Shown: positions 1-62,572, counted from the stretch's first letter. The stretch: DNA of 62,572 nt from an uncultured Thermoleophilia bacterium (GCA_903862845.1 CAIOZS010000059.1:1-62572), one strand, 5' to 3'. Notes: generated by a model from the letters alone, not told the origin. Numbers and translations: made by a program.

Positions 1-1087
1 AGATGAAGAACGGCTTGCCGCCGCGCCCCATGCGCTCCTGACGGTAGAACACGGGGCCGCGCGAGTCGAGCTTGATGGCCAACGCGACAATGGCGAGCAG
101 CGGCGCCACGAGCAGGAAGATCAGGCCGCCGACGACCAGGTCGAAGACGCGCTTGACGGCCATGCTGGCGCGGCTCAGCTCGATGTGACCGACGTCGAGC
201 AGCGGGATACCCTCGACGTCATCGACGAGCGCCCGCGAGCTGACCACCTCGAAGAGGCGCGGCACGATGTTGACCTTGACGCCCGAGTCGGCGCAGGCGC
301 GCACCACCCGCAGGAAGTCGTCGTGGCGCGCCTGCGAGAAGGCGACGATCACGCGGTCCACCTGCTGCTCGGCGACGATGCGATCGAGGTCGTCGAAGAC
401 GCCGATCACGGGGAGATGGGGGCCGCCGTTGCCGTTGCGCCGCGGCTCTCCGTCGTCAAGGTAGCCCACCAGCTTGATGCGGAGCTCGGGGTGCTTGCTG
501 ATCTTATTGGCCAGGGTGTGGCCGACCTCGCCGGCGCCGATGATGAGCACGCGCTCCTGGAACGACGGCCGCGCCCACACGGAAACCTTGCCCAGCCAGC
601 GCGCCGCCGGCACCAGTATGATGGCCAGCATCCAGAAGGCGATGAGTGTCGCGATCGGAGCCCGGGGTCCTTCCACCAAGACCATGGCGATCATCATCAG
701 CCAGCTGGCCGCGGTGAGCGCCGTGAGTCCGTGCGGTGTCTCGGACATACTGGCGCCGCCGATGCTGCGCCCGGGCTCGCGGTACAGGCCGAAGGCCCAC
801 AGGACCGCGAGCCAGAACGGCGTGAGAAGGAGGAAGGTCAAGGTCCCGCCGCGCGGATCGAGCTCGAAGGGAGCGGCAAGACGGCTGACGATCGGCACGT
901 TGTCGAACGACCCGGCGATCCAGACGGCGAGCAGAGAGGCGGCGACGAGCGCGAGCGCGTCGGCGGTCAGCGTCGCCGCCACGCGCAGCTTGGTCGGCCG
1001 TCTCGTCTTCACGTGGCCCGCGATATCGGCGCGCGTAGCCGGCTCGGTGTAGTACGTCGAGCCATGTTGCAGCGTCCCGTTGCCCAT
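1..1087 (-). CDS. Polyprenyl-phosphate glycosyl-1-phosphate transferase (bacterial sugar transferase, WbaP/WcaJ-like); 3' end cut by window edge
   Basis: Absent from the ORF track because it runs off the window. Reverse-strand translation from the ATG at 1087 gives MGNGTLQHG..., several TM segments and a 'VLIIGAGEVGHTLA' nucleotide-binding-like stretch. At the edge it reads 'AIKLDSRGPVFYRQERMGRGGKPFFI', the typical start of the Bac_transf catalytic domain. Confidence 0.8.
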   Translation of the reverse strand, partial: MGNGTLQHGSTYYTEPATRADIAGHVKTRRPTKLRVAATLTADALALVAASLLAVWIAGSFDNVPIVSRLAAPFELDPRGGTLTFLLLTPFWLAVLWAFGLYREPGRSIGGASMSETPHGLTALTAASWLMMIAMVLVEGPRAPIATLIAFWMLAIILVPAARWLGKVSVWARPSFQERVLIIGAGEVGHTLANKISKHPELRIKLVGYLDDGEPRRNGNGGPHLPVIGVFDDLDRIVAEQQVDRVIVAFSQARHDDFLRVVRACADSGVKVNIVPRLFEVVSSRALVDDVEGIPLLDVGHIELSRASMAVKRVFDLVVGGLIFLLVAPLLAIVALAIKLDSRGPVFYRQERMGRGGKPFFI

Positions 1088-1258
1088 GTCACCAGTATCG
1101 GCAACAGTTGCCGGCAACATGAGAGGTCGTTCGTCTACTTGCAGCCTCGCCAAGAAGAACACCACCCCTGTGTGAAACGCGGCACATCCCCTACTAGCAG
1201 CGGAACTACTACCCGCATCACCTGCGCATTGAAACACCCTCGGCGTGGGCGCGCGGTC

Positions 1259-2041
1259 CTAGACAATGACTTCAAGGGCCTCGATCGCGGTCGCCCGGCC
1301 GCCTTCGGCGGTGATGAACACCGCGTTGAGCCGCACGGCTCCGCCCGCGACCTCGAACTGCGCCGGCAGCTCCGTGAGAAAGCGCCGCACGATGATGTCG
1401 GTGCGCACCCCGATCACCGACTCGAGCGGACCGGTCATGCCGACGTCGGTCATGTAGGCCGTTCCTCCCGGCAGCACGCGCGCATCGGAGGTCTGCACAT
1501 GCGTGTGCGTGCCGAGCACGGCCGTCACGCGGCCGTCCAGGTAGTGCCCCATGGCGACCTTCTCGCTGGTCGCCTCGGCGTGCAGGTCGACGACGATCGC
1601 ATCGGCCAGCGCCTCGGCCTCGTCCACGAGGCGGTCGACGATGCGAAACGGTGACATGCCGGTGTTCATGAAGAGCTCGCCGGCCAGGTTGATCACCGCG
1701 ACCTCGTCGCCGTTCGCCGCCGGCCGCACGGTGACCCCGCGGCCGGGAGAGCCCGCGGGGTAGTTGGCCGGCCGCACGATGCGTTCGTCGGTCATGAGGA
1801 AGCCGTAGACCTCTTTCTGGCGCCAGACGTGGTTGCCGGTGGTGATCACGTCCACCCCGGCGCCGAGCAGCTTGAGGGCGATCTTGGAGGTGATGCCGGC
1901 GCCGTTGGCGGCGTTCTCGCCGTTCGCAATCACAAAGTCGACGGCGCGCTCGTCGCGGAAGCCGGGCAACCAGCGCAGCAGCGCTTCCCGGCCCGGTTGG
2001 CCGAACACGTCACCGATGAAAAGGATATTCAAGCGCGCCAC
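1259..2041 (-). CDS. YmdB-family metallophosphoesterase (2',3'-cyclic-nucleotide phosphodiesterase-like, TIGR00282 type)
   Basis: Motifs 'ILFIGDVFG', 'ANGENAANGAGIT', 'TTGNHVW', 'VDLHAEATSEK' and 'GTHTHVQTSD'. The track ORF starts at 2068 (GTG). The GTG at 2041 (VARLNILFIGD) fits the family N-terminus better. Confidence 0.85.
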   Translation of the reverse strand: MARLNILFIGDVFGQPGREALLRWLPGFRDERAVDFVIANGENAANGAGITSKIALKLLGAGVDVITTGNHVWRQKEVYGFLMTDERIVRPANYPAGSPGRGVTVRPAANGDEVAVINLAGELFMNTGMSPFRIVDRLVDEAEALADAIVVDLHAEATSEKVAMGHYLDGRVTAVLGTHTHVQTSDARVLPGGTAYMTDVGMTGPLESVIGVRTDIIVRRFLTELPAQFEVAGGAVRLNAVFITAEGGRATAIEALEVIV

Positions 2042-2460
2042 CCCTGTCTCGATCGCTCTGCTCCCCACCCACCGGGCCGCTCGCCCGGACTACTGAGTAT
2101 ACCGGCATGTCGCGACGCGCGGCAGGTGCCAGGGTAGCAAGTGCTCCCCCTACGTCCACCTTGTCGTATCCGTGAGGTGCTACTCTGGCTCAGCGCGCAG
2201 GGGAGGCGCTCCTCGCGGTCGCCGGCAAGTAGCGCATGGGGTGCGCGGAGTCTGATCGGCCCACGTGCCGGCCGGCAGTCGACGCCCAGCCGCCGAGGGA
2301 GACGGAGCAACTGGTTGCGGTAGACGTTCCGGGATCGCGAGTTGACTCCGGTGGGCCCTGAGCGAACGAGTGGGTTGCGGCGCTTGGCAGTTGACCCGCG
2401 CCGCCCTGCATGGTCGTTCCGGACCCTGCCGGCCGGGCTACTCGCAGGCTGACTGGCCGG

Positions 2461-3966
2461 TCAGCCGCCGAAGATCAGCCTCACAGCCCCTTCGGCAGCC
2501 TTGAGCAGCGGCTCGGGGAACAGGCCGACCACGAGCACGCCCGCTGCGGCGAGGCTCACGGCCACCGTGACGCCGAGCTGCGACGACTTGGGCTCGGCCT
2601 CCATCTCGGCGCCCTGCGGCGCCTCGCGGAAGTACATGTACCAGACGACGCGCAGATAGTAGTAGGCGGACACCGAGCTCATGATGACGGCCACGATAGC
2701 CAGCCACGTGAGATTTGCCTGCACGACCGCGGTGAACAGGTAGAACTTGCCCCAGAAGCCTATCGTCGGCGGGATGCCGGTGAGCGACACCATGAACACG
2801 GCCATGAGGATCGCCGCCCAAGGCATCGTGCGAGCGAGCCCGCCGATCTCGCCGAGGGTATACGCGAACTTGCGGCGGTTGCGGATCCAGATGAGCACGC
2901 CGAAAGCCCCGAGGTTCATCAGCGCGTAGGCGAACAGGTAGAACAGAATGGCGGCGATGCCCAGAGGCTTGCCCGACGTGCCGGCGGCGATGAGGCCGAG
3001 CGTGAGATACCCGGCGTGGGCGATGCTCGAGTAGGCGAGCATGCGCTTGAGGTTGCGCTGCGGCAGCGCCAGCACGTTCCCGACGACCATCGTGAGCACG
3101 GCGAGGATCGTCATCGTGTGTGCCCACGTCTGCCACTGCAGACCGGCGGCGGCCACGAACAGCCGCGCGAAGCCCGCGAAGGCGGCCGCCTTGACGCCCG
3201 TCGCCATGAAGGCGGTAACGGGCGTGGGAGCGCCCTCGTAGACGTCCGGCGCCCAGTTGTGGAAGGGCACCGCCGAGATCTTGAAGCCGAAGCCGGTGAC
3301 GACCAGCACGAAGGCCACGACGAGGAAGCCGCGCGCGTCGAGACCCGAGAGCTTGGCGAGCCCGGCGGCGATGCCGGAGTAGGTGGTCTGCCCCGAGGCG
3401 CCGTAGACCAGCGCCAGGCCGAAGGCGAGGATGGCCGACGAGAAGGCGCCGGTCACAAAGTACTTGATCGACGCCTCGCCGGAGCGCTCGTCGCGCCACA
3501 GGTAGCCGGCGAGCACATAGGTGGGCAGCGACATGAGCTCGAACGAGACGAAGAAGGCCACGACGTCCGTGCTCACGACCATGCCAATCATGCCGGTGAT
3601 GACGAGCAGCAGCAGGCCGTAGAACTCACCACGAGCCGCCTTGCGCCGGGCCAGGTAGGCGTCGGAGAGCATGATCGTCGCGACGCCGATGCCGGCGAAC
3701 AGCACGACGCAGAACAGAGCATACTTGTCGAGCGAGACCATGCCGGCAAAGCCGGTCTGCGGCTTCCGGGCGTTGAAGTGCAGGCCGTTCGACACGCTGA
3801 TCCATTGGCCGACGGCCACGGCCGCGCCGGTGATGAGCCCGGCGGCCGCGATCCAGGCGAGCACGGCCTTGCGCGCCACGAACAGGTCGACGAGGAAGAC
3901 GACGAACGCGCCTACGGCCACGACCACGCCGGGCAGGATCACGACGACGGCGTTGCCGGCGTTCAT
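2461..3966 (-). CDS. nuoN: NADH-quinone oxidoreductase subunit N
   Basis: 501-aa polytopic antiporter-like protein with NuoN-type sequence. It is the last gene of the nuo operon, directly after nuoM (stop 3967, start 3966). Confidence 0.93.
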   Translation of the reverse strand: MNAGNAVVVILPGVVVAVGAFVVFLVDLFVARKAVLAWIAAAGLITGAAVAVGQWISVSNGLHFNARKPQTGFAGMVSLDKYALFCVVLFAGIGVATIMLSDAYLARRKAARGEFYGLLLLVITGMIGMVVSTDVVAFFVSFELMSLPTYVLAGYLWRDERSGEASIKYFVTGAFSSAILAFGLALVYGASGQTTYSGIAAGLAKLSGLDARGFLVVAFVLVVTGFGFKISAVPFHNWAPDVYEGAPTPVTAFMATGVKAAAFAGFARLFVAAAGLQWQTWAHTMTILAVLTMVVGNVLALPQRNLKRMLAYSSIAHAGYLTLGLIAAGTSGKPLGIAAILFYLFAYALMNLGAFGVLIWIRNRRKFAYTLGEIGGLARTMPWAAILMAVFMVSLTGIPPTIGFWGKFYLFTAVVQANLTWLAIVAVIMSSVSAYYYLRVVWYMYFREAPQGAEMEAEPKSSQLGVTVAVSLAAAGVLVVGLFPEPLLKAAEGAVRLIFGG

Positions 3967-5583
3967 CTAGAACAACCCCTTCGCCGCATCGACCAGCTGC
4001 GCCACCCCGTGCGCCTGGGCGCTCTGCAGCGACGGCGTGACCCTGTGGAGGATCTCCTGTACCGGCAGGTGGAGGAAGTCGAGGAGCGTGTTGGGGTACA
4101 CGCCCACCCAGATCACGAGGACGACCAGGGGCACCAGGGTGAGGATCTCGCGAACGCCCAGGTCGCGCAGGCCCTCGGCGGCGGGCCTCACGTCTTCGTC
4201 GCCGCGGTCGTTGAACATGGTGCGCTGGAACATCCACAGCAGATAGGCGGCGGCGAGAATGACGCCCGTAGCGGCAATCGCCGCCAGCCAGTGCGAGTAG
4301 ACGAAGAGGCCGAGGAGGCTGAGGAACTCGCCGACGAAGCCGCTCAGCCCGGGCAGCCCGGCCGAACCGAAGACGAAGAAGAGGAAGAACCCGGCCATGA
4401 TCGGCATGGGCCGGGCCAGCAGCGCCATGTCGGCGATCTGGCGCGTGTGCGTGCGCTCGTACATGTACCCGACCATGAGGAACAGGGCGCCGGTGAGCAG
4501 GCCGTGGCTGAACATCACGAGGATGGCGCCCTCCATGCCTGCGGCGTTGTTGGCTACGGCGATGGCCGCGAAGATGCCGACCGTGACGAAGCCCATGTGG
4601 CTCACGCTCGAATAGGCAACGAGCTTCTTGAGATCCTTCTGGACCAGCGAGACAAGCGCGCCGTAGACGATGGCGATCACCGAAAGCACCACGATGTAGG
4701 GGATGAACGTCACGGCGGCGTCCGGGAAGAAGGGCAGGCAGAAACGCAGCATGCCGTACCCACCCATCTTGAGGAGCACGCCGGCGAGGATCACGGAGCC
4801 CGCCGTGGGAGCCTCGACGTGCGCGTCGGGGAGCCAGGTGTGCAGCGGGAACATCGGCACCTTGATGGCGAAGGCCAGGAAGAAGGCGAGGAAGGCCCAG
4901 AACTGCAGGTGGTACGTGTAGACCTGCCGGCTGAGCTCCTGGATGTTGAACGTCAGCCCGCCCGCCGTGTTGTCCTTGACGTAGTACACGACCACGATGA
5001 TGGCGACGAGCATGAGCAGGCTGCCGACCAGCGTGAAGAGGAAGAACTTGATGGCCGCATAGATGCGCCGCGGGCCACCCCAGATGCCGATGATGAAGTA
5101 CATCGGCACCAGCATGGCCTCCCAGAACACGTAGAAGAGGAAGAGGTCGGTGGCGCAGAACACGCCGGCCATGCCGACCTGTAGCAGCAGGAGCGAGATG
5201 AAGAAGCCCATCTCGCGATCCTTGACGTAGTTCCAGCTACCGAGGATCACGATGACGCCGAGCAGCGTCGTGAGGAACAGCAGAAGGGCGGCGATGCCGT
5301 CGACGCCCATGCCGTAGTGGATGTTGAGCGCTTTGATCCAGGTGAAGTTCTCGACGAACTGCATGCCGGGCGCCTTGGTGTCGAGGGCGACCAGCATGAC
5401 GATAGACAGAACGAACGCGGCCAGCGTGACGACCAGCGAAATGACCTTGTAGACGGCGGGCCGGCCGCGGCCGAACAGAAGCATCAGCAGCACGCCGGCC
5501 AGGGGCAGGAAGGTGATGACGCTGAGGATGGGGAAGCCGATCTGGGCGCTCCAGGTCACGTCACGACCCCCAGACCCAGGCAA
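3967..5583 (-). CDS. nuoM: NADH-quinone oxidoreductase subunit M
   Basis: 538-aa antiporter-like subunit with typical NuoM sequence (WLPDAHVEAPTAGSVILAGVLLKMGGYG). The track start is a TTG at 5583. An alternative GTG at 5559 lies 1 nt after the nuoL stop. Confidence 0.93.
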   Translation of the reverse strand: MPGSGGRDVTWSAQIGFPILSVITFLPLAGVLLMLLFGRGRPAVYKVISLVVTLAAFVLSIVMLVALDTKAPGMQFVENFTWIKALNIHYGMGVDGIAALLLFLTTLLGVIVILGSWNYVKDREMGFFISLLLLQVGMAGVFCATDLFLFYVFWEAMLVPMYFIIGIWGGPRRIYAAIKFFLFTLVGSLLMLVAIIVVVYYVKDNTAGGLTFNIQELSRQVYTYHLQFWAFLAFFLAFAIKVPMFPLHTWLPDAHVEAPTAGSVILAGVLLKMGGYGMLRFCLPFFPDAAVTFIPYIVVLSVIAIVYGALVSLVQKDLKKLVAYSSVSHMGFVTVGIFAAIAVANNAAGMEGAILVMFSHGLLTGALFLMVGYMYERTHTRQIADMALLARPMPIMAGFFLFFVFGSAGLPGLSGFVGEFLSLLGLFVYSHWLAAIAATGVILAAAYLLWMFQRTMFNDRGDEDVRPAAEGLRDLGVREILTLVPLVVLVIWVGVYPNTLLDFLHLPVQEILHRVTPSLQSAQAHGVAQLVDAAKGLF

Positions 5584-7456
5584 GGACGACGACCAGCACC
5601 AGCATGCCCGCGAAGATGGAGAAGGCGTAGTTCTGGACGCGCCCGGTCTGCAGGGGCCGCAGACGCTCGCCGAGAAGCTCCCAGAGGCGCGCGAGCCCGT
5701 TGACGGCGCCGTCGATGACCTTGACGTCGAAGAAGGTCCACAGCCAGCCGGCGAAGGCGATGGTGCTGCGGATGGGCACGACCTCGTAGACTTGGTCCAT
5801 GTACATCTTGTTGAACGACGCCTCGTAGGCGACCGGCAGGCGCGCCGCCAGGCGGCCCGGCAGCTCGGTGCGGCGGATGTACATCACGTAGGCCACGTAC
5901 ACGCCCAGCAAGGCGACGGCGACCGAGAACACCATGAGGCCGCCGCCCACGCCGACCCACACGAATTTCTCGCGCTCGACATCGAAGAAGACCGGCTGGA
6001 GGAACGTGTGGATCCAGCCGGTGTCCGGCGGCCAGCCTACGAGGATGCCGAGCAGCGCCGCCGGGATGGCGAGGAGCACCAGCGGGATGGTCATGACCTT
6101 GGCAGACTCGTGGATGTGGCGCTGCACCTCCTCGGAGGCGCGAGACTTGCCGAAGAAGGTCATGAAGATGAGGCGGAAGGCGAACACGGCCGTGAGGAAG
6201 GCCGTGACGATGCCGACCGCCCAGACCACGTAGTACCCGCCGCTGAAGTCGCTGCCGAGGATCTCGTCCTTGGCCCAGAAGCCGGCGAACGGGAAGACGC
6301 CGATGAGGGCGATCGCCCCGATGAGCATCGTCCAGAACGTGATGGGGATCTTCTTGCGCAGCCCGCCCATGTTGCGCATGTCCTGCTCGCCGCCCATGGC
6401 GTGGATCACCGAGCCCGAGCACAGGAAGAGGAGGCCCTTGAAGAAGCCGTGCGCGAAGAGGTAGAAGATGCCGGCCGCCCACGCCCCGGCGCCGAGCGCC
6501 ATGAACATGAAGCCCAGCGACGAGATGGTGGAGTACGCGATCACCTTCTTGATGTCGTTCTGGGTGATCGCGATGTACGCCGAGTAGATGGCCGTGAACG
6601 TGCCGATGATCATCACGATGAGCATCGCCGTGTGCGCCTGGACGAACAGCGGGTAGGAGCGCGCGACCATGTACACGCCGGCGTTGACCATGGTCGCGGC
6701 GTGGATGAGCGCGCTGACCGGCGTGGGGCCTTCCATGGCGTCCGGCAGCCACACGTGCAGCGGGAACTGGGCGCTCTTGCCGACGGCGCCGGTGAACAGC
6801 AGCAGGCAGATCCAGAGCAGCGTGCCCGAGCCGATCATCTCGGCCTTGTCGAAGACGCCGGTGAACTGCAGCGTGCCGGTGGTGACGAAGATCAGGAACA
6901 TGCCGAGCGTGAAACCGAAGTCGCCGACGCGGTTGACGAGGAACGCTTTCTTGCCCGCCTGGCTGGCACTCTTCTTGCGGAACCAGAAGGAGATGAGCAA
7001 GTACGAGCAGAGGCCCACGCCCTCCCAGCCGAGGAAGAGGAGCAGGTAGTTGTTCGCGAGGATGAGCACGAACATCGCGAACATGAAGAGGTTGAGATAG
7101 GCGAAGAACCGGTAGTAGCCCGGGTCGTCCTTCATGTAGCCGATGGAGTAGTAGTGGACGAGCATGCCGATGATGCCGACGACCAGAAGCATGATGCCGG
7201 TGAGCGGGTCGACGAGGAAGCCCCACTCGACGGTGAAGCGGCCCGCGGCCACCCAGGAGAAGGCGTTCCACACAAAGGCCGTGTCCGGATGCCGAACGAC
7301 CCACTCGAAGGCGTAGACCGAGAGCACGGCCGTAACCGTGACAAGCGCCACCGGAAGGATGTGCGACCTGGCGCGGAAGAGACGCTTACCGAGCAGCAGC
7401 GTGATGATGAAGCCGGCCAGCGGCAGCAGCACGATGAGTGCCACGGCGATCTTCAT
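5561..7456 (-). CDS. nuoL: NADH-quinone oxidoreductase subunit L
   Basis: Antiporter-like subunit with a long C-terminal extension typical of NuoL (HVWLPDAMEGPTPVSALIHAATMV). The track start is a GTG at 7474. The ATG at 7456 (MKIAVALIV) is preceded by GGAGGGG and is preferred. Confidence 0.93.
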   Translation of the reverse strand: MKIAVALIVLLPLAGFIITLLLGKRLFRARSHILPVALVTVTAVLSVYAFEWVVRHPDTAFVWNAFSWVAAGRFTVEWGFLVDPLTGIMLLVVGIIGMLVHYYSIGYMKDDPGYYRFFAYLNLFMFAMFVLILANNYLLLFLGWEGVGLCSYLLISFWFRKKSASQAGKKAFLVNRVGDFGFTLGMFLIFVTTGTLQFTGVFDKAEMIGSGTLLWICLLLFTGAVGKSAQFPLHVWLPDAMEGPTPVSALIHAATMVNAGVYMVARSYPLFVQAHTAMLIVMIIGTFTAIYSAYIAITQNDIKKVIAYSTISSLGFMFMALGAGAWAAGIFYLFAHGFFKGLLFLCSGSVIHAMGGEQDMRNMGGLRKKIPITFWTMLIGAIALIGVFPFAGFWAKDEILGSDFSGGYYVVWAVGIVTAFLTAVFAFRLIFMTFFGKSRASEEVQRHIHESAKVMTIPLVLLAIPAALLGILVGWPPDTGWIHTFLQPVFFDVEREKFVWVGVGGGLMVFSVAVALLGVYVAYVMYIRRTELPGRLAARLPVAYEASFNKMYMDQVYEVVPIRSTIAFAGWLWTFFDVKVIDGAVNGLARLWELLGERLRPLQTGRVQNYAFSIFAGMLVLVVVLAWVWGS

Positions 7457-7482
7457 GTACTGGGTCCCCTCCACGCGCGCTC

Positions 7483-7791
7483 CTAGCCCTTGAGCTCGTC
7501 GTACTGGTCGGTCTGCACGGTGCGGCGATTGCGGTAGTTGGCGATCACGATGGCGAGCCCCACGGTGACCTCAGCGGCGGCCAGCGTGATAATGAACAGC
7601 GAGAACAACGTGCCGGCGCCGAGCGCCCCGGCGCGGAAGTTGGAGATTGCCACGAGCGCGATGTTGACGGCGTTCAGCATGAGCTCGAGGCACATCACGA
7701 CGACGATGACGTTGCGGCGCACGAGCACCCCGAAAGCGCCGATGCAGAACAGCAGGACGGCCAACGTGAGCCACCAGTAAAGGGCGTTCAC
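7483..7791 (-). CDS. nuoK: NADH-quinone oxidoreductase subunit K
   Basis: 102-aa, 3-TM protein 'VNALYWWLTLAVLLF...LAAAEVTVGLAIV' with the conserved membrane Glu. It is the C-terminal part of track ORF 7483..8313. The GTG at 7791 overlaps the nuoJ stop by 4 nt. Confidence 0.9.
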   Translation of the reverse strand: MNALYWWLTLAVLLFCIGAFGVLVRRNVIVVVMCLELMLNAVNIALVAISNFRAGALGAGTLFSLFIITLAAAEVTVGLAIVIANYRNRRTVQTDQYDELKG

Positions 7792-8300
7792 GACTTCTCC
7801 TCTTCCTTGCGCGCCAGCACGAGGGCGCCGATCATCGCGGCCACGAGCACCAGCGAGACCAGCTCGAACGGGAAGACGTAGCCTTTGAAGAGAAGCAGCG
7901 AGATGCCCTTGACGCTGGGGTTGAGCGCTTTGTCGCCGATCTGGCCGACGTCGGCGGTGACCACAACAACCGTGAGGACGGCGGCGGCGGCCACCGCCAG
8001 GGGCGCCGCAAGCACGGCCTGCCGGTTGAAGAACAGATCGTAGCCGCCGTCCTGCACCTCGGTGAGCATGATCGCGAAGATGATGACGATCGAGATGGCG
8101 CCCACGTACACGAGGATCTGCACGACGGCCACCAGGGGCGCGTTGAGCAGCGCGTAGGCGAAGGCCACGCCGAGGAAGCAGGCGACCATGGAGGCGGCGG
8201 AGTACATGACCTTCTTGAAGGCCACGACGCCGAGGCCGCAGATGAGGATCCAGGCGGCGAGGATGAAGAACAGCCAGGGATGGAAGTCGCCGCCCGGCAT
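7788..8300 (-). CDS. nuoJ: NADH-quinone oxidoreductase subunit J
   Basis: 170-aa membrane protein with NuoJ-like sequence (VQILVYVGAISIVIIFAIML). ATGA overlap with the upstream 825-aa gene. Confidence 0.9.
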   Translation of the reverse strand: MPGGDFHPWLFFILAAWILICGLGVVAFKKVMYSAASMVACFLGVAFAYALLNAPLVAVVQILVYVGAISIVIIFAIMLTEVQDGGYDLFFNRQAVLAAPLAVAAAAVLTVVVVTADVGQIGDKALNPSVKGISLLLFKGYVFPFELVSLVLVAAMIGALVLARKEEEKS

Positions 8301-10777
8301 CAGGCGCCGTCATCCGGTTCGTCGAGCGCGATGGGATCGTCCTTGATGGGCGCCCACGTCCAGCCTTGGCCGAGCACGGCGTCGCGGACGTGCGGCACGA
8401 GGTCGGTCACGGTCTCGCGCAGCGGGTCGACGCGGCGCGGCTCGCGTACGTAGAGCGACTCGCGCGCCATGGTCGTGCGATTGTAGCCGGCGAGCTCGAA
8501 GAAGTCGCTCTGCTCGAGGGCGTCGTAGGGGCATACCTCCACGCACTCGCCGCAGAAGATGCAGCGACTCTCGTCGAGGTCGTAGCTCCCCAAGAGGCGC
8601 GGGTTGGTCTCGATGGAGCCGGTGGGGCAGGTTTCGGCGCACTTGCCGCACGAGACGCAGCCGACGAGCTGCAGCGGCAGGTTGTCGGCCGTGGAGACGA
8701 TGGTGTCGTAGCCGCGGCCCATGTTGTCGTAGCAGCTCGCGCCCACTTCCATGCGGCAGACGCGCACGCAGCGGCCGCAGTTGATGCAGCGGTTGGGCTC
8801 GCGCATGATGAAATCGTGGCGGAAATCGGCGGGGTAGTCGTGGGCCTCGCCGCCGTGAAAACGGTTCTTGAAGACCTCGTACTCGATGCCGTAGCGCTGC
8901 AGGTCGCACTTGCCGTTCGCCGGGCAGTAGCAGTCGAGGCACAGCTCGGCGCCGCGCACAGCCTCTTCTTCGCTGAAGCCCAGCTCGATCTGCTTGAAGT
9001 TGGTGCGCCGGTCCTCGGGCGCGCGCTTGGGCATCTCGGCGGGCGGGCTGGGCCGCGTCACGTCGGTGGTCATGTCGATGAACACCGGCGGGATCTCGGC
9101 CATGCGCGCAATGCGCGGATCGAGGTCGGTCCGGGACGTGAGCGCGTTGAAGAACGGCTGCGCCTTGAGCTCGGCGAGCGACTGCCCGAGCGCGGCCATG
9201 TCGGCGCCGCGCAGGTAGGCGTCCATGCTCCAGGCGGCCTTCTTGCCCTGGGCGACCGCCTGAATCACGGTCTGCGCGCCGAGCACCGCGTCGCCGCCGG
9301 CGAACACCCGCGGGTCGGCGGTTTGGAAGGTCCAGTCGTCGACGGCGATGGTGCGCCACTTGGTGCGCTTGACGCCCTGCTCCTCGCTGGTGCCGTCGAG
9401 CTTGGGGTACTGGCCGATCGCCGCGATGATCTGGTCGCACTCGACGATGAACTCGCTGCCTTCGATGGGTACGGGGCGGCGACGGCCGGAGGCGTCCGGC
9501 TCGCCGAGCTCCATGCGCAACATCTCGATGCCGGTGACCTTGTTGCTCGCGTTCGTGACGACCTTGACGGGCGCGCACAACAGCTCCAGCTTGACGCCCT
9601 CTTCCTCGGCCTCGTCCACCTCGCTGTGGTGGGCGGGCATCTCCTTGCGCGAGCGCCGGTAGAGACAGGTGACCTCTTCGGCGCCCTTGCGCACGGAGGT
9701 GCGGCAGGCGTCCATGGCGGTGAAGCCGCCGCCGATGACCGTGACCTTGTTCCCGACGTGGACCTCGCCGTTCAGCTCGAGATCGCCGAGAAAGTCGACC
9801 GCGGTGACGACGCCGTCGGCGTCTTCGCCGGGGATGCCCATGTCGTTGGAGTTGAAGGCACCCAGGGCCAGGAACACCGTGTCGTAGCCCTCGTCGAACA
9901 GATCCTCGAGCTGGTAGTCGACGCCGAGGCGACTGCCGACCTGGATCTCGACGCCCATGCGCCACAGTACGTTGATCTCCTTGTCGAGGAGGTCGCGCGG
10001 CAGGCGGTAGCTGGGGATGCCGTAGCGCAGCATGCCGCCCGGCTTGGGCAGCGCCTCGAAAATCTTGACCGCGTGCCCCTCGAGCCGCGCGTAGAAAGCG
10101 GCGGCGAGGCCGGCGGGGCCGCCGCCGACGATCGCGATGCGCTTGCCGGAGTCGGGCTTGGGCTCGACCGGCAGCAGCAGCTCGCCGGTCTGCTCCTCGT
10201 CGATGGTCTGATCTGCCATGAATCGGTGAAGCTGGCAGATCGTGATCGGGTGCTCGACGAGCTGCCGCCGGCAAGGACCCTCGCAGGGCCGCGGGCAGAC
10301 GCGTCCGAGCACGGCCGGGAAAGGCAGATCCTCGCGCAGCTTGCGCACGCCGTTCTTGTAGTCCTTGTGCGCGATGTAGTCGAGGAACTGCGGGATCTTG
10401 ATGTGCGTGGGGCAGGCGTCGCGGCAGGGCGGCGTGCAGAAGGAGTTGTGGTCGCTGAGCAGCAGCTCGAGGTACAGGTGACGCATGGCGCGCACCTTGT
10501 CGGTGTTCGTGTGCACGACCATACCGTCGGAGACGGCCGCCGAACAGCTCGGCAGCATCTTGCGCGCGCCCTCCACCTCGACGATGCACATGCGGCAAGC
10601 GGCGGTGGCCGGCAGCCGCGGCTCGTAGCAGAGCGTCGGGATATGGATGCCCACGCGCTGCGCCGCCTCGAGGATGGTGTCGCCGCGCTCGCCGGCGACC
10701 TCCTGACCATCGATGGTCAGGAGCACCTGGTCTGGACGCGCCTGCGTGCGCGTGACGTCGTCGGCGGTGGTGGCCAT
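8300..10777 (-). CDS. Fusion protein made of a NuoG/FdhA-type N-terminal [2Fe-2S], a GltD-type FAD/NAD(P)H oxidoreductase, a 2x[4Fe-4S] domain and a NuoI C-terminal half
   Basis: The N-terminus 'LTIDGQEVAGERGDTILEAA...CRMCIVEVEG' is a 2Fe-2S ferredoxin. The GltD part shows 'CPRPCEGPCRRQ', 'IAIVGGGPAGLAAAFYA..GGMLRYGIPSYRLP' and 'VTVIGGGFTAMD..YRRSRKEMPA'. The dicluster domain shows 'CINCGRCVRVC...CVSCGKCAETCPTGSI'. The last ~100 aa, 'SYDLDESRCIFCGECVEVCPYDALEQSDFFELAGYNRTTMARESLYV', match the second half of NuoI/TYKY. SD-like AAGGGGA lies before the ATG at 10777. Confidence 0.85.
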   Translation of the reverse strand: MATTADDVTRTQARPDQVLLTIDGQEVAGERGDTILEAAQRVGIHIPTLCYEPRLPATAACRMCIVEVEGARKMLPSCSAAVSDGMVVHTNTDKVRAMRHLYLELLLSDHNSFCTPPCRDACPTHIKIPQFLDYIAHKDYKNGVRKLREDLPFPAVLGRVCPRPCEGPCRRQLVEHPITICQLHRFMADQTIDEEQTGELLLPVEPKPDSGKRIAIVGGGPAGLAAAFYARLEGHAVKIFEALPKPGGMLRYGIPSYRLPRDLLDKEINVLWRMGVEIQVGSRLGVDYQLEDLFDEGYDTVFLALGAFNSNDMGIPGEDADGVVTAVDFLGDLELNGEVHVGNKVTVIGGGFTAMDACRTSVRKGAEEVTCLYRRSRKEMPAHHSEVDEAEEEGVKLELLCAPVKVVTNASNKVTGIEMLRMELGEPDASGRRRPVPIEGSEFIVECDQIIAAIGQYPKLDGTSEEQGVKRTKWRTIAVDDWTFQTADPRVFAGGDAVLGAQTVIQAVAQGKKAAWSMDAYLRGADMAALGQSLAELKAQPFFNALTSRTDLDPRIARMAEIPPVFIDMTTDVTRPSPPAEMPKRAPEDRRTNFKQIELGFSEEEAVRGAELCLDCYCPANGKCDLQRYGIEYEVFKNRFHGGEAHDYPADFRHDFIMREPNRCINCGRCVRVCRMEVGASCYDNMGRGYDTIVSTADNLPLQLVGCVSCGKCAETCPTGSIETNPRLLGSYDLDESRCIFCGECVEVCPYDALEQSDFFELAGYNRTTMARESLYVREPRRVDPLRETVTDLVPHVRDAVLGQGWTWAPIKDDPIALDEPDDGA

Positions 10778-10784
10778 CGTCCCC

Positions 10785-12689
10785 TTACGCTTTCTGACCG
10801 CTGGTCACGACGGCTTGCTCGATGCCCGAGCGCACCTTGACGGCGTCGAACTTGCACACCTGGCGGCAGGTGTCGCACTTGATGCACGCGCTCACGTCGA
10901 TCACGTGGGGCTGCTTCCGCTCGCCGCTGATGCAGTCGGTGGGGCATTTCTTGGCGCACAGCAGGCAGCCGGTGCAGGCCTCAGCGTCGATGTAGTACGT
11001 GATCAGCGCCTTGCACCTGCCGGCGGGGCAGCGCTTCTCGCTGACGTGCGCCTCGTACTCCTCACGGAAGTACTTGAGGGTGGTGAGCACGGGGTTGGGC
11101 GCGGTGCCGCCGAGCGCGCACAGCGTACCGTCGATGATGTAGTGGCTGAGCTCTTCGAGGAGCTCGATGTCGCCGGCCTGGCCGTCGCCGGCGATGATGC
11201 GGTCGAGCGTCTCGAGCATGCGCTTGGTGCCGAGGCGGCAGGGCACGCACTTGCCGCAAGACTCCTTCTGCGTGAAGTCGAGGAAGAAGCGCGCCAGGTC
11301 GACCATGCAGGTCTCGTCGTCGACCACGACCATGCCGCCGGAACCGACGATGGCGCCGGTCGCAGCGAGGCTCTCGTAGTCGACCGGCGTGTCGAGAAGG
11401 CTCGCCGGGATACAACCCCCCGACGGACCGCCGAGCTGCACGGCCTTGAACTGCCGGCCGTTCTTGATGCCGCCGCCGACGTCGAAGATCAGGTGACGCA
11501 GGCTCGTGCCCATCGGCACTTCGACGAGCCCGCCGTTCACGACCTTCCCGGCCAGGCTGAAGGCCTTCGTGCCGCGGCAGTGCTCGACGCCCAGCGCCGC
11601 GTAGGCGTCGGCGCCGTGCATGATGATCCAGGGGATGTTGGCGAAGGTTTCGACGTTGTTGATGTTGGTGGGCTTGCCCCACAGTCCCGACACCGCGGGA
11701 AACGGCGGGCGCGTGCGCGGCATGCCGCGCTTGCCTTCGATGCTGGCGATGAGCGCGGTCTCCTCGCCGCAGACAAAGGCGCCGGCGCCAAGCTTGAGGT
11801 GCAGGTTGAGCTCCCAGCCGCTGCCGAAGGCGTCCTTGCCGAGATAGCCGCGCGCTTCGGCGTCGGCGACGGCCTTGGTGAGGCGCTTCACGGCCAGCGG
11901 GTACTCGGCGCGCACGTACACGTAGCCCTCGTGCGCGCCGATCGCGTAGCTGCCGATGATCATGCCTTCGATGACGGCGTGCGGGTCGCCCTCGAGGATC
12001 GAGCAGTCCATGAACGCCCCGGGATCGCCCTCGTCGGCGTTGCAGATGATGTACTTCTCGTCGCTGCGGCTCTGGCTCGCGAACTTCCACTTGACGCCCG
12101 TGGGAAAGCCGGCGCCGCCGCGGCCGCGGATGCCCGAGTCGGTGACGTGTTCCACGATCCACTCGGGCGTCTGCTCGGTGAGGGCCATGCGCGCGGCCTC
12201 GTAACCGCCGCGCGCCAGATACTCCTCGATGCTCTCGGGGTCGATGACGCCCACGTCACGCAGGGCGATGCGCGTCTGCTGCTTGTAGAAGCCGATCTCG
12301 TGCCAGTCGCGGATGCGCACGCCGGTCTGGGCGTCCCTGTAGAGGAACTTCTCGACGGGCGCGCCGCCCTTGAGGTGCTCCTCGACGACCCTGCCGACGT
12401 CGTCGGGGCGCAGGTGGCCGTAGAGGGTGTCGTCGCTGAGCACGACCACCGGGCTCATGGAGCACAGGCCGTGGCAGCCGATGATCGAGACTTCCACGCG
12501 GTCGCCGAGGCCGGCCGTCTGGACCTCCTCGACAAAGGCGTCGTGGACGGCCAGCGAGCCCGCAAACACGCAGGCGGTGCCTGCGCAGACGGTGACCCGG
12601 TAGCCGCCGCCGGGCCGCCGGGCGACGCGCACGTTGCGCGCGTCGGTCTCGTTTGTCGTCACGTCGCCTGTCATGCTGTCCTCGCTCAC
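10785..12689 (-). CDS. NuoF-like FMN/NADH-binding subunit of HydB/HoxF/FdsB type, with an extra N-terminal thioredoxin-like [2Fe-2S] and a C-terminal 2x[4Fe-4S] domain
   Basis: 'GIRGRGGAGFPTGVKWKF' marks the FMN site. 'NADEGDPGAFMD' and 'ESCGKCVPCRLGTKRM' mark the N3-type cluster. The N-terminal 'VCAGTAC...GCHGLCSMSP' has the Cx4C...Cx3C pattern. The C-terminal 'CTGCLLCAKKCP' and 'CIKCDTCRQVC' form the dicluster. GTGA overlap with the upstream gene. Confidence 0.88.
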   Translation of the reverse strand: MSEDSMTGDVTTNETDARNVRVARRPGGGYRVTVCAGTACVFAGSLAVHDAFVEEVQTAGLGDRVEVSIIGCHGLCSMSPVVVLSDDTLYGHLRPDDVGRVVEEHLKGGAPVEKFLYRDAQTGVRIRDWHEIGFYKQQTRIALRDVGVIDPESIEEYLARGGYEAARMALTEQTPEWIVEHVTDSGIRGRGGAGFPTGVKWKFASQSRSDEKYIICNADEGDPGAFMDCSILEGDPHAVIEGMIIGSYAIGAHEGYVYVRAEYPLAVKRLTKAVADAEARGYLGKDAFGSGWELNLHLKLGAGAFVCGEETALIASIEGKRGMPRTRPPFPAVSGLWGKPTNINNVETFANIPWIIMHGADAYAALGVEHCRGTKAFSLAGKVVNGGLVEVPMGTSLRHLIFDVGGGIKNGRQFKAVQLGGPSGGCIPASLLDTPVDYESLAATGAIVGSGGMVVVDDETCMVDLARFFLDFTQKESCGKCVPCRLGTKRMLETLDRIIAGDGQAGDIELLEELSHYIIDGTLCALGGTAPNPVLTTLKYFREEYEAHVSEKRCPAGRCKALITYYIDAEACTGCLLCAKKCPTDCISGERKQPHVIDVSACIKCDTCRQVCKFDAVKVRSGIEQAVVTSGQKA

Positions 12690-13447
12690 CCTTTCTCGGC
12701 GCCGATCTCATGCATGAGATCGCGGATGATCTTGCGCGTCTTGTCGGGGGTGAGGCCGCCGTAGGTCATGGCGCCGATGCGCATCACCGGAGCCTGAGAG
12801 CACGCCCCCATGCAGGCCACCGAGGACAGCGTGAACTTCATGTCGCTGGTGGTCTTGCCGTCGGGGACGCCGAGCTCTTCCTCCAGGGCTTCGGTAATCT
12901 GCACGGCTCCCGCCACGTGGCAGGCCGTGCCGTGGCATACGTCGATGATGTGCTCGCCCACCGGCGAGAGGCGGAACTGGTTGTAGAAGCTGGAGACGCC
13001 GTAGATCTGCGACAGCGATACGCCGGTCTGCAGCGAGATCTCCTGGATCGCGAGGCGCGGCAGATACCCGTACGCCTCCTGCGCGTTCTGCAGCATGGCG
13101 ATGAGGCCGGTGCCGTGCTCGTAGTAGTCGTCGAGCACCGGCTGCAGCGGCTTGAGGTCGACGCCGGGCTGCGCGGCGAGGCGCGCCTCGGCGAGGCGCG
13201 CCGCGTTGGGCACGGGCAGCAAATACTTGCTCGTGTAGTTGACGCGGATGACCTGCACGGGGCAGTTGCTCTCGCAGAGCGTGCAGGAGCGGCAGCGCGG
13301 CTCGCCGCCGGCGGGGTCGACAACCACGCGAAAGAGGCCGCGGCTACGCTCGGGCAGCCGTTCGCGCTGCTCCGGGTACTGGACGGTGATCTTCCTCATC
13401 GGCAGATGCTTGAGGGTGGTGCGCATGGCCTTGAACATGCCGAGCAT
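12686..13447 (-). CDS. Fusion protein: NuoI N-terminal half (one 4Fe-4S motif) joined to a NuoE-type thioredoxin-like [2Fe-2S] domain
   Basis: The N-terminus 'MRKITVQYPEQRERLPERSRGLFRV...CRSCTLCESNCPVQVI' matches the NuoI/Nqo9 N-terminal region but carries only one CxxCxxCxxxCP. The C-terminal part, 'LQNAQEAYGYLP...VSSFYNQFRL...DVCHGTACHVAGA...VACMGACSQAPVM', is NuoE-like. ATGA overlap with the nuoH stop. Confidence 0.85.
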   Translation of the reverse strand: MLGMFKAMRTTLKHLPMRKITVQYPEQRERLPERSRGLFRVVVDPAGGEPRCRSCTLCESNCPVQVIRVNYTSKYLLPVPNAARLAEARLAAQPGVDLKPLQPVLDDYYEHGTGLIAMLQNAQEAYGYLPRLAIQEISLQTGVSLSQIYGVSSFYNQFRLSPVGEHIIDVCHGTACHVAGAVQITEALEEELGVPDGKTTSDMKFTLSSVACMGACSQAPVMRIGAMTYGGLTPDKTRKIIRDLMHEIGAEKG

Positions 13448-14565
13448 CAGGCGTTCACCACCGGAAGACGGTCACGCTGCCGGCGCAGGCGCCACTTGAG
13501 GATGGGGTCGAGCAGGACCACGAACGCGAAGAAAGCGACCCAGCTGAATACGGCCATGCCCAGCTTCCAGTGCGGGATCCACAGCATGACGGCCGCCGTG
13601 GCGAGGATGTTGAGCAGGCCCAGCGGGATGAGGATCTTCCAGGCGAATGCCATGAGCTGGTCGACCTGGAGGCGCGGCAGCGAGAGGCGGATCCAGACCA
13701 GCGCGAAGACGAGGATGTAGACCTTGATCAGGAACCAGATGATGCCGATCCACGACACGCCCCAGAAGACGACGGCGCCGGCGAACGGCCCCTGCCAGCC
13801 GCCGAAGAACAGCGTGACGGCGATCATCGACATGATGGTGAGGCCGGCGTACTCGTTGAGGAAGAACATGCCGAAGCGCATCCCCGAGTACTCGGTGCCG
13901 TAGCCCGAGACCAGCTCGGACTCGGACTCGGGCAGGTCGAACGGGCCGCGGTTCAGCTCGGCGATGGAGGAGATGTAGAAGATGAGGAACGTGAAGGGCG
14001 CGTAGAACGCGATCCACTGGTAGCCGGCCTGGGCGGCGACGACGTCGCCGATGCGCAGCGAGCCCGCGATCATGGCGACGATGAGCAAGCCGAGGATCAT
14101 GGGGATCTCGTAGGAGATCATCTGGGCGGCGGCGCGCAGCGCGCCGACCAGCGAGTACTTGTTGCGCGACGACCAGCCGCCGAGAAGGATGGCCATCGTC
14201 GTGAAGCCGGTGATGGCGACGATGAAGATGAGCCCGACGTCGAGGCCGGTGGCCGTCATGCCGCTGGTGTACGGGATCACGAGCTGCACGGCGACGGCGC
14301 CGATCATGACCATGATCGGCGCCAGAGTGAACAGCACGGGGTCGGCAAGGAGCGGACGAAAGTCCTCCTTGCCCATCATCTTGAAGGCGTCGGCGATGCT
14401 CTGCAGCACGCCGTGCGGCCCGGTGCGGTTGGGGCCGTGCCGATCCTGCATGAAAGCCAGAACGCGGCGCTCGAAGACGATGTTGACAAGCGCCGCCACG
14501 AACACCACCGCATAGGCGATGACGACAAAGACCACGGCGCGGAGGATGGCGAGGAAGGTGTCCAC
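13447..14565 (-). CDS. nuoH: NADH-quinone oxidoreductase subunit H
   Basis: 'ERRVLAFMQDRHGPNRTGPHGVLQSIADAFKMMGKEDF' and 'SELVSGYGTEYSGMRFGMFFLNEY' are NuoH/ND1 signatures. The GTG start lies 1 nt after the nuoD stop. Confidence 0.94.
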   Translation of the reverse strand: MDTFLAILRAVVFVVIAYAVVFVAALVNIVFERRVLAFMQDRHGPNRTGPHGVLQSIADAFKMMGKEDFRPLLADPVLFTLAPIMVMIGAVAVQLVIPYTSGMTATGLDVGLIFIVAITGFTTMAILLGGWSSRNKYSLVGALRAAAQMISYEIPMILGLLIVAMIAGSLRIGDVVAAQAGYQWIAFYAPFTFLIFYISSIAELNRGPFDLPESESELVSGYGTEYSGMRFGMFFLNEYAGLTIMSMIAVTLFFGGWQGPFAGAVVFWGVSWIGIIWFLIKVYILVFALVWIRLSLPRLQVDQLMAFAWKILIPLGLLNILATAAVMLWIPHWKLGMAVFSWVAFFAFVVLLDPILKWRLRRQRDRLPVVNA

Positions 14566-14566
14566 G

Positions 14567-15781
14567 CTAGCGGTCGATACCTCCGAGCACCAGGTCGATG
14601 CTGCCCGAGATGGCCACCGCGTCGGCGATCTTGTTGCCGCGTAGAAGCTTGGGGAAGAGCTGCAGGTTGCAGAAGCACGGGTCGCGAAACTTGAGCCGGT
14701 ACGGGTACCGCGACCCGTCGCTGACGATGTACGTGCCGTACTCGCCGCGCGGGTTCTCCTGGCCGGTGTAGCACTCGCCCGGCGGCGGCGTGATGACGTA
14801 GGGGGCGCGCAGAGAGCCGAGCTGCACAGGGCCTTTGGGCAGCATGTCGAGCGCCTGCTCGACGATCTTGACCGACTCGCGCATCTCGTCCATGCGCACC
14901 TGATAGCGGTCGAAGACGTCGCCGTGGCTCTCGGTGCACACCTTGAAGTCGAGCTCGGGGTACACGGAGTACGGGCGCGTGCGCCGCAGGTCGTGAGCGA
15001 CGCCCGAGGCGCGCGCGCACGGACCGGTGATGCCGTAGTCGATCACGTCCTGCTGGGTGATGACGCCCTTGCCGACGCAGCGCTGCAGGAAGATGGCGTT
15101 GTCCTGCACCAGCGACTCGTACTCGTCGATGAGCTTGGGCAGCCGCTTCATGAGGTCGCGGCATTTCTCGACCCAGCCGTCGGGCAGGTCGTAGCGCAGC
15201 CCGCCGAAGCGGAAGTAGTTGAACATCATGCGCGCGCCGCTGACCTCCTCGAGGAGGTCGAGGATGTATTCGCGGTCGCGGAACATGTAGAAGACCATGG
15301 CGGTGCCGAGCGGCGCCAGGTCGGCGGTGAAGGTGCCGACCGCGACCTGGTGGCTGGCGATCCGGTTGAGCTCGGCCATGATGACGCGGATGACCTCCGC
15401 GCGCCGCGGCGGCCGGATCCCGGCGAGCTTCTCGACGGTCATCACGTAGCCCCACTCGCAGTTCATGCCGGCCACGTACTCGGTGCGGTCGACGATGGGG
15501 ATGTACTGATAGTACGTGCGCTTCTCGGCGAGCTTCTCTTTGCAGCGATGCAGGTAGCCAATGACGGGGATGACGTCTTTGACGAGCTCGCCGTCGAGCG
15601 TGACGACGAGCCGCAGCACGCCGTGCGTGCTGGGGTGCTGCGGCCCCATGTTGACCACCACTTCGTTGAAGGCGAGGCCCTCGACGTTGGAGCCCTCGCC
15701 GCGGGCCGTCGACTCCTCGATGCGGCGCAGCGCGAGCTTGACGGCCTCGTCGGGTTCGGGCGTGGCGAACTGGTCAAGCAT
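14567..15781 (-). CDS. nuoD: NADH-quinone oxidoreductase subunit D
   Basis: 'VVNMGPQHPSTHGVLRLVVTLDGE' and the C-terminal 'ISGSIDLVLGGIDR'. The track ORF extends to 15910 across nuoC. The ATG at 15781 (MLDQF) overlaps the nuoC stop by 8 nt and gives a normal 404-aa NuoD. Confidence 0.93.
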   Translation of the reverse strand: MLDQFATPEPDEAVKLALRRIEESTARGEGSNVEGLAFNEVVVNMGPQHPSTHGVLRLVVTLDGELVKDVIPVIGYLHRCKEKLAEKRTYYQYIPIVDRTEYVAGMNCEWGYVMTVEKLAGIRPPRRAEVIRVIMAELNRIASHQVAVGTFTADLAPLGTAMVFYMFRDREYILDLLEEVSGARMMFNYFRFGGLRYDLPDGWVEKCRDLMKRLPKLIDEYESLVQDNAIFLQRCVGKGVITQQDVIDYGITGPCARASGVAHDLRRTRPYSVYPELDFKVCTESHGDVFDRYQVRMDEMRESVKIVEQALDMLPKGPVQLGSLRAPYVITPPPGECYTGQENPRGEYGTYIVSDGSRYPYRLKFRDPCFCNLQLFPKLLRGNKIADAVAISGSIDLVLGGIDR

Positions 15782-16268
15782 GCGGGTGGTTTTCCACGAG
15801 GTCGACGTAGTCTTTGCGCAGCGGATGCCCGACGAAGTCGTCCTTGAGCAGAATGCGGCGCAGGTCGGGATGCCCGAGATACCTGATCCCGACCATGTCC
15901 CACGACTCACGCTCGTGCCAGTCGGCGGCCGGCCACACGTCGCAGACGGTGTCGATCTCGGCCCTGGACTTGGGCACCTCGACGTGAAGCTCCAGGTACG
16001 TGTTGGTCTTCCAGGAGTACACGTGGTACACGCTCTCCAGGTGCCTGAGCCTGTCGACGCCGGCGACGAAATTGAGCGTCTCGTAGCCGATCTCGGGGTG
16101 CGCTTTGAGGCGCCGGGCCACGTCCTTGAGGGCGGCGCGGTCGCAGCGCGCCACGACCGTATCGGGCTCCTGCACGCGCACGTCCGTGAGCGCGGCGGCG
16201 AAGTCGGCGACGAGGCGCGCGGCGATGGCGTCCATGTCCATGGGGTTGGTGCCGATCTCGAGGCCCAC
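15774..16268 (-). CDS. nuoC: NADH-quinone oxidoreductase subunit C
   Basis: 164-aa protein with the 30-kDa subunit signature 'ADWHERESWDMVGIRYLGHPDLRRILL'. Confidence 0.9.
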   Translation of the reverse strand: MGLEIGTNPMDMDAIAARLVADFAAALTDVRVQEPDTVVARCDRAALKDVARRLKAHPEIGYETLNFVAGVDRLRHLESVYHVYSWKTNTYLELHVEVPKSRAEIDTVCDVWPAADWHERESWDMVGIRYLGHPDLRRILLKDDFVGHPLRKDYVDLVENHPHA

Positions 16269-16270
16269 GG

Positions 16271-16819
16271 TCAGGCCTCCCCGGCGGCGGCCGGCGGCGG
16301 CGTCAGGGCGGCCGGCCTTGGGGTCTCGGCGACGAACTTGTGCTGCTGGATCTTGACCTGCAGCTCCAGCAGCCCCTGGAACAGCGCCTCGGGGCGCGGC
16401 GGGCAGCCCGGGATGTAGACGTCGACGGGCACGATCTTGTCGACCCCGTTGACCACGTTGTAGCCGTCATAGAAAGGCCCGCCGCTGGTGGCGCAGGCGC
16501 CCATGCTGATGACCCACTTGGGCTCCGACATCTGGTCGTAGAGACGCTTGAGGACAGGCGCCATCTTCTCGTTGACGGTGCCGGCGACGATCATGAGGTC
16601 GCACTGGCGCGGCGTGGGCCGGAAGACCTCCATGCCGTACCGCGCGACATCGAAGCGCGCGAAACCGGAGCTCAGCATCTCGATGGCGCAGCAGGCGAGC
16701 CCGTAGGTGAACGGGAAGACAGAGTGCGAGCGCGCCCAGCTGAAGATGAAGTCGGCGGTCGTGGTGATGACGTTGGGCTCCTGGAAGTGCTCCAGCTTGG
16801 GGTAGCGCATCAGGCCCAT
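16271..16819 (-). CDS. nuoB: NADH-quinone oxidoreductase subunit B
   Basis: '[14 protein letters not shown]', '[14 protein letters not shown]' and '[15 protein letters not shown]' supply the N2 cluster ligands. This is the C-terminal 182 aa of track ORF 16271..17440. The ATG at 16819 overlaps the nuoA stop. Confidence 0.93.
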
Positions 16820-17178
16820 TCGAGGGCCCCCTTGCGCCAGGCGTACAGAAGACCGAAGCCCAGCACGGCGATGAAGAGGAGCATCTCGACAAACCCGGCC
16901 GTGCCCAAGGTGCGGAACACGAGCGTCCAGGGGAACAGGAACACGGCCTCCACGTCGAAGACCAGGAACAGCAACCCGAACACGTAGTACCGCACCGCGA
17001 AGGGCGCCCACGGGTTGCCCACGGGAGGGATGCCGCACTCGTAGGGCGCCAGTTTCTCCGCCGTGAGGTGGCTCGGATTGATGAGCTTGGAGAAGAGCAG
17101 GATGAGCACGACAAGCGCACCGCCGGCGGCGATGAAGAACCACACGTAGAGCCAGTTGGTGAGGTATTCGCTCGTCAT
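16810..17178 (-). CDS. nuoA: NADH-quinone oxidoreductase subunit A
   Basis: 122-aa, 3-TM protein with '[43 protein letters not shown]'. The ATG at 17178 (MTSEYL) was chosen. The track extension to 17346 is a low-complexity leader. Confidence 0.9.
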
Positions 17179-17235
17179 ACGAAAGTCGGAGACCCGCTGC
17201 CGGGCACACGGGACCGGGGCGAGTCGTTGGGGCGG

Positions 17236-17265
17236 AATATACCAAACGCCGCGCGCGCTGCGCAA
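17236..17265 (-). promoter_or_regulatory. Candidate sigma70-type promoter of the nuo operon (TTGCGC-18 nt-TATATT)
   Basis: On the minus strand, TTGCGC (17265-17260) and TATATT (17241-17236, preceded by TGG) sit about 55 nt upstream of the nuoA ATG, in the only AT-enriched stretch of the gap. Confidence 0.4.
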
Positions 17266-17384
17266 CTGGTCGGGGAACCTCCGGGGGTATTCCCGGCTTG
17301 TCGAATGATTGCAGGTATTTCCTTTGGGCGGCCGGCGGTTCCACAAGCCCTCGGAGGCGATTCTGGTGGCGCGCGCAAGGCGAA

Positions 17385-17413
17385 TTGACCAGCGTGGCGG
17401 GCCACCCTAAGAT
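17385..17413 (+). promoter_or_regulatory. Candidate sigma70-type promoter of tatA-tatC (TTGACC-17 nt-TAAGAT)
   Basis: TTGACC at 17385-17390, an exact 17-nt spacer, and TAAGAT at 17408-17413, about 40 nt upstream of the tatA GTG. Confidence 0.5.
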
Positions 17414-17452
17414 GAATGGGATAGATACCCCCCTTCCCAAGGGACTCCGCCC

Positions 17453-17908
17453 GTGAGCGTCGGCCCGCTGGAAATCGTCATCGTGCTCGTCCTTGCGCTG
17501 CTGGTCTTCGGACCGAAACGGCTGCCGCAGGCAGGCCGAAGCTTGGGCCAGGCGATGCGCGAGTTTCGCAAGGCAACCCAGGCGGCGCGCACGGACCTGG
17601 GCCTGGACGAAGTTGCCGAGGGCGTCAAGGACCTCAAGTCATCCCTGAGCATCGACCTCAACTCCGCGGCCGCCCCCGCCCCGCGCAGCGACGCCGTGGC
17701 GGCGGCGGCCGTCTTGGCGCCGCCGGCCGACAAGCCTGTGCCCGTGGCGGCCGCGGGCAGCGACACCATGCCGCTGGACGCGGTTGTGGCCGAAGCGGCC
17801 GCCGAACCCGCGATCGACGGGCCGGCGCCGGCCGGCGCCGCCGACGCCACGCCGGCCACCGCAGCCGCCACGTCGACCGGCGCCTCTGCCGGTCGCGACG
17901 ACGCCTGA
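17453..17908 (+). CDS. tatA: Twin-arginine translocase TatA/E-family protein with a long Ala/Pro-rich tail
   Basis: '[36 protein letters not shown]' is the TatA TM plus amphipathic-helix signature. GTG start. Confidence 0.88.
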
Positions 17909-17914
17909 GCCGCG

Positions 17915-18721
17915 ATGCCCGTCGACGTCGATGAGCGGCTCACTCTCTTCGAGCACCTCGACGAGCTGCGCCGGCGGCTCATGTGGGCGGGCCTCGCCCT
18001 CGCGATCGGCGTGGTCGTAGCGGCGGTGTTCAACAGCATCGTCTTCAAGTTGCTGCTCTGGCCGCTGAGGCAGGTCCCCAACCTGCCTGCCAACTCCTAC
18101 CAGATCACCACGTTCAGTCCGGCGGAGCCGTTTATGGTGAGCCTCAAGGTCTGGGTCGTCGTCGGCATCCTGCTCGCCTCGCCGTTCCTCATCTGGCAGT
18201 TCTGGGCCTACGTCGGACCAGCGTTCACGAGCACCGAGAAACGCTACTTCTACCCGGTTGTCATCTCCACGACCTTCTTGTTCCTGTTCGGCGTGGCGTT
18301 CAGCTATCTCATCGTACTGCCCGCAGGCTTGCGTTGGCTTCTCAGCTTCGGGTCCGGCAATTTCAACGTGCAGAACCGGGCCAGCGACTACTTCACATTT
18401 GTCGTGCTGTTCATCCTCGCCTTCGGTGCAGTCTTCGAGATGCCGGTGGTCCTGGTCTTGCTCGCCAAGGTCGGGGTCATCGACGACAAGTTCTTGCGCA
18501 AGAACAGGCGCTATGCCATCGTCATCTGCGCCATCGTGGCGGCGGTGATCACGCCCAGCCAGGACGCTTTTTCGATGCTGGCGATGTTCATCCCGCTCGT
18601 CGCCCTGTACGAAGTCTCGATACCGCTGGCCCGCATGGTGAAGCCCAAGTCGCAGGCGACTGCGGATCCCGTAGCGGCCCACGACGACGACCCCGACGAC
18701 CTGAGCCGCGCTCCTGCGTGA
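17915..18721 (+). CDS. tatC: Twin-arginine translocase subunit TatC
   Basis: 'LTLFEHLDELRRRL' N-terminus, six TM segments, and 'ITPSQDAFSMLAMFIPLVALYEVSI'. Confidence 0.92.
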   Translation: MPVDVDERLTLFEHLDELRRRLMWAGLALAIGVVVAAVFNSIVFKLLLWPLRQVPNLPANSYQITTFSPAEPFMVSLKVWVVVGILLASPFLIWQFWAYVGPAFTSTEKRYFYPVVISTTFLFLFGVAFSYLIVLPAGLRWLLSFGSGNFNVQNRASDYFTFVVLFILAFGAVFEMPVVLVLLAKVGVIDDKFLRKNRRYAIVICAIVAAVITPSQDAFSMLAMFIPLVALYEVSIPLARMVKPKSQATADPVAAHDDDPDDLSRAPA

Positions 18722-18768
18722 ACGCGGCCGGCGGCTCGTGCGTCACCCTTCGAGTACAATGGTGAGCC

Positions 18769-21015
18769 ATGGCTGACTACACGCGCTACCGCACATCCCC
18801 CGACGACATGCCCCGGCGTGGCCGCAGGCAACGCCGGATTGCGGGCGCCGGCAAGAAGCGCAAGCTCCTCTGGCTGAAGATCACGGGCACCGTCGTGCTG
18901 CTGCTCATGATCGTCGCGCTCGGCGTGACCGCCGGCGCCATCTTCGCGCTCTCGCGCAACCTTCCCACGCTGGCCGAGCTCGAGAAGCGGACCAACCCCG
19001 TCAATACCACGATCTACGATCGCCACGGCCAGCTCATCGCCGAGCTCCACGGCGCCGAGAACCGCGTGCTCGTGCCGAGCAGCAAGATCCCCGACGTCAT
19101 GAAGCAGGCCACCGTGGCCGTGGAGGACGAGCGTTTCTACTCGCACCACGGCATCGACTTCCGCAGCCTGCTCCGCGCCGTCGTCGAGAACTTCCGTGCC
19201 GGCGGCGTCGTGCAGGGCGGCTCCACCATCACCGAGCAGTACGTGAAGAACGCGTACGTCGGCAACGAGCGCACCTACACGCGCAAGATCCGTGAAGCGG
19301 TGCTCGCCTGGCAGCTCGAGGACCAGTGGTCCAAGGACAGGATCCTCACGGCCTACCTCAACACCATCTACTACGGCGCCGGCGCCTACGGCGTCGAGGC
19401 GGCGGCGCTCACGTATTTCCACGAGCACGCCTCCCACCTGAACCTCCAGCAAGCCGCACTGCTCGCGGCCCTGCCCAAGTTCCCCACCGAGTATTCGCCC
19501 ACCACCGACCCCAAGCTCGCCAAGGAGCGTCGCAACCTCGTGCTCCAGGTCATGGCCGATCAGGGCTACATCACGCAGCAACGTGCAGTCAGCGTGAGCA
19601 AGAAGAAGATCGGCGTCTATCCGCACCCGCCGTCGATGAACAACGATATGGCCAACTACTTCACCGACTACGTCACCCGGGTGCTCACCAAGCGCTACGG
19701 CTCGCGTCAGGTCTTCGAGGGCGGCCTCAAGGTGTACACGAGCATCGACATGACGTGGCAGCGTGAGGCCATCGACGTGATCAAGAGCACGACGGGGCCG
19801 CTGAACTTCGGCTTCAAGCCTTCAGCGGCCCTCGTGGCCATCGATCCCCGCAACGGCTACATCCGCACCATGGTCGGCGGCCTGGACTACAAGAAGCAGA
19901 AGTTCAACTTGGCCTGGCAGGCCCGGCGTCAGCCGGGCTCGTCCATGAAGCCCTTCGTGCTCACCACGGCGGTGATGCAGGGCATGAACCCCGACACCAC
20001 CTACTATTCGTCGCAGAGCCCCATCGTGATCCCCATGGGGGCCTACGCCCCGCCGTGGGTCGTCAACGGCGACGGCCCCGGTGGGCCCGAGAGCGTCTCG
20101 TCCGCCACCACCATCTCCGACAACGTCGTCTTCGCGCAGCTGAGCGTGGACGTCGGCCCCGAGAACACCGTGACGACGGCGCGCAAGATGGGCATCACGA
20201 GCCCGCTCGACGCGGTGCCCTCCATCACCTTGGGCACCTCGGGCGTGACGCCGCTCGAGATGGCCGACGGCTATGCCACTCTGGCGAGCGGCGGCATCCA
20301 TCACCCACCACAGGCGATCGTCAGGGTCGAGCTGCCCAACGGACGCGTCGACTGGAAGCCCAAAACCGGCGGTCACAGGGCCATCCCCGCCGGGGTCGCC
20401 AGCGTCGTCACGCAGTGTCTGGAGCGTGTGGCCACGAGCGGCACCGGGGCGCCGTCCGGCTCCTATTTCCCCTACACCCGCGCCGGCAAGACCGGCACCA
20501 CCGAGAACGGCTGGGACGTGTGGTACGTCGGCTACACCCCGCAGCTCGCGGCCTCCGTGTGGATGGGCGACGCCGTCAAGAACTCGCCCATGAGCGGCGC
20601 CTACGGCGGCACGTACTGCGCGCCGATGTGGGCCAAGTTCTTCGCGGCTGCGCTCAAGGACCAGCCGCATCCCGGCTTCACGTTCGTCCCCTGGACGTTC
20701 AGTGCGTGGCACGGCAAGATGCAAGGCATGTCGCCGTCGGCGTCGCCCTCGGCTTCCGGCAGCGCGTCTCCGTCGCCGGGGCCGACGCAGACGATCAAGC
20801 CGACGGTGACGCCGAAGCCCACGCCGACGGCGCCGCAGCCTACGCCCACGGCGCCGCAGCCGACCCCCACGGCGCCGCAGCCTACGCCCACGGCGTCGCA
20901 GCGGATCGGCCAGATGACGGCGGTCGCGACGGCTGCGCGGCCTGCCGCGGGCGACGGCTCGCAGGGCCTGGCCGGCGAGGCCGTCAGCTGGCTCGCCGGT
21001 CTCTTCGGCTTCTAG
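18769..21015 (+). CDS. Class A penicillin-binding protein (glycosyltransferase plus transpeptidase, PBP1A-like)
   Basis: GT51 motifs 'EDERFYSHHGIDFRS' and 'GGSTITEQYVKN'. Transpeptidase motifs SSMKPF (SxxK), SDN and KTGTT. N-terminal TM anchor and a Pro/Thr-rich C-terminal tail. Confidence 0.92.
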   Translation: MADYTRYRTSPDDMPRRGRRQRRIAGAGKKRKLLWLKITGTVVLLLMIVALGVTAGAIFALSRNLPTLAELEKRTNPVNTTIYDRHGQLIAELHGAENRVLVPSSKIPDVMKQATVAVEDERFYSHHGIDFRSLLRAVVENFRAGGVVQGGSTITEQYVKNAYVGNERTYTRKIREAVLAWQLEDQWSKDRILTAYLNTIYYGAGAYGVEAAALTYFHEHASHLNLQQAALLAALPKFPTEYSPTTDPKLAKERRNLVLQVMADQGYITQQRAVSVSKKKIGVYPHPPSMNNDMANYFTDYVTRVLTKRYGSRQVFEGGLKVYTSIDMTWQREAIDVIKSTTGPLNFGFKPSAALVAIDPRNGYIRTMVGGLDYKKQKFNLAWQARRQPGSSMKPFVLTTAVMQGMNPDTTYYSSQSPIVIPMGAYAPPWVVNGDGPGGPESVSSATTISDNVVFAQLSVDVGPENTVTTARKMGITSPLDAVPSITLGTSGVTPLEMADGYATLASGGIHHPPQAIVRVELPNGRVDWKPKTGGHRAIPAGVASVVTQCLERVATSGTGAPSGSYFPYTRAGKTGTTENGWDVWYVGYTPQLAASVWMGDAVKNSPMSGAYGGTYCAPMWAKFFAAALKDQPHPGFTFVPWTFSAWHGKMQGMSPSASPSASGSASPSPGPTQTIKPTVTPKPTPTAPQPTPTAPQPTPTAPQPTPTASQRIGQMTAVATAARPAAGDGSQGLAGEAVSWLAGLFGF
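20818..20901 (+). repeat. Four tandem 21-bp coding repeats (PTPTAPQ x4) in the PBP tail
   Basis: Units start at 20818, 20839, 20860 and 20881 (ccNacNccNacggcgccgcag). They translate to PTPTAPQ PTPTAPQ PTPTAPQ PTPTASQ. Confidence 0.9.
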
Positions 21016-21040
21016 CCAGCAGCCTGCAGAAGCCCCGCGC

Positions 21041-21652
21041 TCACCAGCTCTCGTAGCGCTCGGAGCCCTTGCGGTACTCCTTGACCTCCTGCCCCATGCC
21101 TTCGGCGATGGTCAGGATCCGGCACGTCATCTCAAAGACGCTGGTGAGCTGATAGGCCTCTTCCAGCAGGTGGCCGATGGCAAAGGGTCCGTGGCCGCGC
21201 AGCATGACGAGGTCGTACTCCTTGAGCCACGTCGAAAGCAGCCCGGCCACCTCGACAGACCCGGCCGTGAGCTCGGCCGACACGACGGGCACCTTGTGCA
21301 ACAGGTAGGAACCCTCGCTGTCGACGGGCACGATCTCGTCGCAGACCAGCGAGCGCGCGATGGCATACGGCGGATGCACGTGCACGATGGCCTGCGCCGA
21401 CGTGCCCAGGTAGATGGCGCGGTGCACACCGATCTCGGTGGAGGCCAGCATCACGTTGGCGTCGTTCTCCTCGAGGCCCGTCTCGATGATGTCGCGCTCC
21501 TCGAGCCGCGCGAGCATGGAGCCGCGGCGCGTGATGAGGATGCGGTCGCCCTGGCGCACGCTCAGATTGCCGCCGTGCGAGCTGATGGCCCCTGCGAGGA
21601 AGAGGTCGCGGCCGATGCTGTGGAACTGCTCGAGGACGGCGGAGTCGCTCAC
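21041..21652 (-). CDS. Class II aldolase/adducin-family protein
   Basis: 203 aa from the GTG at 21652. 'SSHGGNLSVR', 'ITRRGSML', 'STEIGVHRAIY..AIVHVHPPYA' and 'MLRGHGPFAIG' fit the fuculose-phosphate aldolase/MtnB fold with metal-binding His. GTGA overlap with the aor stop. Confidence 0.8.
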   Translation of the reverse strand: MSDSAVLEQFHSIGRDLFLAGAISSHGGNLSVRQGDRILITRRGSMLARLEERDIIETGLEENDANVMLASTEIGVHRAIYLGTSAQAIVHVHPPYAIARSLVCDEIVPVDSEGSYLLHKVPVVSAELTAGSVEVAGLLSTWLKEYDLVMLRGHGPFAIGHLLEEAYQLTSVFEMTCRILTIAEGMGQEVKEYRKGSERYESW

Positions 21653-23472
21653 GAGGCCGCTTCGATCTCTGCCGCCAGCTCGCCCAGACCGAGCCGCTCG
21701 ACCTTGGCCGGCGAAGGCCGCCCCTCCCCGTCCCAGCCGCGAGAGATGTAGTACTCGTCGAGCATCGGCGGCAGATCGACAACGTGGCCGGCGGACGGCC
21801 CGGACGGCACGGGCTCGTGCAGCAGACGGGCGGGCAGCGTGTCGTCGGCGCGCGTGAACCCCGCGGCGAGGTTGAAGAGCCGCTCGGCGTTCCAGATACG
21901 CTCGCCGAGCAGCAGCAGCTCCTGCGGCTCGATGGTCTCGCCCCACACGGCGCTGAGAAGGCGTGCGTAGTAGTCCTCCTTCATGGCGAACGAGGTGAAC
22001 TTGCACACGCTCAGGGAGTCGAGCACGGCGTTGAGGTTCTGCATGTTGATGAGCAGACCCGACTTGCCGAGGGTCGCGAAACGGTCGACCATCTTGGGCA
22101 CTCCGAGGATCTCGGGGTTCAGCATGTTGGCGCGCAGATGGCAGCCGCCGCGGTTGCTCGTGGCGAAGGCGAGGCCCTGGGCCTTCATGCCGCGCGGGTC
22201 GTAGGCGGGCATCTCCATGCGCTTCACGCTCATCGAGAGCTCCGGGCGGCCGTGCGCAGCCGCGAAGCGCGCGGAGCCCTGGCCGAGCTCGACGCCGAGG
22301 CCCTCGCCGACCGCCGTTGCCTCCGCGAGGGCCACGACGGCCGCGGCATCCCCGAAGCGCGGGCCGCCGGGCAACAAGCCCTCCTCCGTGAGCTCCATCG
22401 CGCAGGCGATCGTGGAGCCCATGGTGATGGTGTCCATGCCGGCCCGATTGCAGGCGTAGCTGGCCTGCACGATGGCGGTGAGGTCGCCGACGCCGCAGTC
22501 ACCGCCGAGTGCCCAGATGCTCTCGTACTCGGGGCCTTCGCCGCTCTGGCCGCCGGCCGTGGTGCGTCGCGCGCAGCCGATGACGCACCCGCGGCAGGCG
22601 GCGCGTTTCTGCACGTGGTCGCGCTTGAGCATCTCGCCGGAGATCTGGCCGGCCTGCTCGAACTGGCTCTCGCGAAAGTTGCGCGTGGGGAAGGCTCCGG
22701 CCTGATTGAGCACGTTGACCAGCACCGACGTGCCGAACTCGGGCAGCGCCTGGGAGGTGATGGGGTTGGCTTTGAGGAGCTTCTCGGCCTCGTACACGAT
22801 GAACTCCAGGCGCTGCGGGTCGGCAACGGCCGGGCGCCGGGCGCCGTGCCCGGCGACGACGACGGCCTTGAGCTTCTTGGCGCCCATCACCGCGCCCAGG
22901 CCCCCGCGGCCGATGGAGCGCCCGCGGTTGTTCACGATGGACGCGAAGAGCACGCCGCGCTCACCGGCAGGGCCGATGACGGCGGCCTCGCAGCGCGGAT
23001 GCAGCTCGCGAAGCCGCGCCAGCGAAGCCGGCACATCGAGGCCCCACACGCCGGCGGCATCATGCCACTCCACGCCGTCGGCGTCGACAGACACGTAGCC
23101 GGGATCGCGCAGGGCGCCGGAGACGACCAGATAGTCCCAGCCGATGCGACGAAAAGCGTTGCCCCAGTTGCCCCCGGAGTTGCCGTCGAACACGGTGCCG
23201 GTCAGCGGCGAGCGGCTGGTGACGCTGTAGCGGCCGCTCGCCGGGGCGCCGGTGCCCGTGAGGGGGCCCGGTGCGAAGATGAGCAGGTTCTCGGCGGCGA
23301 GCGGCTCGACTTCGTACAGCCGCTCGCGAAGCGCGAGATACGCGCCCAAGCCGCGGCCGCCGAGAAAGGCGCGCGCGACCTCACCGGAAAGGTGCTCGTC
23401 GCGGGCGCTGCGGGCGCACAGGTCGAGGCGCAGGCCGCGCAGCGGACGGAGGGCTGAAGCGGAGGCAGTCAC
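21649..23472 (-). CDS. aor: Aldehyde:ferredoxin oxidoreductase family (tungstopterin AOR type)
   Basis: 607 aa. The N-terminus 'AFLGGRGLGAYLAL...GPLTGTGAPASGRYSVTSRSPLTG' and the internal 'CRGCVIGCAR' (4Fe-4S) are typical of the AOR family. Confidence 0.88.
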   Translation of the reverse strand: MTASASALRPLRGLRLDLCARSARDEHLSGEVARAFLGGRGLGAYLALRERLYEVEPLAAENLLIFAPGPLTGTGAPASGRYSVTSRSPLTGTVFDGNSGGNWGNAFRRIGWDYLVVSGALRDPGYVSVDADGVEWHDAAGVWGLDVPASLARLRELHPRCEAAVIGPAGERGVLFASIVNNRGRSIGRGGLGAVMGAKKLKAVVVAGHGARRPAVADPQRLEFIVYEAEKLLKANPITSQALPEFGTSVLVNVLNQAGAFPTRNFRESQFEQAGQISGEMLKRDHVQKRAACRGCVIGCARRTTAGGQSGEGPEYESIWALGGDCGVGDLTAIVQASYACNRAGMDTITMGSTIACAMELTEEGLLPGGPRFGDAAAVVALAEATAVGEGLGVELGQGSARFAAAHGRPELSMSVKRMEMPAYDPRGMKAQGLAFATSNRGGCHLRANMLNPEILGVPKMVDRFATLGKSGLLINMQNLNAVLDSLSVCKFTSFAMKEDYYARLLSAVWGETIEPQELLLLGERIWNAERLFNLAAGFTRADDTLPARLLHEPVPSGPSAGHVVDLPPMLDEYYISRGWDGEGRPSPAKVERLGLGELAAEIEAAS

Positions 23473-23479
23473 GCAATGA

Positions 23480-23755
23480 TTATAGTCGCGCGCCGGGGTT
23501 GCCGCTCCCGCGGGCGGCCGCGGTCAGCGCGTGCTCGATGAGGTCTGCGCCGTAGCAGAAGAGCGGGCCGACGAGGGTCATGCCGAGCTCCTCGAGAACG
23601 CGCAGACAGGCACGGTTCCGCGGCTCGGCGACCGCGACCATGCGCTCCAGGCGGAGGTCGTCGAAGCCGCAGACGAGGATGGGGTACAGGTCCGCGCCGT
23701 CGTCCGGGGTGAAAGGCCGCAGTGCGAGCCTCGCGGTGGAGAGCGGGAGGCCCAT
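23480..23755 (-). pseudogene. GNAT (RimJ/RimL-like) acetyltransferase remnant with an internal deletion
   Basis: The 91-aa ORF joins a GNAT N-terminus ('ARLALRPFTPDDGADLY') directly to a GNAT C-terminal core ('LERMVAVAEPRNRACLRVLEELGMTL'). The ~80 aa normally between them are missing. Confidence 0.4.
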
Positions 23756-23828
23756 GGCGTGACCAGAGAGGGGCTGCGGCCCGGACGGGCGGCGTTGGCG
23801 CCGCCCGTCCGGGCCGCAGGGCTCTCCC

Positions 23829-25178
23829 CTACAGCGCCGTGCGCCGGTCGACGACGCGCACGGCCTTGCCTTCCGAGCGCTGGATCGTCTTGGGCTCCTT
23901 GAGCTTCACCGCGGCCTGAATGTTGAGCACGTTGTAGATCTGCGCCTGCACCCTGCGCTGAAAACGCTCCAGGTCGCCCATGGTCTCCGCGAAGATGTCC
24001 TCGCCCACCTCCACCCATACCTCGATGACGTCGAGATAGCCCTTGCGGTCCACGACGATCTGATAGTGCGGCTCGATCTCGGGGATGCTCATCAGCACCT
24101 CTTCGATCTGGCTGGGGAACACATTGACGCCGCGGATGATCAGCATGTCGTCGCTGCGCCCGATGGGCTTGCTCATGCGCGCGGACGTGCGGCCGCAGGC
24201 GCACGGCTCGGAGGTGAGGCTGCAGAGGTCGCGCGTCCGATAGCGGATCAGCGGCTGCGCCTCGCGCGACAGCGTCGTGAACACCAGCTCTCCGATCTCT
24301 CCCTCGGGCAGCGGACGCAGCGTCTCCGGATCGATGATCTCGGCCAGGTAGTGGTCTTCGTTGATGTGCATCCCCTTCTTGCAGAGACACTCGAACGCGA
24401 CCCCGGGGCCGCCCATCTCGGAGAGCCCGTAGATGTCGAGAGCGTCGATGCCGAGACCTGCCTCGATCTGCAAGCGGAGCTCGTTGGTCCAGGGCTCGGC
24501 GCCGTGAAAGCCGACGCGGATGGGCAGATCTTCGGGGCGCAGCCCGCGATCGCGGGCGGCGTCGCCGAGGTACATCGCGTACGAGGGCGTGCAGCTGAGC
24601 GCGGTCGCCCCGAAATCGCGCATGATCTTGAGCTGGCGCTCGGTGTTGCCGCCCGAGATGGGCACGACGGTGCACCCCAGGCGCTCGGCGCCGAAGTGCA
24701 GGCCGAGCCCGCCGGTAAAGAGCCCGTAGCCGTAGGCGTTCTGCAGCAGGTCGCCGGGCTTGACGCCGCCGGCGGCCAGCGTGCGCGCGATGAGATCGCC
24801 CCAGGTGTCGAGGTCGGCGCGCGTGTACCCGACGGTGGTCGGGTTGCCGGTCGTGCCCGAGCTGGCGTGAACGCGCACGATCTGGTCGCGGGGCCGCGCG
24901 AACATCCCGAACGGGTAGTGGTCGCGGAGGTCGATCTTGGTGGTGAACGGCAGGCCGGCGACGTCGCCGTGGCAGCCCACGTCGCCGGGCTTCAGCCCTG
25001 CTTCATCCAGTCTCTTGCGGCAGAAGGGTACGTTGGCATAGGCGTTCTCAAGCATCGCCCGCAGGCGCTCGATCTGCAGCTCGCCGAGCTGGGCAGTCGG
25101 CAGCGACTCGGCGGCGGGCTCCCAGAGGAGGCCGCCGACGTTGTCTGCTGCCAGGTGATCTGAGGACAACGCGGTCAC
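23829..25178 (-). CDS. paaK: Phenylacetate-CoA ligase family (PaaK / coenzyme F390 synthetase-like adenylate-forming enzyme)
   Basis: 449 aa. 'ERLRAMLENAYANVPFCRKRLDEAG' and 'HASSGTTGNPTTVGYT' (AMP-binding P-loop). The C-terminal domain is of PaaK type. GTGA overlap with the ACT gene. Confidence 0.88.
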   Translation of the reverse strand: MTALSSDHLAADNVGGLLWEPAAESLPTAQLGELQIERLRAMLENAYANVPFCRKRLDEAGLKPGDVGCHGDVAGLPFTTKIDLRDHYPFGMFARPRDQIVRVHASSGTTGNPTTVGYTRADLDTWGDLIARTLAAGGVKPGDLLQNAYGYGLFTGGLGLHFGAERLGCTVVPISGGNTERQLKIMRDFGATALSCTPSYAMYLGDAARDRGLRPEDLPIRVGFHGAEPWTNELRLQIEAGLGIDALDIYGLSEMGGPGVAFECLCKKGMHINEDHYLAEIIDPETLRPLPEGEIGELVFTTLSREAQPLIRYRTRDLCSLTSEPCACGRTSARMSKPIGRSDDMLIIRGVNVFPSQIEEVLMSIPEIEPHYQIVVDRKGYLDVIEVWVEVGEDIFAETMGDLERFQRRVQAQIYNVLNIQAAVKLKEPKTIQRSEGKAVRVVDRRTAL

Positions 25179-25588
25179 AGGGCTCGCACCTCCTCGTCGC
25201 TGAGCAGCGTGACCTTGCCCGCGAGCAGTTCGACGGCGCGATCGATGTCGCGCACCGCGAAGCAGATGTTCTGGAACGAGATGCTGTACAGGTAGTCGAT
25301 GGACGCTCCGGCGGTGGCCACCTCGTCAAGCACGCGGGCGAGGCCGCCGGGCTCATCGGGGACCTTCACGCAGATCACCTGCGAGAAGTGCGTCGTGAAG
25401 CCGGCTTCGTGAAGCAGCGTGCGCGCTCTGTCAGGGTCGGTGACGATGAGCCTGACGATGCCATACTCGGCGGCCTCTGTGGTGGAGAAGCCACGGATGT
25501 TGATGCCTGCGGAGCCGAGCAGGTCGGCGACCTCCGCAAGGCGTCCGCTGCGATTCTCGAGAAACACGGTGAGCTGCGTGACCTTCAC
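25175..25588 (-). CDS. ACT-domain protein (tandem ACT, small-molecule-binding regulatory subunit)
   Basis: 137 aa from the GTG at 25588. 'LTVFLENRSGRLAEVADLLGSAGINIRGF' and a second 'VPDEPGGLARVLDEVATAGASIDYLY' repeat. GTGA overlaps at both ends. Confidence 0.8.
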   Translation of the reverse strand: MKVTQLTVFLENRSGRLAEVADLLGSAGINIRGFSTTEAAEYGIVRLIVTDPDRARTLLHEAGFTTHFSQVICVKVPDEPGGLARVLDEVATAGASIDYLYSISFQNICFAVRDIDRAVELLAGKVTLLSDEEVRAL

Positions 25589-26181
25589 GGCCCGACCTCC
25601 TCGTTGCTGACGGCGCCGCGCCCGAGGGCGAAGGCCCGCTCGTTGACTTCCAGGATCTTCGCCGGCACGGCGGCCGCCAGGCCGCGCTGCCACGACGCGG
25701 CGGCGAACGGCAGTACCACGCTGGCTGCGCCGAGCAGCGCGACGTTGACCGCGCGCAGGGTGCCGGCCTCACGGGCCAGCGCCTCGGCGTCGACAGCAAT
25801 GAGCCTCGCGCCTCGGGCGGCGGCCGCGCCGGGCAGGTCGTCGGGGTACTCCTCTTCGCGACGCAACACGCTCCCGGGGACGATGCGCGTGGTGGTGGCG
25901 CAGACCAGCGTGCCCTGGGGCGCCAGCAGGCCGAGGCCGCGATGCCCCTCCAGGAGCTCCGTCGCGATCACCACATCGGCGTAGCGCGCCACGGGCGACC
26001 ACACGTGCTCGCCGAAGCGCACGGTGCTCAGCACGCTGCCTCCGCGCTGCGCCATGCCCTTGACCTCGCTCGCTTTGACGTCCAAGCCTTCGGCGAAAGC
26101 GGTCTCTGCGAGGATCGCCGCCGCCAGCAGGATGCCCTGGCCGCCGACGCCGACGAGGGAGACGGTCGTGGTGACGCTCAC
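25585..26181 (-). CDS. iorB: Indolepyruvate:ferredoxin oxidoreductase subunit beta
   Basis: 198 aa. 'LVGVGGQGILLAAAILAETAFAEGLDVKASEVKGMAQRGGSV' is the pyruvate/ketoisovalerate oxidoreductase gamma-type domain, found here in the iorA-iorB arrangement. Confidence 0.88.
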   Translation of the reverse strand: MSVTTTVSLVGVGGQGILLAAAILAETAFAEGLDVKASEVKGMAQRGGSVLSTVRFGEHVWSPVARYADVVIATELLEGHRGLGLLAPQGTLVCATTTRIVPGSVLRREEEYPDDLPGAAAARGARLIAVDAEALAREAGTLRAVNVALLGAASVVLPFAAASWQRGLAAAVPAKILEVNERAFALGRGAVSNEEVGP

Positions 26182-28037
26182 GGGGCGCCCTCACCCGCGG
26201 TGCCGGCGCCCGTGGCGCCGGCGAAGCTCAGGGCGCCCCGCCGGCAAACCTCGGTGCAGAGGCCGCAGCCGGTGCAGCTTCCGGCGATCGACACGGAGTC
26301 CTCGCCGCGGGCCAGCGCCGGACAGCCCACGTCGAGACAGAGGCCGCAGAGGTTGCAGCGCTCGTCGTCGATGACGATCTCGCCGGCCTTCTCGGGCACC
26401 ATCAGCACGCACGGGGCGAGGGCGACAACGACGCCCAGCCCGGGCGCATCGACCTCGGCCTTGACGGCCGCCTCGAGAACACCGTAGTCGCTCGCGTCGA
26501 CGGTGTGGCAGCGCACGCCGATGCCCTCGCAAAGCTTCTGAATATCGACCGCCGGGCCCCGGCTGCCGTCCGCCCGCAGACCCGTGCCCGGATGGCCCTG
26601 AAGCCCGGTCATGGCGGTGGTGCGGTTGTCCAGCACGATCACAAGCCCGTCGGCCGCGTTGTAGTGGGCGTCGATGAGAGGCGTGACGCCAGAATGGAAG
26701 AACGTGGAATCGCCGATCACCGCGGCGGCGGCCTTGCGCCCTAGAGCCTGGTTGAAGCCGGCCATCATGCCGATGCTGGCGCCCATGCACAGGCAGCTAT
26801 CGAGGGCGAGCAGGGGCGGCAGCGCGCCCAGGGTGTAGCAGCCGATGTCGCCCATGGGCGCGAGCCTGTGCGTCCGCAGGGCAGTGAAGACCGCGCGGTG
26901 CGTGCAGCCCGGGCAGAGCACGGGCGGGCGCACCGGCAGACCGGGGGCGGGCGGCGGATCGGCAAGGCGGGGCACCGGTGGGAAGACCGGGCGCCGGCGC
27001 CGCGGCGGCCGCCGTGAGAGAAACGGCTCGAGGGCGCGGAACACGATGTCCTGGTCGAGCTCGCCGTCCGCGGGGATCGCCTCTTTGCCCACCACCGGCA
27101 GGCCGAGGGCGCGAACCTGCTCTTCGATGAACGGGTCGAGCTCCTCGACCACGGCGACGCGCGACACCTGCCGAAACAGACGCGCGACCTTTCGATAGGG
27201 CAGCGGGTGCGACATGCCCAGCTTGAGGAACCACGCCTTGGGAAAAGCCTCACGCGCGTACGCATAAGCGACGCCCGCGGCGATGATGCCGACGTCGGCG
27301 GTGCCGGCCTCGAGCACGTTGAGCGGCGACTCCTCGGCGCGGGCGCGCAACTTCTGGAGCCGTTCGAGCACGAGCCGGTTACGCATGCGCGCGTAGTGCG
27401 GCACCATCACGTACTTGCCGATGTCGCGCGCGTAGTCGCGCGGCCCAAGCACCACCGGCACGCGCGGGATGACCTGCCCGCGACCGTGCGAGAGCCGCGT
27501 CGTGGAACGCAGCAGCACCGGAGTATCGAATTCCTCCGACAGGGCGAAGGCCTCGGCGACGAAGTCGTAGGCCTCCTGGCTGTCGGACGGCTCGAGCATG
27601 GGCACCTTGGCGAACTTGGCGTAGGCGCGGCTGTCCTGCTCGTTCTGCGAGGAGTGCATGCCGGGGTCGTCGGCGCTCACGATGACCAGCCCAGCGTTGA
27701 CGCCGGTGAGCGAGAGGGTCATGAACGGATCGGCGGCCACGTTGAGGCCCACGTGCTTCATGGTCACGATGCTGCGCACGCCGGCGAGCGAAGCCCCCAC
27801 GGCGGTCTCGAGAGCCACCTTCTCGTTGACGCACCACTCGGCGTGGATGCCGTCGAGGCGAGCGGCCGTCTGGAGGATCTCCGTGGAGGGCGTGCCCGGA
27901 TAGCCGCAGGCAAAGGCCGCCCCTGCGCGCACGGCGCCGTGAGCAATGGCTTCGTTTCCAGAGAAGAAGAGAGTCCGTTCCACGGGGCACCGATTATAGC
28001 CTGCGCCGCGGGCCGCGCCAGCGAAGCCACAACTCAA
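26178..28037 (-). CDS. iorA: Indolepyruvate:ferredoxin oxidoreductase subunit alpha
   Basis: 'FFSGNEAIAHGAVRAGAAFACGYPGTPSTEILQ', a TPP-binding 'GDSTFFHSG' region, and the C-terminal 'CNLCGLCLDVGCP' / 'CTGCGLCTEVC' ferredoxin domain. The track start is a TTG at 28037. A GTG at 27983 (VERTLFF) is an alternative. Confidence 0.9.
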   Translation of the reverse strand: MSCGFAGAARGAGYNRCPVERTLFFSGNEAIAHGAVRAGAAFACGYPGTPSTEILQTAARLDGIHAEWCVNEKVALETAVGASLAGVRSIVTMKHVGLNVAADPFMTLSLTGVNAGLVIVSADDPGMHSSQNEQDSRAYAKFAKVPMLEPSDSQEAYDFVAEAFALSEEFDTPVLLRSTTRLSHGRGQVIPRVPVVLGPRDYARDIGKYVMVPHYARMRNRLVLERLQKLRARAEESPLNVLEAGTADVGIIAAGVAYAYAREAFPKAWFLKLGMSHPLPYRKVARLFRQVSRVAVVEELDPFIEEQVRALGLPVVGKEAIPADGELDQDIVFRALEPFLSRRPPRRRRPVFPPVPRLADPPPAPGLPVRPPVLCPGCTHRAVFTALRTHRLAPMGDIGCYTLGALPPLLALDSCLCMGASIGMMAGFNQALGRKAAAAVIGDSTFFHSGVTPLIDAHYNAADGLVIVLDNRTTAMTGLQGHPGTGLRADGSRGPAVDIQKLCEGIGVRCHTVDASDYGVLEAAVKAEVDAPGLGVVVALAPCVLMVPEKAGEIVIDDERCNLCGLCLDVGCPALARGEDSVSIAGSCTGCGLCTEVCRRGALSFAGATGAGTAGEGAP

Positions 28038-28137
28038 ACCCTTGACTTGACCTTGAAGGATTCGCGCGAATCAGCGAGAATACTCGCGGCATGCAGCGCG
28101 CACCACATCCGCCACGCATGACTCGGACGGCGCCACG

Positions 28138-29124
28138 GTGAGCCGTCCGCCTCGCAGACGCCGGAGCCCGGCACTTCTGCGAGGCCGCTTCCGCACCCTC
28201 TTCTTCGCCCTCCTCACCGTCGCCGCGCTGGCACTCGGCCACTGGGAGGCTGCCGTGCCTGCGCTCCTGGGCGTGGCACTCGGCACCTACTCCGTACAAG
28301 TGGCGAGAACCCGCGACGAGGATCTGGCCCACACGTTCGCCGTCCTCGACTGGCTGCTGCTTGGCTGCACCCTCGTGTTCTCCGGCGGTGCCGAGAGCTG
28401 GCTTCTGGCCGCCGTGCCGCTGCTCGCCATGGGCCAGCTGGCCGGCGCGCCACGCAAGGAGTGGCCGTATCTTGTGGCCCCCACCCTTGTTCTGCTCATC
28501 GTCCTCGCGATCGCCGATCCATCGCTCGGCGGCAGCCGCGCCGGCGGGGTCGCCAAGATCGTCGTGCTCGCCGTCGGCGGCTGGGTCGCGGCGACCCGCC
28601 TGAAGAGAGCGCCGGCGCGCCGGCGGCGGCCGGCCCTGGTCGACGAGACCAGCGGCTTCTACACCGGCGAGCGTCTAGAGGAGCTGCTCGGCGCAGGCAT
28701 GGACGCGGCGCTCGCCGACCATCGGCCGCTGAGCGTCGTGTACTTGCGCCTGGAGCACTTCCAGGACAGCCGCGACTTCCTAGGGCCGGAGCGCAGCGAG
28801 CAGCTCGTGCGTGGCGTCGCACGGCGCATCGAGCGCCGCATGGCGATCGACGACCGGGCCTTTCGTGTGCAGGCCGACTCGTTCGTGCTGGTGCTGTCCG
28901 GCCGCACTCTGCCCGAGGCTCGTGGGCTCGCCGCCGAGGTCGCCCACGACGTGAGCTCCAATCTGATCGCCGGGCGCCGGCAGACGCTGGCCGCCGGCGC
29001 CTCGTCGTTTCCCACCATCCGCCGCATCCCGGATCTCCTGGCGGCGGCGCGGCACGAAGCCCTGTCTCCCGACGAGAGCCGAGAGGCTGCTCCGGGGGCG
29101 GTCACGCTGGCGGCCGCGCAGTGA
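28138..29124 (+). CDS. Membrane protein with a C-terminal degenerate GGDEF domain
   Basis: About 5 TM segments are followed by 'DETSGFYTGERLEELL...LSVVYLRLEHFQDSRDFLGPERSEQLVRGVARRI...RVQADSFVLVL...AAGASSFP'. This follows the GGDEF fold, but ADSF replaces GGDEF. Confidence 0.65.
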   Translation: MSRPPRRRRSPALLRGRFRTLFFALLTVAALALGHWEAAVPALLGVALGTYSVQVARTRDEDLAHTFAVLDWLLLGCTLVFSGGAESWLLAAVPLLAMGQLAGAPRKEWPYLVAPTLVLLIVLAIADPSLGGSRAGGVAKIVVLAVGGWVAATRLKRAPARRRRPALVDETSGFYTGERLEELLGAGMDAALADHRPLSVVYLRLEHFQDSRDFLGPERSEQLVRGVARRIERRMAIDDRAFRVQADSFVLVLSGRTLPEARGLAAEVAHDVSSNLIAGRRQTLAAGASSFPTIRRIPDLLAAARHEALSPDESREAAPGAVTLAAAQ

Positions 29125-29186
29125 CACGGCGGCCCTCGCAGGGGCCGCATCTTGCTACCTACCACCCGCCTCGCTAGTCTTCGTGT

Positions 29187-29486
29187 GTGGAGATCGACAT
29201 CGCCAACGAGCAGGTCCCCGAAGGGGTCGCCGTGCGCGTGCGGGTGCGGCTGTCGGGGCGCGAGAGCAGCCGGCTCTTTCTCAGCGGCGACACGCTGATC
29301 CAGCTCCCGTTCGCCGGTGCGCTCACCGCCTTTGAGGGTTCGCCGATCCTACGCACGAGCATCTTCCTCAGCGAGCTGGTCGGCTTGGCCGACGGCCTCT
29401 CGCGGGTGTTTGAGGGCGCCGCGGCGGCCGACGCCTTCGCGCTCGCCGTCCGCAGCCAGCTCGACGCAGCCTTGGAGGCACTGTGA
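29187..29486 (+). CDS. Hypothetical 99-aa protein, translationally coupled to the Roadblock gene
   Basis: GTG start and high GC3. Its stop overlaps the next start (GTGA). No family recognised. Confidence 0.5.
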   Translation: MEIDIANEQVPEGVAVRVRVRLSGRESSRLFLSGDTLIQLPFAGALTAFEGSPILRTSIFLSELVGLADGLSRVFEGAAAADAFALAVRSQLDAALEAL

Positions 29487-29824
29487 GCGACCACGCCGAC
29501 TCCCTCATCGCCAGACTGGCGCCCTACCGTAAGACGCCGGGCATCGTCGCCGCCCTGCTCATCTCGCACGACGGCTTCGTGGTGGCCGCCGACGCTCAGC
29601 CGGGCTTCGCCGCGGACGCCGTCGCCGCCCAGGTGGCCGGCGCCATCGACATGGGCGCCCGCCTGGCCGGTGAGCTCGGCCAGTCGACGGCGAAGTACAT
29701 CTCCCTCGAGTTCGACACCCTCAACGTGGTGCTGGCACCCTTCGGGGACGAGCTCCTGCTCGCGCTCGTCGGCGAGCCCAGCGCCCTGACCTGTGAGTAC
29801 CGGCTGAGCACGACCGGCGCCTGA
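29483..29824 (+). CDS. Roadblock/LC7 (MglB-like) domain protein
   Basis: 113 aa. 'GIVAALLISHDGFVVAA......AAQVAGAIDMGARLAGELG......ISLEFDTLNVVLAPFGDELLLALVG' matches the Robl_LC7 pattern. Confidence 0.8.
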   Translation: MSDHADSLIARLAPYRKTPGIVAALLISHDGFVVAADAQPGFAADAVAAQVAGAIDMGARLAGELGQSTAKYISLEFDTLNVVLAPFGDELLLALVGEPSALTCEYRLSTTGA

Positions 29825-29860
29825 CCGCGCCGGCCGGACCTACGACAGAAGGGATCTCTC

Positions 29861-30454
29861 ATGGAAGATGCGGTCGAACAACTGGAGAAGCTGGCGCGGA
29901 ACGTCGGCGAGTGCACCCGCTGCGAGGAGCTCGTCGCCTGCCGTCTCCGCGCCGTCCCCGGGGACGGCCACCCGCACTGCGCGGTGATGGTCGTCTCCCT
30001 CAGCCCCGATCTCGCGGACGAAGCAGGTGGGCGCCCCGCGGGCTCCACCCTCGTCGACGGCTTGGCCGAGTTCATGCCGGCCCTCGCCACGAGCGCCGAC
30101 AAGGTCTACGTCACGACGCTCATGAAGTGCGTACCGCGCACCGCCTGCGCCCTGCGCGCGCCTCAGAAGACAGAGCAGGATAGCTGCTACCCGTTCCTGT
30201 CCAAGGAGCTCACCATCACGACGCCACACTACGTGCTTCCCCTGGGCGAGGAGACGACGCGCTACCTGCTCGGCAGGCTCTTCAAGGATCTGCCGTACAA
30301 GAAGGGCGACTCCCTCGAGCTGCGGCTTTTCGACAACCCCGCCTTCAAGATCGTCCCGGTGGCCACGCCTGAAGAGTTGCGCGCGCGCGACGCCAAAGCG
30401 CGCAAGGAGTACGTCGAGCGGCTGCGCGTGCTGGCCCAGGTCATGGGCCTCTGA
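29861..30454 (+). CDS. Uracil-DNA glycosylase superfamily protein (family 4/5-like, divergent catalytic motifs)
   Basis: 'CTRCEEL...R..VPGDG' and 'VYVTTLMKCVP...EQDSCYPFLSKEL....P.YVLPLGEE' follow the family-4 UDG layout, including the Fe-S Cys residues. However 'VVSLSPDLADE' replaces GE(A/G)PGxxED and no HPS motif is seen. Confidence 0.65.
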   Translation: MEDAVEQLEKLARNVGECTRCEELVACRLRAVPGDGHPHCAVMVVSLSPDLADEAGGRPAGSTLVDGLAEFMPALATSADKVYVTTLMKCVPRTACALRAPQKTEQDSCYPFLSKELTITTPHYVLPLGEETTRYLLGRLFKDLPYKKGDSLELRLFDNPAFKIVPVATPEELRARDAKARKEYVERLRVLAQVMGL

Positions 30455-30459
30455 AGGAG

Positions 30460-30484
30460 GGCCCTCGCGCCGGCCGCGGGGGCC
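30460..30484. terminator. Hairpin between convergent genes (possible bidirectional terminator)
   Basis: GGCCCTCGCG-ccggc-CGCGGGGGCC forms a 10-bp stem with one mismatch. It lies between the UDG-like stop (30454) and the lipid-kinase stop (30486). There is no U-tract. Confidence 0.35.
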
Positions 30485-30485
30485 G

Positions 30486-31376
30486 TCAGGGCACGACCAC
30501 GCGCAGGGCGCGGGGCACGACGCGGCAGGTGAGCGGTAGCTTGCCCGCCACCTCGCCGTCGGTCTGGACGAGCACTTCCTTGCCTTCATCGACAGTGACA
30601 ATCTCGGCCATCTCGGTGCGGAAGTACTCGACTTTCGGGTGCTTGATGTGCGCATTGATCAGCGCGGCGGTCCAGTACCAGATGGTGCTCAGGAATGACT
30701 TGTCCTTGAGCACGCAGACGTCGAGCAGCCCGTCGCGCATGTCGGCCAGCGGCGTGATGCCGAAGCCGCCACCGTAGTTGGACGAGTTGCCGAAGACCGC
30801 AAAGTACCCTTCGACGGTGCGCTCCGCGGTGGTGACGCGGATGAGCGGCTCCTCTCTGGTGAGGTAGTTGGCAAAGCCCTGCACCGCGAAGGCCGCCTCC
30901 TTGAAAGCCTTCTTCATGATCGGGTTGAGCGAGGCGACGACGGCCGCGTCCATCCCGACGCCGGCCATGAGCCCGAAATAGCGGTCGCCGGCGAGGCCCA
31001 GGTCGATCCACGACATGGTGCCCACTTCGAGGAGCTTCACGGCGTCGGGAGGCTCCAGCGGGATGCCGAGCTCCATGGCCAGCACGTTGACCGTGCCCGT
31101 GGGCACGATGGCCAGTGGCACATCGGCGCCGGCGAGCCCGTTGATGGTCTCGTTGACGGTGCCGTCGCCGCCGATGACGCAGACGAGGTCGAGCCCGTCC
31201 TTGACAGCCTCCCGCGCGAGACGCGCAGCGTCGCCCACGCCCGCGGTCTCGCGCTTCTCGACGTCGTAGCCGAGGCCGCGCAGGGAGTCGAGGATCAGTG
31301 GCAGGTCGCGGCGATACGCGCCGCCGCCCGAGTGCGTGTTGTAGATGGCCATGAGATGCCGGCCGACGTCGCGCAT
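30486..31376 (-). CDS. Diacylglycerol kinase-family lipid kinase (YegS/BmrU/Rv2252-like)
   Basis: 'DLVCVIGGDGTVNETINGL', 'LAIVPTGTVNVLAMELGIP' and a C-terminal beta-sandwich region. An alternative ATG lies at 31352 (MAIYNTHSGGG). Confidence 0.88.
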   Translation of the reverse strand: MRDVGRHLMAIYNTHSGGGAYRRDLPLILDSLRGLGYDVEKRETAGVGDAARLAREAVKDGLDLVCVIGGDGTVNETINGLAGADVPLAIVPTGTVNVLAMELGIPLEPPDAVKLLEVGTMSWIDLGLAGDRYFGLMAGVGMDAAVVASLNPIMKKAFKEAAFAVQGFANYLTREEPLIRVTTAERTVEGYFAVFGNSSNYGGGFGITPLADMRDGLLDVCVLKDKSFLSTIWYWTAALINAHIKHPKVEYFRTEMAEIVTVDEGKEVLVQTDGEVAGKLPLTCRVVPRALRVVVP

Positions 31377-31559
31377 CAGAGGGGCCCCGGGAGGCCGCCG
31401 GCGACAAGCCGCAGGTGATCGGCCAAGCCCATCGCGGACATGCCGAGGCTGAGGGCGCGCCGGGCATGCCGGCGCGGCTCGCCCTCGGCGTGGCCACCAG
31501 GGCGTGCGGGGATGTGATTGTCGGCGATCATGCTCAGGCCTCGCGCGCCAGCTTACACC

Positions 31560-32255
31560 TCAGGCTCTCCGCAGGGCCTTGCGGCCGCGCCGGGCCAGGG
31601 CGAAGCCGAGGCCCACGCCGGCCAAGAAGCCGCCGACCTGGGCGAGAAACGCGACGCCCACGTCGGGACGGCGAAACGACAGCACGCCCTCAACGGCCTG
31701 CCACGCGAACCAGATGCCGAGCAGGATCCAGGTCGGCAGCGGGGCCACGGGGAAGATGACTCCCCGCGTGAAGACGCGCCGCACCCCGGCGCGCGGAGGC
31801 AGCACGAGATACGCGCCGAGCACGCCGGCGACGGCGCCGCCGGCGCCGATCAGCGGAGCCGTGGAACCGGGGTCGGTGAGCACCTGGGTGGCGGTGGCCA
31901 CGAGGCCGCAGGTGACGTACAGGCCGAGGAAGCGCACGCGCCCCAAGGCCTTCTCGACAGTGCTGCCGAAAATCCACAGGTACAGCATGTTGAAGATCAG
32001 GTACAGCCAGCCGCCGTGGATGAACATGCTGGTGAAGAGCGTCGCCCACCACGGCACGAGATCGCCCGGCGGCACGTCGAGGCCGTGCGCGAGCTCATAT
32101 GGGGTCGCGCCGGCCTTGGCGTAGAAGCCGCCGAGCGTCATGCCGTAGCGCGGCAGCGTGAGCGCGAAGATGAATACCGCAACGTTGAGCACGATGATGA
32201 CCAGCGTCACCAGCGGGAAGCGGCGCGTGCGGGCGTCGCCCTGCAGCGGTATCAA
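31560..32255 (-). CDS. Rhomboid-family membrane protein lacking both catalytic residues (pseudoprotease)
   Basis: 'WWATLFTSMFIHGGWLYLIFNMLYLWIFGSTVE' is the rhomboid TM2 motif. GAGGAVAGVLGAY replaces GxSGxxxG, and 'AFLAQVGGFLAG' replaces AHxGGxxxG. The start is set at the TTG at 32255 because the track ORF (to 32540) would overlap fdhA. Confidence 0.75.
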   Translation of the reverse strand: MIPLQGDARTRRFPLVTLVIIVLNVAVFIFALTLPRYGMTLGGFYAKAGATPYELAHGLDVPPGDLVPWWATLFTSMFIHGGWLYLIFNMLYLWIFGSTVEKALGRVRFLGLYVTCGLVATATQVLTDPGSTAPLIGAGGAVAGVLGAYLVLPPRAGVRRVFTRGVIFPVAPLPTWILLGIWFAWQAVEGVLSFRRPDVGVAFLAQVGGFLAGVGLGFALARRGRKALRRA

Positions 32256-32280
32256 GGCGGGCCGCCGCCGCGAGAGCCTG

Positions 32281-35200
32281 TCAGGCGGTGACCCGGCAGG
32301 CGCACACCTTGAACTCGGGGATCTTGGCCAGGGGGTCGCGGGCGGTGTTCGTGAGCCGGTTGGCCGGCGACTCCCAGAAGTGGAAGGGCACGAACACGGT
32401 CCCCGGGCGCACGCGCGCCGTGACGTTGGCCGGGATGCTGATGACGCCGCGGCGCGTCTCGACGCTGACCGCGGCGCCGTCGCTGACGCCGAGGCGCGCC
32501 GCGTCGTCCGGGTGGATCTCGGCGAACCCCGTGGGCACAAGCTCGTTGAGGCCGTCGGAGCGCCGCGTCATGGTGCCGGTGTGGTAGTGCTCGAGCAGGC
32601 GACCCGTGGTGAGCGTGAGCGGGTACTCGCCGCCGGCCACCTCTGCCGGCGGCTGGTAGGCGACCGGGAAGAACTTGCCCCGGCCACGCGTGAACCCGCC
32701 GATGTGCAGGATGGGCGTGCCGGGATGCGTCGCGTCCGGGCACGGCCAGCAGAGGCCGCCGTCGGCGTCGAGGCGCTCGTAGGTGACCCCGGCGTACGAA
32801 GGCGTGAGCGCGTTGATCTCGGCCATGATGTCCGCGGGATGGGCGTAGTCCCAGCCGCCGGCACCGCCGAGCCGGCGCGCGAGCGCGGCGATGATCGCCC
32901 AGTCGGCGCGCGCCGCGCCCGGGCTCGGGACGGCGGCGCGCACGCGCTGCACCTTACGCTCGGTGTTCGTGAAGGTGCCGTCCTTCTCGGCGAAGCTCGC
33001 CGCCGGCAGCACCACGTCGGCGAGCGCCGCCGTCTCGCTGAGGAAGATGTCCTGCACGACGAGAAAGTCGAGGCCCTCAAGCGACTGCACGACGTGCGTC
33101 TGGTCGGGGTCCGAAAGCACGGGGTTCTCGCCGACGACGTAGAGAGCGCGCACGGTGCCGGCGGCCATGCCGTCGAAGGCCTCCGTGACCCCGAGGCCGG
33201 GCTCCGCGGCCAGCTCGACGCCCCACGCCTCCGAGAACTTCTGTCGCGCGGCCGGGTCGGCGACCGCCTGATAGCCGGTGTAGACGTCGGGCAGGGCGCC
33301 CATGTCGCAGGCGCCCTGCACGTTGTTCTGGCCGCGCAGCGGGTTGACGCCCGTGCCGCGGCGGCCGAGATTGCCGGTGAGCAGCGCCAGGTTGCTCAGG
33401 GCGAGCACGTGCTCGGTGCCGTGCGAGTGCTGGGTGATGCCCATCGAGTAGAAGATGGCGCCCCTCTCCGCCGCGCCGAAGGTGCGTGCCGCTGCGCGCA
33501 GCTTGGCGGCCGGGACGCCGGCGATCTCCTCGACCAGCTCCGGCGTGTAGGCGGCGAGGACCGCGGGCAGGTCCTCGTACCCTTCGGTGCGTGCGGCGAT
33601 GAACTCCTGGTCGGCAAGGCCTTCCTCGAGGATCACATTCATGAGGCCGTTGATCACGGCCACGTTGGTGCCCGAGAGGAGCTGCAGGTGGACGTCGGCG
33701 CGGCGCGCCATGTCGATCTCGCGCGGATCGATAACGATGAGCTTGGCGCCCCGGCGCAGCGCCTGCTTGATGTGCAGGGCGCCGATGGGGTGCGCCTCGC
33801 TGGTGTTCGAGCCGATGATGAGGATGACGTCGGCCTCTTCGATGTCCTTGAACGAGTTGGTCATCGCGCCGCTGCCCAGCGACTGGCGCAGGCCGGTGAC
33901 AGTGCTCGCGTGGCAGAGCCGCGCACAGTGATCGACGTTCTGCGTACCGATGACGGCGCGCATGAACTTCTGGAACAGGTAGTTGTCCTCGTTCGTGCAG
34001 CGCGCCGACGAGAACCCGACGAGCGCGTCGGGGCCGTGCTCTGCCTTAATCGCCGCGAAACGCTCGGCGACGAGGTCAAGGGCCTCGTTCCAGGTGGCCG
34101 CAACGAGCTCGCCGTCGCGGCGGACCAGTGGCTGGGTGAGCCGGTCCGGATGCGAGATGAACTGGTAGCCGTACCGGCCCTTGACGCAGAGATTGCCCTC
34201 GCCGGCGCCCTCTCCCACCAAGGACGTCACCTGCACGACGCGGCCGCCGCTGACCTGCAGCCGGACGCTGCAGCCGCAGCCGCAGAAGGGGCAGACGGTG
34301 TCGACGGCCGCGGTGGCGCCGGCCTTGGCCGTGACGCGGCTGAGCTTGTCGAGGAGCGCACCGGTGGGGCACGCCGAGACGCAGTTGCCACACATCTCGC
34401 AGTCGGTCTCTACCATGGAGCGCCCGAATGAGGTAGTGACGAGCGAGTCGAAACCGCGCTCGCCGAAATCCAGGACGTTGCACTGCTGCACTTCGCGGCA
34501 GACCGACACGCAGCGCCCGCAGAGGATGCAGCGGTTGGGATCGTAGGCGATGAACGGCGTGTCCTCGCGAGCCTCGTAGCCGCGTGCCGCGGTGCCCTGG
34601 AAGCGGTTGGCGAACACCTCGTGGTCGATGCTGTGGCGCTGCAGGTCGCACTTGCCGTTGGCCTCGCAGCCGCACTGCAGGCACAGGTCGGCGCCGCGCA
34701 CCGCCTCTTCCTCGGGGAAGCCGAGCTCGATCTGCGAGAAGTTTGTCCGGCGGTCCTCGGGCCAGAGCTTGGGCATGTGCGCCGGCGGGCTCACGGCGGC
34801 GATGCCGGCATTGATGTCGATGAACACGGGCGGCACCTCGGCCATGCGGCGCACGCCCGGCTCGATGCCTGCCTTTGCCTCCAGCGCTTCCACGAAGGGC
34901 GTGCGGCGCAGATCGTGCAGCTGCCTCGAGACCGCCGGCATGTCTTCGCCGCGCAGAAACGCGTCGATGCTCCAGGCGGCCTTCTTGCCCTGAGCGACGG
35001 CCTGGATCACCGTCTGCGCGCCGAGCACGGCATCGCCGCCGGCGAAGACCTTGGGGTCGGCCGTCTGCAGGGTCCAGTCGTCGACCGCGAGCGTGCGCCA
35101 GCGCGTGTGCGCCAGACCCTCAGCCTCTCCGGCGCCATCGAGCTTGGGGTACTGGCCGATGGCGCTGATCACCTGGTCGCATTCGACGACGAACTCCGAG

Positions 35201-36465
35201 TCCTCGAGCGGCACGGGGCGGCGGCGGCCGGAGGCGTCGGGCTCGCCGAGCTCCATGCGCATCATCTCGATGCCGTGGACCTTGCCGGCGTCGTCGGTGA
35301 GCACCCTGACCGGGGCCACCTGGAGCACGAAGCGCACGCCCTCTTCCTCGGCCTCGTCGACCTCGGTGTGATGGGCGGGCATCTCATTGCGGGAGCGGCG
35401 GTAGAGGCAGGTGACCTCTTCGGCGCCGAGTCGGATGGCGGTGCGGCAGGCGTCCATGGCCGTGAAGCCGCCGCCGATCACGGCGACCTTGTCGCCGACG
35501 TGCACCTTGCCATTCAGCTCGAGATCGCCGAGGAAGTCGATGGCCGTGACGACACCGCCCGCGTCCTCGCCGGCGCAGCCCATGGCGTTGGCGCTGAAGG
35601 CGCCGAGAGCGAGAAACACGGCGTCGTAGTCGGCGCGAAGGTCGTCCAGCCGAAAGTCGACGCCGAGGCGCACGCCCGTCTGCAGCTCGACGCCGAGGCG
35701 CCAGAGGATGGCAAGCTCCTCGTCGATGATGTCGCGCGGCAGACGGTAGCTGGGGATGCCGTAGCGGAGCATGCCGCCGGGATGGGGCATGGCCTCGAAG
35801 ATCTTGACGCCATGCCCCTCAAGACGCGCGTAGAAGGCGGCGGCAAGGCCGGCGGGGCCGGCGCCGACGATCGCGACGCGCTTGCCCGAATCGGGCTTGG
35901 GCTCGTGGGGCAACAGCAGCTCGCCCTCCTGCTCGCCGGGGCGGGCGTGATCGGCCATGAAGCGGTGGAGCTGACAGATGGTGATGGGCTCCTCGATGAG
36001 CTGCCGCCGGCACGGGCCCTCGCAGGGCCGCGGGCAGACCCGCCCGAGGATGCCGGGAAATGGCAGGTCCTCGCGCAAGACGCGCATGCCGGCCGCGTAG
36101 TCGCGCGCGGCGATGTGCGCGAGGAACTCGGGGATCTTGATGTGCGTAGGGCAGGCGTCGCGGCAGGGCGGCGTGCAGAACGAGGTGTGGTCGCTGAGCA
36201 GAAGCTCAAGGTTGAGCTGACGGATGGCGCGCAGCTCCTCGGTCTGGGTGGTCACGACAAGGCCGTCGGCGGCCAGCGTGTCGCAGGCCGTCACAGGGTC
36301 TTTGCGGCCCTCGACGTCGACGACGCAGAGGCGGCAGGCGGAGATGGGATCGAGGCGGTCGTCCTGACACAGCGTCGGGATCTCGATGCCGGCGCCCCTG
36401 GCGACCTGGAGGATGGTGGTGCCGGGTTCGGCGGCCACCTGCCGCCCGTCGATGGTGAGGTCCAC
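32281..36465 (-). CDS. fdhA: Formate dehydrogenase alpha subunit (Mo/W-bisPGD, Cys-type) fused to an N-terminal [2Fe-2S], a GltD-type FAD/NAD(P)H module and 2x[4Fe-4S]
   Basis: 1394 aa. The N-terminal ~700 aa are collinear with the 825-aa nuo-linked protein. Then follow 'CPFCGCGCSV' (the MopB 4Fe-4S) and 'VDHCARLCHASTVTGL', which has Cys-His at the Sec/Cys active-site position. The molybdopterin domains and the C-terminal 'EIHPDDAARLGVSDG...VFVPFHFWE' dinucleotide-binding barrel complete it. Confidence 0.9.
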   Translation of the reverse strand: MDLTIDGRQVAAEPGTTILQVARGAGIEIPTLCQDDRLDPISACRLCVVDVEGRKDPVTACDTLAADGLVVTTQTEELRAIRQLNLELLLSDHTSFCTPPCRDACPTHIKIPEFLAHIAARDYAAGMRVLREDLPFPGILGRVCPRPCEGPCRRQLIEEPITICQLHRFMADHARPGEQEGELLLPHEPKPDSGKRVAIVGAGPAGLAAAFYARLEGHGVKIFEAMPHPGGMLRYGIPSYRLPRDIIDEELAILWRLGVELQTGVRLGVDFRLDDLRADYDAVFLALGAFSANAMGCAGEDAGGVVTAIDFLGDLELNGKVHVGDKVAVIGGGFTAMDACRTAIRLGAEEVTCLYRRSRNEMPAHHTEVDEAEEEGVRFVLQVAPVRVLTDDAGKVHGIEMMRMELGEPDASGRRRPVPLEDSEFVVECDQVISAIGQYPKLDGAGEAEGLAHTRWRTLAVDDWTLQTADPKVFAGGDAVLGAQTVIQAVAQGKKAAWSIDAFLRGEDMPAVSRQLHDLRRTPFVEALEAKAGIEPGVRRMAEVPPVFIDINAGIAAVSPPAHMPKLWPEDRRTNFSQIELGFPEEEAVRGADLCLQCGCEANGKCDLQRHSIDHEVFANRFQGTAARGYEAREDTPFIAYDPNRCILCGRCVSVCREVQQCNVLDFGERGFDSLVTTSFGRSMVETDCEMCGNCVSACPTGALLDKLSRVTAKAGATAAVDTVCPFCGCGCSVRLQVSGGRVVQVTSLVGEGAGEGNLCVKGRYGYQFISHPDRLTQPLVRRDGELVAATWNEALDLVAERFAAIKAEHGPDALVGFSSARCTNEDNYLFQKFMRAVIGTQNVDHCARLCHASTVTGLRQSLGSGAMTNSFKDIEEADVILIIGSNTSEAHPIGALHIKQALRRGAKLIVIDPREIDMARRADVHLQLLSGTNVAVINGLMNVILEEGLADQEFIAARTEGYEDLPAVLAAYTPELVEEIAGVPAAKLRAAARTFGAAERGAIFYSMGITQHSHGTEHVLALSNLALLTGNLGRRGTGVNPLRGQNNVQGACDMGALPDVYTGYQAVADPAARQKFSEAWGVELAAEPGLGVTEAFDGMAAGTVRALYVVGENPVLSDPDQTHVVQSLEGLDFLVVQDIFLSETAALADVVLPAASFAEKDGTFTNTERKVQRVRAAVPSPGAARADWAIIAALARRLGGAGGWDYAHPADIMAEINALTPSYAGVTYERLDADGGLCWPCPDATHPGTPILHIGGFTRGRGKFFPVAYQPPAEVAGGEYPLTLTTGRLLEHYHTGTMTRRSDGLNELVPTGFAEIHPDDAARLGVSDGAAVSVETRRGVISIPANVTARVRPGTVFVPFHFWESPANRLTNTARDPLAKIPEFKVCACRVTA

Positions 36466-36615
36466 GCTCAGCTCCCTCTGGTCAACCTGTTAGCAGCTTT
36501 GCACGAAGATGGCTGTGGAGGTCATGCGCAACTGCTGCTGATTGTACTCGAATTCGCCGGCGCGTCGGCGGCGCTCCTTCTCAGGCGCGGCGAGATGCTC
36601 CACTGGACGCGACGC

Positions 36616-36644
36616 TTCGGTACCCTTATGATTCGGGTACCGAA
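36616..36644. promoter_or_regulatory. Perfect 10-bp inverted repeat abutting the marR start (candidate MarR operator)
   Basis: TTCGGTACCC (36616-36625), a 9-nt AT-rich spacer, then GGGTACCGAA (36635-36644). The marR ATG at 36645 follows immediately. Confidence 0.5.
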
Positions 36645-37121
36645 ATGAATGCTGCCCCACGACAGAAGAGCGCTGCCATCACCGCCGAGCTCGTGCAGCT
36701 CCTGCCGGAGCTGGCCGTGACCCTGTACGAGGCGGGTCCGCACGAAAAGGCGCGCGGCCACGGGCAGAGCGAGCCGCTGACCGGCCGCCAGATGAAAGCC
36801 GTCGTGTTTCTTGCCCGTCGCGGAGGGGCCACGATGGGCGAGCTCGCCGACGGCCTCGAGATCGGCCGCGCCGCCGCCAGCGAGCTGGTCACGCGCCTTA
36901 GCGAAAAGCACTTCGTGGTGCGCGAGGACGACCCCAGCGACCGGCGCGTCGTTCACGTGACGCTCGCCGGGCCGGCCGAGGGCTACGCCGACAGCCTGCT
37001 CGCCGCCTGGAGCGACCAGCTCGAGGCCGTCTTCGCCCTCTACCCCGGCATCGACCCCGAGACCCTGGTCGCGTTTCTACGCACCCTGATCGACCGCCTG
37101 AAAGGACAGTCCCTGACATGA
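36645..37121 (+). CDS. MarR-family transcriptional regulator
   Basis: 158 aa. 'LTGRQMKAVVFLARRGGATMGELADGLEIGRAAASELVTRLSEKHFVVREDDPSDRRVVHVTL' is the winged-HTH MarR core. ATGA overlap with the MFS gene. Confidence 0.88.
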   Translation: MNAAPRQKSAAITAELVQLLPELAVTLYEAGPHEKARGHGQSEPLTGRQMKAVVFLARRGGATMGELADGLEIGRAAASELVTRLSEKHFVVREDDPSDRRVVHVTLAGPAEGYADSLLAAWSDQLEAVFALYPGIDPETLVAFLRTLIDRLKGQSLT

Positions 37122-38794
37122 GCGCTTCTCCATCCCGAGCCGAGGCTCCCGCCGCACGTCACACCCGCAGCCCGTGGGTGATCCTCGCGGTGCTCTGTCT
37201 GGGCCTCTTCATGATCCTGCTCGACGGCACGATCGTGAACATTGCCATCCCGCACATCCAGGGATACTTCAACACCAGCTTCGGCAACATCGAGTGGGTG
37301 ATGAACGCCTACATCCTGGCGTTCGCCGTCCTGCTCGTCACCCTGGGGCGCTTCGGCGACCTCTGGGGGCGCCGCAAGCTCTTCGTCGGCGGCATGGTGC
37401 TCTTCACGCTTGGGTCGCTGGCCTGCGGCCTCGCCCCCAGCATCGAGCTCCTGATCGCCTTCCGCGTCATCCAGGGCATCGGCGGCGCGGCCATGATGCC
37501 GTCCACCCTGAGCATCATCGCGGCCGTCTTCCCCGCCGCCAAACGCGGCGCCGCCATGGGCGTCTGGGGCGGCGTCTCGGGTCTCGCCTCGGGACTGGGT
37601 CCGGTGATCGGCGGCATCATCATCCAGTACGTCACCTGGCCGTCGGTAGACGGCAGCTGGCGCTGGATCTTCCTCGTCAACATCCCCGTCGGGATCATCG
37701 GCGTGATCCTCGCCCTGCGCCTCGTGCCGGAAAGCAAGAACCCCACGGCCGTGCAGACCCTGGACCTCCCGGGCGTCGGCCTCATCTCCATCTCACTGTT
37801 CTGCCTCACCTTCGCGCTTATCGAGGGGCAGAAGTACGGCTGGACCTCGCCCACGATCCTCGGCCTCTTCGCAGGGAGCATCGTGGCGTTCGGGCTTTTC
37901 TACTGGCGCGAGCACCGCGTGAGCCAGCCGCTCATCGACTTCTCGCTCTTCCGCAGCCTGAACTTCGCCGCCGGCAACGCTACCGGTTTGTTGCTCAGCG
38001 CGGCCATGATGGGCGCCTTTTTCACTATCCCGATCTTCCTGCAGTCGGTGCTCGGGTTCAGCGCCATCAAGGCCGGCCTCGTCATGGCCCCCATGTCGGT
38101 CGTCATCATCTTCGCCGCGCCCTTAGCGGGCGTGCTCTCCGACCGCGTCGGCAGCAAGTGGATCGTCGCCGCCGGCATGTTCATCCTCGCTCTGGGCCTG
38201 GGCTGGATGGCCGGGCTCGTGCCCGGCGTGGCGAAGATCTCGCCAAGCACCACCTCGCTGAGCCTGCTCGCCCCGTTCCTGATCTCAGGCATCGGCATCG
38301 GCCTGGCGGTCGCGCCCGTCACGTCGGCAGTTATGGCGACGGCTCCCAAGGAGCGCGTGGGCAACGCCTCGGGCGTGCTCTCCACGATGCGCCAGGTCGG
38401 CAGCCTCATGGGCATCGCGATCCTGGGGGCCGTGCTGCAGAACCGGGTCACGGCCAACATCACCACAGGCATCGCGGCCGTCCAGGGCATCCCGGAGGCC
38501 ATCAAGCAGAAGATCATCGCCGGAGCCACCGCCGGGGGCCTTCAGATGGGGGTGCCGAAGGGTATCAGCGGCTTGCCGGCCATGGCCGCGAAGCTGATGG
38601 AGACGCTCTTCAAGACGTGGTTCACCAACGCCGTCGCCAGTACGTTCGTCGTCGCCGTGATCCTGGCCGCCATCGGCGGTCTTTGCGCCTTCCTGCTGCG
38701 TCGCGACGTCCAGGAGGCGAGCCTCGCCGCGGATGCCGAAGTGCCGGCCGGATCCGCTGTGGACGCGGCCGTAGCCCAGGCCGGCGACGCCTGA
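37118..38794 (+). CDS. MFS transporter, DHA2 (EmrB/QacA-type, 14-TM) drug/H+ antiporter family
   Basis: 558 aa. 'FMILLDGTIVNIAIPHI', 'GRFGDLWGRRKLF' (motif A-like) and about 14 hydrophobic segments. Confidence 0.88.
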   Translation: MSASPSRAEAPAARHTRSPWVILAVLCLGLFMILLDGTIVNIAIPHIQGYFNTSFGNIEWVMNAYILAFAVLLVTLGRFGDLWGRRKLFVGGMVLFTLGSLACGLAPSIELLIAFRVIQGIGGAAMMPSTLSIIAAVFPAAKRGAAMGVWGGVSGLASGLGPVIGGIIIQYVTWPSVDGSWRWIFLVNIPVGIIGVILALRLVPESKNPTAVQTLDLPGVGLISISLFCLTFALIEGQKYGWTSPTILGLFAGSIVAFGLFYWREHRVSQPLIDFSLFRSLNFAAGNATGLLLSAAMMGAFFTIPIFLQSVLGFSAIKAGLVMAPMSVVIIFAAPLAGVLSDRVGSKWIVAAGMFILALGLGWMAGLVPGVAKISPSTTSLSLLAPFLISGIGIGLAVAPVTSAVMATAPKERVGNASGVLSTMRQVGSLMGIAILGAVLQNRVTANITTGIAAVQGIPEAIKQKIIAGATAGGLQMGVPKGISGLPAMAAKLMETLFKTWFTNAVASTFVVAVILAAIGGLCAFLLRRDVQEASLAADAEVPAGSAVDAAVAQAGDA

Positions 38795-38891
38795 TCGGAC
38801 CCATCCGAAGCCGGCCAAGGAGATGCCGGCGACGACGGCGAATGACATGGCGGGCAACGTGGTAACGTACGGGTGCCCAAGGAGGTTTCGC

Positions 38892-39149
38892 ATGCCCGGG
38901 TCGACGCAGAGCGCACAGCCCAAGCTGATCGTGATACCGCGCGAGCTCGAAGGCTTCTTCTACGAGCGCCTCACGCAGCAGTTTGCCGGCCGCGACGACA
39001 TCAGAGTCGTCGTCGATCGCCGCGCCGGTGAGCGCCGGCGCCCGCGCTGGGTCAGCGGCCCCGGGCCCTTCAGCGAGCGGCGCCGCAGCGACCGTCGCGA
39101 CGGCGACGTCGCGTGGTCGCTGCCGGACATGCCGTTCTCCGCGTCCTGA
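38892..39149 (+). CDS. Small Arg-rich hypothetical protein (85 aa) with DRRxGERR / DRR motifs
   Basis: The ATG at 38892 is preceded by AAGGAGG (38878-38884). The product is 'MPGSTQSAQPKLIVIPRELEGFFYERL...VVVDRRAGERRRPRW...ERRRSDRRDGDV'. The track ORF starts earlier, at 38823. Confidence 0.6.
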   Translation: MPGSTQSAQPKLIVIPRELEGFFYERLTQQFAGRDDIRVVVDRRAGERRRPRWVSGPGPFSERRRSDRRDGDVAWSLPDMPFSAS

Positions 39150-39150
39150 G

Positions 39151-39735
39151 CTAGATCCAGCCGTTCTCGCGGCTCACGATGACCGCCTGCGCGCGGTCGA
39201 CCACGTTGAGCTTGTGGTAGACGTTGTGCAGGTGGTTGCGCACCGTGCTCTGCGACAGGTCGAGGGCTCTCGCGACCTGCTTGTACGTCTTGCCCCCGGC
39301 CAGCAGCCCGAGGACCTCGAGCTCGCGGTCGGTGAGGGGATTGGGGATGTCGCCCTTGGGCGGCGTCAGCTCGCCGAGATGCACCTTGACGCGGGCCAGC
39401 AGCTCCTTGATGTGGAACGGCTTGGTGATGTAGTCGGCGGCGCCCTTCTCGAAGCCCAGAAGCTTGTCGTTGATCTCCCGACGCGCGGTGAGGAAGATGA
39501 CCGGCGACCTCAGATCCACGGGCCGGGCGCGCAGACGCTCGTACACGGTGAACCCGTCCATGTCGGGCATCATGATGTCGAGGAGCACGAGATCGGGGAT
39601 GTAGAGGGAGGCCGCGCGAATGGCCTCGTCGCCGTTCGCGGCCGTCTGCACGTCGTAGCCCGAAACTTCCAGTGCCTCGGCGACGAGCCTGCGGATGTCG
39701 GGCTCGTCGTCTACGACCAGGATGCGTTTGGCCAT
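39151..39735 (-). CDS. Response regulator: receiver domain plus LuxR/FixJ-type HTH
   Basis: 194 aa from the ATG at 39735. 'ILVVDDEPDI', 'DLVLLDIMMPDMDG' and 'DYITKPF' form the receiver. 'LTDRELEVLGLLAGGKTYKQVARALDLSQSTVRNHLHNVYHKL' is the GerE/LuxR HTH. Confidence 0.88.
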   Translation of the reverse strand: MAKRILVVDDEPDIRRLVAEALEVSGYDVQTAANGDEAIRAASLYIPDLVLLDIMMPDMDGFTVYERLRARPVDLRSPVIFLTARREINDKLLGFEKGAADYITKPFHIKELLARVKVHLGELTPPKGDIPNPLTDRELEVLGLLAGGKTYKQVARALDLSQSTVRNHLHNVYHKLNVVDRAQAVIVSRENGWI

Positions 39736-39969
39736 CAGCTCACTCTCCAGTTCCGGCGCGGGCGCCACGCCCTCGCCGGTGCTCCCCTCCGTGCCCCGGC
39801 ACCCACGAGCGTGGGCGCCGTAGCGTGCGGCGTGTCCGCGGTTGTCAGATTCGCGCCGCGGACGCGGTTTCCCCCCACGCCGGACGTACGCGGGCATCGG
39901 CAGCATCCGCGGCCGACCTTGGCTGCGCTCGCGGCGCCCGGCCGGCGACGCACGCGCCGCCGCGCCGCG

Positions 39970-40164
39970 CTACCTCAGCAGCCGGTCGCCGTAAGTGATG
40001 AGCAGGACGACGATCGCCATCGCGACCCCGGCAGCCAGGGCGATGTCGAGGTACTGGCGACGGCGCCAGGCGTCGATGCTCAGCGCGACGAAGCCGTAGC
40101 CCGCCACGACCAGCCCGACGATCCCGGCGATGAGGATCACGATGTCCACGCGGTCATCGTACAC
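39970..40164 (-). CDS. Small two-TM membrane protein (64 aa), hypothetical
   Basis: GTG start, very high GC3 and two clear hydrophobic helices. It lies 33 nt downstream of the YdiJ-like gene. Confidence 0.45.
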   Translation of the reverse strand: MYDDRVDIVILIAGIVGLVVAGYGFVALSIDAWRRRQYLDIALAAGVAMAIVVLLITYGDRLLR

Positions 40165-40197
40165 GCGTCACGGCGGCGGCGGCGCACGGGCCGGCGG

Positions 40198-43065
40198 TCA
40201 GCGCTGCAAACGCTCCGCGAGAAGCTCCAGCGGATGCACTGCGGGACGGCCGGCGAGGTCCCCGATCTGCGACCGGCACGACGTGCCGGTCGCCAGCACG
40301 GCGGTCTGCGGCCCCTCGGCGCGCACCGCCGGAAGCAGCACGCGCTCAGCCATCGCGACGCTCAGCTCGTAGTGCTCGGCCTCGTAGCCGAACACGCCGG
40401 ACATGCCGCAGCAGCCCGCGTCAAGGACTCCGACGTCGAGGTCAGGCACCATGCCCAGGGCGCGCTCGGTGGCCTCCGCGAACGACAGCGCCTTCTCATG
40501 ACAGTGGCTGTGCAGCAGGGCGCGGCCGCCGGCACGGAAGTGCAGGCGGCCGGCCGCGGCCAGGTCGGCGACGAGCGCCAGCGCCGGGCGCGCGGCGGCG
40601 CCCACCTCGGCGACGCGCGGGTCGCCGGGCAGCAGGCGCCGCCAGTCGTCGCGCACCATCGAAAGACAGCTGGGCTCGATGAAGAGCAGCTCACAGCCGC
40701 TCGCGGCGCGCTCGTGGAGCGCGGCCAGCGCCCGGGAGGCGGCGGTGCGCGCCTTCTCGATCTGCCCGGTCGAGAGCGCCGTGCGTCCGCAGCAGCCGGC
40801 GTCCACGAGAGCCAGCTCAACGCCGGCGGCTCGCAGCAGGCTCGCCAGGGCTTCGCCGATCTGGGGCTCCTGATACTGCACGAAGCAGTCGACGAACAGC
40901 GCAGCGCCGGCGCGAGCCGGCGCGCCGGCCAGCCGCCTGGTGAGCGGCCGCCGCGCGAACGCCGGCAGCGGCCGCTGATGGGCGACGCCGGCGCGATCGG
41001 TGACCACGCGGGCGGCGCGCGTCTTCGCGAGCGCGTTCACGAGCGGCGCCAGCGGCGACGCCAGAGCCGCGAGGCGGCGGAGCTCGCCGACGCCGCGCGC
41101 CAGGGCCGGCACGCCGGCCCTGGCGCGAACCTCGGCGAGCCACTCCGTCTTGAGCGCAGCCATGTCCACGCCGGCCGGGCATTCGGTTTTGCAGGCCTTG
41201 CAGGCGACGCAGCTGCCGAGCACTTCACGGAGCTCGTCGGTGCCGATGGCCGCCAGTGGGACGGCGCCGCAGAGCACGCCCTGCAAGGCGTTCGCCCGGG
41301 CGCGCGTGGCGTAGGCCTCGCTACGAGAGGCCGCGGCCGGCGGGCACATGGTCCCGGTGAGCTTCTTGCAGAGGCCGGCGCCGAAGCACTTCTCTACGGC
41401 CAGGTCGAAGCCGCCCTCGTCGGCATAGGACAGCCGCGGCGTCCAGGCGCCGTCACCGCGGTAGTCGGCGCCGTAGCGCAGGGACTCCGCCACGGCGGGA
41501 CCGCCCACGATGGTGCCCGGTCCCAGCAGGCGGCGCGGGTCGAAGGCGTCCTTGACGGCGACCATGGCCGCATACAGGTCCGCGCCGAGCAGCCCGGGCA
41601 GCGCCCAGCTTCGCGAACGGCCCACGCCGTGCTCCCCGGAGATCGCGCCGTGATATGCGGCGACCAGGTCTCCGACGGCTGCGGCCAGTGACTCCATGCG
41701 CCGCACGCCGGCCGCCGACTTGAGGTCGAGCAGCGGACGCACGTGCATGCAGCCGGCCGAGGCATGCCCCGTGAACGAGGCGCGCGCGCCTGCGGCCGCG
41801 ACAAGGCGCTCGAGCTCGTCCACGAAGCCGGCCAGACGCTCCGGAGCCACCGCCGTGTCTTCCACGAAAGAGGCAGGCCGCTCGGCGCCGGGAGCGCCCA
41901 TGAGCAGCGGCAATGCCGCGCGCCGCAGGGCGCCGGCCTCGGCGAGCGCCGCCGGGTCGTCCAGCCACTCGAGCCTGCTCGCGCCGAGGTCTGCGGCCAG
42001 CGCGCGCAGCCGGCCGAGCCCGGCGCGCGCCTCGGCCTCGCTGCCCTGGTACTCAACGGTGAGCATCGCCCGCTCGGCGCCCGCCATCAGTGGCGCCATG
42101 CGCGTGAAAGCAGCGAGGTTCGGCGCCGCCCGCAACGGATCGAGGTCGAGCAGCTCGACCGCGGAGGGACCTGTCTCGAGGATGGCGACGTTGGCCTCCA
42201 GGGCGGCGCGCAGGGTGGCGAAGATCAGTGCCGCCCCGGTGCGCATGGCCGGCCGCGAGTCGAGCGCCACTTCGAGCTCGGTGAACAGAGCCAGCGTACC
42301 CTCGGACCCGGCCAGCAGCTTGCCCAGGTTCGGCTCCGGTTTCAACAGCTCCCGCAGGTTGTAGCCTGACGTGCAGCGCCGGGTGCGCGGGTAGTCCTCG
42401 GCGATCGGCCGGCGATAGCGCTCGCGAACCTCCGCGAGCGCCGCCGCCGGTCCAGCCGCCCCCGGCCCCGTCAGTCCGCTCACGAGATCGTCGCCGCGGC
42501 ACTGCCCGAAGACCAGCGGCCCGCCGCCCACGAGGACGGCATGGACGCGCACCACCTTGTCCTTGCTCTCCCCGTAGACGATCGAGCGCGACCCGGAGGA
42601 GTTGTTGCCGACCATGCCGCCGATGGTGGCTTGATCAACCGTGGAAGTGTCCGGCCCGAACTCGAGGCCGAAGGCCGCCGCGGCGCGGTTCAGAGATGCT
42701 TGGATCACTCCCGGTTGGACGCGGGCGGTGCGCGCATCGGGGTCAATGGCCAGGATGCGGTCGAGCTTGAAGCAATCGACGGCGATGCCCGGCCCGACCG
42801 CCTGACCGGCAACGCTGGTGGCAGCGCCACGGGCCACCAGCGGCACGCCGTGCTCGCCGGCGACCGCCGCCGCAGCGTGCAGGTCGGCGACCGACGCCGC
42901 GACGAGCACGACGTCCGGCACGATGCGATAGATCGAGGCGTCGGTCGAGTAGAGCCACCGCGTCAGCGGGGACGTGGAGACCGTGCCGGCGACCTCGCGC
43001 CGCAGGGCTTCGGCGGCGGCGCGACCCTCACGGCTGAGCTCGGGGATGCGGTGGCGGGTGCTCAT
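40198..43065 (-). CDS. FAD-binding and (Fe-S)-binding oxidoreductase (YdiJ/GlcD-GlcF fusion type; 2-hydroxyacid dehydrogenase-like)
   Basis: 955 aa. The N-terminal FAD_binding_4 domain shows 'VVLVAASVADLHAAAAVAGEHGVPLVARGAATSVAGQ'. 'CVACKACKTECPAGVD' is a 4Fe-4S motif. Two C-terminal CCG-type Cys-rich repeats are present ('DAGCCGRT', 'DAGCCGMSG'). Confidence 0.85.
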   Translation of the reverse strand: MSTRHRIPELSREGRAAAEALRREVAGTVSTSPLTRWLYSTDASIYRIVPDVVLVAASVADLHAAAAVAGEHGVPLVARGAATSVAGQAVGPGIAVDCFKLDRILAIDPDARTARVQPGVIQASLNRAAAAFGLEFGPDTSTVDQATIGGMVGNNSSGSRSIVYGESKDKVVRVHAVLVGGGPLVFGQCRGDDLVSGLTGPGAAGPAAALAEVRERYRRPIAEDYPRTRRCTSGYNLRELLKPEPNLGKLLAGSEGTLALFTELEVALDSRPAMRTGAALIFATLRAALEANVAILETGPSAVELLDLDPLRAAPNLAAFTRMAPLMAGAERAMLTVEYQGSEAEARAGLGRLRALAADLGASRLEWLDDPAALAEAGALRRAALPLLMGAPGAERPASFVEDTAVAPERLAGFVDELERLVAAAGARASFTGHASAGCMHVRPLLDLKSAAGVRRMESLAAAVGDLVAAYHGAISGEHGVGRSRSWALPGLLGADLYAAMVAVKDAFDPRRLLGPGTIVGGPAVAESLRYGADYRGDGAWTPRLSYADEGGFDLAVEKCFGAGLCKKLTGTMCPPAAASRSEAYATRARANALQGVLCGAVPLAAIGTDELREVLGSCVACKACKTECPAGVDMAALKTEWLAEVRARAGVPALARGVGELRRLAALASPLAPLVNALAKTRAARVVTDRAGVAHQRPLPAFARRPLTRRLAGAPARAGAALFVDCFVQYQEPQIGEALASLLRAAGVELALVDAGCCGRTALSTGQIEKARTAASRALAALHERAASGCELLFIEPSCLSMVRDDWRRLLPGDPRVAEVGAAARPALALVADLAAAGRLHFRAGGRALLHSHCHEKALSFAEATERALGMVPDLDVGVLDAGCCGMSGVFGYEAEHYELSVAMAERVLLPAVRAEGPQTAVLATGTSCRSQIGDLAGRPAVHPLELLAERLQR

Positions 43066-43083
43066 GGCGCCAAGGATACCGCC

Positions 43084-43803
43084 TCAGAGCCCGCCCGGGC
43101 TGAAAGTCGGCAGCCAGCGGCTCATCTGCTCGAGCACGCCCAGCATCATGAGCACACCGAAGGCGAACAGCAGTACCCCCGCTCCGACCTGGATGGCCCG
43201 GTAGTGCCGCTTGACGACGCCGAGGCGCGCGTTCATCCAATCGAAGGCCAGAGCGGCGAGGATGAAGGGCACTCCGAGGCCGGCCGAGTAGACGAGCAGA
43301 AGCAGCGCGCCTGACACGGCGCTCCGGCTCGTGGCCGCCATGCTGAGAATGGCGCCGAGGACGTAGCCCACGCACGGCGTCCAGCCGACGGCAAGAGCGG
43401 CGCCGGTGAGAAAGGCGCCGCCGGCGCCCGCGTGCCGGGGGGTCATCCGCATCACCGCCTTGGGCAGGCGGATGACGCCGGCCACCACGAGGCCGCTGAA
43501 GGCGATGAACGCGCCGGCGGCGATGGTCAGCTCGTGGCGGTAGCGGATGAGCAGCCGGCCGACGCCGCCGGCGCCGGCGCCCATCGCCATGAACACCAGG
43601 GTGAACCCGGCGACGAACAGCAGCGCAGTCCAGAACAGGCGCCGGCGCTCTCTGCCCAGACGGTCCACGGCGACGCCCGAGATGAACGAGAGATACACCG
43701 GCAGGAGGGGGAGCACGCAGGGCGAGACGAACGAGAGGAGGCCGGCCAGAAACGCCAGGCCGACGCCCGAGAGGCTGAGCGTCGTGATCTGGGCGGCGAT
43801 CAC
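43084..43803 (-). CDS. ccdA: Cytochrome c biogenesis / thiol-reductant transfer protein CcdA (DsbD-like core)
   Basis: 239 aa and 6 TM segments. 'FLAGLLSFVSPCVLPLLPVYLSFISG' plus a second conserved Cys in 'WTPCVGYVLGAIL'. Confidence 0.9.
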   Translation of the reverse strand: MIAAQITTLSLSGVGLAFLAGLLSFVSPCVLPLLPVYLSFISGVAVDRLGRERRRLFWTALLFVAGFTLVFMAMGAGAGGVGRLLIRYRHELTIAAGAFIAFSGLVVAGVIRLPKAVMRMTPRHAGAGGAFLTGAALAVGWTPCVGYVLGAILSMAATSRSAVSGALLLLVYSAGLGVPFILAALAFDWMNARLGVVKRHYRAIQVGAGVLLFAFGVLMMLGVLEQMSRWLPTFSPGGL

Positions 43804-43860
43804 GGGCCGGACGTGGTCACCGGCTCAGACCGGCCCGCAAGCACGGCGGCCCCGCCTTGA

Positions 43861-44346
43861 TCACAGGGTCTTGGCGAAGTCGGTGGTGAACTGCTCCAGG
43901 CTCGCCGAACCGACGATGCGGTCGACCTCCTGGCCGCTCGCGTTGTAGAAGATCGTCGTCGGCACCCCGGTGATGCCGTCTTTGGCGCCGAGGCTGTTGT
44001 CGTCGAGCACCACCGGGTACGTGAGCCCGTACTTGTTCATGAAGCCGACCACGTCACTCTGCTGGTCGTTGACGGCGACACCGACGAAGGCAGCCTTGCC
44101 GCTCTGGGCCTTGGAGAACGTGGAGAGCGCGGGGGCCTCGGCATTGCACGGTCCGCACCACGAGCCGAAGTAGTTGACGACCAACGGCTTGCCCGCATAG
44201 TTCGCCACAGCGAAGTCCTTGGGCGACACGAACTGGACGTCCGCCGAGGAGGCCGGCGAGCCCGAGTGGCCGCAGGCACCGACGGCCGACGCCGTCCCAA
44301 CGACGACGAGGAGCGCAACCAGGAGCCAGGCCATTCTCGTGTGCAT
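43861..44346 (-). CDS. TlpA/ResA-family thiol-disulfide oxidoreductase, probable lipoprotein
   Basis: 161 aa from the ATG at 44346. Signal peptide with the lipobox-like 'SAVGAC'. Thioredoxin motif 'NYFGSWCGPCNAEAP'. 'GVPTTIFY' carries the cis-Pro. Confidence 0.85.
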   Translation of the reverse strand: MHTRMAWLLVALLVVVGTASAVGACGHSGSPASSADVQFVSPKDFAVANYAGKPLVVNYFGSWCGPCNAEAPALSTFSKAQSGKAAFVGVAVNDQQSDVVGFMNKYGLTYPVVLDDNSLGAKDGITGVPTTIFYNASGQEVDRIVGSASLEQFTTDFAKTL

Positions 44347-44497
44347 CACTTCCCCTTTGCGTGCGATGATCGAAGACCGGCGGTCGCGGCGCCGCGCTTG
44401 TCGGCAGAGCTTACCCGCTGAGCCGGTGCTTGCGCTGCGGCGCCGTCGAGGTATAATACCCCCTAGGGTATCAAGACACCATTCGACCGGGAGTGCC

Positions 44498-44695
44498 ATG
44501 GCTTCCTACGATCTGATCTGTGAGAAGTGCGACCACGCGTTTGAGGTGTTCTGTCAGGGCTTTCTCAAGGACGAGGATCGCGTGTGCCCCGAGTGCGGCT
44601 CGGAGGATGTGCGCCAGAAGTTCTCGAGCTTCCTGCGCAACCTCGGCGGCGCCGACGCCGGCTGCGCGCCTTCGGGCGGCACCCGGTTTGGCTGA
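44498..44695 (+). CDS. FmdB-family zinc-ribbon protein (CxxC...CxxC)
   Basis: 65 aa, 'MASYDLICEKCDHAFEVF......VCPECGSEDVRQKFS'. GGGAG lies before the ATG at 44498. It is the C-terminal part of track ORF 44219..44695. Confidence 0.8.
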   Translation: MASYDLICEKCDHAFEVFCQGFLKDEDRVCPECGSEDVRQKFSSFLRNLGGADAGCAPSGGTRFG

Positions 44696-44738
44696 GGCTG
44701 AGCTCCCGCGGCGCGGTCGCGCCGCACGGTCCGACGAT

Positions 44739-44783
44739 GAGAAGGGCGGGGCGCCCGCAGGGCGCCCCGCCCTTCTTCGTTCT
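44739..44783 (+). terminator. Rho-independent terminator after the fmdB-like gene
   Basis: A perfect 16-bp GC stem, GAAGGGCGGGGCGCCC-gca-GGGCGCCCCGCCCTTC (44740-44774), is followed by TTCGTTCTC. Confidence 0.8.
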
Positions 44784-44930
44784 CGCCGTGCCCATCCCGG
44801 CGCGCGTGCCGGCGCGAGGCGGCGGCAGCATCGTCTCGCCGCCGGGAAGCCTCAGGAGTAGACTCCGCGCCACCAGCGCCGCGGGGCGGCGGGGCGCCCG
44901 CTCCGATCTTCCATCTGCTAGCATCGCTGC

Positions 44931-45902
44931 ATGCACGTGCTCGTCACCGGCGGCGCCGGCTACATCGGCAGCGTGATCGCCGCGCGCCTTCTGACGCGCG
45001 CCCACGCGGTGACCGTCTACGACGACCTTTCGCGGGGTCACCGCGCGGCCGTCCCGGCCGGAGCGGCTTTCGTCGAGGGTGACATCCGCGATCAGGCGTG
45101 CGTGCGCAAGGCGCTCCGCGAGGGCCACTGCGACGCGGTCGTCCACATGGCCGCGCTGGCCGAGGTGGGCGAATCCGTGGAGCAGCCGGAGCGCTACCAC
45201 GACGTGAATGTGAATGGCACGGCGGCCGTGCTCGCGGCGGCGGTGGCCACCGGCGCCGGCCGCCTCGTCTTCTCCTCTACCGCCGCCGTCTACGGCGAGC
45301 CCCGGCGCGTGCCCATCGATGAGGACGACGAGCTTGCGCCCACCAATCCGTACGGCGCGAGCAAGCTCGCCGGCGAACGCCTGCTCGAGCAAGCGAGGGA
45401 GGCCGGCGACCTCGCCTTCACGGCCTTGCGCTACTTCAACGCCTGCGGCGCCGACGGGCCGCGCGGCGAGGACCACGACCCCGAGTCGCACCTCATCCCT
45501 CTGGCGCTGTCTGCGGCCAGGGACGGCGGCGCGCTGCGCGTGTTCGGCAACGACTACCCCACGCCCGACGGCACCTGCGTGCGCGACTACGTGCACGTCG
45601 CCGACCTCTCCGACGCCCACGTCCTCGCTCTGGAGGCGCTGCCCGCCGTCCAGGGGGCCTTCAATCTGGGCACCGGCCGCGGCGACTCGGTGAAGCGCGT
45701 GCTCGACACAGTCTCTTGCGTCACCGGCCTGGAGCTTCGCCACGACATGGCGGGGCGGCGCGCCGGCGACCCACCGGCGCTCGTGGCGGGCGGGCGGCGG
45801 GCGGCGACGCGCCTCGGCTGGCGCCCGCAGCGCAGCCTGGAGGACGCCGTCCGCGATGCCTGGACCTGGATGCAGGCGCGGCCAAGGGGATACGGAGACT
45901 GA
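44931..45902 (+). CDS. galE: UDP-glucose 4-epimerase
   Basis: 323 aa. 'VLVTGGAGYIGS', 'SSTAAVYG', 'PYGASKLAGE' (YxxxK) and 'RYFNACGAD'. Confidence 0.9.
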   Translation: MHVLVTGGAGYIGSVIAARLLTRAHAVTVYDDLSRGHRAAVPAGAAFVEGDIRDQACVRKALREGHCDAVVHMAALAEVGESVEQPERYHDVNVNGTAAVLAAAVATGAGRLVFSSTAAVYGEPRRVPIDEDDELAPTNPYGASKLAGERLLEQAREAGDLAFTALRYFNACGADGPRGEDHDPESHLIPLALSAARDGGALRVFGNDYPTPDGTCVRDYVHVADLSDAHVLALEALPAVQGAFNLGTGRGDSVKRVLDTVSCVTGLELRHDMAGRRAGDPPALVAGGRRAATRLGWRPQRSLEDAVRDAWTWMQARPRGYGD

Positions 45903-45946
45903 CAAGCGCCGCCAGGGCCGAAGGCGCACCGGGCCGCCCAGAAAGC

Positions 45947-45971
45947 GGCGCCGGCCGCGACGGCCGGCGCC
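45947..45971. terminator. Hairpin between convergent galE and rrf2-family genes
   Basis: GGCGCCGGCC-gcgac-GGCCGGCGCC forms a perfect 10-bp stem. On the minus strand it is followed by GCTTTC. Confidence 0.4.
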
Positions 45972-45975
45972 TGAC

Positions 45976-46392
45976 CTAGGCCACCGGCTGCGGCGCCAGC
46001 GTCCTCAAGGTCACAGAGTCCAGAACGTCCATGAGCTGGGCCTGGGCGCGCTGCCACGCCTTGTGCAGCTCGCAGTCGCCGCTCCGCGAGCAATCCTCGG
46101 GCCAGAGCACGCACTGGTTGAGCGCGATGGGCCCGTCCACCGCCTCGATGATGTCACGCATCGTGACGCCTGCGGCGGGGCGCGCCAGGGCGAAGCCTCC
46201 GTGAGCGCCACGCTGCGACACCGCGAGGCCAGAGCGCACGAGGCTCTGGAGGATCTTGGCGAGGAAGCTCTCGGGGATGTCCTGCGCCCGCCCGATGTCG
46301 CGCAGCGAGGCCACGTGGCCCTCGGGGAAACGCGCGAGGTAGGTCATGGCGCGCACGGCGTATTCGCCGCCGCGAGTGAGCTGCAGTCCCAT
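45976..46392 (-). CDS. Rrf2-family transcriptional regulator (three-Cys Fe-S type)
   Basis: 138 aa from the ATG at 46392. 'LTRGGEYAVRAMTYLA', 'IPESFLAKILQSLVRSGLAVSQRGAHGGFALA' and 'CVLWPEDCSRSGDCELH'. Confidence 0.88.
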   Translation of the reverse strand: MGLQLTRGGEYAVRAMTYLARFPEGHVASLRDIGRAQDIPESFLAKILQSLVRSGLAVSQRGAHGGFALARPAAGVTMRDIIEAVDGPIALNQCVLWPEDCSRSGDCELHKAWQRAQAQLMDVLDSVTLRTLAPQPVA

Positions 46393-46650
46393 CGACGCCC
46401 TCTTTCGGCAGGAGACCGGACAGAAAAGGTCCTGTTGAACTCTATCTGGGCGTCGAGCGAGCGTCAACCGCCCGGTGCGAAGGGCCGCGGGCGGCGAAGC
46501 GCCCCCCGCGACCCGCATGTTAAGCGCCAGTTAAGCTTGATTAGGCGCCCGTCGCATTCCTTCCGTTTGCGGGCAAAACGCGGTCGCCATAGGAAGGGGC
46601 GGGTGCTATCCTCCCAAAGCTTGCGGCCTCTCAGGCACGGAAGGACAAGC

Positions 46651-47295
46651 TTGAAAAGGCACTACGTACTTGCCGGAGTCGGCGTCGCGGCGCTCGTTGC
46701 CGCAGTGATCGTCGTGGTCGGCACCAGCTCCGGAAGCGGCGATGCGGCGGGCACCGTCGCCAAGTCGTCGACGGCCGGGCAGTCTCTGCCGCCCGGCCAT
46801 CCGGCGGTCGACGGCAAGACCGGCGAATCCACGCCGGCGCCGGTCACGAACGATGCCCTCCAGCAGAAGATCGCCGACCTCGAGAGCGCCAGCGCCGACC
46901 AGCCGGCCAACGTCGCCGTCCTGCTCGAGCTCGGCGATGCCTACTTTCTCGGGCAGCGCTACCAGCAGGCGGCGCGCACGTTCCGCGCAGCGCTCGCAAT
47001 CGACCCCGGCAATCCCACGGCCACCGTGCGCCTCGCCATGGTCTGGCACGCCGACGGCGAGTCGCAGCGCGCCGCGCAGGCCATCAAAGGCGTCCTCGAG
47101 AAGTCCCCGGGAAACCAGGAAGCCCACTACTCGATGGCCATCATCTACTTCTCGGCTGATCGCCTCGACGAAGCGAAGAGCGAGTGGGAAGCGGCCGCGA
47201 AGCTCGACCCCTCGAGCGCTATCGGGCGGCGCTCCCAGAGCTTCGTTGACCTTCTTGAAGGCAAGCAGACGGCCGCGCCGGCCGGCGGCCAGTAG
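46651..47295 (+). CDS. Membrane-anchored TPR-repeat protein
   Basis: 214 aa from the TTG at 46651, preceded by GGAAGGA. One N-terminal TM, a low-complexity linker, then TPR-like 'LLELGDAYFLGQRYQQAARTFRAALAIDPGN...' repeats. The track ORF (from 45856) is an antisense extension across rrf2. Confidence 0.7.
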   Translation: MKRHYVLAGVGVAALVAAVIVVVGTSSGSGDAAGTVAKSSTAGQSLPPGHPAVDGKTGESTPAPVTNDALQQKIADLESASADQPANVAVLLELGDAYFLGQRYQQAARTFRAALAIDPGNPTATVRLAMVWHADGESQRAAQAIKGVLEKSPGNQEAHYSMAIIYFSADRLDEAKSEWEAAAKLDPSSAIGRRSQSFVDLLEGKQTAAPAGGQ

Positions 47296-47308
47296 TAAGG
47301 GCCGGCCG

Positions 47309-48406
47309 CTACTCCACGCGCTCGAGGCGCGGGTTGGGGCGATGCTCCCGACCCACCTTTGCACAGGGCGCGCCCTCCAGACGCACGACGTCGGCGGTGA
47401 AGTCGGCGATCCCCCTGAGCAGGCTGCTCCCCACACCGTAGGCGTCGGCCGGCACCCCGGCCGCCTCGAAGGCGGAGATGCGCTCGGCGGTGAAGCCGCC
47501 GCTCACCACGATCCTGACGCGCTGGAAGCCTTCCGCATCCAGCGCCCGCCGCACCGCGCGCACCAGCTCAGGAGCCACGCCGGTAGGACGGAAGCTCCCC
47601 ATGCCGGCCCACAACGAACGGTCGACGAGCGTCTCCGAGGTGTCCAGGCGGACCCCCCACAAGCGGTCGCCGAGAGCCCGCGCGCAGGCGAGGCTCGTGC
47701 CGACGCAGTCGTTGTCGAAGTCGACCAGCGCGGTAACGTTGAGCTCTGGGTAGTACGTGTCGGCAAAGCGCCGAGTGGCCAGAACGGTGTCGCCGCCGCA
47801 GGCGGCGATCAGCCCGTGAGGCACAGTGCCGATGCCCTTGCCGCCCCACCAGGAGGCCTGGGCGTCGGTGCTGACGCCGAGGGCTCCGGCGACGTGGGCG
47901 GCGTAGCCGTCGCCGCTCTGCACCGGGTAGAGGTCAAAGCGCGCCGGAAAGAAGAGGATGGGCTTGCCCGCGGCAGCGTCCACCACGCGGCGCACGTTCG
48001 TGCCGATCAGCGTGCGCCGCGTGAGCGCGCCGAGAAACACGGTCTCCAGGTGAGCAAAGAGGCTGTAGTCGCCGGCGATCGTCAGGACCGTCTCCCAGGC
48101 GGCCACCTCGTCGCCGTCATGCAGGGCGGCAACCTCGAGCCGGTCCCAGCCCGGCGCCCACGAACGCGCGGCCGCCTCTCCGGCATACCGTCCGGCGCAC
48201 AGCTTGAGCATGGCGAGCGCCTCGTCCACCCCTCCGAGCAGCGCGCGTTTCTGCTTCTGAAAGACCTGCATCGTGACCAGGGGATGCAGGTCCTGGGCCT
48301 CGAGGACGCCCTTGGCGCAGTTGAAGTAGGCGTCCGAGTAGTAGCCGTCGCGCAGTTGTTGGACGGGAAGGGCGAAGACCTCGGGTGACAGGCGTGTGCG
48401 CGGCAT
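47309..48406 (-). CDS. Nicotinate phosphoribosyltransferase-family protein (short archaeal/thermophile type)
   Basis: 365 aa. 'DGYYSDAYFNCAKGVL', 'GTVPHGLIAA', 'VRLDTSE' and 'IVVSGGF' resemble the NaPRTase/QPRTase TIM-barrel family. Confidence 0.7.
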   Translation of the reverse strand: MPRTRLSPEVFALPVQQLRDGYYSDAYFNCAKGVLEAQDLHPLVTMQVFQKQKRALLGGVDEALAMLKLCAGRYAGEAAARSWAPGWDRLEVAALHDGDEVAAWETVLTIAGDYSLFAHLETVFLGALTRRTLIGTNVRRVVDAAAGKPILFFPARFDLYPVQSGDGYAAHVAGALGVSTDAQASWWGGKGIGTVPHGLIAACGGDTVLATRRFADTYYPELNVTALVDFDNDCVGTSLACARALGDRLWGVRLDTSETLVDRSLWAGMGSFRPTGVAPELVRAVRRALDAEGFQRVRIVVSGGFTAERISAFEAAGVPADAYGVGSSLLRGIADFTADVVRLEGAPCAKVGREHRPNPRLERVE

Positions 48407-48427
48407 GGCGTGATCCTCCGGAAGCCG

Positions 48428-50080
48428 TTAGAGCCCGAGCCGGACGCCGACCTCGGCAAGCACCTTGCCGGGCGTGACGTCGAAGCGCAGCGTGTAGGTG
48501 CCGGCCGCACCTGCCTCGAGCAGGAGAAAGCGGTCCGGCGACCGGCTCAGCGTGCCCGGGCCGCCGGTGAGCGTCCAGTAGGGTGACCACGTGACCTTGA
48601 GCAGATAGGTGCCGGCCTGATCGACCTGCACGGTGAACGCGCGGTGCCCCATGCTGGTCACGCGCGCGGTGCCGCCGTCCAGGCCCACGGCGAGCGGCTC
48701 GGCGTCGCGCAGCCGGTACACGGTCCAGGCGCCGGCGCGATCGACTACTTCGAGCTCGGGAGACGTCTCCAGGATCTTCACCTCGCGCTGGCTCCACGGA
48801 TCGAGCGGCGCGTTGGCCAGGAAGACGTACTGCACGCCCATGCGGCGCAACCAGGCGACATAGGTGGCGGCGTCGTAGGGCGTGTAGAAGAGAGCGTTGT
48901 GGATGGCGTCCGCCTGGCGGTACCAGCCACGCGTGATGGGATAACCGGCCGCGGGGAAGTAGTCCGCCTCCCAGTGGCGGCGCAAAGCCACGACGTGGAT
49001 ACGGTAGTTCGGGTCGTAGTGCCGCGCCGCCGCGGCCAGAGCCGGGGCGAAGAAGCTCGCCCGCGTCTGCGGCCATTCGTCGGTGCGCGTGAAATGGCTA
49101 TACGGAGCACTGATCTGAAGGAGCCCGAACAGCACGATGGGAATGACGGCCAGGTCGCCGTACGGGAATGGCCGCTGCAACCGGGAGTGACGGAGCAGAA
49201 AGAGCAGCGGCAGGCCGAAGACGAAGAAGAAACGCCCGATGTTGTTGCCCAAGGGGCTGCCCGGGGTCACGAAGGAAAGCACGCAGACGGCCGCATACGT
49301 CAGGAACAGGACGACGAACGGTCGCCGCGGGTGAGCGGCGTTGACGCCGGCCAGCGCGAGGCCGGCGAGCGCGAAGCCCAGATAGAGCAAGAGCTGCGAG
49401 GTCTCGTTGAGGTAGCCGCCGGGCTCGCTGAAGGCCGCGCCGAGCGCGACGCGCAGGACGATGAACGGCGCGAGCGCGCCGATGAACCATACGTAGCGGC
49501 GGCGCAGCGGCGGCCGCGCGACGACGTCGGACAGCATGAACGGCAGGCACACGACGAAGGCCATCGGGTTGGCGAAGATGCCGATGGCCATGGGCAGCGC
49601 GGCCCACAGCGGCCGCTTTCGCGCCAGCAGGGCCAGTCCGCCCATGGTGAGCGCGAGCCCGAGGACGAAGGGGTCCTGACCGTGCGCGAGATACACGCTC
49701 ATGATCCCGGCGAAGGCCCAGGCGGGCCAGATGTCGTCGATGCCCCACATGTCCCGCTGGTAGATGTAGTAGAGGACGGGCAGCAAGCCGGCTGAGGCGA
49801 TCACGATCAGCTTCGACGGCACGTACAGAGCGAGAAGGTAGAAGACAAACCCGTAGTTGGCGGCGCCATAGGCGCCGCCGTACCAGAAGTTGTCCCAGAA
49901 TACCGACTCGCCGCGGCGCAGAAGAAGGACCTTGTACGCGTGAGCGGCGTCGTCCCAGCCGGGCAGCCCGCCGCGATACATCAGAACGGCGACGAAGGCG
50001 ACGGCCGCCGTGCCGCAGAGCCAGAGCATGACGAGCCCACGCCGCGACTTGAGGCGCGCTTCGACAGCGGCCAGAGTCAC
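48428..50080 (-). CDS. Polytopic membrane protein with a C-terminal soluble domain, GT-C-glycosyltransferase-like (function inferred); paralog of 50077..51798
   Basis: 550 aa and about 11-12 TM segments. The first loop reads 'WDDAAHAYKVLLLRRGESVFWDNFWYGGAYG'. The C-terminal ~200 aa are non-membrane. GTGA overlap with the upstream paralog. Confidence 0.8.
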   Translation of the reverse strand: MTLAAVEARLKSRRGLVMLWLCGTAAVAFVAVLMYRGGLPGWDDAAHAYKVLLLRRGESVFWDNFWYGGAYGAANYGFVFYLLALYVPSKLIVIASAGLLPVLYYIYQRDMWGIDDIWPAWAFAGIMSVYLAHGQDPFVLGLALTMGGLALLARKRPLWAALPMAIGIFANPMAFVVCLPFMLSDVVARPPLRRRYVWFIGALAPFIVLRVALGAAFSEPGGYLNETSQLLLYLGFALAGLALAGVNAAHPRRPFVVLFLTYAAVCVLSFVTPGSPLGNNIGRFFFVFGLPLLFLLRHSRLQRPFPYGDLAVIPIVLFGLLQISAPYSHFTRTDEWPQTRASFFAPALAAAARHYDPNYRIHVVALRRHWEADYFPAAGYPITRGWYRQADAIHNALFYTPYDAATYVAWLRRMGVQYVFLANAPLDPWSQREVKILETSPELEVVDRAGAWTVYRLRDAEPLAVGLDGGTARVTSMGHRAFTVQVDQAGTYLLKVTWSPYWTLTGGPGTLSRSPDRFLLLEAGAAGTYTLRFDVTPGKVLAEVGVRLGL

Positions 50081-51798
50081 TGCCGCAGCTCCGCCTCGGC
50101 CGTCTCGGCCAGATCGAAGCGCAGCGCGTAGACGCCCGCGGCCGGAGCGCTGAAGACCATGAAGCCGTAAGGGTCCTTGTGCAGAAGGGCGCTTCCGTGC
50201 GGCAGCGCCTCGTCCTCCCAGGAGCCGTCGCGGCGGCCGTCACGACCCCGCTGCGCGGGGTCGTCGGGGCGCCGCGCCACCAGCCAGTACGGCGACCAGG
50301 TCAGCTTGACCAGATAGGGGCCCGGCCGTGAGACGCTGAAGCTGATGCTCGTGTGGTCCATGGTGAGCACCGACGCGGAGGCGCTGGCCAGCGGAACCAC
50401 GAGCGGCTCGCTGTGCCCCAGGCGGTACACCGTCCAGTCGGCGCCGCGGTACACGACCGTGAACTCGCGCGAGCCGCTCAAGATCGCCGCCTCGCGGCGC
50501 GCGTCGGCAACGAGCGGCGCGTGGGGGACGAAGACGTAGCGCACGCCCATGCGCCTGAGCCAGGACGAGTAGGCGCCCGTGTCGAGGCTCCGATCGTACA
50601 ATTCCTGATTGTGGAGGGCGTCGTCCTGCCGGAACCAGCCACGCGTGATGGGGAAGCCCGCGGCCGGGAAGTAGTAGGACTCCCAGTGCATCTCCGGAGT
50701 CACGACGTGGAAGCGATAGTTCGGGTCGTACACACGGCCGGCGTACTCCACGGCGGTGGCGAAGAACGCCGCTCGCGTCGCCGTGAAGCTCTGCGCGTGA
50801 GCCAGCATCCAGACGGGGAAGGCGAGCTGGAACGCCAGCACGGCGGCGACGGCCGCCACGGGCACGATCCTCGGCAGCCGGCTGGGCCAGGCCACGGCGA
50901 CGATCAGCGGCGCGCCGAACACGTAGAAGAAGCGCCCCGCGTTGCTCCCAATCGGCGAGTCCGGCAGGAGATAGGCCGGAACGACGACGACCAGCAACGC
51001 GATAAACACCCATTGAAGGGCCCGGCGCTCCGGCGCGGGGCAGCGGCGGGCCAGGGCGATGCCGATGAGGGCGACGATCGTGAGGCCGCCCAGCTCGGCC
51101 ATGTAGTGATACTCCCACGACGGGGCGGCAAAGACGGCCGCCAGGGCGATGCGCAGTACGCACACGGGGATCAAGGCGAGCGCGAAGACGCCGATGCGTC
51201 GTCGCGCCGTCGGGCGCGCGACCAGTGCCGCCAGCAGGAAGATGCCGCCGGCGACCAGGGCCAGCGGATTGGTGAAGACGCCCAGCGCGCAGGGCAGCGC
51301 CCCGAGCAGAGGGTGACGGCGCGCCAGCAGCACCAAGCCGGCCATGGTGAGGCACATGGCGAGCAGGAACGGTGCCTGCCCCCAGGCCAGATAGACGACC
51401 ATGACCGCCGCGAGCGTCCAGGCGGGCGCCCGGCCGCGCACGCCCCAGCCGTCGCGCAGGTAGAGGTGGAAGAGGAGTGGAAGCAGGCCGCCGGAGACGA
51501 CGGTCAGGAGCGCCCCGGGGACGAACTGCGCCAGCCAGTAGTAGATGATGCCGTAGGTGAGCGTGCCATAGCTGCCCCCGTACCAGAAGTTATCCCAGAT
51601 CACCGACTGGCCGTCGCGCAGCAGGGCGATCTTGTAGAGATGCGCCGGGTCGTCGCCCCCGGAGATGCCGAAGACGTGCATGGCCAGCATGGCCACGGCG
51701 AGCGCCGCGAGCGGCGCCACGGCCAGCCAGAAAAGGGAGCCCCGGGCGGGCAGACGCAGAGCTCGCGGAGCCTCAAGCGCCGCGACGGGGCTGCTCAC
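50077..51798 (-). CDS. Polytopic membrane protein with a C-terminal soluble domain, GT-C-like; paralog of 48428..50080
   Basis: 573 aa from the GTG at 51798, which overlaps the upstream stop as GTGA. 'GGDDPAHLYKIALLRDGQSVIWDNFWYGGSYG' and 'ITRGWFRQDDALHN' are collinear with the paralog. Confidence 0.8.
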   Translation of the reverse strand: MSSPVAALEAPRALRLPARGSLFWLAVAPLAALAVAMLAMHVFGISGGDDPAHLYKIALLRDGQSVIWDNFWYGGSYGTLTYGIIYYWLAQFVPGALLTVVSGGLLPLLFHLYLRDGWGVRGRAPAWTLAAVMVVYLAWGQAPFLLAMCLTMAGLVLLARRHPLLGALPCALGVFTNPLALVAGGIFLLAALVARPTARRRIGVFALALIPVCVLRIALAAVFAAPSWEYHYMAELGGLTIVALIGIALARRCPAPERRALQWVFIALLVVVVPAYLLPDSPIGSNAGRFFYVFGAPLIVAVAWPSRLPRIVPVAAVAAVLAFQLAFPVWMLAHAQSFTATRAAFFATAVEYAGRVYDPNYRFHVVTPEMHWESYYFPAAGFPITRGWFRQDDALHNQELYDRSLDTGAYSSWLRRMGVRYVFVPHAPLVADARREAAILSGSREFTVVYRGADWTVYRLGHSEPLVVPLASASASVLTMDHTSISFSVSRPGPYLVKLTWSPYWLVARRPDDPAQRGRDGRRDGSWEDEALPHGSALLHKDPYGFMVFSAPAAGVYALRFDLAETAEAELRQ

Positions 51799-53168
51799 GC
51801 GCGGGATCCGGCCAGACGCATGGCCGCGATGAAGCTCGCGGCCAGCGCCGGACACCGGGGCAAGGACGGGTACAGGGTCGTGGCCAGGCAGCGGCCGAGG
51901 GCGAAGCCCTCGGCCTGACCCGGCTCGCCGGCGTCGCCGACGTGATAGGCGAACGACTCCTGCTCCAGCAGGAGAAACTCGAGATCGAACAGCTCGTACA
52001 GCAGGTTTTCGCCCTCGTCGAAGGGATTGCCGCGCGCCGCCTGGACGCGCACGTAGCGGGGACGCTCATACCACTCCAGGAGCTCGGCCTCGGCGGGCAG
52101 CACGCCGGCCAGCTCATGACTGCGCCCGCGGCTGTCGGCCAGGCGACGGAGCAGCAGCAGCGCGCCGCCCCCCATCGCGAGGGTGGGCAGGCCATCGCCG
52201 ATCGCTGCGGCGAGCGCCGCCTGCAACTCCCCGTTGCCGGCGAAAGCCGGCAGCTGCTCCTCGTCGAGCTGTCCGGCGAGCAAGAGACCGCTGACGTCCG
52301 GCGGCAGCTCACGGTCGCGGGAGACATTGAGCGGCGCGAGCTCGAGTCCCATCGCCCGCAGCATGTCGACATTCTCCAGGGCGAACGGCTCCAGCGGCGG
52401 ACCCCACGCCACGGCCAGCCTCAGGCCGCCGGCGGCCGGCAGCGGCGTCAGCAGCCGCCGGGCGCGGCCGGGTAAGAAGCCTCGCCGCGACGCCGCCGCC
52501 AGGAGGTCGTCGCGCTCGAGATAGGTCCCCGCCTCGGCGCACAGGCGCTGCTCCCTGCCCTTGGGCGGCCGCGGACCGACCTCGCGAAGCGTGCCCGCCG
52601 CCGAGTACTCCCTCACGAACTGCTCGCTGGGCGATGGTGGGATCCAGCCGAGGATGGGAAGGCCGACGTCGCGCCGCAACATCTGCCCAAGCTCGGCCGC
52701 GGCGCCGCGCTCGTCGCCGCCGACGACGATCACTCCCGCGATCTCGAGGCCACCCGCGAGGGCGCGCACGCCATAGGCCGCGGCCGCCACCGTAGCTCCG
52801 CGCTCCCGGGCGTCGAGGACCAGCACCAAAGGCGCGTCGAGACCGGCGGCGATGTCGACGGCCCGCGAACCCTTCACGCCTTGCCAGCGGTCGAGCGCGG
52901 GCTGCACCGCCACGAGGAGCACGAGATCGCAGCCCTCGCTCCAGTAGTCGTAGAGCTCCAGCACGGCGGCGTCGTGAAGGGCCGGGTCGAGCACCCGGGG
53001 GGCGCGGCCCTCACCGGCGTACAGGAGCCGCCACAGCGGGAGGTCCGCGCCGATGGTGACCACGCGAACGGCGCGCTGCTCGGCGAAGCACGCCTGCAGC
53101 GCGCCTGCGGCGAGGGCCACGGCGGGGCCGGGCTCGAGCCCGCACACCACGAGCCGGGGCACAGACAT
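51795..53168 (-). CDS. CobB/CbiA (cobyrinic acid a,c-diamide synthase)-like protein lacking the P-loop and the glutaminase Cys
   Basis: 457 aa. The architecture is collinear with CbiA ('APLVLVLDARERGATVAAAAYGVRAL...IAGVIVVGG', 'LPILGWIP', 'LRLAVAWGPPLEPFALENVDMLRAMGLEL'). However 'CGLEPGPAV' replaces GxxSGxGKT and 'LAMGGG' replaces AECGG. Confidence 0.7.
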   Translation of the reverse strand: MSVPRLVVCGLEPGPAVALAAGALQACFAEQRAVRVVTIGADLPLWRLLYAGEGRAPRVLDPALHDAAVLELYDYWSEGCDLVLLVAVQPALDRWQGVKGSRAVDIAAGLDAPLVLVLDARERGATVAAAAYGVRALAGGLEIAGVIVVGGDERGAAAELGQMLRRDVGLPILGWIPPSPSEQFVREYSAAGTLREVGPRPPKGREQRLCAEAGTYLERDDLLAAASRRGFLPGRARRLLTPLPAAGGLRLAVAWGPPLEPFALENVDMLRAMGLELAPLNVSRDRELPPDVSGLLLAGQLDEEQLPAFAGNGELQAALAAAIGDGLPTLAMGGGALLLLRRLADSRGRSHELAGVLPAEAELLEWYERPRYVRVQAARGNPFDEGENLLYELFDLEFLLLEQESFAYHVGDAGEPGQAEGFALGRCLATTLYPSLPRCPALAASFIAAMRLAGSRA

Positions 53169-53302
53169 GAACGGGTCCTCCTTTCAGCCGGCCGCGCTCT
53201 CCAGACAGACGGCGGTCCGCGCAGCCGGCGGTCCGCGCGAGACGGACTTCAGGTCCCAAGGTAGAATACCTTACTCGCCCGACCCAGAGCGCGGAGGTAC
53301 GA

Positions 53303-55150
53303 GTGGAGGGGATGGACCTACGTAAACAACTGCACGACGTGCTGTGGGCTCGCGTGCTCTTCACGCTGGCCCTCCTGCTCGCCGTGCTGTGGGTCCAGAT
53401 CGATGATCACGGCCTGGTGGCCGCCGAGCTGCTGGTCTCCCTCGCGGTGGTCGTGGTCGCCAACGTGCCGTTCTTTCTGCTCGAAGAACGCGTGGAGACT
53501 CGCTACCTGGCCGCGGCCATCGTCGTCGTGGACCTCGCCCTCGTGTGCGCCGCCGTCATCTACAGCGGCGGCACCCTGAGCGCGGTGGCCGTCTTCTATG
53601 TGTGGCCCATCGTCCTCGCCACCGCGTTCCTGCCGGCCTGGGTGCCGTACGCGGCGGCGGCGGCGGCCGGCGCGTCCTTCGCCGGCATCTCCGCGCTGCA
53701 GCAGGTCGGCCGGCTCCATCCGACGCCCATGGTGGCCGAGATCGACGTGCCCGCCAGCTGGATGCTGATCACGGTGTGCTTGCACGTCGCCGCGTTCCTG
53801 CTCATCGCTCTGGTGGCCGGGCGGCTCGCCGCAGCCCTCATGCGCACCACAGTCCAGCTCAGCGGCGCCAAGGCCGACACCGACGAACAGCTGCGGCGCA
53901 TGCAGTCCACCAATGAGCAGTTCCGCGTGATGAGCGAGAGCAGCCGCGTCTTTCTGCGCCACCAGGACGTGGACGCGCTGATGCCCGAGGCGCTCACGCA
54001 GATCATGGGCGCCTCGGGCATCGGCGCGGGCTTCGCCCTCGTGCTCAACCACAACAGCGGCGAGCTCGACCTCAAGGCAGAGCACGGGCCGCTCGACGCG
54101 GCCTTCGTGCGCAAGATGAAGGAGCTCGGGATCGCCGATGTCGCCAAGGCCGGGGCGCAGCTTCACGAGGCGGCCAGCGATCCGCAGGTCAGCCGGCTTC
54201 TCAAGGCCGCCGAGAAGGGAGGTTTCCACGGCTTCCTCACGGCGCCGCTCGAGGCCAAGCATGAGCTGCTCGGCGTGGTCTGCCTGCTCTACCGTCAGAA
54301 CGAGGTCGTGCCGACCGCGGCGGTGGCCACCGTTCGCGCACTCAGCGATCAGGTGGCCCTGGTGGTGCGCAACATCCAGTACAACGAAGAGCTCGCGCGC
54401 AAGAATCGCGAGCTCACGCACCTCGATGAGCTCAAGAGCGACTTCATGGCCACCATGAGCCACGAGCTGCGCACTCCGCTCACGTCCATCATCGGCTACA
54501 GCGACATGCTCCTGAGCGGGATGACCGGCGAGCTCAACGAGAAGCAGGGCCTCTTCGTCGAGAGCATCCTCAAAGGCGGAGAAGCGCTCCTGAACCTGAT
54601 CAACGACATCCTCGACCTCACCAAGATCGAGGCCGGGCGGCTGGAGCTGAACCCGGAGTCGGTCGACCTGCGCGCGGCTCTGCTCGGCGTGCTGCCCGTC
54701 GTCAAGCCGCGCGCGCAGGACAAGAGGATTCGCATCTCGACGTTTCTGCCCACCGATCTGCCGCTGGTGTCGGCCGACCCGCCGAAGTTCAACCAGATCC
54801 TGCTCAACCTGCTCACCAACGGCATCAAGTATACGCACGACAACGGCAGTGTAAGCGTGGAGGCGCGGACCGCCGGTGACATGGTCGAGATCTGGGTGAA
54901 CGACACGGGCATCGGCATGGCCAGAGAGGATCAGGGCAAGGTCTTCCAGCGGTTCACGCAGATCGACTCCTCCGCCACGCGTACGCAGGGCGGCACGGGG
55001 CTCGGTCTCGCCATCGTCAAGGAGCTCGTAGAGCTGCACGGCGGCACCATCCGCGTGCAGAGCAAGCTCGGCAAAGGCTCCAGCTTTATCTTCACCATGC
55101 CGATATCAACCAAGCCCGCCGATCCGCTGGCGGCCGGCAAGATCAGTTGA
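53303..55150 (+). CDS. Sensor histidine kinase (multi-TM sensor, GAF-like domain, HisKA, HATPase_c)
   Basis: The GTG at 53303 is preceded by GGAGG (53293-53297). About 6 TM segments. H-box 'SHELRTPLTSIIGY', N-box 'NLLTNGIKYT', then 'DTGIGM' and 'GGTGLGLAIV'. Confidence 0.9.
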   Translation: MEGMDLRKQLHDVLWARVLFTLALLLAVLWVQIDDHGLVAAELLVSLAVVVVANVPFFLLEERVETRYLAAAIVVVDLALVCAAVIYSGGTLSAVAVFYVWPIVLATAFLPAWVPYAAAAAAGASFAGISALQQVGRLHPTPMVAEIDVPASWMLITVCLHVAAFLLIALVAGRLAAALMRTTVQLSGAKADTDEQLRRMQSTNEQFRVMSESSRVFLRHQDVDALMPEALTQIMGASGIGAGFALVLNHNSGELDLKAEHGPLDAAFVRKMKELGIADVAKAGAQLHEAASDPQVSRLLKAAEKGGFHGFLTAPLEAKHELLGVVCLLYRQNEVVPTAAVATVRALSDQVALVVRNIQYNEELARKNRELTHLDELKSDFMATMSHELRTPLTSIIGYSDMLLSGMTGELNEKQGLFVESILKGGEALLNLINDILDLTKIEAGRLELNPESVDLRAALLGVLPVVKPRAQDKRIRISTFLPTDLPLVSADPPKFNQILLNLLTNGIKYTHDNGSVSVEARTAGDMVEIWVNDTGIGMAREDQGKVFQRFTQIDSSATRTQGGTGLGLAIVKELVELHGGTIRVQSKLGKGSSFIFTMPISTKPADPLAAGKIS

Positions 55151-55163
55151 GGAGGTGCGCGCC

Positions 55164-55532
55164 GTGGGCAAGGCCATCCTGGTAGCAGACGACGACCCCG
55201 ACATCCTGAGCATCGTGTCGATGTCGCTTGAGGCGCAGGGCTACACGGTCTACAGGGCGGCGAACGGACGCGAGGCGGTCGATCTCGCCAAGCAGCATCA
55301 TCCGGACCTTCTGCTCATGGACATGATGATGCCGATCGTGAGCGGCTACGAGGCCGTGACCGAGCTCAAGGCCGACGCGGCGACCCGCGACATCACCATT
55401 GTCGGCCTCTCCGCGAAAGCCATGGCCACCGACATGGAACGCGCCACGGCCGCCGGCATCGACGGCTATATCACGAAGCCCTTCCGCATCGCCCAGGTGC
55501 TCACCGTCGTCGAGAGCTATCTGCAAGGCTGA
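55164..55532 (+). CDS. Single-domain response regulator (CheY-like receiver)
   Basis: 'ILVADDDPDI', 'DLLLMDMMMPIVSG' and 'GYITKPF'. The GTG at 55164 lies 8 nt after GGAGG (55151-55155). The track start at 55155 lies within the SD. Confidence 0.88.
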   Translation: MGKAILVADDDPDILSIVSMSLEAQGYTVYRAANGREAVDLAKQHHPDLLLMDMMMPIVSGYEAVTELKADAATRDITIVGLSAKAMATDMERATAAGIDGYITKPFRIAQVLTVVESYLQG

Positions 55533-55536
55533 GCGC

Positions 55537-55585
55537 CGCCGGCTCCTGCCCGCTGCCGCACGCCGGCAGCGGGCAGGAGCCGGCG
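55537..55585 (+). terminator. Long GC hairpin after the receiver gene (terminator candidate, no U-tract)
   Basis: A ~22-bp perfect stem, CGCCGGCTCCTGCCCGCTGCCG-cacgc-CGGCAGCGGGCAGGAGCCGGCG, starts 5 nt after the stop at 55532. Confidence 0.55.
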
Positions 55586-55611
55586 CATGTGCGGCGAAAA
55601 GTCACACGATC

Positions 55612-55791
55612 ATGACGCACTCCCCTCGCATCACCCTGCAGCCCATGCTCTGCGTCGCCGAGGTGGACACCCGACTGACGTGCAGTACCTACTGCGCCGT
55701 GTGCCCTTACTACGTGCGCGACCGGCGGATCGGAGAACGGCGCTGCCACCCGCGGCGCACCCACGACCGCCGCATCCTCGGCCGTCTCTGA
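55612..55791 (+). CDS. Small Cys- and Arg-rich hypothetical protein (59 aa) with a DRRxGERR motif
   Basis: ATG at 55612. The product is 'MTHSPRITLQPMLCVAEVDTRLTCSTYCAVCPYYVRDRRIGERRCHPRRTHDRRILGRL'. About 90% G/C at third positions supports coding. No clear SD. Confidence 0.4.
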   Translation: MTHSPRITLQPMLCVAEVDTRLTCSTYCAVCPYYVRDRRIGERRCHPRRTHDRRILGRL

Positions 55792-56025
55792 ACGCCGCCC
55801 GCGCGGCGGATCGACCAGCGCAGTCGGGTCGATGCGGGGGGGAACCGGGGCGCACGTCGCGAACCGGGGGCTCCGCACGCTAAGCCCCTCCTCAGATGCG
55901 GCGGCCTATCATGGAAGGCGCTCATCTGCCGATATCGGAAGTACTCGCATTCCTACGAGAGGCGCGCCACGTCGGACAGGCCTGGTGATCAGCGTCGAGG
56001 CGGCAGCCTCGGCTACAAGCGCGGG

Positions 56026-57435
56026 GTGAGCCTTCAGCTCAAGACGACCGCGGTCGTGGCGCTCGCCCTGGGCGCCTTCTTCTACGTCGTCACCCACTGG
56101 ATCGACCTTCAGTCCACCTGGCAGCTTGCCGCCGCGGTGCTCGTCGTGTTCGCGCTCATCGCTCTGATGCTCGACCTGTTGGTCTACCGGCCTCTCAATG
56201 GGCTGATCCGGCGCTCTCGCCGAAGGCTCGGCGGCAACTACGAACGCAACGACCCCTACTATCGCGACGAGACCCGCGAGCTCAAGTATCTCGTCGGCAT
56301 GCTCATCGCCGTCTTCACGGCCGCCGACGACAAGGAGTGGGTGTCGCAGGGCGTGAAGGCGGAGTCACAGGGCATCAAAGCGGAGTCGCAGAGCATCAAG
56401 GCGGACCTCGAACGCATGCAGGCGCTGAACCGGCAGCTCATGGACGTCGGCGAGCTCGGCAAGGAGATGAACGCCGCCCTCCCGTACAACGAGACGGTGG
56501 CGCGCGTGCTGTCGCGGAGCAGCGCTTTCCTGCACGCGGACTTCGCGGCACTGCTCCTGCTCGACGCCGACGCGCGCGCGTTCTCCGTCGAGGGCTCGTA
56601 CGGCGTCCTCTCCCCCACGCTCTCCGCCGAGTGCTGCGCCTTCGCCCCGGACTGCCCCGTGCGCCAGGCGATCGCCGGCGGCCGGCTCACGCGCACCAGC
56701 GACCACACCTGCACGCTCTTCCCTCACACCATGAAGGGCCAGCTCGTGATCCCCGTCAGCGTCGAGAACATGGGGGACATGGCTGTGCTCGCGACCTCCA
56801 CATCGGGCGACTACGTCGCTCTGCTCCCCGACGACATCCTCGTGGCGCTGCAGAACCACGTGCAGAGCGCGCTGACAAACGCCCACAAGTACAACGCCAT
56901 CCGCCGTCAGGTCGTCACCGATCACCTCACGAGCCTCTACAACCGGCGGTACTTCATGAACCGCGCCGCCGAGGAGATCGCGCGAAGCCTGCGCCACCAG
57001 GCGCCGCTGAGCGTCCTCATGGTCGACATCGACCATTTCAAGGACTTCAACGACACGTACGGCCACGCCACCGGCGACCACGTGCTGCAGACGGTCGCAC
57101 GGGCCATGCAGGACGCCCTGCGCAAGCCGGACATCTGCGCCAGGCACGGCGGCGAGGAGTTCGCCGTCTTGCTGCCGAACACGCCCGGCGAGAACGCCTT
57201 CTTCGTGGCCGAGCGCATGCGCCGCACGTTGAGCGGCACGCGCTACACCGGCCTCGGGCTCCCGGCTGATGCCAACATCACGATCAGCGTCGGCGTGGCC
57301 ACCTGCCCGCGCGACGCCACCGACCTCGACGCGCTCATGGAGCTCGCCGACAAGGCGCTGTATCTCGCCAAGGATTTGGGGCGCGACAAGGTGGTGCAAC
57401 ACGGCGTCGAGGAGCGCGAGCGAGTCAGGAACTGA
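56026..57435 (+). CDS. Diguanylate cyclase (TM, coiled region, GAF-like, GGDEF with an intact GGEEF and I-site)
   Basis: 'DHLTSLYNRRYF', 'VDIDHFKDFNDTYGHATGDHVL' and 'RKPDICARHGGEEFAVLL' (RxxD five residues before GGEEF). Two N-terminal TM segments. Confidence 0.9.
   Translation: MSLQLKTTAVVALALGAFFYVVTHWIDLQSTWQLAAAVLVVFALIALMLDLLVYRPLNGLIRRSRRRLGGNYERNDPYYRDETRELKYLVGMLIAVFTAADDKEWVSQGVKAESQGIKAESQSIKADLERMQALNRQLMDVGELGKEMNAALPYNETVARVLSRSSAFLHADFAALLLLDADARAFSVEGSYGVLSPTLSAECCAFAPDCPVRQAIAGGRLTRTSDHTCTLFPHTMKGQLVIPVSVENMGDMAVLATSTSGDYVALLPDDILVALQNHVQSALTNAHKYNAIRRQVVTDHLTSLYNRRYFMNRAAEEIARSLRHQAPLSVLMVDIDHFKDFNDTYGHATGDHVLQTVARAMQDALRKPDICARHGGEEFAVLLPNTPGENAFFVAERMRRTLSGTRYTGLGLPADANITISVGVATCPRDATDLDALMELADKALYLAKDLGRDKVVQHGVEERERVRN
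56347..56409 (+). repeat. Three tandem 21-bp coding repeats (QGVKAES/QGIKAES/QSIKADL) in the diguanylate cyclase linker
   Basis: Units start at 56347, 56368 and 56389. They form a heptad-like periodic segment between the TM region and the GAF-like domain. Confidence 0.8.
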
Positions 57436-59113
57436 GGCGCGCCGCCGCAGGCGGCGGCGCGAGACCCATCCCCCAGGCGATGACCGCCGGCGGCAAGCAA
57501 CCCCAGCTCAGCAGGCGATCGTGGAAGTCCCGCAGGGAGCCGCCCCGCCGGCGTTCGTAGAGCGCCGCGAGACGCTGCACCTCGCGCTTGCCGAGCAGAT
57601 AGCTCATGGCCTGACCCGGCTCGCTCGCGTAGCGCCGGCACTCAAGCTCGGCCTCGTAGCGGTTCATGTGCGCCTCGGCGCACAGATAGTTGACGGCCGC
57701 CGGCAGGTCCATGACCCCCAGATGCAGCTCGACGTCGATGACCACCCGGCAGGCACGCCACACCTGGTCGTTGAGGCGCATAAGGCGCGCTGCCGGGTCG
57801 GCAAGCAGACCCTGCTGCTCCATGAGCTCCTCGCAGTAGAACGCCCAGCCCTCGACGAGGATGTTGCCGCCGCTGGGGATGTGGGCGATGCGGCGCGCGA
57901 GGGTCGTCGCGCGATTGGCGCTCACGAGCTGCAGGTGATGGCCGGGGTACGCTTCGTGCACGCCGGTCGTGGCCAGCGAGGCGCGGGGATGACTCCGCAG
58001 CGCCGCCTCCCGCTCTGCTGCGGGCAGGCCGTCGCGCGGCGGCGTGACGTAGTAGAAGCCGAGCTGGCGAGCGTCGTAGGGACCGGGCGGATCGTAGGCG
58101 GCGAAGGGCAGCAGGCTGCGCAGGAAGGTAGGGGTTGCCATGACGGCGAGCTCCTCGCCGGGCGGTAGACTGACGATGTCGCGAGCGGCGACGTGCGCTC
58201 GCGCGGCCATCACGGCGCGCCGGTAGGCGGCCACAAGGTCGTCCGCCGCCGGGTGGTCCGCCTGAAGCGCGGCCACGGCCGACGCCGCGTCGCCGTGGCC
58301 GAGCCGGGCCGCGACCTCCTCCATGTCGTCTTTGGTCGCGGCCAGCACCTCGCGCCCGTAGCGCGCCAGCTCCTCGGGCGCGTCGTCGAGCACATGCTCC
58401 CAGCGCAAAATGTCCTCGAGCACGAGGCGGCCGGCGCCGCACTCCACCGCGGCCCCAGGCAGCAGACCGTCGTGCAGATGGCGGCGAAAAGCCGCGAGCG
58501 CCGCGCAGGCCGTCTGCGAAGCCCGATCGAGGGCGCCCTCTTGACCGGCACTGGCGGCAAAGGCACAGGCCGTGGGCCCGGCCAGATCGAGGAGCCCGTC
58601 GACTTGGTCAAGACCCGCGCGGACCAAGGCCAGCGGCAGCCCCGGCTCGAGGTTGACGCGCGCCTCTTCCAGCAGGCCCGGCGTGGCGCCCAGCCTGCCG
58701 GCGAGCGCCTCGACACGCTCGGCCGGCGATCCGAGCTCGCGGGCGAGCAGCGGGAAGAGACCGGAGAGGACGTCGAGGTAGGCCCCGGGACAACGGTGCT
58801 GGACGCGACGCAGCTCGAGATCGCGAAGCTGCCGGCGCGCGATCTGCAGGCCGGCAAAGGCGTCGACCGCCGTCGCCACCTCCTTGTCGCGGAGCAAGGG
58901 CAGAAGGGTGCGCTCATGGCGGCGGAGCATGCCGATGCGCCGCGCGACCGCCTCCGCCGACCACGAGGGCAGCCGGCCGGCTGAGGCGGTCAGGCCGAGC
59001 CCGGTAGCGAGGACCGGATTGTCGGCGAGGAGATCGTCGAGGAACGCCTGGATGGCCGGCTCCGCAGCGCTCGGCGCGCCGGGCCGCGCTGCACCCGCTC
59101 TCACGTCTGACAT
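57425..59113 (-). CDS. DUF885-family protein (putative metallopeptidase-like, HExxPGHH)
   Basis: 562 aa from the ATG at 59113, preceded by GGAGG. 'HEAYPGHHLQ' and 'FYYVTPP' are DUF885 hallmarks. The track extension to 59362 overlaps the upstream gene. Confidence 0.85.
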   Translation of the reverse strand: MSDVRAGAARPGAPSAAEPAIQAFLDDLLADNPVLATGLGLTASAGRLPSWSAEAVARRIGMLRRHERTLLPLLRDKEVATAVDAFAGLQIARRQLRDLELRRVQHRCPGAYLDVLSGLFPLLARELGSPAERVEALAGRLGATPGLLEEARVNLEPGLPLALVRAGLDQVDGLLDLAGPTACAFAASAGQEGALDRASQTACAALAAFRRHLHDGLLPGAAVECGAGRLVLEDILRWEHVLDDAPEELARYGREVLAATKDDMEEVAARLGHGDAASAVAALQADHPAADDLVAAYRRAVMAARAHVAARDIVSLPPGEELAVMATPTFLRSLLPFAAYDPPGPYDARQLGFYYVTPPRDGLPAAEREAALRSHPRASLATTGVHEAYPGHHLQLVSANRATTLARRIAHIPSGGNILVEGWAFYCEELMEQQGLLADPAARLMRLNDQVWRACRVVIDVELHLGVMDLPAAVNYLCAEAHMNRYEAELECRRYASEPGQAMSYLLGKREVQRLAALYERRRGGSLRDFHDRLLSWGCLPPAVIAWGMGLAPPPAAARLSS

Positions 59114-60648
59114 GATTGACCTCCGTTGATGGCACGCGCGCCGCCTTGGGGAGACGGCCCGGCGAGCGCCGCGCGCGCCTCGTCGAGCAAGCGCCGCGGA
59201 TCGGGCCACTCGCTCAGGCCGAGCGCGCGGCCAGCCTCGTCGATGAGGCCGCAGAGCCTCGCTTCGACGTCGGCGGGCAGGCCCGCGGGCTCGTCGGCAA
59301 GATGCATCCACATGCGCTCGCGCGCCGCCTCCAGGACGTTGGTGCGCCCACGCGAGAGCCACTCCTGGAGGCCGCCATGGTAGGAGAGGGAAGTCGGGCA
59401 GGCTTCGCTACGCAGGTAGGTGCGCGTCTGTCGCACGCCGAGAAAGCTGCCCGCGAGAACACCCTCGACGAGCGCCTCGACGTCGAGCGCCTCGGCGTCC
59501 CAGGGGCGCTCCTCGAGGGCGTAGAACAGGTAGCCGAGGATCTCGTCGTCGATCTCGATCTGCTCGAGGCCGGCGGCTACCACCGAGTGCAGGCCGCCGA
59601 CCCCCGAGAGGTAGCGCGGACGCGCCAAGGCGCCCAGCAAGCCGTTGATGGCGCGCTCGTAGCCGTTCTGCGCGTCCACGACCTTGGCGTCGGTGGCCAG
59701 TCCGTAGCAGTCGCAGGGCAGGCCGCAGCGGCGCGCCAGAAGCGTGGCGCCGGCGGCGCAGAGGCCGAGGACCGGCGTGCCCCACAGGGCCGTGCCGGTG
59801 CGCGGGTCGCTCGCCTGCAGCCGAGGACCGTAGAAGCACGGCGTGCCCGGGTTCACGGCCTGCACGACGACTACCCCCGCCAGCACCTCGGCGTGCTGCT
59901 GCGCCAGCGCCGCGGCCAGCGCGGCGGGGCCGGTCGTGCCGGCGGTGGGCGCCGGGAGGATCTGGCAGACGGCGCCGGCCCGCGCGGCCACAACGAGACC
60001 CTCGCCGACCTCGCCGCCGAGCTGCAAGGGGGACACCGGCGAGAAATACACGCTGAGCCGGCGCGCGCCGCGGGCCGCGCCGTCCCCCACGACGGCGTCC
60101 GCCATCTCGAGCAGATACTCGACCTGCGCGGCGAGCGACACTCCAGGACCGCCGATGCACTTGTCCGACTCGCTCGCCAGGGCAAGGTAAGAGTAGAGCG
60201 GCGCGAGGACGCCGGGCACGTCCTGCGGCGAGAGCAGCGGATTGAGCGAGTGCTGGTTTCGGAGGTGGTGCATGAGCCGGCCGGCGGCCACCTGGTCGGC
60301 GAAGGTCGACGGCCGCGGCCGGCCCGTCGATGGATCCAGGACGAGCGCCGTCTCGCCGGTGTTGTGGACGTACACCGGCCCAGGGTCGGGGTCGATCGCG
60401 AGGTCGTTGGCGGGGTCGCGCGCGCCCTCGGTGAATTCGCGCGGGCAAGCTGCCAGCGCCTCGGCGACCACGGCGCCGGGAATGAGCACGCGGTCGCCCA
60501 CGCCGGCGGTGCAGCCGGCGCCCAGCATGAGCGTGCGCAGCGCCGGCGAGGGCGCCTTGACGCCCACGCGCCTGAGCACCTCGAGAGCGGCCGCATGGAT
60601 CGCCGCGAGGGCCTCGTCCGACCACGACGGCGAGACTCCCGCGCGCAT
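59101..60648 (-). CDS. MttB-superfamily methyltransferase, non-pyrrolysine type (quaternary-amine:corrinoid methyltransferase-like)
   Basis: 515 aa from the ATG at 60648. 'SDEALAAIHAAALEVLRRVGV' has the MttB-type N-terminus, and the protein is TIM-barrel length. There is no in-frame TAG. The track extension to 61113 overlaps the SBP gene. Confidence 0.75.
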   Translation of the reverse strand: MRAGVSPSWSDEALAAIHAAALEVLRRVGVKAPSPALRTLMLGAGCTAGVGDRVLIPGAVVAEALAACPREFTEGARDPANDLAIDPDPGPVYVHNTGETALVLDPSTGRPRPSTFADQVAAGRLMHHLRNQHSLNPLLSPQDVPGVLAPLYSYLALASESDKCIGGPGVSLAAQVEYLLEMADAVVGDGAARGARRLSVYFSPVSPLQLGGEVGEGLVVAARAGAVCQILPAPTAGTTGPAALAAALAQQHAEVLAGVVVVQAVNPGTPCFYGPRLQASDPRTGTALWGTPVLGLCAAGATLLARRCGLPCDCYGLATDAKVVDAQNGYERAINGLLGALARPRYLSGVGGLHSVVAAGLEQIEIDDEILGYLFYALEERPWDAEALDVEALVEGVLAGSFLGVRQTRTYLRSEACPTSLSYHGGLQEWLSRGRTNVLEAARERMWMHLADEPAGLPADVEARLCGLIDEAGRALGLSEWPDPRRLLDEARAALAGPSPQGGARAINGGQSCQT

Positions 60649-60710
60649 CAGCGAGCGCGGAGAGGCAGATCCCTTCAATGCCTGCCCCTCCCCCGCCTGG
60701 TGATCGCGGC

Positions 60711-62504
60711 CTATTCCTCGACGGCGCGGCCGCGGAAAGGACGCACGAGCAGCAGGACGATGACGATGACGACGAGCGCCACGACGACGGCGATGACGAT
60801 CGGCGCGGTGCTCGACGACTGCGACGTCTGGGTCGTGGCGGCCTTGGGACGCACCTGGACGTAGCTGTCGATGTTGTCGCCCGAGAGCACGACGAGGCCG
60901 TTCGCCGACGGGTACGGCACCCAGCCTTCCCACTTGCCCGTGTTGTAGGCGATGAGCGCCCGCGGATAATACAGCACCGCGTAGGGCGCCTCCTCGTAAA
61001 AGAGCTGCTGCATGCGCGTGACCTGCCCCTTGCGCACGGCCGGGTCGGTCGCAGAGGCCTGGTCCTGGTACAGCTTGTCGTACTCGGCGCTCGACCAGCA
61101 GCAGTCGTTCCACATCTCGATCTGCGAGGTGATGAAGTCGGCCAGCATGTAGTCCGGGTCGATGTTGCCCGACCAGCCCCAGACGAACATGTCGAAGTCG
61201 GGGGCGTAGGTGCTGCCCTTGTAGTTCCAGATGCCGTCGCTGATCGACCCGTCGTTGGACACGGTCAGCACGATGTCGATGCCGATGGACTTGAACGAGC
61301 CGGCGAGGAGCTTGCCGGCGCGTTGCTGCTCCGGCGACTCGCTGCGCGTCCAGAGCCGGAGCTCAATGGGCTTGCCCTTCTTGTCCTCGCGGACGCCGTC
61401 GCCGTTCGAGTCCTTATAGCCGGCGGCGTCGAGCAGCTGCTTGGCCTTCTCCAGGTCGTAGCCGAACTTCTCGGCGTCCGTCGGCGTCCAGGCGTCGTCG
61501 GTGCTGGGCACCAAGATGGACTCACCGACGTCGGCGTACCCGCCCATGCAGGTGGCGACGATCTTCTGCTTGTCGACCGCCCAGCTGATCGCCTGGCGGA
61601 ACTTCATGTCCTGCAGCACCGGGTTCGCCAGCGAGTTGGGGCTGGCGTACGTGTTCATCGCGAGCTCGACCAGGTACTTCTGCTGGGCCGCCGTCGCGGT
61701 GATGCCGGGCTCGCTCTTGAGGGCGTTGAACTGCGCGACCGGCACGCCGAAGGCCACGTCGATGTTGCCGGACTTGAGGTCCATCGTCATGGTGTCCTGA
61801 TTCGTGTACACCTCGAAGATGATCTCATCGATCTTGGGGGCGCCCTTCCAGTAGTCCTTGTTCGCGACCATGCGGACGTACTCGCCCTTCTTGATATCGA
61901 CCACCTGGAAGGGCCCGGAGCCGATCACCGGCGGCTTGTTCTGGAAGTCGTTGCCGGCGCTCTTGCCGCTGATGTTGCTCCAGACGTGCTCGGGCACGAT
62001 CGGGATCCAGAGGCGCAGCATGTTGGACTTCGGCTTGCTCAAGTAGAACTTGACGGTCGAGTCGTCGACGGCGACGGCTTTCTTCATGTTGACCGTATAC
62101 GTGGAGAACGCCGAGAGGTCGTTGTCGATGATGTAGTTGTAGGTGAAAGCCACATCATTGGCGGTCACCGGCTGGCCGTCCTGCCACTTCATGCCGGGGT
62201 GGATCTTGAAGGTCCACACGAGACCGTCCGGCGAGGTCGACCAGCTGTCGGCGACCTCGGGCCTCACGTCGCCGTTGGGGGCGTAGCCGACGAGCATGTC
62301 GTAGTTCAGGTGGTACACCTCGTAGGCGGGCACCGAGTAGCCGACGAACGGGTTCAGGCTGTCCACATCCTGAGTGATGCCGATACGGAGGACCTTCTTC
62401 TCAGCGCCCGGTGAAGGCGAAGCGCTGGCGGCGGCTCGAGCCACCCCCCCTGCCAAGCCGATCAGAAGCACCGCCGCGACGATCGCGAGAGCAAACCTGC
62501 GCAT
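60711..62504 (-). CDS. ABC transporter substrate-binding protein, family 5 (peptide/nickel/opine type), with an N-terminal signal and a C-terminal TM segment
   Basis: The ATG at 62504 is preceded by GGGGAGG. The signal peptide is 'MRRFALAIVAAVLLIGLAGGVARA'. 'LRIGITQDVDSLNPF' is the SBP_bac_5 start. The C-terminus reads 'APIVIAVVVALVVIVIVLLLVRPFRGR'. Confidence 0.88.
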   Translation of the reverse strand: MRRFALAIVAAVLLIGLAGGVARAAASASPSPGAEKKVLRIGITQDVDSLNPFVGYSVPAYEVYHLNYDMLVGYAPNGDVRPEVADSWSTSPDGLVWTFKIHPGMKWQDGQPVTANDVAFTYNYIIDNDLSAFSTYTVNMKKAVAVDDSTVKFYLSKPKSNMLRLWIPIVPEHVWSNISGKSAGNDFQNKPPVIGSGPFQVVDIKKGEYVRMVANKDYWKGAPKIDEIIFEVYTNQDTMTMDLKSGNIDVAFGVPVAQFNALKSEPGITATAAQQKYLVELAMNTYASPNSLANPVLQDMKFRQAISWAVDKQKIVATCMGGYADVGESILVPSTDDAWTPTDAEKFGYDLEKAKQLLDAAGYKDSNGDGVREDKKGKPIELRLWTRSESPEQQRAGKLLAGSFKSIGIDIVLTVSNDGSISDGIWNYKGSTYAPDFDMFVWGWSGNIDPDYMLADFITSQIEMWNDCCWSSAEYDKLYQDQASATDPAVRKGQVTRMQQLFYEEAPYAVLYYPRALIAYNTGKWEGWVPYPSANGLVVLSGDNIDSYVQVRPKAATTQTSQSSSTAPIVIAVVVALVVIVIVLLLVRPFRGRAVEE

Positions 62505-62572
62505 TGCCCGACCTCCCCACATCGACCCCACGGGACCCCCATGGAACCCGTGCTCCCAACTCTACACGCGCG

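Follow-up and report, generated by a model that had tools for sequence, protein, structure and literature searches.

How could a complex I be wired when its nuoI gene is cut by the three genes of a flavoprotein module? The question is raised by the nuo operon of an uncultured Thermoleophilia bacterium (GCA_903862845.1 CAIOZS010000059.1:1-62572; the whole stretch analysed, 62,572 nucleotides, is called the window here), and the cut itself suggests that the electron wire is probably made from two proteins. ORF coordinates and family scans gave the minus-strand order nuoA-B-C-D-H-(253 aa)-(634 aa)-(825 aa)-J-K-L-M-N, bearing out the one read in the first-pass annotation. Before the cassette lie nuoA (16810..17178; Pfam Oxidored_q4, E 3e-36; start approximate, from translation), nuoB (16271..16819; NCBIfam NuoB models; start approximate), in which the ligand motifs of cluster N2 could be read, nuoC (15774..16268; TIGR01961, E 5e-35), nuoD (14567..15781; NuoD models, E 1e-137 or better; start approximate), whose sequence contains both quinone-site motifs, HPSTHG and RTEY, and nuoH (13447..14565; family scan). 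After it come nuoJ (7788..8300) and nuoK (7483..7788; start approximate), both assigned by family scan, nuoL (5561..7474; NF005141, 741 bits against a cut-off of 556), nuoM (3967..5583; TIGR01972, 608 bits) and nuoN (2461..3966; TIGR01770, 423 bits). As first described, nuoD and nuoH are one nucleotide apart (TAG-C-GTG) and the 253-aa and 634-aa genes overlap by 4 nt in a GTGA that holds the GTG start of the latter, but the supposed ATGA overlaps between nuoH and the 253-aa gene and between the 825-aa gene and nuoJ are both really TGATG, with a 1-nt overlap. The 634/825 junction reads TAA, 7 nt (AAGGGGAcg) and then ATG. The overlapping junctions uphold the tight translational coupling proposed for the cassette genes. 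Genes for ferredoxin-dependent AOR and IOR are found 4-11 kb away from the nuo operon.

The first NuoI half (I_N) occupies residues 1-73 of the 253-aa protein (13229..13447; whole ORF 12686-13447), of which residues 8-73 match positions 2-65 of the 121 positions of the NuoI model TIGR01971 (E 6e-13), with the NuoI-specific N-terminus and the cysteines of one CxxCxxCxxxCP motif (C52, C55, C58 and C62). The second half (I_C) corresponds to residues 723-775 of the 825-aa protein (8453..8611; whole ORF 8300-10777); its residues 725-770 match positions 69-114 of the same model (E 8e-15) and carry the second CxxCxxCxxxCP motif (C739, C742, C745 and C749) together with the FFEL...Y...L.Y region of NuoI, and a moderately conserved C-terminal tail follows (residues 776-825, 8300..8452). 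The halves are complementary, non-overlapping parts of one NuoI model, and the cut falls in the loop that joins one cluster-binding motif to the other. When they were joined in silico, TIGR01971 was matched unbroken from position 2 to 115 (93.7 bits, below the curated cut-off of 113; E 6e-27), and against solved NDUFS8/NuoI chains residues 4-118 of the joined sequence aligned colinearly with a single gap (E 4e-18), the alignment to NuoI that had been proposed as a check. Furthermore, in a conservation analysis over about 120 protein clusters per protein, few segments of either protein are as conserved as its NuoI half: I_N, with a mean identity of 85%, is the best conserved part of its protein and its cysteines are 99-100% conserved, and I_C reaches 87.5% with cysteines conserved at 100%. 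A tblastn search with the re-joined NuoI as query revealed no further NuoI-like gene, and no second NuoE or NuoF, in the 62-kb window. All these data agree with what the first-pass annotation had claimed, namely that the window contains no intact nuoI ORF, that the gene is split around a cassette, that the 253-aa ORF opens as NuoI with a single cysteine motif before turning into a NuoE-type [2Fe-2S] domain (TIGR01971 and PF01257 matches), and that the missing second half ends the 825-aa ORF.

The same annotation had called the inserted genes an E/F/G-like cassette. An electron-input module does appear to lie between the halves, but it is not an ordinary NuoEFG; by homology it is nearer to the Stn/Nfn-Bfu transhydrogenase family, with BfuC-, BfuB- and StnC-like proteins. 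The remainder of the 253-aa protein (12686..13228) consists of a ~30-residue linker that separates I_N from a NuoE/BfuC-type 2Fe-2S_thioredx domain (residues 104-244; PF01257, E 2e-46; NF005722, 143 bits against a cut-off of 141) with cysteines C171, C176, C212 and C216. The 634-aa protein (10785..12689) is a BfuB/HydB/StnB-type flavoprotein in which Pfam recognises an N-terminal thioredoxin-like [2Fe-2S] domain, an FMN/NADH domain, an N3-type [4Fe-4S] domain and a C-terminal 2x[4Fe-4S] ferredoxin domain, and it matches 7t2r_B, NfnB (9n5u_B) and StnB (8oh5_B), all at E 1e-237 or better. Residues 1-722 of the 825-aa protein (8612..10777) are StnC/NfnA-like according to Pfam, NCBIfam and PDB matches (9bov_A, E 1e-188; StnC, 8oh5_C, E 2e-166; NfnA, 9n5u_A, E 4e-158) and contain Fer2_4 (a [2Fe-2S] domain), Fer4_20, Pyr_redox_2 and Fer4_Nqo3, with a GltD/NfnB-like FAD/NADPH domain bearing two [4Fe-4S] (residues ~114-524), an N5-like Cys motif and a two-motif ferredoxin domain (C664-C674 and C707-C717). 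The domains anticipated at first were found (2Fe-2S_thioredoxin, Fer2_4, Fer4_20 and Pyr_redox_2) except for NADH-G_4Fe-4S_3, in whose place the 825-aa protein has Fer4_Nqo3. The 825-aa gene is 66% identical to a paralogue in the same window, a full-length FDH-GltD fusion gene (32281-36465). Its GGGFTAMD...LYRRSR segment aligns with StnC, and from what is known of GltD/NfnB we take it to be a putative 2'-phosphate-binding motif. Around the FAD-proximal cluster, StnC K170, conserved in all NfnABC, aligns with His184 and StnC C114 with Ile128, and the 825-aa family has a new invariant Cys181; given the two replacements, an Nfn-like chemistry should not be presumed.

The arrangement belongs to widespread uncultured soil actinobacteria (Thermoleophilia). 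A synteny search found the order B-C-D-H-253-634-825-J-K-L-M-N in about 56 species-level Thermoleophilia MAGs, and an identical 825-aa protein on 15 contigs (all the relatives are MAGs or metagenomes), in line with the initial view that this is not an assembly artefact. A second, distant lineage (loci L067 and L070; GC 49%, 38-55% identity) has the order nuoH-(I_N::NuoE)-(NuoF::GltD)-(HoxU-like::I_C)-nuoJ; in L067 the GltD domain is fused where BfuB has its C-terminal ferredoxin domain, which is absent. The same split ferredoxin is also found fused to the POR beta subunit at L068 and L071, linked to pyruvate:ferredoxin oxidoreductase genes and with no nuo genes; there the match to NuoI models starts no earlier than about position 22-35, compared with position 2 for proteins in the Nuo context.

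Can the two halves work as one domain? The StnC homology of the 825-aa protein spans residues 19-744 (E 1e-188 to 2e-166), and the solved structure of StnC has six [4Fe-4S] clusters (StnABC/NfnABC: PMC10482914, PMC12018979), so by homology both clusters of the ferredoxin domain preceding I_C should be present. With this domain complete, the last motif of the 825-aa protein and the lone motif of the 253-aa protein would each be left without a partner in cis. This count of orphan motifs supports complementation in trans, and clusters N6a and N6b are probably assembled across the two polypeptides. Single-chain AF2 models gave pLDDT values of 85-95 for the [2Fe-2S] domain of the 253-aa protein and below 50 for I_N; for the 825-aa protein, values were below 35 over residues 615-825, which include the ferredoxin domain that folds in StnC, and therefore the pLDDT of I_C says nothing either way. 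Against the assembly counts that, in the solved Stn complex (PDB 8oh5; PMC10482914, PMC12018979), the NuoE-like subunit touches StnB only and not StnC, so that I_N would need the ~30-residue linker to reach I_C.

The reading that we favour, with reasonable though far from complete confidence, is that the operon encodes a complex I variant, a proton-pumping NAD(P)H (perhaps also ferredoxin):menaquinone oxidoreductase in which N6a and N6b span two polypeptides. A three-subunit flavin/iron-sulfur module of the Stn/Nfn-Bfu kind would take the place of NuoEFG, with predicted sites for FMN/NADH on the 634-aa protein and for FAD/NAD(P)H on the GltD-like domain of the 825-aa protein, and a predicted ferredoxin-type domain at the C-terminus of the former. 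The first NuoI half, fused to the N-terminus of the NuoE-like subunit, would re-associate with the second, which immediately follows the terminal ferredoxin domain in the StnC-like subunit, to give a single 2x[4Fe-4S] domain in which each N6 cluster would be held by three Cys of one chain and a fourth contributed by the other. The reconstituted domain would dock onto NuoB/D/H, clamp the module to the membrane arm and wire it to cluster N2. With the assembly in trans, substrate specificities, acceptor quinone and direction of electron flow that we infer, menaquinone would receive the electrons of NADH and NADPH, possibly also those of reduced ferredoxin, while NuoH/J/K/A/L/M/N pump protons. If this is true, one iron-sulfur domain shared by two proteins links the input module to the membrane arm.

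The same architecture could support another chemistry, with the Bfu-type core bifurcating or confurcating electrons in a quinone-coupled enzyme. This could mean joint oxidation of NADH and reduced ferredoxin by menaquinone, the confurcation that Schut et al. suggested for Nuo-Bfu (PMC9304861), oxidation of NAD(P)H with the electrons divided between menaquinone and ferredoxin, in the manner of EtfABCX/FixABCX, or pmf-driven reverse flow making NADPH or reduced ferredoxin. On any of these schemes the enzyme would be more than a plain dehydrogenase with two inputs. In favour of them, the 634-aa protein keeps all the hallmark domains of BfuB (N-terminal [2Fe-2S], FMN and C-terminal 2x[4Fe-4S]), the last of which binds ferredoxin in NfnABC (StnABC/NfnABC: PMC10482914, PMC12018979), and the AOR/IOR genes in the vicinity are ferredoxin-dependent. 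However, L067 lacks that ferredoxin domain, having GltD fused there, which leaves NADH plus NAD(P)H input and not a ferredoxin site as the feature common to both lineages; moreover, the Lys critical for Nfn bifurcation is His here, and a menaquinone sink imposes no thermodynamic requirement for bifurcation. We regard this chemistry as possible but rather unlikely. It is improbable that two enzymes are encoded, a soluble Stn-like oxidoreductase (253/634/825) whose split ferredoxin does no more than clasp subunits together, and a Nuo arm that obtains NuoI from elsewhere or is a 10-subunit remnant. The POR-fused relatives with no nuo genes (L068, L069 and L071) would fit such a clasp, and the absence of another nuoI is established for the 62-kb window only, but the cassette takes precisely the place of nuoI and overlaps nuoH and nuoJ by 1 nt each, the NuoI-specific N-terminus is retained from model position 2 in the Nuo context (only from ~22-35 in the POR context), and the order is invariant in about 56 genomes plus a second, distant lineage. 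Very improbable, in our opinion, is a pairing in cis of the last 825-aa motif that would leave the 253-aa motif vestigial or binding a single cluster: Pfam Fer4_7 and Fer4_9 do align residues 707-753 as a single dicluster domain, but StnC homology gives motif 707-717 the partner 664-674 (Fer4_Nqo3, residues 656-721), and neither the near-invariance of the four cysteines of I_N, in the best-conserved part of its protein, nor the complementary NuoI coverage of the halves is expected from it. Finally, an artefact, frameshift or decaying pseudogene, although all assemblies are metagenomic and several long-read loci do show frameshifts, is effectively refuted already by intact ORFs in >100 protein clusters from many independent samples and assemblers under strong purifying selection.

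The favoured complex I variant can be compared with several known systems. With the canonical 14-subunit enzyme (NuoA-N; Thermus thermophilus Nqo1-15, E. coli, mitochondrial core) it has in common every subunit of the membrane arm and the Q-module (A-D, H and J-N), including the N2 and quinone-site motifs; like that enzyme it also has domains resembling NuoE and NuoF, an N-terminal chain of clusters as in NuoG, and NuoI sequence that spans the complete model. However, the canonical order is ...D-E-F-G-H-I-J... and here it is A-B-C-D-H-(I_N::E)-(F+)-(G'::GltD::I_C)-J..N; NuoI lies on two polypeptides, the molybdopterin-like domain of NuoG is missing, and the additions are a further FAD/NAD(P)H domain and, on the NuoF-like subunit, more Fe-S domains. 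The first-pass annotation did not recognise this as a described architecture, and we found no description of a split-NuoI complex I in the searchable literature, the nearest being the predicted 14-subunit Nuo-Bfu of Geobacter, Kuenenia and Nitrospina NUO-2 (Schut et al. 2022, PMC9304861; PMC3578206). This also has a BfuABC-type input module in the middle of a nuo cluster encoding the complex I membrane arm and Q-module, and a BfuB with additional [2Fe-2S] and 2x[4Fe-4S] domains, but it is described as 14 subunits A-N with BfuABC for NuoEFG and a separate intact NuoI, in Deferribacteres/Proteobacteria and Planctomycetes/Nitrospirae clades (PMC9304861); the words 'Actinobacteria', 'split', 'fused' and 'GltD' are absent from the main text of that paper. 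StnABC/NfnABC (PDB 8oh5, 9bov, 9n5u) share with the cassette (about E 1e-158 to 1e-242) a NuoE-like subunit, a HydB-like subunit and a NuoG N-terminus with an inserted GltD/NfnB-like FAD/NADPH domain, but they are soluble, their NuoE-like subunit does not bear the first NuoI half, and where StnC ends in an FdhF-like (formate-dehydrogenase-like) domain, whose clusters C1/C2 form a dead-end branch (PMC10482914, PMC12018979), the 825-aa protein has the second NuoI half instead. Judged from gene order, the cassette appears to be inserted into a backbone of the 11-subunit type, A-B-C-D-H-I-J-K-L-M-N with no E/F/G between D and H, known from cyanobacterial/chloroplast NDH-1 and from anaerobes such as Desulfitobacterium (PMC11238625; PMC3144371), although in those enzymes NuoI is intact, a flavoprotein module is not built in, and the donor, where known, is ferredoxin. 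In Mbx-like operons, which encode a membrane enzyme related to complex I, a GltD-type NAD(P)-binding flavoprotein is likewise linked with the place of NuoI, but there it is said to substitute for the NuoI homologue (Degli Esposti 2015, PMC4758237), whereas here both NuoI halves are kept and flank a much larger module.

The complex I genes form one tight minus-strand string, from 2461 to ~17180 by ORF listing and family scans: nuoA (16810-~17178), nuoB (16271-~16819), nuoC (15774-16268), nuoD (14567-~15781) and nuoH (13447-14565), then ORFs of 253 aa (12686-13447), 634 aa (10785-12689) and 825 aa (8300-10777), and finally nuoJ, K, L, M and N in that order. The first-pass annotation had proposed this order, and it was also right about the one-base gap between nuoD and nuoH and the four-base GTGA overlap of the 253- and 634-aa ORFs. 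The ATGA overlaps that it placed at the boundaries with nuoH and nuoJ are actually TGATG, with a single base shared at both the nuoH/253 and the 825/nuoJ junctions. The 7-nt spacer between the 634- and 825-aa ORFs holds a Shine-Dalgarno-like AAGGGGA. All ten subunits of the membrane arm and Q-module (A, B, C, D, H, J, K, L, M and N) are encoded together and matched by NCBIfam and Pfam models. Furthermore, NuoB contains the ligand motifs of cluster N2, including GCPP, and NuoD contains GPQHPSTHG and DRTEY with the quinone-site His and Tyr; we take these residues to have the roles established for T. thermophilus Nqo6 and Nqo4. An intact nuoI was said to be missing, and tblastn of the 62.5-kb window indeed gave none, nor any other NuoE- or NuoF-like gene. 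Instead of a single NuoI polypeptide with two CxxCxxCxxxCP motifs, the motifs are divided between the 253-aa protein and the end of the 825-aa protein.

Residues 8-73 of the 253-aa protein match positions 2-65 of the 121 positions of TIGR01971 (E 6e-13), the NuoI models being entered from their second position, and hold one CxxCxxCxxxCP motif. A linker of ~30 residues separates this N-terminal half (I_N) from a NuoE-type thioredoxin-like [2Fe-2S] domain at residues 104-244 (PF01257, E 2e-46). The C-terminal half (I_C) is found in the C-terminal part of the 825-aa protein, which reads SYDLDESRCIFCGECVEVCPYDALEQSDFFELAGY... and matches positions 69-114 of the same 121 (E 8e-15). Both assignments had been made from the sequence alone, and they are borne out by these models and by the alignment to NuoI. 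In fact, the separate halves score 48.4 and 54.6 bits on TIGR01971, and when joined in silico they give one stretch over positions 2-115 of 121 with 93.7 bits (E 6e-27), under the curated cut-off of 113.05. Over residues 4-118 and with a single one-residue gap, the joined halves also align to chains of known structure, NDUFS8 from mitochondria and NuoI from bacteria (E 4e-18). This alignment locates the break (...IRVNYTSKY / GSYDLDESRC...) in the segment linking the two cluster motifs. In ferredoxin folds of the 2x[4Fe-4S] kind this segment is a hairpin, which would place the new C- and N-termini side by side. The 825-aa protein continues for 50 residues beyond the end of the NuoI model (residues 776-825; 8300-8452, minus strand) with 70% mean identity; L786, E788, D792-V797, G803, G805 and W808 are near-invariant, and this tail may be a contact with NuoJ/H or another subunit.

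A split of this kind could be an assembly artefact or a pseudogene, but recurrence and conservation exclude both; the first-pass annotation, too, had argued against an assembly artefact. More than 120 cluster representatives equal the 253-aa protein in length, at 65-95% identity, and more than 120 were also obtained for the 825-aa protein (76-100% identity), identical copies of which lie on 15 contigs. With one genome scanned for each species, 66 loci came up. About 56 of them are in MAGs from soils, lakes and digesters that bear the labels Thermoleophilia, Actinomycetes or Actinomycetota, and the order B-C-D-H-253-634-825-J-K-L-M-N was present in every locus long enough to show it. The eight cysteines of the two half-motifs are 99-100% conserved. 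Moreover, I_N is the most conserved segment of the 253-aa protein (85%, against 79% for the NuoE domain), and I_C reaches 87.5%. Loci of the Thermoleophilia type also turn up on two short contigs from bins named 'Deltaproteobacteria' (L011, 89% identity) and 'Vicinamibacteria' (L054, 74%), probably through binning contamination. In several long-read MFD loci (L013, L026 and L052 are flagged) the operon is interrupted by multiple frameshifts that have the look of assembly errors, not of pseudogenes.

The inserted genes had been described as an E/F/G-like cassette. They do encode a flavin/Fe-S module with a NuoE-type domain but, in domain architecture and in its matches to PDB chains, this module resembles the Stn/Nfn-Bfu family more than ordinary NuoEFG. 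The NuoE equivalog NF005722 gave 143.1 bits (cut-off 141), whereas the NuoF (TIGR01959) and NuoG (TIGR01973) equivalogs gave 501.7 and 113 bits, below their cut-offs of 558.65 and 470. In the 634-aa protein the Pfam domains are 2Fe-2S_thioredx (24-104), Complex1_51K, NADH_4Fe-4S and Fer4 (565-616), that is, the full BfuB/HydB architecture of a [2Fe-2S] thioredoxin-like domain, an FMN/NADH domain, an N3-type cluster and a C-terminal 2x[4Fe-4S] domain. Its nearest solved relatives are BfuB-type 7t2r_B, NfnB 9n5u_B and StnB 8oh5_B (all E 1e-237 or better), and together with the 253-aa protein it shows the Bfu-family layout of BfuB plus a BfuC with [2Fe-2S]. Residues ~19-744 of the 825-aa protein match StnC-type 9bov_A (E 1e-188) and 8oh5_C (E 2e-166) and NfnA 9n5u_A (E 4e-158), and it has the StnC/NfnA architecture, in which a GltD/NfnB-like FAD/NAD(P)H domain is inserted in a NuoG/HydA-like N-terminal cluster chain. 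The GGGFTAMD...LYRRSR stretch of the GltD-like FAD domain aligns with StnC and, as in GltD/NfnB, is presumably the NADPH 2'-phosphate site.

The StnC-type match reaches to about residue 744; what follows is the NuoI half. StnC has in that place an FdhF-like C-terminal domain, an off-pathway branch of two clusters that has been called an evolutionary remnant (PMC10482914, PMC12018979). The 825-aa protein thus departs from the Stn/Nfn-Bfu definition of a soluble complex with a complete or partial FdhF-like C-terminal domain. It differs also around the FAD-proximal [4Fe-4S] cluster, where a Lys replacing Cys (K170 in S. ovata, K165 in T. sibiricus) is reported to occur in every NfnABC and to be required for bifurcation (PMC10482914, PMC12018979). 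In the alignment, StnC K170 corresponds to His184 of the 825-aa protein, a residue shared by all 41 sequences, StnC C114 corresponds to Ile128, and Cys181 is an extra invariant residue compared to StnC/NfnA. The Ile128/Cys181/His184 set (residues 114-184; window 10226-10438, minus strand) is invariant in the 41 family members and common to a formate dehydrogenase (FDH)-type paralogue. This paralogue (32281-36465, minus strand; 1394 aa) is 66% identical to the 825-aa protein over residues 20-743 and keeps a complete Molybdop_Fe4S4/Molybdopterin/Molydop_binding half. Because both are present in the window, the 825-aa gene looks, from these sequences, like a lineage-internal duplicate of an FDH-type gene whose catalytic domain was exchanged for half a NuoI. 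The 1394-aa protein contains VDHCARLCHAS, with Cys-His at the Sec/Cys-His active-site position of formate dehydrogenases, and probably works as an NAD(P)H-linked formate dehydrogenase of the Cys type in a single polypeptide. Its gene is not flanked by BfuB or BfuC genes; among the adjacent genes are those for an MFS transporter, a DAGK-type kinase and, by sequence motifs alone, a probable membrane protein of the rhomboid family.

Three CxxCxxCxxxC motifs (664-674, 707-717 and 739-749) lie towards the C-terminus of the 825-aa protein, and the 253-aa protein has only one, apart from the four Cys of its [2Fe-2S] site. One alternative is that the last two motifs of the 825-aa protein pair in cis, which we reject on homology with StnC. 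StnC has been reported to hold six [4Fe-4S] and one [2Fe-2S] clusters (PMC10482914, PMC12018979), a count that, by analogy, would require both clusters of the ferredoxin domain made by motifs 664-674 and 707-717. As these two would already be a complete ferredoxin domain, the motif at 739-749 would be left without a partner in cis. One orphan motif on each protein would then amount to one complete two-cluster domain, as the first-pass annotation had proposed, and we consider it quite probable that the NuoI halves assemble in trans. In single-chain AF2 models built from family alignments, the NuoE-like and GltD-like domains are confident, but confidence is low in every Fe-S-rich region, with pLDDT under 50 for I_N and under 35 for residues 615-825 of the 825-aa protein. 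As the latter stretch takes in a domain that does fold in StnC, these low values speak neither for nor against complementation. The NuoE-like subunit contacts StnB alone in the solved Stn complex (PMC10482914, PMC12018979), and I_N would have to reach I_C through its ~30-residue linker.

The same split was found in other lineages by an exhaustive search with the 253-aa protein against 1.84 billion representatives. Among the best 150 matches, an I_N-like segment fused to NuoE occurs in only three cluster lineages (the Thermoleophilia cluster, P0123 and P0125), and the rest are plain NuoE/HoxE-type proteins or other Fer4 fusions. P0123 belongs to a locus on a contig with a GC content of 49% (L067:1321-6023), whose proteins share 38-55% identity with their counterparts in the window. 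The order there is nuoH-[I_N::NuoE, 251 aa]-[NuoF::GltD, 1048 aa]-[HoxU-like::I_C, 265 aa]-nuoJ-K-L-M-N, and the arrangement is repeated in a different sample (L070:2-2368), these being the two contigs known, from two Logan samples. The 265-aa protein ends ...YRLDLSSCIYCGLCVESCPHDALETGSDYEL, and the joined halves score 109.8 bits on TIGR01971 (cut-off 113.05). Although NuoI is split in the same way as in the window, the GltD-like domain is on the NuoF-like subunit, which has no ferredoxin-type C-terminal domain. A search with the HoxU::I_C protein added one further member, P0406; P0454, P0493 and P0508 turned out on inspection to be ordinary Fdh/NuoG-like fragments.

In the third lineage (P0125, GC 70%; L068:1804-7726, L069 and L071:7819-15933), the genes lie in a cluster for pyruvate:ferredoxin oxidoreductase (POR), in the order POR gamma, delta, alpha-[I_N'::NuoE]-[BfuB]-[StnC'::I_C'::POR beta], and no nuo genes were found near the POR cluster in these loci. 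NuoI models are still the best match to its N-terminal segment, but only from about position 22-35. The StnC-like protein in L068 and L071 shows the C-half motif of NuoI followed by a fused POR beta (TPP) domain. From this organization, the split ferredoxin appears to have been re-used as a connector to POR. The presence of a split NuoI-derived ferredoxin in three contexts argues for a working inter-subunit unit and not for an accident.

In the complex that we propose, I_N and I_C would form the N6a/N6b domain on NuoB/D/H. I_C follows only ~14 residues behind the ferredoxin domain of the 825-aa protein, and the cluster chain of that protein would therefore be held beside N6a; in canonical complex I, it is the N5/N4 domain of NuoG that is held next to N6a. 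The NuoE-like subunit would be tethered by I_N via its linker. Electrons would enter from NADH through FMN and from NAD(P)H through FAD, meet in the cluster chain of the 825-aa protein and pass on through N6a, N6b and N2 to menaquinone, the typical quinone of Actinobacteria, driving proton pumping. Taking architecture and function together, we lean towards this scheme for the Thermoleophilia enzyme. At a distance of 4-11 kb from the nuo operon there is a cluster of catabolic genes linked to ferredoxin (21649-28037, minus strand). They encode an aldehyde:ferredoxin oxidoreductase (AOR, 21649-23472), an AMP-forming ligase (23829-25178) and the beta (25585-26181) and alpha (26178-28037) subunits of an indolepyruvate/2-oxoacid:ferredoxin oxidoreductase (IOR), and they suggest a way of life that is anaerobic or facultative, with a pool of reduced ferredoxin. 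Together with the ferredoxin-type domain of the 634-aa protein, AOR and IOR would leave room for ferredoxin as a third substrate, by bifurcation or confurcation. As L067 has no ferredoxin domain of the 634-aa type, the feature common to both Nuo lineages would be NADH plus NAD(P)H input. A wider and rather doubtful reading is that the split NuoI-derived 2x[4Fe-4S] domain, with clusters each ligated by two polypeptides, is a portable connector of a Bfu-type module to different partners (the complex I arm in two lineages, POR in the third), and that the Thermoleophilia enzyme is a proton-pumping respiratory complex in which quinone-linked bifurcation or confurcation connects menaquinone to the pools of NADH, NADPH and ferredoxin. 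Also nearby, a 955-aa protein (40198-43065, minus strand) fuses a FAD-linked oxidase (GlcD/D-lactate dehydrogenase-like) to Fer4_8 and CCG (HdrD-like) domains and is another candidate quinone- or heterodisulfide-linked dehydrogenase.

If correct, this would be a natural case of an Fe-S domain that was split by a whole cassette of three genes yet still functions, in the form of two fusion proteins, and a third solution for electron input into complex I, beside NuoEFG and docking of the ferredoxin/NDH-1 type. It would suggest direct input of NADPH, and perhaps of ferredoxin, into a proton-pumping quinone reductase in a widespread uncultured lineage of soils and sediments. The public labels of these proteins are generic ("NuoE", "FAD-dependent oxidoreductase", "formate dehydrogenase major subunit"), so pathway tools probably score complex I in these genomes as being without NuoI, and probably without NuoG.

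The first-pass annotation did not recognize a described complex I architecture here, and our full-text literature searches likewise gave no description of a split NuoI. We know of no described example in complex I of an Fe-S domain split by an inserted three-gene cassette. A complex I with an alternative input module is already a known idea, whereas a core Fe-S subunit split by an inserted operon is structurally unprecedented. [quoted passage not shown] 2022, PMC9304861; PMC3578206), a hypothetical complex that would gain a covalently tethered, and therefore experimentally tractable, example. The main text of that proposal mentions no GltD-like domain, and its reported clades do not include Actinobacteria (PMC9304861). 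In the Nuo-Bfu prediction, BfuABC replaces NuoEFG among 14 genes, nuoA-N, with nuoI intact and separate (PMC9304861); the operon described here falls outside that definition, as it has 13 genes and its cassette follows nuoH, between the two halves of nuoI.
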